Under the pieces are notes generated by a model. It was not told the DNA's origin. It did no database searches and saw nothing but the letters and a program-made list of their open reading frames with translations. A stretch of 64,000 nt of DNA. It comes from Mizuhopecten yessoensis. Taxonomy: Eukaryota. Position 1 is the stretch's first letter. Each line of letters opens with the position of its first letter. A program made the translations under genes and the position numbers. Shown here piece by piece: positions 1 to 64,000 of the stretch. The stretch lies in assembly GCF_002113885.1 (NCBI RefSeq), contig NW_018408315.1, positions 130,117 to 194,116 on the forward strand, in the 5' to 3' direction.

Positions 1-2190
1 TTAATACTGACTGATATGACTTATTGCATTCCACTATATAGACCATATATTGTTGGAGTAGTGTCGATATACTGACCGATATGATTTATTGTATTACATG
101 TACGCGATACACCAGATATTGTTGAAGTAATATATGTCGATATACTGAGACTGATATGATATATTGTATAACATGTACACGATACACCAGATAGTGTTGG
201 AGTAGGGTCGATATACTGACCGATATGATATATTGTATTACATGCACACGATACACCAGATATTGTTGAAGTAATATATGTCGATATACTGACCGATATG
301 ATATATTGTATTACATTTACACGATACACCAGATATTGTTGGAGTAGTGTTGATATAGTGACTGATATATATTTTATTACATGTACACGATACAACATAT
401 ATTGTTGGAGTAGTGTCGTTATACTGACCGATATGATTTATTGTATTACATGTACACTATACACAAGATATTGTTGGAGTACTGTCGATATCCTGAAACT
501 GATATGATGTATTGTATTACATGTACAAGATACACCAGATATTGTTGAAGTAGGTTCTTAATACTGACTGATATGCCTTATTGCATTCCACTATATATAT
601 TGTTGAAGTAATATATGTCGATATACTGACCGATATGATATATTGTATTACATGTACACGATACAACAGATATAGTTGAAGTAGTGTCAATATACTGACT
701 GATATCACAGACTTATATATTACATACGTCTCTGCTACACACATAGTAACAACCAAAGACTCCAATATGAGCCCAAGGGCCGAAAAACCTGAGGGCTGAT
801 TTTGGTTGAGGGTTGATACTGTGTGTGATATGGAAAAAGGCATGTTTTATTCTGTTTATTCATACGTACTAATAAATACGGATAGATCTACTATCTAATG
901 ATCTTTTTTTCCCTTTGAAATATTGAAAAACAAAGAAGTTTTCCCAAATGGGTGCGATACGGGTTTTGTGGGCTGATGCAGGTTTTGTGGTGTGATATAT
1001 TGCGAGGGTTGATTATGGGTTAGAGCAATTGTGTTGTAACAAAAAATCTGTATTTATTACTAAGTATGTTATAAATTGTATTACATATACAAGATTCACC
1101 GGATACTGTTGAAGTAGTGTCGATATACATGTACACGATACACCAGATATTGTTGAAGTAATATATGTCGATATACTGACTGATATGATATATCGTATAA
1201 CATGTACATGATACACCAGATATTGTTGGAGTATTGTCGATATACTGAGAATGATATGATGTATTGTATTACATGTACACGATACACCAGATATTGTTGA
1301 AGTANTTATTTTATTACATGTACACGATACACCAGATATTGTTGAAGTAATATATGTCGATATACTGACTGATATGATATATCGTATAACATGTACATGA
1401 TACACCAGATATTGTTGGAGTATTGCCGATATACTGAGAATGATATGATGTATTGTATTACATGTACACGATACACCAGATATTGTCGGAGTAGTGTCGA
1501 TATACTGACTGATATGATATATTGTATAACATGTACACAATACAACAGATATTGTTGGAGTAGCGTCGATATACTGAATGATATGATATATTGTATTACA
1601 TGTACACGATACACCAGATATTGTTGAAGTAGTGTCGATATTCTGACTGATATCAGAGACGTATATATTACATACGTCTCTGCTGATATTATATATAGAG
1701 AATAATACATGCCTTTTTCCATAGCACACATAGTAACAACCAGGGATGTGTAGTGGACTACGTATACACATCCCTGTAACAACCAAAGACTCCAATATGA
1801 GCCCAAGGGCCGAAAAACCTGAGGGCTGATATTGGTTGAGGGTTGATACTGTGTGTGATATGGAAAAAGGCATGTTTTATTTTGTTTATTCATACGTACT
1901 AATAAATACGGATCGATCTATTATCTTATGAATTTTTTTTTCCTTTTAAATATTGAAAAAACAAAGAAGTTTTCCCAAATGGGTGCGATACAGGTTTTGG
2001 AGGCTGATGCAGGTTTTGGGGTGTGATATGGCGAGGGCTGATTATGGGTTAAAGCAATTGTGTTGTAACAAAAAATCTGTATTTATTGGGTAAGTATGTT
2101 ATAAATTGTATTACATAAACAAGATTCACTGGATATTGTTGAAGTAGTGTTGATATACTGACTGATATGATGTATTGTATAACATGTACA
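1..2190. repeat. Minisatellite of about 69-73 bp within a ~1.03-kb segmental duplication; single N at 1305
   Basis: Recurrent gatatactgactgatatgatatattgtattacatgtacacgatacaccagatattgtt; the unique block at ~745-1130 recurs at ~1775-2190. Confidence 0.9.
1695..1890. mobile_element. Short MITE-like element with terminal inverted repeats
   Basis: Left aataatacatgcctttttccatagcacaca versus right tgtgtgatatggaaaaaggcatgttttatt (near reverse complement); the copy at ~740-860 lacks the left TIR. Confidence 0.6.
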
Positions 2191-4841
2191 TATAAATGGA
2201 AGTATCGCAAAAATAGTAACGGTATCTTGATAGAAATTATTTGCAACTCTAACTTCTGAACTATTTACCAACATTAATTGAAATTTGATAGTGGAATGTA
2301 TCGTGATTAGATGTTTTAATGTATTTATTTTAAAGTTTTACCTCCAGGTCAAAGAAACAGAGATGTCATTAGTTCAATAATGTTCTAAAACAAATCGTTT
2401 TGGTTGTTACGAGTCATTGTGTTTCAGATATAACTTCCCTTTCAAAACATGGCTTTGATCTTAATAGCAATTTCCAATTATGTTAATTTTCCAGACAATA
2501 GCATACAATATATATATATAATGTCATTGTGTACAGTCAGACTACTGATGACAAATTGTCTCTTATCAAGTCATCTACCTTCCAGTGACCATACCCACCA
2601 AAACTTAAACGAGCAGGAAGTCAAATAAATAAACAAATACGGAAACATATTTCACACTTTATTTGTGTTACATCTCACTCTGTTTACACATGAAAGTGTA
2701 TAGATGTTATGTACACATGAATACTACCATACCCTCCTCTATACACAAGTACAATGTGACAAAAGGTTCAGTTATACAGTAAAACACATAGGCCTATAGT
2801 ATGAACACACAATTTGAGAATCCTTACTTAAAATAAAGTCAGGTCTCATGGAAATGTTCCTTCAAGGTGTAAGTAACTTTGCAAACAGACATGTTTATCA
2901 AAATAATTTTTTGGGTCCTCTGCCGTTCGTAATAAACATACTTTACTGTAAAATAATTTCAGTTAAGTGTATTCGATTCAACATTCAGCATTCACATTAG
3001 ATCCACAGCACTCCACATACATATAAACATCTTCACATAAATGCATTTCACACTCATATACATCAACATTCAAACATAATGACAAGATATAATTTTAGTA
3101 AGAAAACAGATCCACTATCTTTTTGTTTAAATCGCATAGATTATGACTTAACATTACTCCAACAATGTTAGAGGTTTTACACGGCGAAAAACTTTTGACA
3201 GGCGTCGCAGTCGGCAAAATCATATCCGATTGAAAAAAGGCCGACCAGATGCCTCTCATGTCATGGGAGTAGGAATTAACCTAACCGTATAGTTGACATT
3301 TAGTGTGGTGGCTTTAGCAGTCTACCAATATGTCCTTGTGTAAATATAGGAAAGTTTTGTCCTGTTGCTGTCAATAATTTTAGATTTGCACTGCCACATT
3401 TTCACGCAAACAAATTCGCAAAACACTTTGTTTGTACGGTCTAGAAACATATTGTTGCTTATGTAACTATATACATATCATTTTTGGCTTGGAATTCATT
3501 TTTCCCTGGGCTATTTATTATTCAAGGGACAAAATGAAAATAAGAAATAGTTCAAACGAGAGCAAACACTAACAGATCAAGTACAAATAGTACTTCATAG
3601 ACAACATGCAGGGGCTTGTAACACGAGTCATCAGAACAGGATTAATTCTGTGTACAAATTGTAAAAAAAACTATGTTAAGCAAGCACTCTGGTATTGACA
3701 TCATTACATAATTATAAACTAACCAGTAATTATATAAACCTGATATATCACAATTTCACAGCACAAGGAATGCCAAAGTTTGAATCGGCAGATTTATTTG
3801 TGGCAAATCTTTACAGGTTTTAGTGGCTTAAACTATTGATCTACCCTTGTATCTGTTATGACTCGCTATTTGATACCCTTTGCATCTGATACGGCCTTAG
3901 CTTGTTATTTCAACTTGTTCATTTGTAGTTTATATTAGAGATGAAATGGAAAAACAAAAGTGATCAAAATCTCAATTTATGATGACAATTTGAATACATG
4001 GTTGCTTGTCTATTCACAAAGTTATATCATAAGTATATATGTTTTGATTGGGGGCACATATTGGTGACAGCGAAAAATTTTGTATTCCTTCCAAACCATT
4101 GACTACGAAAAAATACAGGTGTACCGTTGAAAAATTTCATAGGCATGATTTTGTAATCAAACTACTTACATCTAAGTAACCTCCTAGCTTCCAGCACTAT
4201 TGAGCTACATTAAATGCAATGTACATGTATTCTTACCTTGTATTAAGCAATACAAAGATAGATACAGTGATATTAATATAAAATTTATATATATTTCTAT
4301 CAGACTTCAAAAGGCATCATATCAATATCACTCTGTCTCACAGACATGCCTCCAATTTGATAAACTGGCTTTAAACCATTTGACACATTCAGTAACTTAA
4401 ATTTTACAAAGATTAAAGTAAAAAGGATAGAATACATGGGTTTGTTTGGTTGCAATTTATCATGATTTGAGCTATCTTCAAACATTCAAGAGTTGTCCAT
4501 GAGGGAAAAAAAGATAAGGACACTGAGGTTCCAAATATGATGACCATTACTGTGTTCAAGATCAGTAATATCACTTATATCTCCTTCATCAAATTTTAAC
4601 AAAACATAGGAAATGTTTCCTGCAACTCTTGTATTCAAGGCAAGCGTCACAATATTTTATCGTTGTTATCAAAATATCATTTAGAACTGAAACATTCTGA
4701 TTAACAAGGTCCTACTGACCCAGAAATAACAAACAAAGTATTAAACTGTATGGAGACTAAACCATAGCAGTGTACGTACAGAGACAATCCAAAACATAGC
4801 GTTACATTGCTCATATGTGTATAAGATGAGACTGAGTTCAG

Positions 4842-5552
4842 TTATACAATCACACTGAATCCAACGGTGTCCAAACTTACAAACCTTCACGGAGGAATGA
4901 TGAAAGTGACACGATGGATTATACAATGACACTGAATCCAATGGTGTCCAAACTTACAAACCTTCACGGAGGAATGATGAAAATGACACGATGGATTATA
5001 CAATGACACTGAATCCAATGGTGTCCAAACTTACAAACCTTCACGGAGGAATGATGAAAATGACACGATGGATTATACAATGACACTGAATCCAATGGTG
5101 TCCAAACTTACAAACCTTCACGGAGGAATGATGAAAATGACACGATGGATTATACAATGACACTGAATCCAATGGTGTCCAAACTTACAAACCTTCACGG
5201 AGGAATGATGAAAATGACACGATGGATTATACAATGACACTGAATCCAATGGTGTCCAAACTTACAAACCTTCACGGAGGAATGATGAAAATGACACGAT
5301 GGATTATACAATGACACTGAATCCAATGGTGTCCAAACTTACAAACCTTCACGGAGGAATGATGAAAATGACACGATGGATTATACAATGACACTGAATC
5401 CAATGGTGTCCAAACTTACAAACCTTCACGGAGGAATGATGAAAATGACACGATGGATTATACAATGACACTGATTCCAACGGTGTCCAAACTTACAAAC
5501 CTTCACGGAGGAATGATGAAAATGACACGATGGATTATACAATGACACTGAA
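4842..5552. repeat. 77-bp tandem repeat, about 9 near-identical copies, in the predicted OXCT1 3' UTR
   Basis: aatccaatggtgtccaaacttacaaacc... recurs every 77 bp (4858, 4935, 5012...). Confidence 0.95.
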
Positions 5553-5578
5553 ACATAAGATATCACAATACAGCTTCA

Positions 5579-5623
5579 TCACGCCACTTCTATCTGTCCC
5601 ATTGTTTTCAATTCTGATGCAAC
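5579..5623 (-). CDS. OXCT1: OXCT1 exon 14 ([14 protein letters not shown])
   Basis: tttctttcag acceptor; TGA stop followed directly by a second TGA. Confidence 0.9.
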   Translation of the reverse strand, partial: VASELKTMGQIEVA

Positions 5624-8600
5624 CTGAAAGAAATTAAAACAACCTCTTAATATAGAAAACAATGAAATGTGAAATGAATTCCTAAACACATGTCTTTCTA
5701 TTTTATTAACTGGTGCTTCAATCATGATAAATCGTCTGGACCAGCACGTTTTATTCAAACTCATCTCAGTTTGAGAAGTAAAGCTACCAGGTAGAATAAC
5801 TCTCAGATGAAAATATGTATAGGAGTGTAAAACGTAATCCATTTTGCAAGATAAATCACAGAATAAGATTACCTTAAACTCAGCACCAGTAAATTCCACC
5901 ACATCCTCTAAAAGCACATCCTCAGCTTTCTCCGTCAATGTCAGCCCTTCTTCTGGGTCCACCTCGAACACTCCCTGGTGAAATAAGAGGCTATCTTACA
6001 ACCAAATTTACAACAGATATGTATCAAGGGGAGGTTATCTCTGTCAGAAGCAGCCCTTGCTCCAGGTCTATCTCAAACACACCCAGACCCTGGTCAAATA
6101 GATTATTTTAGGCCACTTTCACATATCCAGTTCAACCTGAAGAACTTAAAAGGAAATGGCAGGCTCAGATCTGAACCAAAGCTTATCTCTGGAAAATTTG
6201 ATATATTTACAAAAAAAATATCATTTAAGAAGATTTGAACAGGAAGGTAATATTAAGATTACAATGCTGAATTGTGATATAAACAATGTTATAATAACAG
6301 GAAGTTATTTCTTTGGGATTACAGGGAAGTTTACAGTGACCAGCTAAAATTCATGTTAGTCGAGGTCTATAAGGCAAGTCTAGGGACCCACCATTTCTGT
6401 TATGATAGTGTTGACACATCCTTTCCCCGTCAGTGGTAAGGTACATTCATTGAGGATCTTCTGTTTTCCTCCCTTAGCAGTGTGTTCCATGGTTACAATG
6501 ACCTTGGTGTCCTTACTGGATACCAGATCCATAGCTCCTCCCATCCCCTTCACCATCTTACCCTGAAATGAAATGTAGCAGGATAATTACCTTTATCACT
6601 GGTAATCTGGCACAAAGAATAAATATGACTGGAATAATTTAACTTTATTTCTTTAAAATTAAAAAGTCTTAAACATCCCTGCAGTATATATATATGTTAC
6701 CAGTATTTTGTGTGACTTTAGTCTTCAAAAGTTCTGCTAATCATTTTCTTATCATAAATAATTTGGTCAATTTGATAGAGACCTACGAAATTCTGTAGAA
6801 AATAACGTCATAAATAATTTTACATAAAATAAATACAGTTTTACCTGTCAATACCAAATGTATACTATAGTTATCTAGAAACCTATGTGAACTTGACATT
6901 TACTTCTATCCTTCTGTATACATTTCTATGTGTAAAAAGAACCGGTGTAATATATAGAAACCTGTACAAATCAGATCTCCACATAGATCTCATTGTATAC
7001 GTCTCTATACTAATTGACTTCGATTAATCCAAAACAATTTTTTTCTGAATCAGACTGTTGATGTCTTTGAGATTCAGTTTAGATAGAGGTCACTGTAATA
7101 CATGTGTCATAATGTATAACACTAGGAGTACCTCTGGACCAAACATTAAAATGTACTTGAATAACTGATTTATATTTGAACTGTTTGACTTACTGGAATC
7201 ATCCAGTTGGCCAGATCGCCATATTGTGATACCTGCATGGCTCCCAGGATAGTGATGTCAACGTGGCCACTGAAAACATACACACCAAATACTACAATTC
7301 CATCGTCAGTGTGGTAAAGTATAGTATACCATCATTATTATGTACTTAGTTACATTGAACCCTGTATATATGTTGTCTCAAAATCAAAAGCTGTCCCTTG
7401 ACATATTATAGCTTCTGGTGTGGTGATAGATTTGGATATATTTTGAATATTCTTTATCTGAAAGTTTTTCCATGCTATCAATGACTGCAGCAAATAAAGG
7501 CTTGTCTATGTTTCTACTTGATCTACCTAAACACCAATTGCATGCTATAATGAAACATTAGAAGCATTTATTATGAGTGGGAATTTTTTAGCAGTTTCAT
7601 AATATGTAGAATAAATGCATGTGTCATTTTGGAAGCGGTTGTGATTATATACACATGTGCCATAGACAGGGATAAGCAGGGGCAAGTTATCTATATACTG
7701 CTATAGTCAATTTATCATAAACAACCTTAAGAGTAAGTATTTGGAGCAATTCATCTTTCTACCTCATAAAAAACTCAAGTAAAACATGAGAAGGGACATA
7801 ACTCTGTCTGAATTAGAGCACAAGACCTAATTTCAGTATGTGACACTCTGCCATCCCAGAAGGTACTCATTATCAATTCTTCAGATTCATTCAAGTGAGT
7901 TTAAATGGTTTCATTTTTTAATTTCTCCAAATATTATTGTCAAATAAATTCAACAAAAGGATTGAACAGCAGGCTATGCCTATTTGTGTTCTCTCACTAT
8001 ATCAATATTTTCTACAAGTTCATGAGTAGTATATATTAGCATATAAACACTGTCACAAAATTGATTATCTCTGTTCATATGACCTAGGGGAGACAACTTT
8101 ACCCTCGAATCATGGCAAAGGACTCATCGCTGGAGAAGTAGGAACTACCAGGAATACTGGTGACTGTTTCTTTACCCGCATTGATCAGATCTGGATCCAC
8201 CTGATCTTCTGTGGGAAATGCTCCCTGTTAATATGAACATTAAAAGTACAGATATTACCAACATGTTAAATAATAACCAATCCAGTCATATGGAAATTAA
8301 CGAAAAACATAGATATTTTCATGTACTACAGTTTATTGAGAATTCTTATGAAATTAACAAACTTACACGATTTAAAATCCTTATGCAATTCATAAACTTG
8401 CCATAAATGCATTGCAGTAAGAAGCGAGCTATTTTGATGTTTCTTTGTTTTAATGTACCTGTATTAATATTGTTCCACTCCTAATATATAATGTAATTTC
8501 TTATATACAGGACATATAATGTCACTAGCCTTTTACTTAGATGAGCAAACACTTACTAGTAATTAATCAAGATCCAGATCAGATATAGGTTTTTATCATA

Positions 8601-11600
8601 TACAGACCAGTTTTCCCTGTACAAATAAAGTACAATGAAATTGCATAAAAAATTATGGTGTGTATAAATACTCACCAGTCCCAGAATGCCGTTCTCACTC
8701 TGCAAGTGTACCGTAATTCCCTGTATATAATTACTTGCAAGCATTGGCATACCAATGCCAAGATTTGCTGAGACACAAATTAAGGAAAAAAGCCAACATG
8801 TATATATGTATACTTGTCATAATAGTATTTTTGTTAGTAATGATAGTATTTCTGACATGTGTGTACACATCAGAGAACAGAAATACATCAATGATGCACT
8901 ATACCTACATTATACTGCTACTGAATTGAAAAGACCAACAAAAAGAAAGATTGGTAGAAGAGAAAAATAAATATTCAAATTGGGCTGTAGGTTACCGTAG
9001 TATTTATTCCTCCAATGCCCCTTAGCAGAAGACACAGAATAAAACCCCAGATCATGCCATCACAAACTTCAATGGCCTCAGACGATCAAGCAGTAGGATA
9101 AAGCACACCTATTTTGTATTTAAGAGGAGAATGTTGCATATATTTATATATCTGTAGACCCTAGCCATGGAAGCAGTAGACATGTAGTCTAGTGGCATGG
9201 TAGGAAGCCGGGCTCATGACCAAAGGTTTGCAGGTTCGCGACATGTCACAGCACTGTGTTCTATCTTGTTCGTATCTTTGAACAAGATACTTTACTCCGC
9301 TTGTTCCAGTCTACCCAGCTGTAAATGTGGTTGGGCAGTGCTAGAATTGTTGAATGCTAGCTGTGAGCGCCGAAATGGCAGCACCATCTGTATGCTCCCC
9401 AGGGAGTTGAGAAAGATAATGGCTGGTTGCGAAGGCCCTATAACCATGGATTATCATTTGTGAACAGCTTTGAGACGACCTACGTTCTAGGTTGTGATAA
9501 AGCAGTATACAAGAACCTCAAATTATTATGATTACATGCAAGGGATGTCATTCATGTTCAACAAATGGACACAGAAATGACATAGCAGCCCAGATGACAT
9601 CTTATATTATTAACCCCTGGGGTTGATTTCTTCATTGTTTAGCCATATTGTGGACAAAGGAAGTATAGATCTATGCGACTTCTCTAGTGCAACAAACCAG
9701 TGAATCTCCCTCTTATATAATGTGTGTTAACACGTAAATTATGCACGTAAAAATAACAATATTGCAACTCATGACAACTGACAATTTTAAGCTAGCAGCC
9801 ATATTCCTTGACAGATACTCATAAAATTGTGCACGTTTTGCCTTGGACATCCTTTTATGAGTATGGTTGCTATTGGTCCAATGTTCCTTTCTATGGATTT
9901 TCTTTTACAGAATATGGCTTGTTATCACTGTAGTGCCCCTATTTGTAACTAGAATACCCCCGGTATATATTTCACACAATTCCTCCTTAAAACAACATGC
10001 TTCTGACAATGCATGGCTCTTTACAGGAATATACCATTATGAACTTTTGACTTTTGGACACTGTAAGGATACCATACATCCCGTCTTTGAATTCGAGGGC
10101 AGCTCTTCTAACAATTCTCTCCCTCAATATGGCAGCCGGGCTCTTGTCGAAGTCGATACTCTTGGGTTTGGTAAGGCGTAATCGCTAAAAAAGAAAATGT
10201 TTTAATCCTCATACAGCTACACACTATATTACATCAACTTCCATCTGACATCAGCATTAGCCAAATCACATAAGAAAACAGAAAAAAATAAACTTCTCTT
10301 ATATTGTACCCTACAGATTTTCACACATAGTTCTTCATAATATTGCCATGGTTTGGAGAAATCACAGCCAATTCTTAAAACACAATCTCCTGCAACCAAT
10401 AGCCATAACTTTTACTCCCAAAAGAGCACTGAAATGTTGTGATCTGCATCTGTAACAATAAAGATAACAAAGTGCGTATGCACCTCAATTCTCTTTTCGT
10501 AGCTAGGGCCTTTGATGACACGCTGGACGTAGACGTGGGGGACATGGACATCCTCAGCTGGGATCTCTCCTACCTCCACTACCTCCTCTACCTCAGCAAT
10601 AGTCACCCTCCCTGCCTTACACATCGGAGGGTTAAAGTTACGAGCTGTCTTCCTGTACAACATCCATAAATATCATTCACAAAAACATGTTAACAACAAA
10701 CACAATTTCTATCAACTCTTATTGTACCTGAGCTATATTTTTATATATAGTCACCTGAACACAGTTGACAGTTTTTACCAAGCAAGCTACATGACAAATA
10801 TTGTGATTCTATGCCTTATGGTTCTTAATAAGAAGTTGTGTAAAGAAAATAGGTGACAACAGACAGATGATAAACATGGATACCAATCTGTGGGAATATT
10901 TTACAAGCATAACAATTTTTTTTTATTTTTTTTTAAGAAGTCAAGGGGTACTTTATAGGTAGGGGAAACAGTCAAGGATTGAACATATGAAAACACATAG
11001 TGTGTAAATGCAGGATAGTGAGATATCAGGAAAATAAAGAAGAAGAATTCTGACCTAAAAGTGAGGTTGCCTGCCTTGTCAGCCTTCCAGGCCTTGATGA
11101 GGGCGAAGTCTCCAGTGATAGCTTTCTCAAGGATATGTGGAACTCCAGCAAAGTCTCGCACCTACCAACATACAAGAATATAGTATTACAACTACATGTA
11201 CCCAACAAAGCCTGGCGCCTACAAACATACAAGAATATAGTATTACAACTACATGTACCCAATAAAGCCTGGCACCTACAAACATACAATAATATAGTAT
11301 AGTATTACAACTACATGTACCCAACAAAGCCTGGCACCTACCAACATACAAGAATATAGTATTACAACTACATGTTCACAATAAAGCCTGGCACCTACCA
11401 ACATACAAGAATATAGTAATACAACTACATGTACCCAATAAAGCCTGGCACCTAAAAACATACAAAAATATAGTATTACAACTAGATGTACCCAATAAAG
11501 TCTTGCACCTACCAACATACAAGAATATAGTATTACAACTGCATGTACCCAATAAAGCCTCGCACCTACCAACATACAAGAATATAGTATTACAACTCCA

Positions 11601-14600
11601 TGTACCCAATAAAGCCTGGCACCTACCAACATACAAGAATATAGTATTACAACTGCATGTACCCAATAAAGCCTGGCACCTACAAACCTACAAGAATATA
11701 GTATTACAACTACATGTACACAATAAAGCCTGGCACCTACAAACATACAATAATATAGTATAGTATTACAACTACATGTACCCAACAAAGCCTGGAACCT
11801 ACCAACATACAAGAATATAGTATTACAACTGCATGTACCCAATAAAGCCTGGCACCTACAAACCTACAAGAATATAGTATTACAACTACATGTACCTAAT
11901 AAAGTCTTGCACCTACCAACATACAAGAATATAGTATTACAACTACATGTACCCAATAAAGCCTGGCACCTACAAACATACAAAAATATAGTATTACAAC
12001 TACATGTACCCAATAAAGTCTTGCACCTACCAACATACAAGAATATAGTATTACAACTACATGGTTGTACAAAACGAAGTTTCATGCCTACCAAAATACA
12101 GCAGTAGTGTTACAACTGAAGGCATGCATCAAGCAAAATCTTGCACCTATATCAAATTTCACTGATTATCAAATAAGTTGATTTTAGGAAAACTACAGTA
12201 AGTGAATTTTAGAATAATTTTACCATCAATAACATATATTAGAACTAATTTTCACCCTACAACGTATTTTAAATTTGTTGGTTTCAGGACAACCACATTA
12301 ACTAATTGTTATGCACGCATTTAAGAGCAGGGTTTTATTTTATGACCTGCCTATGTAACATATTACACACCATTTCACTTACCTGGTACATGTATATAAT
12401 CTGTGAATATACTCTTTGAAAATGAACCTGCCATATATTTCTACCTTAAACAAATTTAATACTCATGTAAACTAATAAATTCCAAACCTACGGAATCCTT
12501 GGTGTTGATGCTCCATCCTTTATCAAGTTGTTAAATTTAATACTCTTCAAAACTATATGCACCAAGTATATACCATAATGAATGTCAAATGGCAACTGAC
12601 ATTTGTACATGCTAGAAAATGTGATTTTTAAAATATTTGTAAACTATAGTAAGCTGTATGACTAAATCCTGGTAAAGATTGTCTAATCATCACATTTCCA
12701 AGGGAGCTAACTCTTCTAACTTTAGGATACTGAATTATCGTGAAAGAACACAATAACAAACTTGACATTCTTGTCTTTGAGTGCATCAGTAACGTTTGTG
12801 CTCTACCTGGAGATAACAGAGGAAGAAGTTGTATGAAAGTTCCGATCCATTTATAGCCCATATCAAACTTGATGCAGGAAAACTGATTTATTTGTACACA
12901 TTATGATATACATATATGTATTTTTGGAGAAAAAAATTATACTGTTTTTCAGAACAAAGGTTGAGTGTACCCTTATATTTAACCATGGAATGAGACAATG
13001 GTTAATTCTCTGTTGTTGATTGTGTAATTTTGGGTTTAAAAAAGCAGATCAATATACTGGACAAAATCATAATGCAAATTAACTTTTATTTGATAATATG
13101 GAAAGAGTTATATTGTCCATCTATTTACAATGTGTGTAGTTCATTTTAATGGAGAATCATACTTAAATTATCATAAGGAAGCAAAACTTAATCTATACCT
13201 TTAAGGAAACACAGTCCCAGGTACTGGTAAACAATTTTATACATTTCCTGATCGAATCAAATGTTAGTGCTGTTTATTCATTTCCTTAAATAAATTTCAT
13301 ATTTTAACTAAAAAACAATTATATCTTTATATGGGAGATGATAATTTCTACCAATAAATTTCAGACCTAAACTGCAGGTCTGTTGGATTTAGGAAAAAAG
13401 TCTATTTTTTACTGATCAACAGACCAAACTAAGAATGTAAAAAACCTTTTATCAAGAATTTATTAAAAAACACTTGTGATGGATTTTTCATGCAAAATTT
13501 CACCTACCGGTACTATATCCACTATGAAATCATTCTATGTCATATATTTCCTTACATTTTTATTTTACTACCTCGCATACAAATGTACCATACTAATGTC
13601 CTAACAAATGATCAGAAATACTGGATATGGACCGTTGCTTAAGAGTCGATAACTTTAGTTATTCTTTTAAAGGAAAGGTGATCTTTGAGATGCCAAAAAT
13701 TGAACTCACATAGAAAAAGATGTTTATGAACCTGTGTTTAAAATTTCAAGACAATCTGATAAGAAATGAAGTCTGTATATTAAGACAGAAACACCATATA
13801 TCTACATAGGGTTTGTACTGTACTCCATTTAACTGGTTCTTTCTGAACTCCTTTTGGTAGTATTGTCAAACCTGTAGTAAGAGACCACCCTAAGGAAGTC
13901 AAAAACACAGGTGGTCTCTTAACAGAGGTGGTCTCTTAACAGAGGTGGTCTCTTAACAGAGGTGGTCACGTGAGCATTTTTTACTGTATCTTTCTCTCAC
14001 AGGTAAGCTTGTTGCTGTAATGATGTGACCGAGTGAGGAGTCATGTTACTCTCACTTTAATATAGCCGTTAATCATCCCCATTGTCTCATGAAACTGTTG
14101 TCAACTGACGGTAACTTTTGAAAGGCCTCGTCATCTACCCATATCATCCTCGTATGACCTTAGTTGTTTGTGGACGCCCAATTTGACATCATCTTCATAA
14201 TTAGCTGTTGGGTGGCTCATATCTGTGGACACTAATGTCATCACATAACCCTTGCTGTTTGGTGGCCCATATTTGTGGACACTGGTTGTCATGTAACCCT
14301 AGTTGTTGGGTGGCTCATATCTGTGGACATTTGTCATCATGTAACTCTTGCTGTAGGGTGGTCCATATTTGTGGACACTGGTTGTCATGTAACCCTTGTT
14401 GTTGGGTGGCTCATATCTGTGGACACTTGTCATCACATAACCCTAGCTGTAGGGTGGCCCATATTTGTGGACACTGGTTGTCATGTAACCCTAGTTGTTG
14501 GGTGGCCCATATATGTGGACACTTGTCATCACATAACCCTAGCTGTAGGGTTGCGCATATTTGTGGACACTGGTTGTCATGTAAGCCTAGTTGTTGGGTG

Positions 14601-17600
14601 GCCCATATCTGTGGACACTTTCATCATGTAACCCTAGCTATTGGGTGGCCCATATTTGTGGACACTGGTTGTCATGTAACCCTAGTTGTTGGGTGGCCCA
14701 TATCTGTTGACACTTGTCGTCATGTAACCCTAGCTGTTGGGTGGCTCATATCTGTGGACACTTGTCGTCATGTAACCCTAGTTATTGAGTGGCCCGTATC
14801 TGTGGACACTGGTCGTCATGTAACCCTAGTTATTGGGTGGTTCATATCTGTGGACACTGGTTGTCATGTAACCCTAGTTATTGGGTGGCCCATATCTGTG
14901 GACACTTGTCGTCATGTAACCCTTGTTATTAGGTGGCCCATATATCTGTGGACACTTGTCGTCATGTAACCCTAGTTATTGAGTGGCCCATAACTGTGGA
15001 CACTGGTTGTCATGTAACCCTAGTTATTGGGTGGCCCATATCTGTGGACACTTGTCGTCATGTAACCCTAGTTATTGGGTGGTCCATATCTGTGGACACT
15101 GGTCATCATGTAACCCTAGTTATTGTGTCGTCCATATCTGTGGACACTTGTCGTCATGTAACCCTAGTTATTGTGTGGTCCATATCCGTGGACACTTGTC
15201 GTCATGAAACCCTAGTTATTGGGTGGTCCATATCTGTGGACACTTGTCGTCATGTAATCCTAGGTATTGGGTGGCCCATATCTGTGGACACTTGTCGTCA
15301 TGTAACCCTAGTTATTGGGTGGCCCATATCTGTGGACACTGGTTGTCATGTAACCCTAGCTGTTGGGTGGTCCATATCTGTGGACACTTGTTGTCATGTA
15401 ATCCTAGGTATTGGGTGGCCCATATCTGTGGACACTTGTCGTCATGTAACCCTAGTTATTGGGTGGCCCATTTCTGTGGACACTGGTTGTCATGTAACCC
15501 TAGCTGTTGGGTGGTCCATATCTGTGGACACTGGTCGTCATGTAACCCTAGTTATTGTGTGGTCCTTATCTGTGGACACTTGTCGTCATGTAACCCTAGT
15601 TATTGTGTGGTCCATATCTGTGGACACTTGTTGTCATGTAACCCTAGTTATTGGGTGGTCCATATCTTTGGACATTTGTTGTCATGTAACCCTAGTTATT
15701 GGGTGGGCCATATCTGTGGACACTTGTCGTCATGTAACCCTTGTTATTGGGTGGTCCATATCTGTGGACACTTGTCGTCATGTAACCCTAGTTATTGGGT
15801 GGCCCATATTTGTGGACACTTGTCGTCATGTTACCCTAGTTATTGAGTGGCCCATATCTGTGGACACTTGTCGTCATGTAACCCTAGTTATTGGGTGGTC
15901 CATATCTGTGGACACTTGTCGTCATGTAACCCTAGTTATTTGGTGGCCCATATCTGTGGACACTTGTCGTCATGTAACCCTTGTTATTGGGTGGTCCATA
16001 TCTGTGGACACTTGTCGTCATGTAACCCTAGTTATTGGGTGGCCCATATCTGTGGACACTTGTCGTCATGTAACCCTAGTTATTGGGTGGTCCATATCTG
16101 TGGACACTTGTCGTCATGTAACCCTAGTTATTGGGTGGTCCATATCTGTGGACACTTGTCGTCATGTAACCCTAGTTATTGGGTGGCCCATATCTGTGGA
16201 CACTTGTCGTCATGTAACCCTAGTTATTGGGTGGTCCATATCTGTGGACACTTGTCGTCATGTAACCCTAGTTATTGGGTGGTCCATATCTGTGGACACT
16301 TGTCGTCATGTAACCCTAGCTGTTGGGTGGTCCATATCTGTGGACACTGCATAGTCGTCATGTAACCCAGCTATTGGGTGGCCCATATATGTGGACACTG
16401 CATGGTTGTCATGTAACCCTAGCTGTTGGGTGGTCCATATTTGTGGACACTTGTCGTCATGTAACCCCGCTGTTGGGTGGCCTTATCATTAAAAACCATG
16501 TTGGAATATGACAATAGTTTTTGTGTTGCCATTTCAGCCATTGATTATATGACCTCAGCATCATGCATTTCCATATGACCTTATAGCTGATATGTGGCTT
16601 TATTGTATTTCAACATCATCATTTTGGCTTAGCTGGTAATTATTGTAAAGATTTACAACTTCTAGCTGTTAAAGCATTAAAAGTTCATATAAATCTAATA
16701 CATATTGACAGTAAAGATACTTATACTATAAATGATACTGCAATGTGTAGATTTCAGATATGTTCGCGGAATGACTTGCAGGTATTTTAGTTTTTAAACT
16801 TCGACAGTCCAAACGAACGCCCCTCAGAAATTTCTAGTGACAAATAAGTTAAAATATATAGATGCTATATATCACTGTACCATATGTTATATATGTTAAC
16901 TACCTTTATTGATTTGAGATTGTCATCTGTAGTACACGTATCATACATCTATAAATCTACAGTCGTATATCCTCGATCAACGCCACCATCTGTTACATCC
17001 ATCGCTGGCAATACTGTATAATACTCAGACAAAAAGGCTGTGACTTAGAAATCAATGAAATAGACTAGGTATGCAGACTTAAAGGGACATCACGTGAAAA
17101 GGCGTTTTTTTTTTAATGAATGTATGATTGTATGCACTTCCACTTATGTTACCTCGCTATCCCCATATCCATAGTCCGTTCCAAATGTCCAGTTTGACCA
17201 CTTGAATTGTTCGGGAAAGCCCTGCTAAAAATAGTGCCGATAACGTCACCTGACTAGGCAGTAAACACAAGTGGTGCGAGCGCGATGAAACGGTTTCCAA
17301 AGGGGCCCCCAGAGAGGGGCCGTAAGGCAACTGCAACTTCTTACCGCCCTATGAAACCAAGTTATATGATTTCTAAGTCCGTATTCAAACTTATTGAACA
17401 GTAAATATTCATCATTAGAAGTTAATTGCACACTTGCCAATATTTAGAATTTAAATTTATTTAGCTTTAAACATAAATTTGTTGCCAATAAAATTAAACA
17501 AGGGATGGGGCACAAGTTTTAACAATTTATCACAGTCTTCTCCCGTCATACATTTACAATTAAATGTCAACAATGATAATAGGCATAAACATAAAGTAGA

Positions 17601-20600
17601 TATATTTAAATATATATTGAATTTAGTACCGGAATGTGGCCGGTACAGATGGTAGGGGGCTAAACACCTTCCCTACACCAAGGGACAAACCTTTCTGATT
17701 TTTTTTTATATATTGCCGGGGCAGAGGAGGCCGGGTATTCATATTAGTACTAATTTAAATCTTGCATGTAAAAACAAAAATAATCGTTTAATTCAGCAAT
17801 ATAATTAAATCATACCATTTTATTGAACCCGGTAATATTATAAATTATGTAAATCCACGGACTTCGATAACACGTATCTCGGTGACCCAGAAAATACGCC
17901 GTGGGCCATCACAACAGTTATCCCTTGGAGGGCCTCATGGAAAAATCAAACTAACCAGTCACTTATCCCTTCCTTTCGCATAAACCACTGTATAATTATA
18001 GAAACACAAAGTAAACTCTCTCCAATACATGCCCATTAACATATTAAACTAAGTTCATCTGTGTTCAAACTCAGACAAAGATACTAGCGAGCTTAATAGT
18101 TTTAGATATTTATTCATAACATAAACAGCGCTAGCATTTCTGTCGATTCCATTTCAGCTTAACCGGCTATCCGGAAGAATACATGCACCGTACTAACTGC
18201 TACGGCAGTTATTTTCTCCTTTGAATACTGCCCACCTGCAATAATGATTCCGTAACGTACTCCTTGCGCTATCTTTTGACCATTTGGCAACTTTTCGTTT
18301 CGTATCTGACACGGTACAACACTTTTCTTTTGCTTACTTCACAAGGCCAGTCATTTTGTTTACAAAGAAATGGTGTGCTATGCGCTAGTAAAGGGAAATC
18401 CCTGAACAAAACGTTGGTCAGACAGGTAGAAATACCGATGATTTTCTTAGATTTAATCATTTTTATGAATCTATTTCAGCCAAATCCGATCGTTATTTTC
18501 CATAAGGAGTCTCACTTGATATGTTTATGTAGTATTTGAAAAAAAGACAAAAAATAAAGTTACTTCACCGTGATGCCCCTTTAAACCATGTTCATACTGC
18601 TAGTGTATATTGTCAAATCAATAGTAATTGGCAGTGTTGTTACTGAGGTAAATACAAATAAGTCAAAACTATTAAAATATTCTTTGGAATACAAGTGTCT
18701 TCACAGTTAGGTCAGTCCTCTTTTGTTGTAAATCACTTCAAACTTCTTACTCACGACTGTTTGATTTCACAATATGAAATGACGTCACATGGCATGACAT
18801 CACAATTGTTAGCTATGTCACACTTGAATCATGTCTTGTACATCAAGTTTTCTCCTGGTCATAGAACGTAAATCAGGTGTTATAGGTACAGATAATTAAA
18901 ACGGCTACTTCTTTACAGACTATGGGAGAAGTGAAACACATCTTAATCGTGAGATTCTGATTTATAGCAACACTATCTTGTAGAGTAAAACCACGGACTT
19001 AGATAACCTGATTCCGTGGTAAAACTGGTACATACTGTGTATCAAGTTTATTTCAAGTTTTATATTTGTTGTATTAACATGTGATGTAAATATACAACAG
19101 ATAGTTGTATCATTATGTGATACTGAATTCACAGTGCCATTCCATAATTATCTGGAAACGTTAATGTAAAATTATAGAGTTTTAGATACAGTATCTCAAA
19201 TATCCTACACTCTAACGGTTTTAACATCTATGTATCCTACACTCTATCAGTTTTAACCTCTATGTATCCTAACATCTATGTATCCTACACTCTAACGGTT
19301 TTAACACCTATGTATCCTACACTCTAACGGTTTTAACATCTATGTGTCCTACACTCTAACGGTTTTAACATCTATGTATCCTCCACTCTAACAGTTTTAA
19401 CATCTATGTATCCTACATTGTAACGGTTTTAACGTCTATGTATCCTACACTCTAACGGTTTTAACATCTCTGTATCCTACACTCTAACGGTTTTAACATC
19501 TATGTATCCTCCACTCTAACAGTTTTAACATCTATGTATCCTACATTGTCACGGTTTTAACATCTATGTATCCTACACTCTAACGGTTTTAACATCTATG
19601 TGTCCTACACTCTAACGGTTTTAACATCTATGTATCCTCCACTCTAACAGTTTTAACATCTATGTATCCTACATTGTCACGGTTTTAACATCTATGTATC
19701 CTACACTCTAACTGTTTTAACATCTATGTATCCTACACTCTAACGGATTTAACATCTATGTATCCTACACTGCATCCTACACTCTAACGGTTTTAACATC
19801 TATGTATCCTAACATCTATGTATCCTACACTCTAACGGTTTTAACACCTATGTATCCTACACTCTAACGGTTTTAACATCTATGTGTCCTACACTCTAAC
19901 GGTTTTAACATCTATGTATCCTAACATCTATGTATCCTACACTCTAACGGTTTTAACATCTATGTGTCCTACACTCTAACGGTTTTAACATCTATGTATC
20001 CTCCACTCTAACAGTTTTAACATCTATGTATCCTACACTCTAACGGTTTTAACATCTATGTGTCCTACACTCTAACGGTTTTAACATCTATGTATCCTCC
20101 ACTCTAACAGTTTTAACATCTATGTATCCTACATTGTAACGGTTTCAACATCTATGTATCCTACACTCTAACGGTTTTAACACCTATGTATCCTACACTC
20201 TAACGGTTTTAACATCTCTGTATCCTACACTCTAACGGTTTTAACATCTATGTGTCCTACACTCTAACGGTTTTAACATCTATGTATCCTCCACTCTAAC
20301 AGTTTTAACATCTATGTATCCTACACTCTAACGGTTTTAACACCTATGTATCCTACACTCTAACGGTTTTAACATCTATGTGTCCTACACTCTAACGGTT
20401 TTAACATCTATGTATCCTCCACTCTAACAGTTTTAACATCTATGTATCCTACATTGTAACGGTTTTAACATCTATGTATCCTACACTCTAACGGTTTTAA
20501 CATCTATGGTGACGTCAAGAAAGAACGAAATGATGATGCCACAAATTCAGGTAAAAGCAAAACTGGTTGAGTGATCCTTTGATCATTTTTCCAGTCTTGA

Positions 20601-23600
20601 TATTCAAAACTATACAATAGCTTGTCAATGCATTTGAGTTTACCATAGGATGAAAAGAACCTCAAACTTCTGTCCCCAATAACTGAAGGTGACATTTCAT
20701 AAAAATACAATATGTAATGGGATCTTGTTTGAAATCCTATGTATATTATGGAAATGACTCAGCAAGCTGTTTCAAATAACAAACTTTACACACATGACAT
20801 ACTTATTATATCAACCTAGCTGTACATTAAATTTTTGCTTCATTTTGAGATCAGTACGATTAAATAAATGATACATCAGAAAATACCTGTTAGTCACACT
20901 ACCTGATCAACTATATATATAGGTATTTTCCCATTTGCTTAAACATCTGTGTACAGATGAGATTTTCTATGTAGATATATAGGCCTAATTATCATATGTG
21001 TGTACTGATCGAGACAGACGGCTGAACCTACTAGGTAAATACAGTGTATGCATGACAGAAAATATTCATGTACAAATTATAAGCTATTTAAATCAGTGAG
21101 GATGGTACGTAAGGCGAGGTCAGAAAATCTGCCCACACATAGATTTCTCTTTTGATATTGCTAACATATATACCTGTACATGTGTTATGTCATATATAAA
21201 CGTTATATATACCTATGTATGTGGACATAAGTTTTATAGTCCTATAATTCGTACAGCATTTACAACAGAAAATATGACTGTGAAGACATTTGTATTCCAT
21301 CGTATTTTCTGTTGAATTATTTGTATTTACCTCAGTAACAACACTGCCATTTAAAATTGATATGACGATATAAAAATGCAACCCGATAGATTGATATAAA
21401 AAAAGTGCCATCACGACATGTATAATGTACAGGTGTGTATAACATATGTATGCTGGTACATATGGTACAGGGTAGTAGATGTCGCCCCTTATCTGTTAGT
21501 ATCTACAGCTTTCCAACACTTCTACAGTACTATTGATTCCAGACAAGTCAAAATGGAATATAACACCATAGTGAAAGCAGTGTTCATCATGCTATGAATG
21601 CATCATGCCAATTTGACAGAAGTATTTAACCTTTAGCTGCTGACTTTAACACTGAAGTGATCACTGAAACTTGACATACTTACGAGATAATTAAAATCTT
21701 TTAAGAGCATATGAAACAAACATATAAAATAAATTTCAGTGGAAACATGAAATGGAACTATATTGGTACCTTGTATTCATAAATGTCAATTATATTGAGA
21801 CACTGTTTAGGGAACCAGTACATCTAGTTGGCCCTGATGTTGGGTGTCAAACCCACGTTCACCACATCAATGGGTTTCAGATGCTGAGAAATGCTCCAAA
21901 TCTAAACCACACGGCAGAGCATGCTAGCTGTGATAAAGATACTGACCCTATATTTCATAGCAGTTCATTATCAGTGATAACGGAGATAAGAATTATCTAA
22001 CCATGAATGAATTGAGCAGTTATCTATATTTTATTCAGTTAACATACAAAATACATGTAACAGCAAAAATGATCAACCTATCTATTGCAAATAAGAATAA
22101 TACAATGAGTAGCAGAAAAAGATTTTTGTATTGTAAGTCTCTGGAGGATTTGACATACTGCATAGAGTATTTATTTCTATAAAGTTCTACATCTGTACAA
22201 TGACATATCCTGAACACACACACAACTTCTCACCACAGGAATAACAATTCTCATATTACTATAATTACAGTAAATTACACCCACAACCCTCCAACACTCA
22301 CAATCCTCCAACACCCACAACTCTCCAACACTCATAACCCTCCAGCACCCACAACACTCATGACCAGTACACACATTTTATGTAAATTACTTTCATATAC
22401 TACATGCACCTTAATGTTTTCCACACTTAAAGCTGCACCTTCTTTTCCAACACGTTTTTTCCTCAGTTTGTAATTTTTAGCCAAGATATGTTTCAACTAT
22501 AGATCAAAAGATGTTTGTGTAGAGGTATTGGGTATCCTTAAGAAAAAAATACTTTCCACAAAATGTAATTTAATACATATGCAATGCTTTTCTTTCAATG
22601 ATATGGCAATCTTCCATAACATTCAATAATTTCTATAGAACTTTTTTTGAAAACCAAAGTATTGCTGTGTACATGCATGTGCCTATTGTTCATTTAGGCC
22701 CTTCAGTAAATATCAACCTTTTCACATTATTACTGTGACTGCATTTTGTCCAATAGATCTAGTAAAAAGCAAACCAATTAAGTTCCATGTTAAATCCTAA
22801 TACTTATTTGATGATGATGTTGGAACTACAGTAAATCCTATATCCTGACCTAAACGAAAGCACCGACACCAATTTTCCCCAATATCACTCTAGGTTTTCT
22901 CACTTCCAACTCATTGGATAAACCTGCTAGGAGTTGGTTAACGTTTTTGGGTACCCACTAGTGGGTAACACACTGGACATGATGTTATCTGTCAAACTTA
23001 AAATTATCATGTCAAGTAAATAATAATGCTTTGTAACGTCATTTCCCGTTGTGACATCATAATTCATGGCAAATGTGTCCCCAATCGGAAAAAGGAATGA
23101 TTTATTTTCACTGGAGAAACATGGTTTTCTAGATATAATATCTAAACAATGATGGTTGATTATCATGTTTATTTAACTCACATTGGTTAATTTTCAAAGT
23201 TAAAGACACTTGGTAAACTTGTGTCAATATACAATTTGAAAATTAACAACTTATTCAAGTAAGTTAAACGTGACAACCAACCATCAATTGTTTGGGAACC
23301 TCTATATAACCATTCCAAATTAATGTCACATTATTTCTCCATTTACCTGATTTGTTTATATTTCAGGATATAATTTATGCGTAAGTATATTCTAGCTGTT
23401 TCATATTACAGGTATTTTTACTGTTTTGAGTGGATCTTTTAAGGGGTTCAATGTATACCTGTGAAAGAAATACTGTAATTTATACTTGTATTCAACACTT
23501 TATAAGCGCAGTATCAGTAGAAATTCTGCTATAACCTGCACAGCTGTAATACCGGGTAAACTAGATAAGGTAATGTTTTTGATTTTACACAAATATCACC

Positions 23601-26600
23601 TTACTATTAATAACTTGGTCAAAAAGTACTGTAACTTCTATAATATAGGTTGTTGTCTTGTTCAAGATTTTACATAGATAGATGAATGTACTGCATTACT
23701 CAAAACAAGACTTTTTAACTTACATTTTGACAGCTTATGGTGGTATATTTAATATACGCACTGCATGATTAAGGCATATATCCTGCTGAAGACTGACCAT
23801 AAGTTTAAAAAGTTTTGCTGTCACTTGATTCTGAGTAATAAAATATATTTATTTAACAATACAGTTGGTTTGTTTAAAAAAATCACAATTTATAAGCTAG
23901 ATAATTGCCTTGCAACAAAATAATCCTTTTAAAAGTAAATAAAACCGACTCCATCACATCAGCATCTTTCAGAAAATCCTAAATTACTTGTCAATCTTAA
24001 ACTAGGAATCATCATTCACAGCAATATGTATGATACATACTCATATATTTACATTCGCTCCCATTGAAGCTGTGTAAACCGTGACTGCGTATACATTACC
24101 GCATACGCAGTGAGATTCCTTGGAGACCATTGTTTCCTATTGATGACGTAATTTACATTGTGACGTCATAATGGTAACGTTGGAGATCCATCGCTGCTCG
24201 CAGGCTGTAGGCTGTTCATTTGTTTGGATTTACACAGGTTACGGAGGCTTTGTACCAATATAATACAATATTCAGTTTGACTGCGTATACGGTAGTATGA
24301 ACGCAGTCAAAATGAAGGTCAATCCTTAAATGCAACATCAAGCATGCCTCCACGCAACGTATCACGTACCATGCATGCTCACACAAATTATACATTTTCA
24401 CACACATCATCATACATTCTCAAGCACAATTAACATGCATGCTCACTTGCAATAAATGATAAAAAAATGCTGACTTACACACACCACAAATGCTCATGCA
24501 TACACACACCACACAAGCATGCACACACCGCTTATTCATGTATACATTGATATGCTAAACAAAAATACTTATACACACTGTACACACACTAGACATGCTT
24601 CCAACATCAGTATTATGCTTTCTCAGCTGTAAAAGCTAACTTAATTGCAACAACTCTAAAAAAAATCTGAAATGATCTAAAAGGATAAATAAATGCTATT
24701 AATACATCCCAAAGAATGTCTTCAAGCTATTAATCCATCTTCCCATGTAATAATTGGTCACCGTTAATCTCCACCTGTACTTTGGGCAATAATGGCTGCC
24801 ACAATTCCGATGATAATTGCAATGACTATGACTAATATTATGATGCATATGCACTTTTTCTTTCGAAACTTTTTCTGATTTTTCTCAGCTTCACCTAAGT
24901 CTTTCTTTCCTGATTCGATATCAGCCACAGTACGTTCCACATGATTTTCTATGGTATCAATTGTCTCCCCTTGGTCTGCCACTAACACATGCATTTCCTT
25001 AAATAGTTTGTTGACCTCATGAATCTGACCTTCAATGTCATGTAGAACTTCTTCGCGCTCCTGTAGAACTTGTAAATCTCCCTTAGCTTTTTGCATTTCC
25101 ATCAAGAATCCCCCAGTAAACATGGCCTGGTTTTGGAAATTCATGTCAATATTGTCTGGTTCATTCCCATTAGTTACAATCTGCATCTGACGTTTAAATC
25201 TTGCTTTTGTTTTATCCAAGTAATCTGCTTGATTTCCAGCAAAATCGTGAGTGGTCGTTTTCAGTTCCTGTGATAATCGGTCAATCTGAGTCACATGAAC
25301 TCTTTGATGTGTACCAGAAGTTATCAGGGATGCCTTTTGTGATTCTGTCGTTGTTTCAGCAGCTAATAACTCAATATCTTTTCGAATGCGTATTGAATCA
25401 GTCAGAATCTGGTCAGACATGTGTTCCATCTTCTGTAAGTCCTTCGAAGTTACAAATGGTGAACAATACAAATTACTTTGTAACTTTTTCACATCATCAG
25501 CCTCTTTCTTTAAGCTTTTTAGTCTTTCTTCAATACCGTGGACTTTATCTTGGAATCCTGCTATTGTAGTTTCCATGGTTTCTTTTTCCTTTTTCTTGCG
25601 TTTCTTTTTCAAATCTTCACTTTCAAACTCTTCGTGTTTCTTTTTCATCTCCTGTAGCCTATCCTTGACCATGATGGACACTGCAGGTAAACACGATCCT
25701 TATATAGTCCAGGTGGTAAGTTGTATGTCACTTCTATACTTGGAGCGATGCGTAATGATATCAGGCCATTACCTGGATCCACCTGTTGTTTCGGTTATCT
25801 GCAGTATTACCTGGTAAGTTGTCGGAAATTGATAGGAGAATTGTAGACAAACAGAAGTGAGTACACCTCGCTGATGACTGTATCGGTGACTCCTTATTGT
25901 AGTAATCAGCCAGAATTAGACATGAGAACACACTTGGGCTTTTCCCTACATGTCTGACCAGACTAGTAGTTGTAACACAAGTATATATATACTCCAGGCA
26001 AACTTACACTGAGTCACAGCAGTTGAGGCCCCAGGTGGGGAAATTAATCTCGCTTCAATGAGTTCAAATTATAATCTTGTAAATAAATCCAAGCTGTAGT
26101 AAATTTCCTTAAAAAACTATTATCCAGCAGAGGAAGTATGACAATGGCCTGACCTAACAATAACACAAGCCTGTACAGATGTCTGCATGGCGCTACCTCA
26201 CACTTATAAGGAGAGCTATATACTAAGCCCTGAGTACATCAACATGTCACTATCACATGTCTCTGTATATCAGAACACACTTGAGCTTTAGGTACATTGA
26301 TATGTATGCATACATATATTTATGTATACAACTGTGTCAACGAGGGATAAATTATCAATGGCAAACTGTATTGTGATACTTTAGTACTAACTAAGGCACA
26401 GGTATGTCCTAGAAAGGGACCATATGCTATATGTACATTTGTACATCTCCTTTTCCAAAATAGATAATCTACAAAAACGAATGCCTAGTTCAAACACTAG
26501 CTAGTACCTATATGACAGCTAAAATAAAAACTCAGGTATAGGGAGAACCAAAACTCAGGTATAAGGAGATTGTTTTTTTCTAAGTAAATTCAACCTTGAA

Positions 26601-29600
26601 ATCATGTTGTTGCAAGCTTTTCAAACAATTACACCAACCTGTACCTCATGTTTTAACTAGGTATTTTGTATTTGCTGTAGTCTAAAGCTTATAATTAATC
26701 TTAAAGCACAAGTTCTGTCACACCTACAGGTACAGGTAGACGATTTTATATGAGGCCAACAGGTAAAGATTTTGAAAGGTGCCTCAGGTGTATACATTTA
26801 CAACATCAAGTCCCATTCAGTTCCTCTACACTGTATTGTGTGTGTGTTTGTAAGGAAATACCTTCAACACAATCTGAAAACATCAAATATTTCGTGCTTG
26901 AGTGAGCACGAATTGCGAGGTCCTCCATAGGAGGAATCAGAGATAAATATTGCGATGTCGACAATCTAGGAGATATTGAAAACACTTGTGACTTATAGTA
27001 TATACTATGTACAGAAAACAGATAAATTAATTAAATTTTATTAATTATAAGCAGATTTCATTTGCATGCCATTGTACATGTTCTTTAATTTATGTCAAAA
27101 ACTTCTTTTTCATATTTTTCCAAAATTTTACAATATATAGAAATGTTAATCATGACCATGCAGTTATGATCAATCCCTATAATTAATGTTATATAGTTGT
27201 ACTGATGATGCTTTGGTAATACTTGTCCAGGAAATGTATAGAGTAGCACCCTCGTCAGATTTACAGTATTTATAGATCTTCTTTCACCAGTAAAAACCCA
27301 TAAGTCATTGATGAGTTTTTCACACTTTTTAAAACTCATCTTTTGAATCATATAGTCCCACATCTTAAACCTGTTTGAATCCATTTGTGTCCTCTTCTTT
27401 CAGTCTTTTATGAATATATTGCGAGGTAATAAATCAGGTTATATTATACATCGTTGATCTAAAACAATTTATAATAACAACAAGAGATCCCAGAGGGATC
27501 TTGGCGCCCACCTTTGTACCATCTCCATTAGTTCTTTGTCAGTTCTATCTTTTCTCTTCTTTCCTCTAATCTGTTTGATAGAGTCATGTCAACAGTAAAT
27601 GCACCTTGAGGTAACTTTTGATCTAAACTTAATACTGATGTGTATGAAAGCCAACCTTCAAAGTGAGTTTGTCATTTCACATATTTACTAGTTCAGTACT
27701 TAATGTGAAAGAAATAGAATCGATCATTGCAATATGAGAAAGATCTGTTTAGTTCTTTAAATCCATTTTGTTTTTATGATCAGTCTCAAAATATAACATG
27801 CACAACGAGGGATCAAGTGGAAGCTAAATTTAAAATTTGAGAAAGATCCCTCCCGTACTTTCCGAGAAATAGCAATAACAAATTTTCACTATCAAAATCC
27901 AAGATGGCTGCCTGTCGGCCATGTTGTTTATCCGATCAGTCTCTAAAATTGCCCTGCACAGCTAGGACCAAGGGGAACCTACATATCAAATTTAAGAAAG
28001 ATCCCTCTAGTTCCTACACTATCAAAACCCTAGATGGCTGCCTGTCGGCCATGTTGTTTATACGATCAGTCTCAAAAGTTGCCCTGCACATCCAAGGGCC
28101 AAGGGGAACCTATATATAAAAATTTGAGAAAGATCCCTCTGATGCTTCCCGAGAAATAGCGATAACAAACTTTCAATATCAAAATCAAAGATGGCTGCCT
28201 GTCAGCCATGTTGTTTATCCGATAAGTCTCAAAAAAAATGCCCTGCACAGCTAAGGACCAAGGGGAACCTACAAATAAAATTTGAGAAAGATCCCTTTTG
28301 TACTTCTTGAGAAATATCGATAACAAACTTTCACTATCAAAATCCAATATTGCTGCCTGTCGGCCATGTTGTTTATCCGATCAGTCTCAAACAAAAATTG
28401 CCCTGCACAGCTATAAGGATCAAGGGGAACCTACATATCAAATTTGAGAAAGATCCCTCTGGTGCTTCTTGAGAAATAGCCATAACAAAGTTTCAATATC
28501 AAAATCCAAGATGGCTGCCTGTCGGCCATGTTGTTTATACGATCAGTCTCAAAAGTTGCCCTGCACAGCTTAGGACCAAGGGAAACCTACATACAAAATT
28601 TGAGAAAGATCCCTCCGGTACTTCTGGAGAAATAGCGAGAACAAGAATTGTTTAAGGAAGGACGACGGACCACGGATGTAGGGTGATTTGAATAGCCCAC
28701 CATCAGATGATGGTTGGCTAAAAATGTACTTATGTACATCATACATTATTACTGTATGTGATAGATTGTGTTTCTATATTGCTATTATTGAGGAATTAAA
28801 TATCAGTAAATGTAAATAAAATGCAATAGTATTATGGTGAGACAAGAAAATATTACACAGGCTACCAGCCCCCAACTCTTGATGAAGAATATTTTTCATA
28901 AAATAGAGAGGGGATGGTGGCCTGCAATTATCTCCCCCTAATTTGAGAACTCAAGAATGAGATGTCCGAGTGATCAAAATTATAAGAGCCAATGTTTTCT
29001 AAATAATTTAATATTCTAGGGCTAAGTGGTCTAAATACATTGTAAATTCATTTAAATTTAAAATGTCTTGTGTCTTCTAAATACAGAACAAAGAACATTC
29101 TTCCTAATGCAATATAAAGGATCTTTGTTTCATTTTTATATAAGATTTTTATGAAACTCAACCTGAAGATTTGTTTTAGCTAGACTGATCCAACATTGAG
29201 ACCTAGCTAATTCATTAATCTGATAAACAAGAGGCCCAGAGAGCCTGTATCGCTCACCTGAATATGTTTATAACAATTGGTATGAAGTAAAGTTATAGCA
29301 CTCCATGGTAGGTGCTGTAAGTACATATGAAATTTCAGAAAGATCCATCAAGTACTTGAGATATAGCGATAACAAACTTCAAACAGATCGCCCCACCCCT
29401 ATGCCCCTAGGGGGGGGGTTATACCCACCATATATACAAAATTGAGTTCCCTTGGCCCAAGGATTCTCCAGACTAAATTAGGATAAAATCCCTTAATCCC
29501 GATGGTCGAAGAAGGATTTTAATGGTTTTACCTCTATTTCTCCTATTGGGCCCCGCCCTTCTGCCCCCTGGGAGACCACACCCCCTGCTTATACAAATTT

Positions 29601-32600
29601 GAGTCCCCTTAATTGGCCCAAGGATGCTACAGACCAAATAAGGATAAACACACCGTTTATATAAAATTGGTTCTTCTTCATACCAAATTTGGATAAAATC
29701 CTGTCATTCGTACGCAAGCAGAAGGTATTTGAAGAATTTGCTATGTTTCCCCTATTGGGCCCTGCCCTTCTGCCCCAAGGGGGCCACACTCACTGTTTAT
29801 ACAAACTTGAGTCCCTTTTACCAAAGATCCTCTAGACCAAATTGGGAAGAAATCCCTTCATCCCTATGGAAGAAGAAGGATTTTAAAGGTTTACCTCTAT
29901 TTCCCTTATTGGGCCACGCCCTTCTGCCCCCCTGGAGACCACTCTCACTGCTTATACAAATTTGAGTACCCTTGGCCCAAGGATGCTCCACACCAAATAT
30001 GGAACAAATCCTTTCATTCCTAAAGAAGAAGAAGGATTTTAAAGAATTTGCTATATTTCCTACATTGGACCCTGCCCCTCAGCCACAGGGGGGCCAGACC
30101 CACGGTTTATACAAAATTGGTTCCCCTTTACCCAATGAGGATCCAAACAATATATGGACCAAATCCTTTCATTCCTACAGAAGATGAAGGATTTTAAAGA
30201 ATTTGCTATATTCCCCCTATAAGGCCCCATCCCTCAGCCCCTAGGGGGCCTGACCCACTGTTTTATACAACAACGGTTCCCTTTTACCCAAGGATGATCC
30301 ACACCAAATATGGACCAAATCCTGTCATTCCTACAGAAGAAGAAGTATTTTAAAGAAGAATTTGCTATATTTCCCCTATTGGGCTCCCCCCCCCCCCCCT
30401 CAGCCCCCAGGGGGGCCAGACCCACCATTTATACAAAATTTAGTCCCCTCGGCCTAAGGATGCTCCAGACCAAATTTAGTCCAAATCTACTGGGCCGTTC
30501 AGGACAAGTAGCATTTTAAAGGAAAAGATGACGGACGATGAACGACGGATGCTGCGGTATGGCATAAGCTCACCATGGTCCTTCAGACTTACTCTTAATT
30601 CATATTCATAGGACGACCAAGTGAGTTCAGTGTGATGAGAAATTCAGATACGTAGCTATAGAGCCAAAAATATGTGTAACCTCAGGTGAGGGGTCTGAGC
30701 CCCCAGTGGGTCCAGGACAGGACCCTGGTGGGGGAGATTCAGTGTTGCCAATCCCCCAAAACAGAAAATGATTTTGTTTTCAAACATGAAAATTATCAAG
30801 GAGGGTTATCATAAAGATATATTTTAAGTGCCCAGTCAGCTTAAATGAAGTAAATCAAATACATATGTAACTAATATTTATTATTAATTAAGTTCCATAC
30901 ACCATAGATGACTTGTATACATCCATTCATTACACCATAAATGATTTGTATACATCCATTCGTTACACCATAGATGGTTTGTATACATCCATTCATTACA
31001 CCATAGATGATTTGTATCACATTTACAATTCATTTATTAAGTGCATGTAGTGGAACTGGACTGGGTCAATCGCCAGCGACCAGGTAGCTCAATTTGCAGA
31101 GCGTCGACAGTCTAGAGTTCAGAGGTCCTGGGTTCAAATCACTGGACCATAGCACATTTCGTTTCCTATTGCATGCATTTTACGTAATTCAAGATACCTG
31201 ACTGGTAGACATCATACACACAGTAAATAAGGATACTTGTGAAAATGTGCATAATGGACTGTATGTATATTTGTTGCTTAATACCCCGGTCACACATTAA
31301 CAGACGGTCTTGCCGGATCCACTAAATAGAAATTCACGGATGACCCTGGAAAAATCTATATCAGTGGTCCGCTACGGATGCAGTACGGTTTGACTACAGA
31401 TAGGGGGTAGTTGACAACTGTTCGGTGCGGTTTAGTACGGAATGACACGTGTCATGGTGTATGCACTGCAGATTAACAACGGTTCGCTACAATTTTAGTA
31501 CAGATTAGGACGAATAGTCTGGCACGGATTAGCACGAATAGTCTGGCACGGATTAGTATGAACTCGCACGGAGTGCCACGAACCTGCCACGGTAAGCAAT
31601 CCGTCTTCAAACTCCTGCGCTCGCGTGTTCATTCCACAACTTAATTCAAATCTTAGTACGGGTTAGTACAAGTATGTAGTTCACCGTAGCTAACCATACC
31701 GAGGCCGGGGATCTACTACGGATCAGTAAGGATGTACTACAGTTGTCTGATCGGTGGTAAATTTTTGAACATGTTAAGGAATTGTCACATATACAAATAC
31801 TACTATGAATGACCAAGGATACAATACGGACCACTGCTGATTGCCACGAATGATGCCGGATCGTATCCATGGCTAATCCAGCGGCGCATCCGTGAATGTG
31901 TGACTGGGACATTAATATCATTACCATGTTTATATATAATATCAACGTAAATGTCCTGATTTCATTTTTCACGAAAAAAGGGTTTCTATATTGCAGTTCT
32001 AGTGTAGTAATATAAACACACGTGACTCTTTCCAGACCAGCTTATTAAAAAGTGCACGCTGAGATACAGAAAGCAAACCATAAGTTCATCTTTATTTGAC
32101 CAATGATTTCAAAAACACGTCTCTCGATCAGGATACAACTCAATGTTGTGTGTCTTTACTTAATTTATTTTTTTAATATGATTTAGAATTGTTCAATCAA
32201 CCTCTCTATCAGAATATGGAAGAGGTGGTGAAAGTCAGTTATTTCGGAAAAAGATAGACTTGATATTCTGTCCCAGAGAAAGTGTAATGGCCAGAGGGTA
32301 AGAGTTCAAAAATAACAATTTGTGATAGTGTTTTCACTATTTTAACATTAACATTTCTGGTATGCTACCTTCTTTACTAGAACATTTTCTGCCTCAAAAA
32401 AAACCCTGTGCAAATGACACAAGTAATTACATCACTATATCAAAGATTTTAAATCTTACATTATGGAAGAAATTGACTTATATTAGTTTCACATGTCTTT
32501 GGGGAGCTCAATCCTTAATGATTAAACTTGATATTTAGTTTGCCACAGGGGTCCTTCAAGAGAGCTTAATCCTTAATGATCAAACTTGATATTTAGTTTG

Positions 32601-35600
32601 CCACAGGGGTCCTTCAAGAGAGCTCAATCCTTAACTGACTGTATTTGACTTAGTTTGACATGTCTTTGGGAAGCTCAAGATGCTTGCAATTTAGTGACAG
32701 GTATATTAAACTGTCAAATTACTTAACTTTAAACTTAAAATAAGTGTGATAAAACAAACAGTTTGTAAGTTGCTCCGTATGAGTTCCATTCTTTCATATA
32801 ATTAAAAAAAATCATATCTTATTAAAGTATTCATCGAACTGTATCAAACAACTAGCATTTACAAAGAAACAAAGATTATTCTCTAGACCTTATATGTATT
32901 TTTTATGACTTCCTCAATAAAAACATATCTCCTTTTGACAATCTATTACAGCCACTTGGTAAAGCATGGCAACATTAAGGCACATAATAGCAGAAAACAA
33001 CAGATTTTACAAACTGAAGTGACTGACAAACATGGCAAATACAGCATTTTAAATTCTTATCACACAATAGTTTATGTTACTTGTAATAATTGCCAACCTC
33101 TAAGCCACTTAAAGAGCCCACTATGTGTGAGATCTTCCCCCACCGGGTATAAGTAGGTAGCCCAATATGTGGGAGATCTTCCCCAACCAGGTATAAGTAA
33201 GGAGCCCAATATGTGGGAGATCTTCCCCCACCAGGTATAAGTAAGGAGCCCAATATGTGTGAGATCTTCCCCCACCGGGTATAAGTAGGGAGCGCAATAT
33301 GTGGGAGCTCTTCCCCCACCGGGTATAAGTAGGTAGCCCAGTATGTGGGAGCTCTTCCCCCACCGGGTATAAGTAAGGAGCCGAATATGTGGAAGATCTT
33401 TCCCCACCGGGTATAAGTAAGGAGCCCAATGTGTGGGAGATCTTCCCCCACCAGGTATAAGTAAGTTGCCCAATATGTGTGAGATCTTCCCCCACCGGAT
33501 ATAAGTAGGGAGCGCAATATGTGGGAGCTCTTCCCCCACCGGGTATAAGTAAGGAGCCGAATATGTGAGAGATCTTCCCCCACCTGGTATAAGTAGGTAG
33601 CCCAATATGTGGGAGATCTCCCCCCACCGGGTATAAGTAAGGAGCCCAATATGTGGGAGATTTTCCCCAACCGGGTATAAGTAAGGATCCCATTGTGTGG
33701 GAGATCTACCCCCACCAGGTATAAGTAAGGAGCCCAATATGTGGGAGATTTTCCCCAACCGGGTATAAGTAAGGAGCCCAATATGTGGGAGATTTTCCCC
33801 AACCGGGTATAAGTAAGGAGCCGAATATGTGGAAGATCTTCCCCCACCGGGTATAAGTAAGGAGCCCAATATGTGAGAGATCTTCCCCCACCGGGTATAA
33901 GTAAGGAGCCCAATATGCGGGAGATATTCCCCCACCGGGTATAAGTAGGTAGCCCAATATGTGGGAGATGTAATAATTGCCAACCTCTAAGCCACTTAAA
34001 GAGCCCACTATGTGTGAGATCTTCCCCCACCGGGAATAAGTAGGTAGCCCAATATGTGAGAGATCTTCCCCCACCGGGGATAAGTAAGGAGCCGAATATG
34101 TGAGAGATCTTCCCCCGCCGGGTATAAGTAAGGAGCCCAATTTGTGGGAGATCTTCCCCCACCGGGTATAAGAAAGGAGCCCAATATGTGGGGGATCTTC
34201 CCCCACCGGGTATAAGTAATGAGCCCAATATGTGGGAGATCTTCCTCCTCCGGGTATAAGTAAGGAGCCCAATTTGTGGGAGATCTTCCCCCACAGTGTA
34301 TAAGTAAGGAGCCCAATTTGTGGGAGATCTTCCCCCACCGGATATAAGTAAGGAGCCCAATTTGTGGGAGATCTTCCCCCACCAGGTATAAGTACGGAGC
34401 CCAATATGTGGGAGATCTTCCTCCTCCGGGTATAAGTAAGGAGCCGCATATGTGGAAGATCTTCCCCCACCGGGTATATGTAAGGAGCCCAATATGTGTG
34501 AGATCTTCCCCCACCGGGTATATGTAAGGAGCCCAATATGTGAGAGACCTTCCCCCACCTGGTATAAGTAAGGAGCCCAATATGCGGGAGATATTCCCCC
34601 ACCGGGTATAAGAAAGGAGCCCAGTATGTGGGAGATCTTCCCCCACAGTGTATAAGTAAGGAGCCCAATTTGTGGGAGATCTTCCCCCACAGTGTATAAG
34701 TAAGGAGCCCAATTTGTGGGAGATCTTCCCCCACCAGGTATAAGTAAGGAGCCCAATTTGTGGGAGATCTTCCCCCACCAGGTATAAGTAAGGAGCCCAA
34801 TAGGTGAGAGATCTTCCCCCACCTGGTATAAGTAAGGAGCCCAATATGTGGGAGATCTTCCCCCACCGGGTATAAGTAAGGAGCCCATTTCTTGAGATCT
34901 GATTTACAAATCAATCAAACAGATCAACTTGATTTCAAGAAATCAAAGTAGTAATGGATGTAAAATCAAAGAAAAGTAAATTTAAACCAAGACCAAGTTT
35001 GTTTTTATACCAGATTTATCAATTATAAAGAATGATTGCGTCATCTGAATAAGGTATTTATTTAAAAAAAAGAAAATTACTGACTGCCTAACATTTTTTG
35101 ATATTCTTTTAAATTAAAGTTTCCATTTATTGACTGCGTCACTGAATCCAGTTGTAAAAAAAAGTTGCTACCGAAAATAAGTTACAGTGGCTTAATATTG
35201 ATTGCTGACAGGTTGCTTTCCAAGTTGAAATGCACATACTAGCTGACCCTTGGAGAGGTTATTCAGTGCCTAGTGTAAAGAACCAATGAGTATATCAATC
35301 CTTGTATGATTAGCCAAATTGTGGATGACTTACCTCCCTTGGGCCACTGGCCAAGCTAACATTTCCCTTGCCATCATATTTGATGGGAGCCCCGCCCATC
35401 TCTATCAATGTTCCATAGCCAGTGGGAGTAAAGAAGGCAGGGATACCTGCCCCTCCTGCTCTTATCCTCTCTGCTAGAGTTCCCTACAATGTAATTAATA
35501 TAACTATAACAGAACTTCCAGACAGCATTCTCAATACAAACATAATGTTTATGTTGTTTCATTGTAGTGAACAGTTTTGAAGACAATTAACAAACTAAAG

Positions 35601-38600
35601 TTTGCAGCTTTCACTCTGAAATTAGTTTTCATTAACATAAAATACTTCATATATACATGTTATATGTCAATTGAAATAAATACTACAACAACATTAAAAA
35701 GATATTGCAATGATTATATTTTACCCGGCGGGAAATCTTTGAAGCAAACTTTACTGCAACACATTAGTACAATGATCTTCTTTTTATTAATAGTTGTTAA
35801 ACATTTTGGTCCTATAGATTTTATTTTCAGGCTAGAGGATATCAGTATGGCTTTGTTTTTGCCAAGAGTATAAATATGCAAGACCACACACTTGTGTTTT
35901 TGTAACGAATCAGAAAGCATGAGTTTATTGTGCGGACAAATATATTCACGAGTGCGCTTCGCGCACGAGTGAATACATACGTCCGCGCATAAATGAGTGC
36001 TCTCTGATTCGTTAGACAAACACAAGTGTGTGGTCTTGATTTTATCACATACCTTCCGTATTTGGTAGAGATCGCTACAAATATTTTATAAACTTTTTAG
36101 TTCGCCATGAAAAGGGGATTCCCATAAAAAGTAGTTCCGGCTAGTAGGTAAATACAACATTCCGTATTGCAAATGTGCAATACAGAACGTTGTATTTCAT
36201 GGTCTGAACATTGCTTGTATTACTATAACAAGATTCAACAGGTATTTGATAAATATGGTTCTAAATCATGCTTTATATCACCGATAGAAAATTGTTTACC
36301 TGTGGTGTGAGCTCCACCTCTAGTTCTCCTGTTAAGTATTGTCTCTCAAACTCTGCATTTTCACCCACATATGATGATATCATTCTACGAACCTGCAATG
36401 ACAGGAGCGTATCTGAATTTCTAAAAACAAGACACATTAAAGTCTTACTTGTCTTCCACTAGAACATGTTCATGATTTAACAGTGTTACCTCTCAAACCC
36501 TATATACACATAGAGCAGCCTGTCCAAAACTTTTCAGTTACCAAGATTTCTCTGAGATCCCAAATCACGACCTAAGAGGTTAATGTTGATGTGGGTAAAG
36601 GGAATACACTCTTCCAATTTTTGTAGAGAGTGAAAAACACAACGAATACCTGTCCTAAAATAATTATGGCTAGTTCCACTGCTAAATTTTCAGAATGATC
36701 AGATTGATCCATCAGCTATTATTAAAAATCTGAAACAGCATTCTAACCTGTCCCTGTTTCAGGAGAAGTCCAAGGCCAAAGTCGTCCACTCCGGCATTGT
36801 TGCTGACTACAGTCAAGTCCTTCACCTTGGTATTCAGTAAAGCATTAATGAGATTCTCCGGGATGCCACATAGTCCAAAACCTGAAACATGCAACAGTAT
36901 ACACTTAATCATCAAAACCTGAAACATCTTATAATTATAGTACATTGATATGTTGCTGTCATAGTCAAAATGGGAATACGCTGTAGTCTCAATTAACATT
37001 TAATGACTTCCAGAATCTATACTTACCCAGTAATCATTCTATATTTATTTTGTTCGTATTTGAAAAGAAATGAAATTCTGAATTCCACTTCAACTATGAA
37101 ATCTGTGAAAAACTTCAATAAAAATGGTAGTCCGAATTATTCTGACGTTTTATCAACTTTTTTCATATCGGTCTGTCATGGATTAACGTCAGAACTCCGG
37201 CCCTCTATAATATGTGGGAAATATGCGACCCGCGCCCGGAGCGCTCTTCAAACTGATATTTTAGAAACAAATCGTCACTTTCACACACATGTCGCACATG
37301 GATCGAAAGATCTAATCTTTATGCACCAGATGAACATACATAACATGCCTCAAACAACTAATACAATCACTAAAAACATATTTTTTCAAACTTACTCCGT
37401 TTTACTCTAGTTTTTTGATAGCTCTGCCTTCCAATGCCACGTGACTAAAATCTCGCCGGCCTACGTCATAACGTTGGGAAATACCTTCGGTAACACGAGA
37501 TCTCGTCAAGTCATGTGACATTTCTCATGGCCTAATTTTACATAAAAAACATGGGTTGGTAAAGAAAACGTTGGAAAATGCTTTTCGTAATGGTCTTTGA
37601 AACATCTTATTGATACCACCTATTGCATAAAGAATAGGTCTTTCGATCCATGTGTGATATGTGTCTGAAAGTGACGATTTGTTTCTAAAATATCAGTTTG
37701 AAGTGCGCTCCGGGCGCGGGTCGCATATTTCCCGCATATTATAGAGGGCCGGAGTTCTGACGTTAATTGACGACAGACCGATATGAAAAAAGTCGATAAA
37801 ACGTCAGAATAATTCGGACTATAAAAATGGTTGCACATGGCTGACAGGGATTTATTTTGCAATTGCCAAAACAATGACATGTAAATTAATAGATAAATAG
37901 CCTTATGACTTGAGTTTATATATTGGTCATTGAAAAGGAGTTTCCATTGATAATATCTGCATCTCCTATAAAGTCACCTCTGATGAGGATTTGATTTATG
38001 TGTTTGCATGTCAGACCTGTCATCTACATGTGATCATACAATAATTATTCAAGTCCAGCAAAAGTGTTAATGTACCGGTAAACAAAAACGTGAGCCGTGA
38101 TAATAAAATACCTTGGGCCAGGAGTGTTAGTTAATGGGAAATAAATAAACTTTGTCATTTTGACCATACAAAAGTATCTTAATCCAAAGTGTTGATGTGA
38201 CCATGTGAGGAGATTTTGTTATGAAACCATACCTCCCACCAGCAGCTTTGACCCATCAGTTATGTCTTTAACTGCATCTGCAGCGTCAGCACAGAATATG
38301 GCACTCCTCTTCGGTGATGTGCTAATATCCCTTTTCACATTTATCTGTAAAAAAAAAATTGGATATTTCAATTTACCTAAATAGTGTACTTATACGTCAT
38401 ACATGTATATAGTTATAAATATCACATGGGGCAAAGAAGTAATTCCAACAGTGTGGACAAGTTTAGGTTGTCAAATTTTCGGTTATAAATATCACATATA
38501 CATTAATTCACTGTATAATTTTTATTGTTAAAAATAAAACACTTCCCATACAGGGTTGGTTGGTGGTACGTATAGAGTTTAACATCCCATCAACAGCTAA

Positions 38601-39591
38601 GGTCATTTAAGGACGCACTGCCTTCATGTGTGTTAATTTGTATGCGTGCATGTGTACATGTGTGCCACAGACCGGGTATACGTACCATACCAGGACTACC
38701 TCTTTTTATCTAATGTGTCTGAAAATTGCTGAAAGTTTTTATTCTAGTGGCTAAATTTACCAAAAGTGTACTTCAAATAGGTATGGGTTTATTTAAGCAA
38801 TGCATGTTTTAGCAAATGTTGTTATGGTCCTTTAACACACATAACTATTGATGACAAACTTAATAAAACCACAGAATTAGATTAGCTATCAAAGTCTGTA
38901 ATAAAGCCTAGTACACTAACAGTAAGGGCAATCATGTATAATATGCCAACATTTGGGTAATTTATGGTTTTACTCGTAGAAAACATACTATATAATGGGG
39001 TAACATGGTTTTTATGTCTGCCTTTTTCAATGATAATAATTATAATAATAATAGTAGTAACGTTCTGGTTATTTAAATAAAAGGATGATTGTGAGGGTAA
39101 ATACTGGTTCTTTATGCATTCTTCTTAAAATCTTGGAAGCAATCACTATACTGTAACTACATGCATAAAGTCGAGAAGGACCACCTGCAAAAACTCTAGT
39201 GTCATTTACTGAATAAGTCCACCAGAAAAAATAAGTTAGCAATCGATGATTACGTTATATTTTAGATTAATGCAGAAGACTCAAAATGCATTTGGTTACA
39301 AATATCATTTTCTACTATTAGAATATTTGGAGACAGATTTATTTGACATCCTCCACTTTTGGAGGTGTGACAGAATCCGCCAATCAGAGAACGTGTTTAC
39401 TAATCTGACGGCAATGCACGACACTCGTTTTAGTATTTCGACGCGCTATTTATCCAACTTATGATGGTGTACATGTTTGATATCAAAAGCAAATTTAACT
39501 TATAAACCTTAATTGCAGGAAATACGACCCCCGCTTGACGCCCGCAGACTTTCACTGGCGACACAAGTGACCTTAGCAAACTGGCTGCCAT
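5579..39591 (-). CDS. OXCT1: Succinyl-CoA:3-ketoacid CoA transferase 1 (SCOT), mitochondrial; 14 coding exons, 1569 nt, 522 aa
   Basis: Exons joined manually with GT-AG boundaries and consistent phases: 39508-39591, 38233-38344, 36748-36881, 36300-36392, 35334-35483, 11055-11161, 10484-10652, 10073-10184, 8676-8767, 8103-8224, 7194-7269, 6392-6562, 5873-5974, 5579-5623. Motifs: [50 protein letters not shown], catalytic [13 protein letters not shown]. The N-terminus is Arg/Ser/Leu-rich, like a mitochondrial transit peptide. Confidence 0.97.
5873..5974 (-). CDS. OXCT1: OXCT1 exon 13 ([15 protein letters not shown]...TGAEFK)
   Basis: Conserved motif; AG/GT boundaries. Confidence 0.95.
6024..6089 (-). 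pseudogene. Degenerate duplicate of OXCT1 exon 13 (pseudo-exon)
   Basis: tatttgaccag|[21 protein letters not shown] versus the real tatttcaccag|[18 protein letters not shown]. Confidence 0.8.
6392..6562 (-). CDS. OXCT1: OXCT1 exon 12 ([14 protein letters not shown]...CTLPLTG...IITEM)
   Basis: Conserved motif; AG/GT boundaries. Confidence 0.96.
7194..7269 (-). CDS. OXCT1: OXCT1 exon 11 ([25 protein letters not shown])
   Basis: Conserved motif; GTAAGT donor. Confidence 0.96.
8103..8224 (-). CDS. OXCT1: OXCT1 exon 10 ([21 protein letters not shown]...SFAMIRG)
   Basis: Conserved motif; AG/GT boundaries. Confidence 0.96.
8676..8767 (-). CDS. OXCT1: OXCT1 exon 9 ([14 protein letters not shown]...[10 protein letters not shown], catalytic Glu)
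   Basis: SENG active-site motif; GTGAGT donor. Confidence 0.96.
8768..10072 (-). other. U12-type (minor spliceosome) GT-AG intron, OXCT1 intron 8
   Basis: 5' splice site GTATCCTTAC; branch sequence TTTTCCTTAAT at 8779-8789, about 12 nt from the CAG acceptor. Confidence 0.9.
9175..9535 (+). mobile_element. tRNA-derived SINE (CORE-like), degenerate
   Basis: A-box-like tagtctagtgg, B-box-like ggttcgcgac, central gtatctttgaacaagatacttt resembling the CORE domain, attattatgatta tail. Confidence 0.6.
10073..10184 (-). CDS. OXCT1: OXCT1 exon 8 (...[17 protein letters not shown])
   Basis: Conserved motif; U12-type donor G|GTATCCTTAC. Confidence 0.94.
10484..10652 (-). CDS. OXCT1: OXCT1 exon 7 ([13 protein letters not shown]...YEKRIE)
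   Basis: Conserved motif; donor GAG|GTGCAT. Confidence 0.95.
11055..11161 (-). CDS. OXCT1: OXCT1 exon 6 ([36 protein letters not shown])
   Basis: Conserved motif; the acceptor lies in the terminal unit of the 57-bp array. Confidence 0.94.
11150..12100 (-). repeat. 57-bp minisatellite (about 16 copies) derived from the intron 5/exon 6 junction
   Basis: Unit on minus strand: ...ctatattcttgtatgttggtag|GTGCCAGGCTTT; the terminal unit is the real acceptor plus the start of exon 6. Confidence 0.95.
14190..16480. repeat. 48-bp minisatellite, about 47 copies
   Basis: gtcatgtaaccctagttattgggtggcccatatctgtggacacttgtc; produces the 16-aa periodic ORFs. Confidence 0.97.
17083..18580. mobile_element. 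Non-autonomous DNA transposon with TTAA target duplication (Kolobok-like termini)
   Basis: TTAA|agggacatcacgtgaa ... ttcaccgtgatgcccct|TTAA; no transposase ORF. Confidence 0.75.
19200..20507. repeat. 32-bp minisatellite, about 40 copies
   Basis: tatcctacactctaacggttttaacatctatg. Confidence 0.97.
24764..25672 (-). CDS. Syntaxin (Qa-SNARE, syntaxin-1/11-like), single coding exon, 302 aa, nested in OXCT1 intron 5
   Basis: N-peptide MVKDRL, helical Habc-like region, SNARE motif [24 protein letters not shown] with Q zero layer, basic KKFRKKK plus CIC, C-terminal hydrophobic TM segment. The first true ATG is at 25672, 8 nt after a cctgcag acceptor. Confidence 0.93.
   Translation of the reverse strand: MVKDRLQEMKKKHEEFESEDLKKKRKKKEKETMETTIAGFQDKVHGIEERLKSLKKEADDVKKLQSNLYCSPFVTSKDLQKMEHMSDQILTDSIRIRKDIELLAAETTTESQKASLITSGTHQRVHVTQIDRLSQELKTTTHDFAGNQADYLDKTKARFKRQMQIVTNGNEPDNIDMNFQNQAMFTGGFLMEMQKAKGDLQVLQEREEVLHDIEGQIHEVNKLFKEMHVLVADQGETIDTIENHVERTVADIESGKKDLGEAEKNQKKFRKKKCICIIILVIVIAIIIGIVAAIIAQSTGGD
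27479..28724 (+). mobile_element. Helentron/DINE-type non-autonomous element with about 5 internal ~155-160-bp repeats
   Basis: aacaagag start with short palindrome gatccc-agag-ggatc; aagatggctgcctgtcggccatgttg at ~27901, 28032, 28188, 28346, 28508; gacgg motif and terminal hairpin tagcccaccatc-aga-tgatggttggcta-aaaa. Confidence 0.7.
29226..30590 (+). mobile_element. Second Helentron/DINE-type element with ~155-bp internal repeats
   Basis: aacaagaggccc...gctcacctg start; cctattggg-containing units repeated about 6 times; gacggacg and ataagctcacc near the 3' end. Confidence 0.65.
31075..31170 (+). mobile_element. tRNA-derived SINE head fragment
   Basis: gtagctcaatttgcagagcg ... ggtcctgggttcaaatc; A and B boxes present, no valid cloverleaf. 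Confidence 0.5.
31282..31911. mobile_element. MITE with imperfect TIRs flanked by TTAA/TAA
   Basis: ttaa|taccccggtcacacatt ... aatgtgtgactgggaca|ttaa. Confidence 0.65.
33082..34890. repeat. 44-bp minisatellite, about 40 copies, with an internal re-duplication of its left flank
   Basis: gagatcttcccccaccgggtataagtaaggagcccaatatgtgg; flank tgtaataattgccaacctctaagccacttaaagagccc at 33082 and 33969. Confidence 0.97.
35334..35483 (-). CDS. OXCT1: OXCT1 exon 5 ([25 protein letters not shown]...GPRE)
   Basis: Conserved motif; GAG|GTAAGT donor. Confidence 0.96.
36300..36392 (-). CDS. OXCT1: OXCT1 exon 4 ([31 protein letters not shown])
   Basis: Conserved motif; AG/GT boundaries. Confidence 0.96.
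36748..36881 (-). CDS. OXCT1: OXCT1 exon 3 ([11 protein letters not shown]...[15 protein letters not shown])
   Basis: Conserved motif; AG/GT boundaries. Confidence 0.96.
37128..37821. mobile_element. Mutator-like MITE: ~200-bp TIRs, 9-bp TSD
   Basis: 37128-~37325 is the reverse complement of ~37624-37821 (same peptide in opposite-strand ORFs); TAAAAATGG at both 37119-37127 and 37822-37830. Confidence 0.9.
38233..38344 (-). CDS. OXCT1: OXCT1 exon 2 (INVKRDIST...[15 protein letters not shown])
   Basis: tttttacag acceptor; G|GTATGG donor; CoA-transferase N-terminal motif. Confidence 0.93.
39508..39591 (-). CDS. OXCT1: OXCT1 exon 1 ([28 protein letters not shown]; transit-peptide-like)
   Basis: Start context aacATGG; donor AAG|GTTTAT; 84 nt, phase 0, fits exon 2. 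Confidence 0.85.
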
Positions 39592-39755
39592 GTTGAGAGT
39601 TCTGGTAAAGGGACATAACCCCACAGGCCAATTGGAGTGCTCTAAAGCGATAAATAGGATGTAATATCACGGACTTATAGATAACATCACGGATTAGATT
39701 TCAGGATTTTCAAATGATATCTAAAACAAATAACTGTAAAATATTAAATATGAAA

Positions 39756-39877
39756 AATATTTCCCAAAGAAATCATGTCAAGTTATCCCTTGAAGCTATC
39801 AGAGACGTATTATATATTTCCCAAAGAAATCATGTCAAGTTATCCCTTGAAGCTATCAGAGACGTATTATATATTTC
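39756..39877. repeat. 57-bp perfect tandem duplication in the OXCT1 upstream region
   Basis: atatttcccaaagaaatcatgtcaagttatcccttgaagctatcagagacgtattat, two copies. Confidence 0.9.
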
Positions 39878-40237
39878 CTTTAATATGTCTCCGAAGCTAT
39901 ATATCCTACTTGCAATGGGTACCAACTTCACGATAACAATTTCCCATAAAAATATCTTTGAGGAAGATTAAATCGCATAAATCTAACGTTATAGTTACCA
40001 CTGTGCATGCGTTCTGTAATAAATAAAACCACTAATTATATCAGTATCTGATTTCAAAACAACTTAAAAAAAACGTCACGTGCCTTTCTTAAAGTAGTCG
40101 TTAAAACAAATATTGAAAATTTTATTAGCCTCCTTTGTGGAATTTATCAAGACATTTGATAGTGCCATTCGTTCAGGGCGTTTATTTAAATTTTATAACT
40201 AATTCTGATCACACAATTCTATGTTTAGTACAATTTT

Positions 40238-40365
40238 CTGTCATAAAGGGTCACCAGACCCTGTACGCCCTCCACTTATCTATCATAAAGGGTCACCAGA
40301 CCCTGTGCGTCCTCCAATTATCTATCATAAAGGGTCACAGACCCTGTACGTCCTCCAATTATCAC
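40238..40365. repeat. 42-bp tandem repeat, 3 copies
   Basis: tcataaagggtcaccagaccctgtacgtcctccaattatcta. Confidence 0.85.
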
Positions 40366-41339
40366 TATCCATTATTTACAAGTTTTATTCGAACTTTATT
40401 CGATTATTTACTTATCCCCATCGCAACCTAATGGTTTGCAAAGAAAATACTGGATGTGTTGAAATAAATAGTGTGATGACAGGTGCCTAAAGGTGTACAC
40501 AAAATGAAAGTTTTTATTTTTAATATTCCTGCTATCAAAAAAGCGCATCAACTATATGTTTTTTACTTTAGCAATGGTGGTGTGAAATGAGTCCACCAGT
40601 CCTGGTATCTAGGTATAACACTTACAATGTACTTTCTCACACTCACTTTCTCTGGATGTTTTGCTGTTGCGATACATGACCAAGCAGTGCCAAGATATTC
40701 AGAAAAGATTTCAATCTACTCAGGCTTAGTTGCACCAATGTCCTTCTTTTGTCTACTTATCCAGAGCGTCATTTTATGTAAATACTATTGAATTTTTATT
40801 TTTTTTAATTTCGGCAGCACAAAAATGTGGGTTTTTTTTAAATGATTTTTTTTTCATAAAAAATAGAAATCGGATGGCATTTGGGCGGTTATGAGATTTT
40901 TTAAATCAAGTATTCACATTTAGATTCTTATGATGCTGTATATTTTGTGTTTCAAAAATAAATGTAACTTCTAACAGAGACGCATATATTACAGAGATTG
41001 GCAACTCACGCAGATCTCGTAAAAACACGCATGATCATAATTATTGTTCAGGCAGTGAAATAAGATACGCCGCGAGACTTGGGTTGCGGCTGCGCAATCA
41101 CGCGGAACCTGGTCTATGAGTGTTTGTTTGACAGCTAAAAGCACATGTCGAAGCAAAATGATATCGATCCTAGCTGGTGACGATAGTCTGGTTAATGTGT
41201 TAGTTACCTGTGAGAATTCGATCGTGTATTCGTTAGTTCGTGTCAACATGTCACATATCCTAGCCATATATCGCTCATATTAGAAGCTGGTTAGAAATAT
41301 TTTGTAATATCTTAATACGTTTTTGAAATTGAAATGAAA

Positions 41340-41910
41340 AGAATTAACCCTCGCACATCACAGCCGCCATTTAAACTTGTTTATTCTTAAAAAAAAATGT
41401 ATTTTCAGAGCTCAATTATCAAACTTTGCAAGTATTGTAAAAACCTTATTTGAAAAAGATGGCTAGAACTTTTATGTTTGATTAAATATCTGAAGATGTT
41501 TTAGAATTTAAATAATGAATTAGAAAGACACATCTAAACCGCCATTACCGCCATTTAAGCTTGTTTATTCTTAAAAACCTGTATTTTCAGAGTTAAATTA
41601 TCAAACGTTGTTAATTTTCTAACAACCTCATTTTAAGAATCTGATTAGAAATATTATCAAATAATTCAAATCTGAAGATCTTTTTGAAATTGAATAATTC
41701 ATAAAAAAAGTAGTTCGTGTTCTAATGTGTCATGAAAGAAATAACCCTCACACATCAGAGCCGCCATTTTAACTTGTTTATTCTTAAAAACCTGTATTTT
41801 CAGAGCTAAATGATCAAATTTTGTAAGTTTTCTAACAACCTCATTTAAGGAACCTGGTTAGAATTATTATCCAATAATGAATTTCTGAATACTTTTTTGA
41901 AATTGTCTAA
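41340..41910. repeat. Degenerate ~190-210-bp repeat, 3 copies
   Basis: ccgccattt(a/t)aacttgtttattcttaaaaa at ~41364, 41548, 41761. Confidence 0.8.
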
Positions 41911-42014
41911 AGAACAAAAACGGAGTTTGTGTTCTCCTGAAGCTAGAATCATTACCGATATGTAAACCCAGCCACGATGTGCAATCTTTCGATGTTTGGT
42001 GTTTTCTGAACTTA

Positions 42015-45000
42015 ATCTTCATCTTCATCTGTTAGACTTCCTCCGATACCGACGATTACGGAAGTAGGGTCGTTGTGCTGTTGTGCGTTAATTATGTACA
42101 GTGATAATCTTTTGATTTTTTTTTTTTTTGTTATTTGCTATTGGATAAAAACAGGTTAAAAGCAGTGAGTGAGTGTAAGTTATGTTGTAGTTTTTGTATA
42201 TGTTCGATTATGTTGTATGTGGTGCATGTCCTGAATTCTGCAAGTGTATTTGAATTAATTTTGTGGGAAGGCGGTTCCATTGTATTATGTTGTATGGAAA
42301 GAATGAGTGTCTGTATGTGTCTTTGGACGTGTAGATATGTCTGTAACTAAGGTTGTGTCCTTGACGTGTTCTGGTGTCTGCCGGGATGAGATTGTTAGTG
42401 TGTATTGCTACTTAATGGTTTATTATTTTGTAGAGAAGAATAATGCGTGTTCTTGTTCTGCGTGTGTTTAGGGTTGGCCATTGCAAGTTATGTATCATGT
42501 CTGTGACTGAGCTTGTGTTATGGTATTTGTTTAGGACATATCGTGCTGCTCTTCGTTGTATTTTTTCTAATTGGTTTATGTTATTTGTATCATGTGGGTC
42601 CCAAACTGAAGAGCAGTATTCGAGTTTTGGTCTTCGATGGCCTTGTATGCATGTTCTTTTATGTGTGTTTTAATTTATTTTTAGGATGCGTTTCAGAAAG
42701 CCTAGTGATTTATTTGCATTTGATGTGATGTTGTTAATGTGTTTGTTCCATTTAAGTTGTTTTGAAGTGTGATGCCTAGATATTTGTTTGAAGTAACATA
42801 TTCTAGTGTGTGGTCATGGAGTGTGTATTGGTGTTTAATTTGTGTGTGTTTTGGTGATATAGTGAGTATGGTGCATTTGTCTGGATGGAATTTCATGAGC
42901 CTGTTCTCTTCCCATTTACTATCTGCATCTAAACCTGCTTGTAGTTTTGACGTGTCGTCTTTGTTGTTGATTGTTTTGTACAGTATACTGTCGTCTGCAA
43001 AAAGTCTTAGTGTACTGTGTGATATGTATTCGGGAAAGTCGTTGATGTATATGAGGAAGAGGACTGGTCCCAAACAGGACCCTTGAGGCACTCCAGATGT
43101 TACTGGGATCTTGTCGGAGTGTTTTCCCTCAAGTACTACTGTTTGAGTGCGTTGTGATAGAAAGTCTGTTATCCATGTTAATGTGGTTCCGGTGATGCCG
43201 TAATAATTTAGCTTGTACTGAAGGTGTTTGTGTGGGAATTTGTCGAAGGCTTTGGCAAAATCCATTATGATAATGTCTGTTTGTTTGTTGTTGTTGTGGT
43301 TCTTTGCGAGGAATGTAATGAGTTGCGTTTCGCAAGATCTTGATGTGCGGAAGCCATGTTGTAGGTCGTGCAGTATTTTGTTGTCTTCTAAGTGTTTCAT
43401 GGTTGCGCTTGTGATGATGTGTTCTAGGAGTTTGCATGCAATACATGTGAGTGATATTGGTCTGTAGCTTGTTGGGTTGTATTTGTCTCCTTTTTTGTAT
43501 ATGAGGTTTACGTTGGCGTGTTTCCAGTCTTTGGTAAGTGTTCCTGTACTGAGTGATGTTTGGAATATTTTTGTAAGTATAGGTGCTGTGATATCCTTGA
43601 GTTCTTTTAGTATTCTGCCGTGTATATTGTCTGGGCCTGTTGCTTTGTGTGGGTTAACGTTATTTAGTAGTTTGTCGACTCCTTGGCATGTGATATATAT
43701 CTGGCATGGGTGGATGAGGTGATATTCCTTTGTCAGGTATTGTTATGTTTGGTTCTGGTGTGAAGGCATATTGGAACTGTTCATTTAGTATGTTTGCCTT
43801 TGTTTCTGGGTCTGATGTGAGGTGGCTGTTTTTTCTTTTTTTGTGGTTTTAATGAAAGAGACGAGTTTTTTCGGGTTGTATTTGTTCCTTGTGTTGGGGT
43901 CTTCAGGTTCGCCTATTGGTAGGTCTGTGATTATCTTCTCAATGTATTGAAGGTATGCATTGCGTGTTTGTTTTTGCACTTCAGCTTTTACTGTTTTGTA
44001 TGTGTGGATAAGTTTGTGATTTGTCCTCGATTTGTAGTGGAGGCGTTTAGACTTGTTTGTGAGGCGGCGAAGTGAGTTGTTCATCCAGGGTGGTCTATGT
44101 TTATATGTTAGTGATTTTATTGGATTTTCTTTTTCTGTAGATGTGTGGAGTGTTGTTTTGAAACTTACCCAAAGGTCTTCTGTGTTTGGATGTTCTAGGT
44201 CCTGAAAGTTGTTATTTAGATTAGTGAGGTCTTTCCTGATGTTGTCCCAGTTTGCTTTGTTATGTAGTAGGTTAATGTTCCTAGGTGGTTTGCGTGTTTT
44301 TGTAGTCTAATCTCTGCTTCTGTATATATGATGTCGTGATCTGCCTTGCCTATCGGTGGGACTATTTCTTGTTTATTGATGATGGATGTACGATTTGTGA
44401 GTGTTAGGTCAAGGATGTGTTCTCCTCTTGTGGGTTTGTCTATGGTTTGGGTGAGGGAGGTGTCGTCGATGATGTCTAGAAGGCGTTGATGTAGGGTTGT
44501 GTCTGGTTTGCCTGGTGTTGTAGTGTTGTTTGACCAATCTATGTGTGGGAGGTTGAAGTCTCCGCTAATAAATGTGTTCCTATTCTGTTCAGGGATATTT
44601 CGAGTTCTGTGAGTGAGTGTCCTTTATCTGATGGTGGTCTGTAGTATGCACCTACTATGAAGCTATGTGAGTTTGACATTTTGTTGTTTGCCCAACTGGA
44701 TTCGTTATCTGTTTCTAATTATGGAAGTTGTTGCGAGATGTATTTGTTTGTGATAGCGAGTAGTACTCAACCGTGGCTTTGTCCTTTTGCGTTTGGTGTG
44801 CGGACTTTTCTATATACTGTGTACTGTGTTATTGGAAAGTATTCGTATGATGAAATTGTGCTATTTAGCCATGTCTATCGCATGTGTCGCAGCATATAGC
44901 ATTTGTTTACCACGTGAAGGCTTTGTTGCATGTTCCGCATGGGTATTTGGGTGCTCTTGGCCCTGGGTTTAGTTCAGTGTCTGATGACATTGCGAGTAGG

Positions 45001-45210
45001 AGGATAAAGAAGATGTAAGAGTTGCTTGGTTTTATGTATTTGTGTTTAAGACGTGTGGATATTGCGGGGAATAGTGTGAGTGGTGTCTCGTGTTCTTCGT
45101 GTTGGGCGAGTCTGTTTTCGTCGAAGCCGAATGTGTTTTTGTGTATTTGTGTTCTATGTTTGTGGAATATGTTCGACTTGTTTGTGGCCCAGAAGAGAAG
45201 AATATACATG
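42015..45210 (-). mobile_element. Degenerate non-LTR retrotransposon (CR1/L2-group LINE): PHD-like remnant, AP endonuclease, reverse transcriptase
   Basis: RT motifs QHGFR, DFAKAFD, GVPQGSCLGPVLFLIYIND, LFADD (42702-43400); endonuclease motif GDFNLPHIDW at ~44535-44565; frameshifts; (AGATGA)n-like 3' tail at ~42016-42030. Confidence 0.92.
42702..43400 (-). pseudogene. LINE reverse transcriptase fragment
   Basis: Canonical non-LTR RT motifs; the frame is broken on both sides. Confidence 0.9.
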
Positions 45211-46961
45211 CTCCAAGTCAGGAACCGTTGCATTAGTGCATTTCACAATTATTTTATGTTTTTTAGCCAAAAAAAAGGTCCAATTGTTTTTTCGACTTGC
45301 TCCGCTCGGCAAAAGATTTTATTCTACGCCCCCTCTTTTAAATATCCTAGAAACGCCCCTGAAAGTGATATTAGTGTAGCTGTTATTTTCATGTTTGTGT
45401 TGCAATTGTGGTGTTCTTACCTTGTGTTGTCTGTTATATCCTTAATAGCAGCGTCCAAAGATTGGGATGAATGGAAACCAGAAGTAAACAAAAGATCGGA
45501 AAATAATGGCGGGAGATATGAGTTGATGGTGAATTAGTTATAGACTATGATATTTGCCGAAATTGTTCAGATTTTGTTAAATCCAGATTAGCGTTTATAG
45601 AGGATGATGAAATGTTAGATGTACTTGCGTTTTGGTTGGTGCAAAATGACAGGAAAAGAGTTTTGTTTGATGCGAAAGGTAGAGCTCGAGAAAACAGATG
45701 TTGCACAAGAACCTGAATCATTCAAGTTTACATTCAATGGAGCACTCCCAAACCGCATGGAAATCTCAGCTAGCTGAATGTTTAATATTACGTTGATTTT
45801 CGATGTTTTCTCATGGCACAATTATGTTCTGAACAGAACAGGATTATTGAATGCAGCGAACCGTATATCAAATATGGCGCAGGTGAAGCGTAACTCGCGA
45901 TATGACATCCGGTTTTTGTAACGTGAGAGTTGCAAGTCCGTGAAAGTTGCAAGTGCGCATGTGCAGTGGAAAAGGTCATTACCAGCGTGAGAGTTGCAAA
46001 TTTTGGTTCACAACCTAAAAGATTAAACTATTTATGATAATAAATGGATGTGTTAACACCCAGAAACATTTGTAGTAAGACCTACAAAACTCATACGTAC
46101 CTTAAATATAGAGCTGTGCCAGTTTGTCCGTATTTATGTTGACTTGCAACATACACGGTGCTTGCAACTCTCACAGTACCGGCGATCCCCTCGTGCAACT
46201 TACAAGTACCGGAACCGGAACTTGCAACTCTCACGGGCTTGTGAAGTACACGCTACAACGTCTCTGCTTCTAATAACAAAAACTTTGTCCTTAACAAACA
46301 GAAACGATCATTCGGAAGAGTAAGCGTCTTCTACTTCATCCACGACATCCGCCATGTAAATTAAGGTCAACTCAAGTATAATGTTATATGTTATCAAATC
46401 GAGATCCGGGGCAGTAATATATAACAAAACACTTGGTCTGATATACATTTTCTTAAATTTACTGTCTTGTTGCAGTACTTATCTAATAATCTTAAAAAAT
46501 CGGAATCTCTAACCCCCTCTTCCCTCTCTCTCTCCTCCCCCTCTCACCATCCCCCTATCTCTCTCTCTTCCTTTATCTACATGTGCATGTTTATATTTGT
46601 GCGCATGCGCGTGGTTCGGTGCGTAAATGTGTGGGTGTATTGAATGTCACTGATTAATTAATTTATAATACAGAGCTTATTTACGTATTTCTACGGAAGC
46701 CCATTGGTGCATAATGGAATCTAAAAAATAAAAAATATATTGCGAATATACGCAATACTTTTGCGAACATACGCAATACTTTTGCGAATATACAAAAAAA
46801 CGCACGATAATGAGCACAAAAACAACATCGGCCTTCATATCACGAGAGCAAACACATGTTGCCCATAAAGATCGTGATGGTTGCCATAAGATATGGCCGT
46901 ATCATAAACCTGCATCTCTGAAGATGAGGTGTCGGTAACGCAATCAACGCATTACATAACA

Positions 46962-47034
46962 GCCTCCGTGGCCCAATGGATAAGGCACCGGCCTCCTAAG
47001 CCGGGGATTGCGGGTTCGAGTCCCGCCGGAGGTT
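46962..47034 (+). tRNA. trnR-CCT: tRNA-Arg (anticodon CCT)
   Basis: GCCTCCG/CGGAGGT acceptor stem, CCGGC-CTCCTAA-GCCGG anticodon arm, GGTTCGAGTCC T-arm, 73 nt. Confidence 0.96.
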
Positions 47035-47915
47035 CGCAATCAATTATTTTAATGAAATATCCAAATTTTCACTATTTTAAAGGAGTTTTTACATGTCTTC
47101 AGCGTGTAAGGAACCGAATTTTTCATGAAAAGGTTCAGCTACAGTTCCAACGTCCGCTGGGAACGAAATGTTGCTTTTAGAGACCAATCGTTAGTTCAAA
47201 CGTTTCACAGTATAAAAAGCAGAGTCAAAAGCGCAAGTAATTGTTACTAAGATCATGTGTCTTTTGTCATGTGATGACTTGTTTTTTTGTTCGAAATTGC
47301 ACATTTTTTATGGACAAAGGAAAGAATTACATGGAGACCATTGACAAAGTACAAGGAGAATAAGTATATGTGTTTCAGAAGGGCAGGAGTCCTACGCTTC
47401 TAGGCCAAATACGGCACAAATGTGCATTTTCAAAAACACCGACAATCATATCTACGTCTCTGATATCACACAAAGAAATAGCATATTTCCCATCGGGATC
47501 ATGACGGCGACCTCAAAACTTGCCCGTAATCTTCACTAAGTGTATAGCTTAATCGACAATTAACTTTGATTGGTTTCAGTAGACTAAAATCTTGATCAAT
47601 TGCTGGGCTGATAATGTCCTGCTATTTCAGAGTAGCGACTTACCATTACGGTGTCGCACAATTCTTATGATTTACATGGTATACTCACGGAACTAGATTT
47701 AAGTCCGTGGTATACCAAAGGATAAAGCTAGTTTACCGTATCATCTCGAAGGTGACGCGACAGAACCTTCGATTTCGTCATGACATATTCCGGGGGTGCA
47801 GAAAGCGTAAGAGAGCGTTACCCTGGAATTACGACTTAATCGTTGTCCTTTCACATACGTCGTTCATCACATTATGGATTATCTGTCAGTAACACAATCA
47901 AATCAATCGACTAGA

Positions 47916-47988
47916 GCCTCCGTGGCCCAATGGATAAGGCACCGGCCTCCTAAGCCGGGGATTGCGGGTTCGAGTCCCGCCGGAGGTT
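47916..47988 (+). tRNA. trnR-CCT: tRNA-Arg (CCT)
   Basis: Identical to copy 1; T-run immediately 3'. Confidence 0.96.
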
Positions 47989-48667
47989 TTTAATCAAGTT
48001 TTAATCAAATATAGAAAACAGATGTAATGTGAACATTTTGTTTCGTTAGTAAGTTACTTGTTACTAAAATCGTGTGTCTTTTTGTCATGTGGAACAACTC
48101 TTTTTTCGAAATTGCACAAAGGAAAGATTTACAAGGAAGCCATTGAAGAATACATCTGGCGCTTTCGACGATATCCGCAATTTAGGTTCAAAAAATGTCA
48201 TGTCATCAAAGCTATGACCGTGGTAAAGAAAATAACACATCAAGAACATGAGTTGGCATAATCATGAAGGCGACTATAAAACTTACATAATCTTCACCAA
48301 TAACATGCTTCTATCGAAACCTGTGTTCTAAGTTTGTCCACGAGCAATCGATATGTCAAGGGAATTATGATATTCGGAGCAAACTCTTGATGAATACCCA
48401 GCCAAAATTGCATGTTACCACAGGGATCTGATAATTTGTTACAGCTATATTTGGACCTAAACTGAGGCGTTCAGAGTACTTTTACATGTTTTAGGGGCTA
48501 GATCGACTTTCAGTAATTTTTATTGATGAAACAAATGAACTGCGAGTTAGTGAATGTCACTTTCACATTCTGTGTACGTACCCTTTAATCTGTGGCAACA
48601 TTCGTAAAACTTTTCTTTTTCAAAATGTTTAGTATAAATCATGTGTCAATGACAAATATGCTTAACA

Positions 48668-48740
48668 GCCTCCGTGGCCCAATGGATAAGGCACCGGCCT
48701 CCTAAGCCGGGGATTGCGGGTTCGAGTCCCGCCGGAGGTT
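48668..48740 (+). tRNA. trnR-CCT: tRNA-Arg (CCT)
   Basis: Identical to copy 1; TTTT at the 3' end. Confidence 0.96.
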
Positions 48741-49436
48741 TTCAAACAAACGTTTTAATAAAATAATCGGATGTCCAAATCCTCAATATTTGAAAGAGGA
48801 GCTGTCTCGTTTTCAGCGTGTGAGGAACTGACGTTTTACGACACGGAAAACATATATAATGCCTTCTTTTATAGCTCTAGCATGCAATTTCCTAATGATT
48901 GTAGTTTGCTCAAAAGTTTTGACAGTGATAAAACTAGGGTCGGAAGCGTGAATAATTGTGACTAATTAATATTTAGTCATGTGGAACCATGATTTTGTTC
49001 GAAATTGCACATTTGGTTAGATTTACACGGAAACCCTTGACACTGTACAAGAAGAACAAGACCAAGTGTTGGAGAAGAGTAATAATCTTCCGCTTTATCG
49101 ACCACATCCGCCATGTATATCTACGTCAAATCCGAATGATGTCATGTCATCAAATCGATAATCGGGGTAAAGAAAACAAAGCAACCAGGAAACTAATGGG
49201 CGTATTCAAAAGCATCAACCTTTATATCACACAAAGAAATAGTATATTTACAATTGGTCCATAACCTTCACCAATAACAAGCATCTATCGAAAAAAAGTG
49301 TCCTAAGTTTGTCCACGAGCAATCGACATTTATCAACGAAATTGTGATATTCGGGGCACGCTCTTGAATACCGAGCAAAAATTGCATATGACATGACATG
49401 CTATCTCGTTGCCATTGTGGAAACAATCGAACTGCG

Positions 49437-49472
49437 AGCCGGGGATTGCGGGTTCGAGTCCCGCCGGAGGTT
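49437..49472 (+). pseudogene. 5'-deleted tRNA-Arg(CCT) half
   Basis: Only agccggggattgcgggttcgagtcccgccggaggtt remains. Confidence 0.9.
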
Positions 49473-50278
49473 TTCAATTGATTTTTGTTATAAAATATTT
49501 TGATATCCAAGTTGTCAACATTTCGAAAGATGTTTTCAGCGTGTAAGAAACCGACCTTGTCATGTAAGGGAAAACACCTACAGCTGGAAAACAGATGAAG
49601 TGCATTTTTCAAGCTCTATTTTATTTTGTTCAAAAGCTTTGACAATGTCAAAAAATAGAGTCAGGAGCTCGGATATATGTGACTAATATCTTTGGTCATG
49701 TGGAACCATGATTTTGTTCGGAATTGCGTATTTGGTATGATCAAGGGGACGATTTACACGAAGACCCTTGAAAAAGTAACAAAATAAAAAGACCAGGTGT
49801 TCCAGAAGGGTAGGCGTCATTCGCTTCATCGAACACACCCGGTATATAAATCTATAACATTTCTGTGAGAACCGTGGAATAGAAAAAAAAGTAAAAAGTG
49901 CATTCCAATCATCAACTTTCATATCACACAAAGATAGTTCACAGGGCGATCATGACGGCGACCATTAAACTTGCCCATTATCTTCATCAATAACATACAT
50001 ATCTCAAAAAAAAACAGTGTTGTAAGTTTGTCCGTAAGCAATCGATATTTATCTCGGAAAGCATGATAATCGGAGTAAGCTCTTAAGTACCAAACCGAAA
50101 TTGCATGTGAATGTGACATGTGACATGTGACATGTGAATGTGACATGTGACATGCAAAACACACCAATTGCGAGTTAGTTATTGTCCTTATACATTCTGT
50201 GTTCGTACCCCTTCATCTACTGTAACATACGTACTACTTAACCTTTTCCAAAATGTTCAGCACTTTTTATCCATAACA

Positions 50279-50337
50279 GTAGATAAGGCACCGGCCTCCT
50301 AAGCCAGGGGTCGCTGGTTCGAATCCCACCGGAGGTC
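50279..50337 (+). pseudogene. tRNA-Arg(CCT) pseudogene
   Basis: 5' acceptor strand and part of the D arm missing; several substitutions. Confidence 0.88.
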
Positions 50338-51003
50338 TCTATCAAATTCTTAATGACATATTCGTATTTCATTTTCATGTTTTAAAAGCAATTTTATCGT
50401 GTGTGTTTTTAAGATAGTACCAACTAATCAAGACGGAATACAGGAACACGTATGTGACAGTTGTCCTCAGTATATTGTGGGAGGGGAGAAGTCAATTTGA
50501 AATACATGGTATATATATTATATGCTCAACTGAACTCAAATGTGTTTTGTATTTAATTTTTAATCGTTACACCTGGTGTTCATTCAGAAAATGTCATATA
50601 ATCAATCAATTAGTGTATACAACACGTGCTTTGTTATGTTATCCATTGTAACATCCTAACAAATTATATTTCACATTTCCACAGGCGGGTAAGCATCGAG
50701 ACGTGGCCGAAGTATTTAAAAAACGTCGAACGTATATAAAATATTTCTCCGTCATTATGCGCTGCATGTACAGCATGACATATCCCGTGCTCGGTCCAAG
50801 GTGAAAATTGCACTGGGACCGAGGGAGGGCAAATCTTTATTTCCATTTACTGATAAATAAGTACATAAATGGATAAATAAGTCATCGCTTCCCCTATCTA
50901 ATCGTTCCGTCTAGCGTTAATGTCTTCTCCACTGATATAAACCCATAAAACGTCTAGCATTGCCCTGAGATAGCTGACTTTAACAAATATTCAGGTACCT
51001 GTG

Positions 51004-51035
<32 letters not shown>

Positions 51036-53999
51036 ACCACACACACTAACTAGGATCCGACATGACACTGTGTAGGAGTTATCTCCCGTATGCTATACTT
51101 GTCTCCTCATCTTTTAAAGCTTGTGGTCGAAATTTCTAATAAGTATGTAGTAATATAAATGTTCAATTATTGTGACCATGTCAAAGGTCAAACAATAACT
51201 ACGAAAACCCGAAGATGACACTCACATAGCTGTTAATGATTTCACGTTTAAGATTTATTGTAATATTTCAATTCCACGGTTACAATCTAATTTCGTGATA
51301 ATTACGAAAAAGAATTAATGAAATTTTCTAAATCAAAACGCTTATTTTATACACGGGTACTAACGCTTTATTAATACATCTACCTAAGTCATGAATGGAA
51401 ATATAGGTTTATACGTTCTTAGATATGTCTAACGTTATTGATAGTGAGTTAGGTATTATTGAAAACGGACTCCATGTAGATTTGCTTTACATCCTTTACT
51501 GTAAGGGAAACGCACGATGACATTTTCACGAGTCGGGAGTATCTTGTAGCCAATATTGTTTTCGTCGGTTACCCTGTGGGGATATGTTAAGTTTTAAGAG
51601 AGAAATACGACACTCAGAAATATCTTGTACAATTATCGAATTCAGGTCGGCGTGGTCCTAGCTCATCTATTACTACCGCGCGCACAGCGCTAGCGGTTAT
51701 AGGAAACGCACGCGTGTGCCATCAGTGTGTGTTGGAGGCTGATGGTGGGGTCAACACCGGCTGTTTCTAGCTCTACTTGTGCACAAAATTGGGGGATTTT
51801 TAGAAATCAAGACAATATTCGCTTCTGTAAGTATCGATGTCTCATCTGTAAATTAATTTTAAATTGTTCTGTCAGTTTTTCAGAGATTTTAAACCTTCTA
51901 TAACTGTATTGCGTATACATACACATTCGTTTGTACGTAATGTATTGACAACAAACGCTAGTACTAGTAGTTGTATGTCGTTGCGTACGTTACGTTACAA
52001 AGTGTTCATCAACTCATCACTACATCACAGGGGGCTGAGTAAATGTTGTACAAACGTACCCATGTGCTCCCTTCATTAACGATTGTTATAGTGACATGTC
52101 TGGATGTATATTAACCTCCACGTGTGTGAACCTGAACAACTGAACATCTGTAATTATTAGAAATCGGAACATTGTAAGCATATTTTACAAAAATGTCTCA
52201 ATTGTTACCACATGCGAAATGTAGTTTCCATAAATGTGCAATGTAGATTCGTTTCTTGGAAGGAAACTGATGATGATTGGCATTGACTGTTACCAATTGC
52301 AGCACAGTCTTATGTCATGTGTATTCACATTTGTAAATGACGTTAATCAAAACATATTTTATCGTGTAGAAGCTTTGAAGGATTTCAAAATTGTCTTATT
52401 TTTTGTAGAAACTATAAAGAAAAATTCAAATATAACATTGGAGCTATAAGGTTGCAAATTAACAGTTGTATATATGGGTTATTGCACATAGGAGCTGCTC
52501 AAGACTTGAAATTGGCATTGTTTCTGTAGGAGATAAGATATGCAAGATTTGAACCTGATATAGTTTTGTTTATGAGCTACACCTATGTATAAGATTAGAA
52601 GCTGAAATCTTGTGAGTAAAAGAGGAAGTTAAAATTTTGAACTAACATCACTAAGTATAGGAGCTGTGTCAGATTTGAACCTGACATCATAGATGTTTAG
52701 GAGCTATACAAGATTTCAAACTGACAGCATTTAGTATTGAATCTATAGGAGATTTGAACCTAACATAATTTGTCTAGTAGCTATATACAATTTAAAACTG
52801 ACATCATTTGTGCATGAGCTATATATAGAAGCCTCGACTCTGAAATTGACATGCAGCTGCTGAAACTATCTGCTGTATAACACATGTGTCTGAGACTGCC
52901 TTCTGGTAAACAGCAATGGACAGCCATTCAAAATATTGATTGAGTATTCTATCTCAGCAAGAGTCACAACTGGCTCTCTGTGACATCTTCAGTTGATAGG
53001 AACTCTGACCATGTATTGGATAGTGTATCCTTGGTTATACCAATATCTCACAGTGGTGTTCCTAATTGCTAAGCAGGTCTAATAGTAAATCAGCTTAGTA
53101 GCAACATTTATAATCCTGTTTCATTTTAATTTGATCCTCAAAAAATAAATCAAATGTGAAAAAAAGTTGTGTGAGATTTGGTCAAAACTATACCTACCCT
53201 ATAATTTAAAACAATGAAGTGAGATATCATGTTTTATTTCTTGAAATCTATAAAAAAGAGTATTTTTCATCAATTTTATCAACATATAGGAATATAAAAT
53301 TCATTACTGATCTTAAAAGTAGATATTTGCTTGTATTTATGATGTTGTTTTAATAGCTTTGAGTGATATAGTAGACTGTATACATGTATGTAGGAGGGGA
53401 CTATCTCCATACACAAGAGGATGACGGCACATTGTTCTGTAGGTGTCCACTCAGCTGTAAGTAATTTGTAGGGATGTGATGTGAATCTAAGAAATGTTTC
53501 CACAAGTCGTAAACAGACAGACTCATTCATCTGTGTGCTGATGATGAAGTGTATGAGACTGACATGTTTATAGTACCAGGGGGGGAAATCAGATAGGGGC
53601 ATTGGGCTGGGATTTATGAGGGATAGGGAATCATGAAGTAACAGTGTTGAAGAAAGGGATGGGTGAGGTCAGGCTAGGTTTTGTGAGGGAGATGGAATGA
53701 AAAAGTGTTTGAGGAGGCTGTCGGGTAGGGTAGGTCAGAAAAGGGCTAGGGTTTGTGAGGGAGATGGAATCAAAAAGTATTGAAGGAGGTCAAAGAGTGG
53801 GATTGGTCAGAAAAGGGCTAGGATTTGTGAGGGAGAAGATGAAGAAGTGCTTTGTTATAAAGGTTTAGATCTGGGTGAGGGTGTTAGGCTTTTTGAGAGA
53901 AATGGAATGAAAAAGTGTTGAAGGAGGCTTAGATGGGTACAGGGGAGAGATGGAGATGTAATAGCAATGGATAAGTGGGTTCAAGGAAGGCTTTAGGAG

Positions 54000-54645
54000 A
54001 GAAATGGGATGTAATAGTGGGAGAAGGGGGTGGGGCTGGCTTTGAAGAGAAATGGGATAACATAGGCTTTGGGAGGGAAAGGGGATGTCATAGTTGGAAA
54101 AGGGGGTGGGGCTTGGCTTTGGGAGGGAAAGGGGATGTCATAGTTTGAGAAGGGGGTTGGACTAGGCTTTGGGAGGGAAAGGGGATGTCATAGTCAGAGA
54201 AGGGGAGGGGACTAGGCTTTGGGAAGAAAAGTGGATGTCATAGTTGGAGAAGGGGTTGGACTAGCCTTTAGGAAGGAAAGGGGATGTCACAGTTGGAGAA
54301 GGGGTAGGGCTAGGCTATCGAGGGAAAGGGGATGTCATAGTCAGAGAAGGGGTGGGGCTAGGCTTTGGGAGGGAAAGGGGACGTCATAGTCAAAGAAGGG
54401 GGGGACCAGCCTTTAGGAAGGAAAGGGGATGTCATAGTTGGAGAAGGTGTGGGGCTAGGCTTTGGAGGAAAAGGGGATGTCATAGTCAGAAAAGGGGTGG
54501 GGCTAGGCTTGGGGAGGGAAAGGGGACGTCATAGTCAGAGAAGGAGGTGGTACTAGCCTTTGGGTGGGAAAGGAGATATCATAGTTTGAGAAGGGGAAGG
54601 GGCTAGGCTTTGGGAGGGAAAGGGGATGTCATAGTCAGAGAAGTG
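54000..54645. repeat. G-rich ~49-50-bp minisatellite
   Basis: ggggatgtcatagt...gaaggggtggggctaggctttgggagggaaa. Confidence 0.9.
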
Positions 54646-55199
54646 AACAGAGAAGGGACTTGGCTTAAAGAGGGAGAGAAATTACTGGTAAAAGGAGACG
54701 GGTAGGCTTTGGGATCGAGACACAATGGAGTGAGTGTTTTGTAAGGTAGGGAAAGAGAAAAGGCTTACAGGGTTCTTAAAAATAGAGACAGATTGAGAAG
54801 GGGGCATGTAGGAGAAGGCTTAGAAGCAAAGAAAAAAGGGAAGGTAGTGAGGAAAGGGAGGATGGGAAGATATATGTTTGGGGAATGGAATGGAGAAAGT
54901 AGATGGGAGAAAAAGGATAATAAAGGAGCTAGAACGAAAAGGATGATATTGGAATAGTAGAAGAAAGGCGAGAAAGGCAGGAAAAGGGACACGAAGGGAG
55001 AAGGTAGGTGCTTTAAATGAGGGAGATGGTAGGGGCTTTAAGTGAGGGAGATGGTAGGGGCTTTAAGTGAGGGAGAAGGTAGGGGCTTTAAGTGAGGGAG
55101 AAGCAGGTAAGGACAGAAAAGGAAGGAGTAGTTGTGTTGAAAGAAAATGGAAGAGAGTCTTTGAGTGTGACAGACAGAGGAATGAAAAGAGAGAGGCAG

Positions 55200-57125
55200 G
55201 AATCAGGGAGGGAAGGGAACCTTAGGAATAAGAAGATAAGGTGATAGAGGGGAGGGAAAGGGACCTCAGGAATAGGAAGATAAGGTGATAGAGGGGAGGG
55301 GAGGGGACCTCAGGAATAAGAAGATAAGGTGATAGAGGGGAGGGAAAGGGACCTCAGGAATAGGAAGATAATGTGAAAGAAGGGAGGGAAGGGGACCTCA
55401 GGAATAAGAAGATAAGGAGATAGAGGGGAGGGAAAGGGACCTCAGGAATAGGAAGATAATGTGAAAGAAGGGAGGGAAGGGGACCTCAGGAATAAGAAGA
55501 TAAGGGGATAGAGGGGAGGGAAAGGGACCTCAGGAATAGGAAGATAAGGGGATAGAGGGGAGAGAAGGGGACCTCAGGAATAGAAAGATAAGGTGGAAGA
55601 TAAGGTGATAGAGGGGAGGGACGGGGACCTCAGGAATAAGAAGATAAGGAGATAGAGGGGAGGGAAAGGGACCTCAGGAATAGGAAGATAAGGGGATAGA
55701 GGGGAGAGAAGGGGACCTCAGGAATAGAAAGATAAGGTGGAAGATAAGGTGATAGAGGGGAGGGACGGGGACCTCAGGAATAAGAAGATAAGGAGATAGA
55801 GGGGAGGGAAAGGGACCTCAGGAATAGGAAGATAATGTGAAAGAAGGGAGGGAAGGGGACCTCAGGAATAAGAAGATAAGGTGATAGAGGGGAGGGAAAG
55901 GGACCTCAGGAATAGGAAGATAAGGTGATAGAGGGGAAGGAAGGGGACCTCAGAAATAGGAAGATAAGGTGATAGAGGGGAGGGACGGGGACCTCAGGAA
56001 TAAGAAGATAAGGAGATAGAGGGGAGGGAAAGGGACCTCAGGAATAGGAAGATAATGTGAAAGAAGGGAGGGAAGGGGACCTCAGGAATAAGAAGATAAG
56101 GGGATAGAGGGGAGGGAAAGGGACCTCAGGAATAGGAAGATAATGTGAAAGAAGGGAGGGAAGGGGACCTCAGGAATAAGAAGATAAGGGGATAGAGGGG
56201 AGGGAAAGGGACCTCAGGAATAGGAAGATAAGGTGATAGAGGGGAGAGTAGGGGACCTCAGGAATACGAAGATAAGGTGATAGAGGGGAGAGGCAGGAAT
56301 CAGGGAGGGGAGGGAACCTTAGGAATAAGAAGATAAGGTGATAGAGGGGAGGGAAGGGGCCCTCAGGAATAGGAAGATAAGGTGATAGAGGGGAGAGTAG
56401 GGGACCTCAGGAATACGAAGATAAGGTGATAGAGGGGAGGGAGGGGAACCTCAGGAATAGGAAGATAAGGTGATAAAGGGGAGGGAAGGGGACCTCAGGA
56501 ATAGGAAAATAAGGTGATAGAGGGGAGGGAAGATAAGGTGATAGAGGGGAGAGTAGGGGACCTCAGGAATACGAAGATAAGGTGATAGAGGGGAGGGAGG
56601 GGAACCTCAGGAATAGGAAGATAAGGTGATAAAGGGGAGGGAAGGGGACCTCAGGAATAGGAAAATAAGGTGATAGAGGGGAGGGAAGATAAGGTGATAG
56701 AGGGGAGAGTAGGGGACCTCAGGAATACGAAGATAAGGTGATAGAGGGGAGAGGCAGGAATCAGGGAGGGGAGGGAACCTTAGGAATAAGAAGATAAGGT
56801 GATGGAGGGGAGGGAAAGGGACCTCAGGAATAGGAAGATAAGGGGATAGAGGGGAGGGAAGGGGACCTCAGTAATAGGAAGATAATGTGATAGAGGGGAG
56901 GGAAGGGGACCTCAGGAATAGGAAGATAAGGTGATAGAGGGGAGAGTAGGGGACCTCAGGAATACGAAGATAAGGTGATAGAGGGGAGGGAAGGGAACCT
57001 CAGGAATAGGAAGATAATGTGATAGAGGGGAGAGAAGGGGACCTCAGGAATAGGAAGATAAGGTGATAGAGGGGAGAGAAGGGGACCTCAGGAATAGAAA
57101 GATAAGGTGATAGAGGGGAGAGAAG
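55200..57125. repeat. Purine-rich 44-bp minisatellite, about 43 copies
   Basis: ggacctcaggaataggaagataaggtgatagaggggagggaagg. Confidence 0.97.
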
Positions 57126-60100
57126 TCGGATGAGAGGAACGGGTAGGGGAGGAGGGGTCACAGAAGGGGAGAGTTGGGGGAGGGGGGAGATAGACTGGTA
57201 TCTAGGATAGAATGTTTTAGATGTATAAATTTTGTTTGTTTTGAAGTATATGCGTTACCCCTGTAGTATGAGGAGACTTTAAAATTTGGTTCTGGGAAAG
57301 GATGAGTGTTGTGCAAGAAAAATGAAGTTTTTGAAACGAAGATTGAGGGGTCCTGGAGTAAGAGTAAGGATGTGTTAGCAAATGTAATCTAGTTGACAAA
57401 TATCAAATACCAACTTGTCTGTAAATGGTCCTGGACTTTATCAGACATTTATTATACCAAAGTTTTTAACTCTGAGGATATTTCAGTTTCCACAAAGATG
57501 CCTCTCACATCAATACAAATCTCTTTGTAATTGTCAATTTGTACCTGCAATGGTGAATTAGCATCTGTATGTCAGAAATGTCTGAACCATTTTCTTATCT
57601 TGATCTTTTGGACTCTTGGAGGTGCCAGCTACAAGTGTGTGTGCCACAAACATTTACCCTACTGAACACTCACTCCCCAAAAAAAGATGTAGACTTACTG
57701 AAGTTATTTTTCTTATACTTATCAATATGCCTGTTTAAATTCAATCTTAATTGCATATTTCTGTCCTTCATCAAAATGTAAACAGTCTTATCTTATGTGT
57801 GAACGATTTACTTGTGATGAATATATGACAGATGCGTTTACATGGAAAGTTATGCAGATATTTCATCATGTGCAATAGAAATAGCTGGCGTTGCATTTCT
57901 CAGTAAAATGTCAATGAAGTCATTATTATAAGGGAATGTCATCTTGCCTAGAGCGTTCAGTACTGCTTGAGAACAGGTGTGCTGTTGGGCGTCGGCTTGA
58001 CTTTCAGTAGTAAGGCGGCAACTTGATTCAAGTTTTCAATAATTTCATTTATAGACATTATTTATCTATGGGCAGACGCTGGTGAACAAATGCCTGTTAG
58101 CATTGAATTTATTGTGTAAAATACATTTGTAAAATAGAATAAAGAACAGTTAGCCATTGTTATTAAAATTAGCTTGCTCTGCTCTGGGTATTTTGGGTAC
58201 CCAATTGGTTAGCCAAGCTATATCCCCTTACGGAATTGCAGCACATTTACAGTCTAAATAAAGCCCAATAACAGCTGGATATATATAGGGAAGTAACTGG
58301 GTAACTCGGATAAATGCAGATGTCTTTGGGGATATACCAGCAACTGGATAAGGATATCCTCAGGAACACCAGTAGCCCTGTATGTCTTATAGAGTGTTTG
58401 TTTTAGATATTTCATGTTTGAAAATAAACATGATAAGCATCATTTGATGAAGGGTAGGTTCCATCTGGTGTTAGTCTGAAAAGAACCCCAACAGCTATCT
58501 ATGTTACAGAATAGATGTTGATGATGTACATTGAGCGTATTTTGAACTCTGAAATAGGGAATCAATAACTTTAACTAAGTAATGTTTCATTTCATGCCAC
58601 CACTGAATAATATATTTCATTTCGTTTAATTTTATCACTGGTATACCTGGTTTATTTTGAAATAGTTGAAATGCAGTCGGAGTCGGAATATCTATCTATC
58701 TATCTATCTATCTGTTCAATTATGTCGGTCAAAAATCATTTCTGACCTAAACAAGGGGGTAAGGTGTTACTGCAGATAATTTCAGATTGTATGGTACTTC
58801 AACGCTTCAGTCATTATCACGTCTATGAATATAATGGGCGAGTTATTATATACACATATATTGATTGGTAAATAGATATTTTGGTATTATACAGATTACT
58901 CCATTACATTACGTTAAATGTATAGAAGTTGTTTATAAACTTATACAATATCACGCGGCTAGCTTACAGAACAATCGTGACAGATTATGACAATTACTGG
59001 AAGATGTACTATGTGACACCTGTCAAAACCAAACATGACCAGGCCATTTTGGTCGGAATAGAAAGGTTTACATATTATACAATTTATATAACAATGCACA
59101 GGTTTGGATAGGGCTTTATTTCACAGGGCAAGGCAGATGAGGAAATGTGAATAAGGTTACAGTAAGGGAGGGGACTTAAAAAGGCACAATGAAGTATAAG
59201 GAAGTTAAATATCATGTTCCACAGATGTTGATATAGATCTAGGTTAAATGCTAGTGATATCTATGAACAGCAACATAGTGTGTTACATGTACAATATTAT
59301 TTCAAAGTATTACAAAATTTTAAACAGTACGTTTTATAATATTTTGAACGAATATTGTACATGTAATAAACTTTAAAACCATCTTCAGTCATCAAATTGG
59401 AAGAGAACCAGAAATATAATTAATATCTGCCACACTCTTTGAAAGCATTCTGACAACATTGCTTTTGTCAGTTATTAGATCAACTATGAGTTCCCCTCCT
59501 TTACCCCCCTCCCTTCTCACACCCACGCACTGTGTTACTGTGTTCTAGAAGATAACATCACCCTCGAGCTCCTCCTCCTCATCTTCCTCCTCCTCCTCCT
59601 CTCCTCCTCCTCCTCATTCCTAATTCTGTAGAGATGGGCTTGCCCCCCATTATACATGTTTATCTATTTGACTGGCTAGGTTTTGGGTTGCTGACAAATC
59701 TGCCAGAAGGAAGTTAGATTAAACGAATCTTAAAAACAAAATGTAATAAATTTTAATTTTGAATCGAATAAGTATTGATCATGGAGTTATATTGATGCTG
59801 CAAGGCTATTATTTTCTCAGGTCTTGTTTCTAGAGATATAAATATCAGTTTACAATCTCCTAAATACATTGTTCTCTTGGTAAGGATGTTTTCTTTTTCA
59901 AATATTTTACTCAAATTTATAACAGTAATGGATATCTTTCTTCGTTTTCCTGTTTATTTGTACAGAATAAGTTCGTTTTACAATAAATTAACACTATAAA
60001 TGTTCATTATTTCTGCATTTCATATTTTACAGACAATGGATGGCTGGAATAAATATGTCTCAAAACTGATAGTGGTATTATGTATAATAATGATTGTATA

Positions 60101-60544
60101 TCCTATGAAGCAATACTGCCACTATAAGCGTTGTATTTAGGGGTAATTTATTTTGGTTGGTATTCCATATTCAACAATGAAACACAAATTTGGGATGTTT
60201 GTGTTAGTTTGTGCCAAAAACAGACATTTGAGCGACTGTAAACTGCGATACAGGAAAATCAATTATTGGTACGTGTTTCTAGTATATGTGGAATGTTACA
60301 TAGAGATGCTGGTGTCTTATTGGTGATATACACACTGATTATAAACCCAGACAGAAAACACGGACTAACAAATGGAATCTCACTCAATCATCTATTAGTT
60401 TTATAGTATAGGGGCTAACATTCCTTTTAACAGGCCAAGTGTATAGACATTAGGGTGAGATTCTTGTGATTTTTTTATTATAGCAGTCTTAGAGATAGCT
60501 TATGACTGATATAAATATGTCCATAATTTAGTGTCTGTCTTTGG

Positions 60545-61315
60545 GGAAAATTGTGACCGAGTCCCAAGGTCAGAGAAACTTTTGTCTAATTCCCAAGGTC
60601 AGATATAACTTTTGTGTAAGTCTCAAGGTCATAGAGATTAGAGAAGCTTTGTCTAATATCCAAGGTCAGAGGAAACTTGTGTGCAATTCTCAAGGTCATG
60701 GAAATCTTTTACTTATTCCAAAGGTCAGAGAAAAATTGTGTCTAATACCCAAGGTCAGGGGAAACTGTTGTCTGGTTCCCAAGGTCAGATGAACCTTGTG
60801 CTTGATTCCCAAGTTCAATAGAAAATTGTGTGTAATTCTCAAGGTCAGGGGAAATCATGGTCTAATGCCCAAGGTCAGAGAAAAATTGTGGCTGATTTCT
60901 AAGGTCGTAAGAAAGTTTATCTGATTCCCAAGGTCAACAGAAAATTGTTTCTGATTTCCAAGTTCAGCAGAATCAGTTTTCTGAATCCCAGGGTTAGAAG
61001 AAACTTGTGCTTATTTGTGTGTAAGCCTCAAGGTTATACGAAAACTTTGTATAAAGCCCAAGGTTGAGGAAAATTATTTTGCATCTGATTTCCAAGGACA
61101 GAGGAAACTTGTGCCTGATTCCCAAGGTCAGATGAAAATTGAATTCTCAAGGTCATGGGAAATCTTTTTCTTGTTCCCAAGGTCAGAGAAAAATTGTGTC
61201 TAATTCCCAAGGTCAGAGGAGACTGTTTTCTAGTTCCCAAGGTCAGATAGAACTTTTTGCCTGATTCCCAAGGTCAGATGAAAATTTTGTCTAGTTCCCA
61301 AGGTCAGGGGAAACA
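60545..61315. repeat. Degenerate ~30-bp repeat (about 25 units) with a conserved CAAGGTCA core
   Basis: (c/t)caaggtca recurs about every 30 bp with variable spacers. Confidence 0.92.
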
Positions 61316-64000
61316 TACTTCTAGAAAGGGTTTTGAAGTAATTAAGGTGTTTAGTTTTTTCCTTAGTGCAATCCATGGTGAAAACCCCAGTTAACAGTGC
61401 TATATATCTGTATGTGAAATAAACATGAAATATAGACATTCATCAGGCACCACTGTTCTTATCAGAGAAAGATAATTTACAGTGAAAATTTCCATAGACC
61501 CTACATATTAAGGGAGAGATGGACAGGTATCACATGACCAAACACTCAATACACTGTAATGATATATAAATTGGCTGGACAATCCTTTTAACATGAGGTC
61601 AAAAACCATTGTTTTTAATAATTATTGTTAATTGAAATAAGATATATATCCTTTCTAAGTCTTATGTGTGATTATTGTGAAAGATGAGACTATATTGATC
61701 AAGGATTATTAACCGATGAAATGATGGTTTCGCTTTGAATATTCAAAACAGATGCAACCGCCTTTAAACCTAAATAAGGTTACCTGAAAGGATAAAATAA
61801 TATTACAAAAACATGGCTGCTGCAAAACCAATGCAAATTTAAGAATCAATCCCACCTGTAGTTAAAAGAGTTAAAAAAAAAGTGAAAAATTTGGACAAAA
61901 GGGTGTATGACAGGGTGTCGTTCTAACCCCCCTAACTTTTTGTTTTCCCTGGAAACATATATTTATGTTTTTATGATATGTAGCATGGATATAAGTTATT
62001 TTATATACCAATTCTATTAGACTTTACACTCATTTTTTTTGCAAAATTTTACCTAAGCCAGTTGCAGGCATATTGCAAAAAATGGTAGCCATTTTGAAAA
62101 TAAATAGATTTTTTTGCAAAATATTATGTCTAAAATATTTCAAAATATTCATTTATCATATTGTTCTCAGATATATATTAAAAAAAGAAAGCATTTTTGG
62201 CGGTTACCTTAATGACTTAAAAAGGGTAAAAAAATGACATTTTCCGGACTTCAAAGGGGGGTAACTCTTTCAAAGAATATTTTTAAAAATAGCCTGGAAA
62301 CCTATTCTCAAATTTAAATATTTTGTTAGGTACACCCCAAAGAACAATATATGCAAAATTAAAAAAAAATCATTGACTAGATTTATTTTGACTCTAGTGT
62401 CCTTCTCAACTGTAGATGCTAAACACATACAAAAAATGAGAGGAAATTTGTGTTTCAGTATAAATGGCAGCCTTTCAATAGTTGTGGGGAAGTTGTTATG
62501 TTGACACAAGATAACATAATTAGTCTTATCTTAGAAAGTGTTTGATTTTAATTTGTACTAGATAATGCTTAAGATCTGACAGAAAAACTATTTATAGTGA
62601 GCTATCTTATGTTTGAAGTAGATTGGGTGGTGATATAAATGACACAGCAGCAGGTGGTTTCAGAAATAAAATCAGTTTTAAACAATATTCTTAAAATCTA
62701 TAATTGCTAAGTATTGGTTGTAAGTTAAGATAAAAAAGAATTTAATCAGGAATAAATACTTTCTAGTTCCCAAAATAACAAAAAAAATTATCAACAATCT
62801 GGCTGGTAGCTATCTCACTGAAGGTCGTTGAACCCCAGTTTTTATGGTAGTTTACCAGAATTAGCATTCTTCACTCAATAAAAGTAGGCAGAGATTGGCA
62901 CAGTCTGTGGCATTATAAGGTTGGCAACTTTAACATTGGGAGTCAGCGGGCATTGCAGAGGCAGGGTATTGGATAAGGGTAACCTACCTTAATCTATTAA
63001 CGAACCACAAATTAATTAAAAGAGGTGAATGAACTGAACTGTGTACTGCTGAGAAATACATAGAAGTGGTGCCACCCCCACCCTTCTGAGAAATAATTGA
63101 TTCATCAACTTAATACCCCGACCCACCCACTCCGGCCCCACCCTTTGATCAATATGAATTTCATTTTCTCTTTTAAGATGTACTTTGTACTTTCTAATTT
63201 ACAAGCTTAAAGCATCCACAGAGGCTGGTGGTGATGAGAAACCCAAACACTCCTCACCGTCATTAAAACCTGTATCTATATAGGGATTGAATGGATTTTT
63301 TTTCATGTAATGAAAAGTAGTAGCTGATCTACATATCCTGTGGAGAGCATTAGTGCTCCTCAGAGAATAGGTTCATGAACTACAATAAAAAAAAGTTACA
63401 ACACGTTTTATAGATTTGATATTCTTAATATTAATATCGGTCAGAAAACCTTAAATAAAGAACAGCCAGAACTCCACCCTACACACAAACTTCAAATGTT
63501 CGACTTCAGCAGATCAGCTAATTTTGTTGAAACGAAAATATATCAAGAATCTAATAATAATCAACACTTGAAATTCCTTTCATTTTTGAAAGACGATCTT
63601 ATTTGATGTTTTTTTCGCATTAAACACCGCATATTATATATTTAAAAAAGTTTATGTCTGCCCTATTTCAAATCATCGGTCACCATAGTAATTACCGTTA
63701 TCGAGAGCACCCGTCGGCCGAGCACCCGTCGGCAGTAGGCATAGAACTCATTTGAAGTTAAATGAACAGCCGTTGAATGTACTGTTTACCAAAACAAATT
63801 GCAGATGTAATGCTGATAAGTTGGTGTATGAAGTGCCCTGTGTCATTTCAAAGTTCTCCGAGTTCAATGTGCAAGTTGATGTCACAAGGATTACACAGTA
63901 GGACATTTCTAAACATTTTCTTCAGGTTGGTAAGTATGGATTATGAAAAGTTCTTTTTACACAACCAATAAAATTTTCTATATGATGTTTTGAAGACTAG

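What the first reader, a model, noticed from the sequence alone, without database searches (positions are those of the whole stretch)
24764..25690. Same-strand nested intronless syntaxin inside OXCT1 intron 5
Seen: an intact 302-aa Qa-SNARE with N-peptide, Q-layer and TM anchor, in the same orientation as the host gene, with an acceptor (tttacctgcag) 8 nt before the ATG. Splicing OXCT1 exon 5 onto it is out of frame ([11 protein letters not shown]), so no fusion protein arises. It needs its own 5' exon (candidate donor GTAAGT near 26003-26007), or it acts as an alternative terminal exon that truncates OXCT1. Known: nested genes are more often antisense; vertebrate STX11/STX19 are single-coding-exon but lack a TM domain, whereas STX1-4 have a TM domain and many introns. 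Inference: a divergent, possibly retroposed syntaxin whose polyadenylation (candidate AATAAA at 23848-23853) competes with host splicing.
Basis: partly seen in the sequence, partly recalled or inferred. Interest (0 to 1): 0.7.

Follow-up and report, generated by a model that had tools for sequence, protein, structure and literature searches.

The report
Single-exon syntaxin nested in OXCT1 intron
An intact, conserved, one-exon membrane-fusion gene (a syntaxin) sits inside an intron of a scallop ketone-metabolism gene, is transcribed on its own without splicing, and has kept this address in several bivalve lineages: a tidy but fairly ordinary nested gene.

Summary
On the minus strand, 25672-24764 is an uninterrupted 302-codon ORF for a complete syntaxin (Qa-SNARE). 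It has an N-peptide, an Habc bundle, a SNARE motif with the central glutamine, a polybasic stretch and a transmembrane anchor. It lies in the 24.2-kb intron between the OXCT1-like exons ending ...GPRE and starting VRDF..., on the host's strand.

The mechanistic reading mostly fails. Transcriptome-sized contig sets from four studies are colinear with the genome from about 26.1-26.3 kb to about 22.9 kb. None shows a joint at the acceptor-like site before the ATG or at the proposed GTAAGT donor. All run through the proposed AATAAA. The acceptor-like motif is absent in five relatives.

The gene is under strong purifying selection (dN/dS 0.04-0.10). The same intron and strand hold its orthologue in Mytilus and an unnamed bivalve; Tegillarca has it after the same exon, same strand.

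It belongs to a mollusc-specific syntaxin clade, separate from the multi-exon canonical syntaxin-1. The Haliotis member has one coding intron and lies just upstream of OXCT1. The linkage therefore predates the nesting, and retroposition from a distant locus is unlikely.

Verdict: a real gene, a new member of known kinds, of modest interest.

The parts
24764..25672 (-). Complete coding sequence of the nested syntaxin (302 codons plus TAA stop), with no intron
   Evidence: ORF list and sequence. Pfam SNARE and Syntaxin. Syntaxin-1A is the best solved relative. dN/dS is 0.098 against P0002/L011 and 0.043 against L013.
25643..25672 (-). N-peptide, [10 protein letters not shown] (residues 1-10). 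It corresponds to the Sec1/Munc18-binding N-peptide of syntaxin-1A.
   Evidence: Aligned from residue 3 with syntaxin-1A residue 2 (9ojz_G, 3c98_B). V2, D4, R5 and E8 are nearly invariant in 17 relatives. Binding itself was not tested.
25151..25567 (-). Habc three-helix bundle (residues 36-174)
   Evidence: Pfam PF00804 covers residues 36-174. The AlphaFold2 model has helices 3-70, 76-111 and 116-167. Foldseek matches the squid syntaxin Habc (1s94_B, TM 0.90, rmsd 1.9 A) and 1ez3_B (TM 0.82).
24887..25066 (-). SNARE core motif (residues 203-262), with the zero-layer glutamine Q234 at 24971-24973
   Evidence: Aligned to syntaxin-1A SNARE-complex fragments (1n7s_B, 5kj7_B; query 203-262). Q234 is invariant in alignment A1.
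24785..24853 (-). Transmembrane anchor (residues 274-296), preceded by the polybasic KKFRKKK
   Evidence: Read directly from the translation. The model shows a continuous helix over residues 187-299.
25673..26265 (-). Unspliced 5' leader and promoter-proximal region. In three runs the upstream contig ends lie at 25976/26172, 26136 and 26265. The main transcription start is probably near 25.96-26.0 kb.
   Evidence: Contig pieces. In X13 the depth falls from 31.5 to 4.3 at 25976-25992. The 301-nt leader of the related pectinid contig L011 aligns colinearly to 25947-25887. The start-site position is inferred, not shown.
25982..25990 (-). TATATATA, a TATA-box-like element next to the depth step
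   Evidence: Sequence and the depth step. Its function is inferred only.
22910..24763 (-). 3' untranslated region, at least 1.85 kb. The true 3' end is not determined.
   Evidence: Contigs of all four runs continue from the coding sequence to 22909-22913 at similar depth. No AWTAAA lies just upstream of 22910, so that end may be a repeat boundary.
25681..25691 (-). Acceptor-like tttacctgcag, 8 nt before the ATG. It is not used in the RNA contigs and is not conserved.
26002..26007 (-). RNA contigs read straight through it.
23848..23853 (-). It is present but read through.
35334..35483 (-). Host OXCT1-like exon 5 ([11 protein letters not shown]...GPRE), phase-0 donor gtaagt
11162..35333 (-). Host intron 5 (24,172 nt), which contains the syntaxin gene
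   Evidence: The flanking exons are contiguous in the protein (PRE|VRDF). No N runs.
11051..11161 (-). Host OXCT1-like exon 6 ([13 protein letters not shown]...)

Best explanation
This is a functional, independently transcribed, single-exon gene for a tail-anchored plasma-membrane-type syntaxin (Qa-SNARE). It lies in the sense orientation inside intron 5 of the scallop OXCT1-like gene. Its transcript starts at an internal promoter a few hundred bases upstream of the ATG, at about 25.96-26.27 kb. It is not spliced. It carries a 3'UTR of at least 1.85 kb and is translated from the conserved MVKDR start. By homology, the protein should bind a Sec1/Munc18 protein through its N-peptide and closed Habc-SNARE conformation. 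It should then assemble through its Q-layer SNARE motif with SNAP-25/23-like and VAMP-like partners to drive exocytic fusion. It belongs to a mollusc-specific syntaxin clade that is distinct from the canonical, multi-exon syntaxin-1 of the same genome. The nest is old. The same intron and strand hold the orthologue in Mytilus and an unnamed compact-genome bivalve; in Tegillarca it follows the same exon on the same strand, with exon 6 beyond the fetched locus. The linkage to OXCT1 is older still, because in Haliotis the clade member lies just upstream of OXCT1 on the same strand. Shown here: the gene's anatomy, its family, purifying selection, colinear RNA contigs, conserved nesting and tree position. 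Inferred: the binding partners, the exact start and end of the transcript, and how the host transcript passes through the nested gene's termination signals.
For: - **Domains and solved relatives:**
- **Conservation:** invariant Q234 and a family motif SNLYCSPFV.
- **Selection:** NG86 dN/dS is 0.098 (scallop against P0002), 0.043 (against L013) and 0.054 for the Mytilus-type pair.
- **Transcription:** contig sets of 54-269 Mb from four studies, against a 988-Mb genome, hold 94-100% of the sampled words of 23800-26100. They lay as fully colinear pieces: X1 24204-26136, X3 24204-26265, X13 24302-25976 plus 25992-26172, and X9 24303-27113. All continue down to about 22910. Three runs show zero depth upstream of about 26265.
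- **Relatives' transcripts:** no OXCT1 exon sequence appears in seven transcript-like contigs of relatives.
- **Same intron, same strand:**
  - Mytilus californianus L008 has exon 5 at 3160-3309, the syntaxin at 10001-10903 and exon 6 at 19260-19370.
  - Tegillarca L009 has exon 5 at 6007-6156 and the syntaxin at 10001-10900.
  - L019 has exons at 230-955 and the syntaxin at 4624-5619.
- **Tree:** in the careful tree the pteriomorph clade has support 98/97, the bivalve clade 99/98, the gastropod clade 99/99 and the mollusc clade 94/83. The canonical syntaxin-1 clade is separate at 95/84.
- **Haliotis:** the gene has two coding exons and ends 7.8 kb upstream of OXCT1.
- **Canonical syntaxin-1:** in the scallop it is spread over at least six exon matches across 25 kb on contig C123.
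Against: - The runs are only guessed to be RNA.
- Contigs carry no strand information, cannot fix transcript ends and drop rare isoforms. A minor spliced or chimeric form is therefore not excluded.
- One run (X9) extends to 27113, so upstream starts exist.
- No poly(A) signal sits just before the common contig end at about 22910.
- The leader contains upstream ATGs.
- The gastropod linkage rests on one species.
- The mollusc-wide clade has only moderate support (94/83).
- Partner binding and cellular location were not tested.
Confidence: 0.82

Rival explanations
1. Alternative terminal exon. OXCT1 exon 5 splices to the AG 8 nt before the ATG. This would give a truncated OXCT1 (…PRE + [11 protein letters not shown]) that ends at the syntaxin's poly(A) site, so the block would mainly down-regulate OXCT1.
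For: The motif tttacctgcag is present. Exon 5 ends in phase 0, so the predicted read-out is correct. A sense-nested gene driving intronic polyadenylation of its host is known at H13/Mcts2 (PMC13309782).
Against: There is no joint or loose end at 25681/2 in contigs of four runs, and the contigs run colinearly through it. The motif is absent in the five relatives examined. No OXCT1 sequence appears in the relatives' transcript-like contigs. This reading would not explain dN/dS of 0.04-0.10 on the syntaxin frame.
Confidence: 0.05
2. The syntaxin mRNA has its own spliced non-coding 5' exon. The donor would be the GTAAGT at 26002-26007 or another site, joined to the AG before the ATG.
For: Both consensus motifs exist about 320 nt apart. 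Contigs drop rare isoforms.
Against: Contigs of three runs cross both sites without a joint. The leader of the related pectinid contig L011 is colinear with 25947-25887, inside the would-be intron. The acceptor is not conserved.
Confidence: 0.08
3. A retrocopy that arrived from a distant multi-exon parent and landed by chance in a large intron, either neutral or recently recruited.
For: It has no intron. Related one-exon copies sit inside introns of unrelated genes: Mytilus P0059 lies antisense in a biotin-protein-ligase gene, and Mercenaria P0073 lies antisense in a PARP/VIT/VWA gene. This suggests that copies of the family have dispersed.
Against: The gene occupies the same intron and strand in at least two other bivalve lineages, and the same side of exon 5 in a third, and is under strong purifying selection. 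The own genome has only this copy and no close parent; the next hit is 37% identical over one exon. The gastropod relative is already adjacent to OXCT1 and has one intron. No poly(A) tract or target-site duplication was looked for; after more than 400 My none would be expected.
Confidence: 0.1
4. Assembly artefact: the block does not belong in this intron.
For: The assembly is fragmented, with 82,659 contigs.
Against: There are no N runs in the window. The same arrangement appears in chromosome-scale assemblies of Mytilus californianus and Tegillarca granosa, and in an independent contig, L019.
Confidence: 0.01

Closest known systems
Syntaxin-1A / canonical invertebrate syntaxin-1 (plasma-membrane Qa-SNAREs; group Qa.IV in the Kloepper classification, cited from my own knowledge)
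   Same: It has the same architecture: N-peptide, Habc, linker, SNARE motif with central Q, polybasic stretch and TM anchor. Syntaxin-1A gives the best sequence and fold matches.
   Different: It is only about 30% identical. It falls in a separate, mollusc-only clade. It has a single exon, whereas the scallop's canonical gene has at least six exon matches over 25 kb on contig C123. A family-specific motif, SNLYCSPFV, replaces the SAILASPNPDE region of syntaxin-1A.
Vertebrate STX11 and STX19
   Same: They are Qa-type syntaxins without coding introns.
   Different: They lack a TM anchor and are held by a cysteine-rich lipidated tail. This protein has a 23-residue TM helix. No orthology is shown.
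Cholinergic gene locus: VAChT inside the first intron of ChAT (e.g. PMC3053374)
   Same: An intronless gene is nested in the sense orientation in an intron of a host gene, and the arrangement is conserved over very long times.
   Different: There the two genes serve one pathway and share regulation and 5' exons. Here no functional link between a SNARE and a ketone-body enzyme is known, and no shared exon is seen.
H13/Mcts2 (PMC13309782) and mammalian host/nested pairs in general (PMC11694760)
   Same: An intronless gene is nested sense-to-sense in a host intron. This raises the question of transcriptional interference and intronic polyadenylation of the host.
   Different: Mcts2 is a young, imprinted mammalian retrogene with a demonstrated effect on its host. 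Here any effect on OXCT1 is untested, and the nest is hundreds of millions of years old.

Membership tests
Syntaxin / Qa-SNARE | N-terminal three-helix Habc domain | tested here: met
   PF00804 scores 41.6 bits against a cut-off of 26.7. The model's helices match squid and rat Habc at TM 0.90 and 0.82.
Syntaxin / Qa-SNARE | SNARE motif with glutamine at the zero layer | tested here: met
   PF05739 scores 63.4 bits. Q234 aligns with the Q of ...LVESQGEMIDRIE in syntaxin-1A and is invariant in 17 relatives.
Syntaxin / Qa-SNARE | C-terminal transmembrane anchor after a polybasic juxtamembrane stretch | tested here: met
   Residues 267-273 are KKFRKKK and residues 274-296 are all hydrophobic. The model shows a continuous helix to residue 299.
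Syntaxin / Qa-SNARE | N-peptide that binds a Sec1/Munc18 protein | tested here: inconclusive
   The motif MVKDRLQE aligns with the start of syntaxin-1A, and D4 and R5 are nearly invariant. Binding was not tested.
Canonical syntaxin-1 orthologue group | Groups with named syntaxin-1A sequences in a tree | tested here: not met
   It falls in a separate mollusc-only clade. The Schistosoma syntaxin-1A clade is distinct at 95/84. The scallop has a separate canonical gene on C123, 64-76% identical per exon to Schistosoma syntaxin-1A.
Same-strand nested (intronic) gene | The whole transcription unit lies inside one intron of a host gene on the same strand | tested here: met
   The coding sequence and the RNA contigs (about 22.9-26.3 kb) lie within intron 5 (11162-35333). 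Host and guest ORFs are both on the minus strand.
Same-strand nested (intronic) gene | Own promoter, with a transcript independent of the host | tested here: inconclusive
   Colinear contigs are bounded by zero depth upstream in three runs, and there is no host exon sequence. However, the runs are only presumed to be RNA, and contigs show neither strand nor ends.
Retrogene | Intronless copy of an intron-bearing parent located elsewhere | tested here: inconclusive
   It is intronless. No close parent exists in the genome. The gastropod relative has one coding intron and is already next to OXCT1.
Retrogene | Poly(A) remnant and target-site duplications | not tested
   These are not expected to survive, given that the nest is shared by Pectinida, Mytilida and Arcida.

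The most novel reading that the evidence does not exclude
The syntaxin and OXCT1 may form an ancient, selectively maintained gene pair in molluscs: a tandem neighbour in a gastropod, a sense-nested guest in pteriomorph bivalves. On this reading, transcription of one gene gates the other, for example through promoter occlusion or intronic polyadenylation. That would couple a secretory SNARE to ketone-body use, and the nest would have arisen by a local rearrangement that moved the guest across five host exons without changing strand.
Probability: 0.12. Interest if true: 0.55.

Novelty: new member of a known kind. Interest (0 to 1): 0.35.

Why it matters
This is a clean, datable example of a sense-oriented, protein-coding guest gene that has stayed in the same host intron across three bivalve orders. 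A gastropod state shows the two genes as neighbours before the nesting. That makes it a usable natural case for two questions: how a host transcript tolerates a guest's termination signals, and how nests arise. It also flags a mollusc-specific, mostly intronless syntaxin clade whose copies repeatedly sit inside introns of other genes and whose cell biology is unknown. None of this overturns current understanding. Automated annotation already calls the Mytilus orthologues 'syntaxin-like'.

Tried and rejected
- **Acceptor before the ATG:** rejected as a functional site. There is no joint in four runs and it is not conserved.
- **GTAAGT at 26002-26007:** rejected as a donor, because contigs read through it.
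- **AATAAA at 23848-23853:** rejected as the main poly(A) signal, because contigs read through it. The hexamer is at chance frequency.
- **Relics of duplicated OXCT1 exons 1-5 downstream of the guest:** these might have been left by a duplication model of nest origin. None was found.
- **USP24/USP9X-like gene:** this gene lies head-to-head with the syntaxin in Haliotis. It is not in the window. The scallop homologue of its first exon is on another contig, C76576, so linkage cannot be judged in this fragmented assembly.
- **OXCT1 exons around the mytilid paralogue (L020-L022):** none lies within 10 kb. That paralogue lies in a biotin-protein-ligase gene instead.
- **Literature:** searches for an intronless bivalve syntaxin, a nested gene in OXCT1, or a mollusc Qa-SNARE phylogeny found nothing relevant.
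- **Own record:** The look-up of encoding contigs returned nothing for the window's own protein.
- **Host gene handling:** it was examined exon by exon only.
Full report
**What is there**

The window is G000:C4988:130117-194116 of a 988-Mb, 82,659-contig assembly. By its relatives it is a pectinid bivalve.

On the minus strand an ATG at 25672 opens a 302-codon frame that ends with a stop at 24766-24764. Pfam finds a SNARE domain (1.9e-17) and a Syntaxin N-terminal domain (1.5e-10), both above the curated cut-offs. The best solved relatives are syntaxin-1A chains (E 5e-21 to 7e-20), aligned over residues 3-274 at about 30% identity.

The zero-layer glutamine is Q234, in [14 protein letters not shown]. 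It aligns with the Q of syntaxin-1A and is invariant in 17 relatives. The N-terminal MVKDRLQE aligns with the syntaxin-1A N-peptide, and D4 and R5 are nearly invariant. Residues 274-296 form a 23-residue hydrophobic anchor after KKFRKKK.

An AlphaFold2 model (mean pLDDT 70) has helices 3-70, 76-111 and 116-167, a disordered linker, and one long helix over residues 187-299.

**The host**

CoA_trans (PF01144) exon matches lie on the same strand on both sides of the gene. The upstream exon (35483-35334) ends ...GPRE followed by gtaagt, in phase 0. The next exon (11161-11051) begins VRDF. These two are contiguous in succinyl-CoA:3-ketoacid CoA transferases, so a single 24,172-nt intron holds the syntaxin.

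The window has no N runs. The host was examined exon by exon only; I built and searched no joined spliced model.

**How it is expressed**

Twenty public runs from eight studies hold 85-100% of the sampled words of 23800-26100. Fourteen of these have contig sets of only 55-390 Mb, far below the genome size, and the tool guesses that they are RNA.

I laid contigs from four runs, one from each of four studies, on 23000-28999. The pieces are fully colinear with the genome:

| Run | Pieces over the gene |
|---|---|
| X1 | 24204-26136 |
| X3 | 24204-26265 |
| X13 | 24302-25976, then 25992-26172 |
| X9 | 24303-27113 |

- In all four runs, further pieces overlap by k-1 bases and carry the transcript down to 22909-22913.
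- These records have no unaligned overhang.
- No joint is reported anywhere between 23000 and 27113.
- Three runs have zero depth from about 26265 to 27400, which argues against host pre-mRNA or genomic DNA as the source.

The acceptor-like tttacctgcag (25691-25681), the GTAAGT (26007-26002) and the AATAAA (23853-23848) are therefore all crossed by the dominant RNA form.

In X13 the depth steps from 31.5 to 4.3 at 25976-25992, beside a TATATATA at 25990-25982. The 301-nt leader of a related pectinid's contig (L011) aligns colinearly to 25947-25887. I infer a main start near 25.96-26.0 kb, with minor upstream starts.

The 3' end is not fixed. No AWTAAA lies just before 22910, so that common contig end may be a repeat boundary.

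Caveats: the runs are only presumed to be RNA, and contigs give no strand, no ends and no rare isoforms.

**The acceptor-like motif is not conserved**

Upstream of the ATG, the second pectinid, two mytilids, Tegillarca and the L019 species lack it. None of seven transcript-like contigs from relatives contains OXCT1 exon sequence.

**Selection**

Nei-Gojobori dN/dS values are as follows:

| Comparison | dN/dS | Note |
|---|---|---|
| Scallop against P0002 (L011) | 0.098 | dN 0.123, dS 1.26 |
| Scallop against L013 | 0.043 | 234 codons |
| Two Mytilus-type orthologues | 0.054 | |

dS is near saturation, so the ratios are rough, but the direction is unambiguous.

**Conservation of the nest**

- *Mytilus californianus*: the 300-aa one-exon orthologue (XP_052106577.1, 'syntaxin-like', 54% identity) lies at L008 10001-10903. 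It sits between OXCT1 exon 5 (3160-3309) and exon 6 (19260-19370), all on one strand and inside a 525-aa CoA_trans gene model.
- *Tegillarca granosa*: the orthologue (L009 10001-10900) follows exon 5 (6007-6156) on the same strand. A second intronless copy lies 8.4 kb further on.
- An unnamed bivalve with short introns (L019): exons 3-5 lie at 230-955 and the syntaxin at 4624-5619, on the same strand.

The scallop genome has only this one copy.

**Family and origin**

An exhaustive HMMER pass over 1.84 billion representatives gave 5,037 hits at E<=0.001 but only 11 at E<=1e-30.

In a careful maximum-likelihood tree of 49 sequences rooted on syntaxin-7-like proteins:
- All OXCT1-nested genes fall in a pteriomorph clade (UFBoot/SH-aLRT 98/97).
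- That clade lies within a bivalve clade (99/98) that also holds a *Mercenaria* protein.
- Beside it stand a gastropod clade (Haliotis, Patella, Batillaria; 99/99) and a chiton sequence.
- Together these form a mollusc-only clade (94/83), separate from the clade holding Schistosoma syntaxin-1A (95/84).

The scallop's canonical syntaxin-1 is a different gene. It has at least six exon matches over 25 kb on contig C123, 64-76% identical per exon to Schistosoma syntaxin-1A.

The *Haliotis cracherodii* member (XP_071117011.1) has two coding exons (L027 10001-10282 and 13584-14189). It ends 7.8 kb upstream of the start of a 519-aa CoA_trans gene on the same strand. Chance adjacency of these two particular genes is of the order of one in ten thousand (my estimate). 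I therefore infer that the linkage predates the gastropod-bivalve split and that the nesting is a later, local event. This rests on one gastropod.

Other one-exon members sit inside other genes' introns. The Mytilus 'syntaxin-3-like' paralogue lies antisense in a biotin-protein-ligase gene. The Mercenaria member lies antisense in a PARP/VIT/VWA gene. Copies of this family have therefore dispersed, by a mechanism not determined here.

**Verdict on the interpretation**

- The 'alternative terminal exon' and 'own spliced 5' exon' readings are not supported.
- 'Divergent' is right.
- 'Retroposed' is unproven and weakened.
- Competition between the guest's polyadenylation and host splicing is a fair question, with a precedent at H13/Mcts2 (PMC13309782), but it is untested here.
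- Same-orientation nesting is not in itself unusual. In mouse and human the two orientations are 'broadly similar' (PMC11694760).
- I found no paper describing this gene or the nest.

**Novelty and score**

This is a new member of known kinds: a lineage-specific Qa-SNARE paralogue and a conserved sense-nested gene. It is already picked up by automated annotation in Mytilus. The long-conserved nest and the neighbour-to-guest transition are a modest curiosity. Interest is 0.35.

Noticed in passing
window 27400-28800: A high-copy repeat inside host intron 5. Summed RNA-contig depth runs from hundreds to more than 100,000, with many internal joints. It is probably an expressed transposon family.
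   Followed up: no
window 42702-43400 (-): A 232-aa ORF that is a reverse-transcriptase fragment (PF00078, E 4.7e-26), upstream of the OXCT1 exons found.
   Followed up: partly
window 54001-58000: A stretch with raised G+C (0.45-0.49) and a very strong GC skew (+0.54 to +0.71). Unexplained.
   Followed up: no
window 24082-24111 and 24278-24307: Two 30-nt direct repeats 196 nt apart in the syntaxin 3'UTR; the first copy is an imperfect palindrome (TGACTGCGTATAC...GCATACGCAGT). RNA contigs break and depth rises here. It looks like a small inserted repeat element.
   Followed up: partly
L013 nt 143/144: The contig of a close pectinid relative (89% aa identity) has a 1-nt insertion relative to the scallop coding sequence, which breaks the frame near codon 62. 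It could be an assembly error or a real lesion in that sample.
   Followed up: partly
L009 18414-19300 (Tegillarca granosa): A second intronless syntaxin of the same family lies 8.4 kb downstream of the first on the same strand. It is a tandem duplicate, apparently in the same host intron.
   Followed up: partly
L023 10001-10867 (Mytilus californianus): A 288-aa one-exon paralogue ('syntaxin-3-like') lies antisense inside an 837-aa biotin-protein-ligase gene. This paralogue group is widespread in mytilid-type contigs from metagenomes.
   Followed up: partly
L026 10001-10915 (Mercenaria mercenaria): A 304-aa one-exon member of the bivalve clade lies antisense inside a 3164-aa PARP/VIT/VWA gene.
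   Followed up: no
L027 7006-7332 (-) (Haliotis cracherodii): The first coding exon of a 2599-aa USP24/USP9X-like gene lies head-to-head 2.7 kb from the syntaxin start, which may be a bidirectional promoter. The scallop homologue of that exon is on another contig (C76576).
   Followed up: partly
G000:C123:168254-168370 and 168798-168911: The scallop's canonical syntaxin-1 has two adjacent matches to the same protein segment (residues about 122-160). This looks like a pair of mutually exclusive exons.
   Followed up: no
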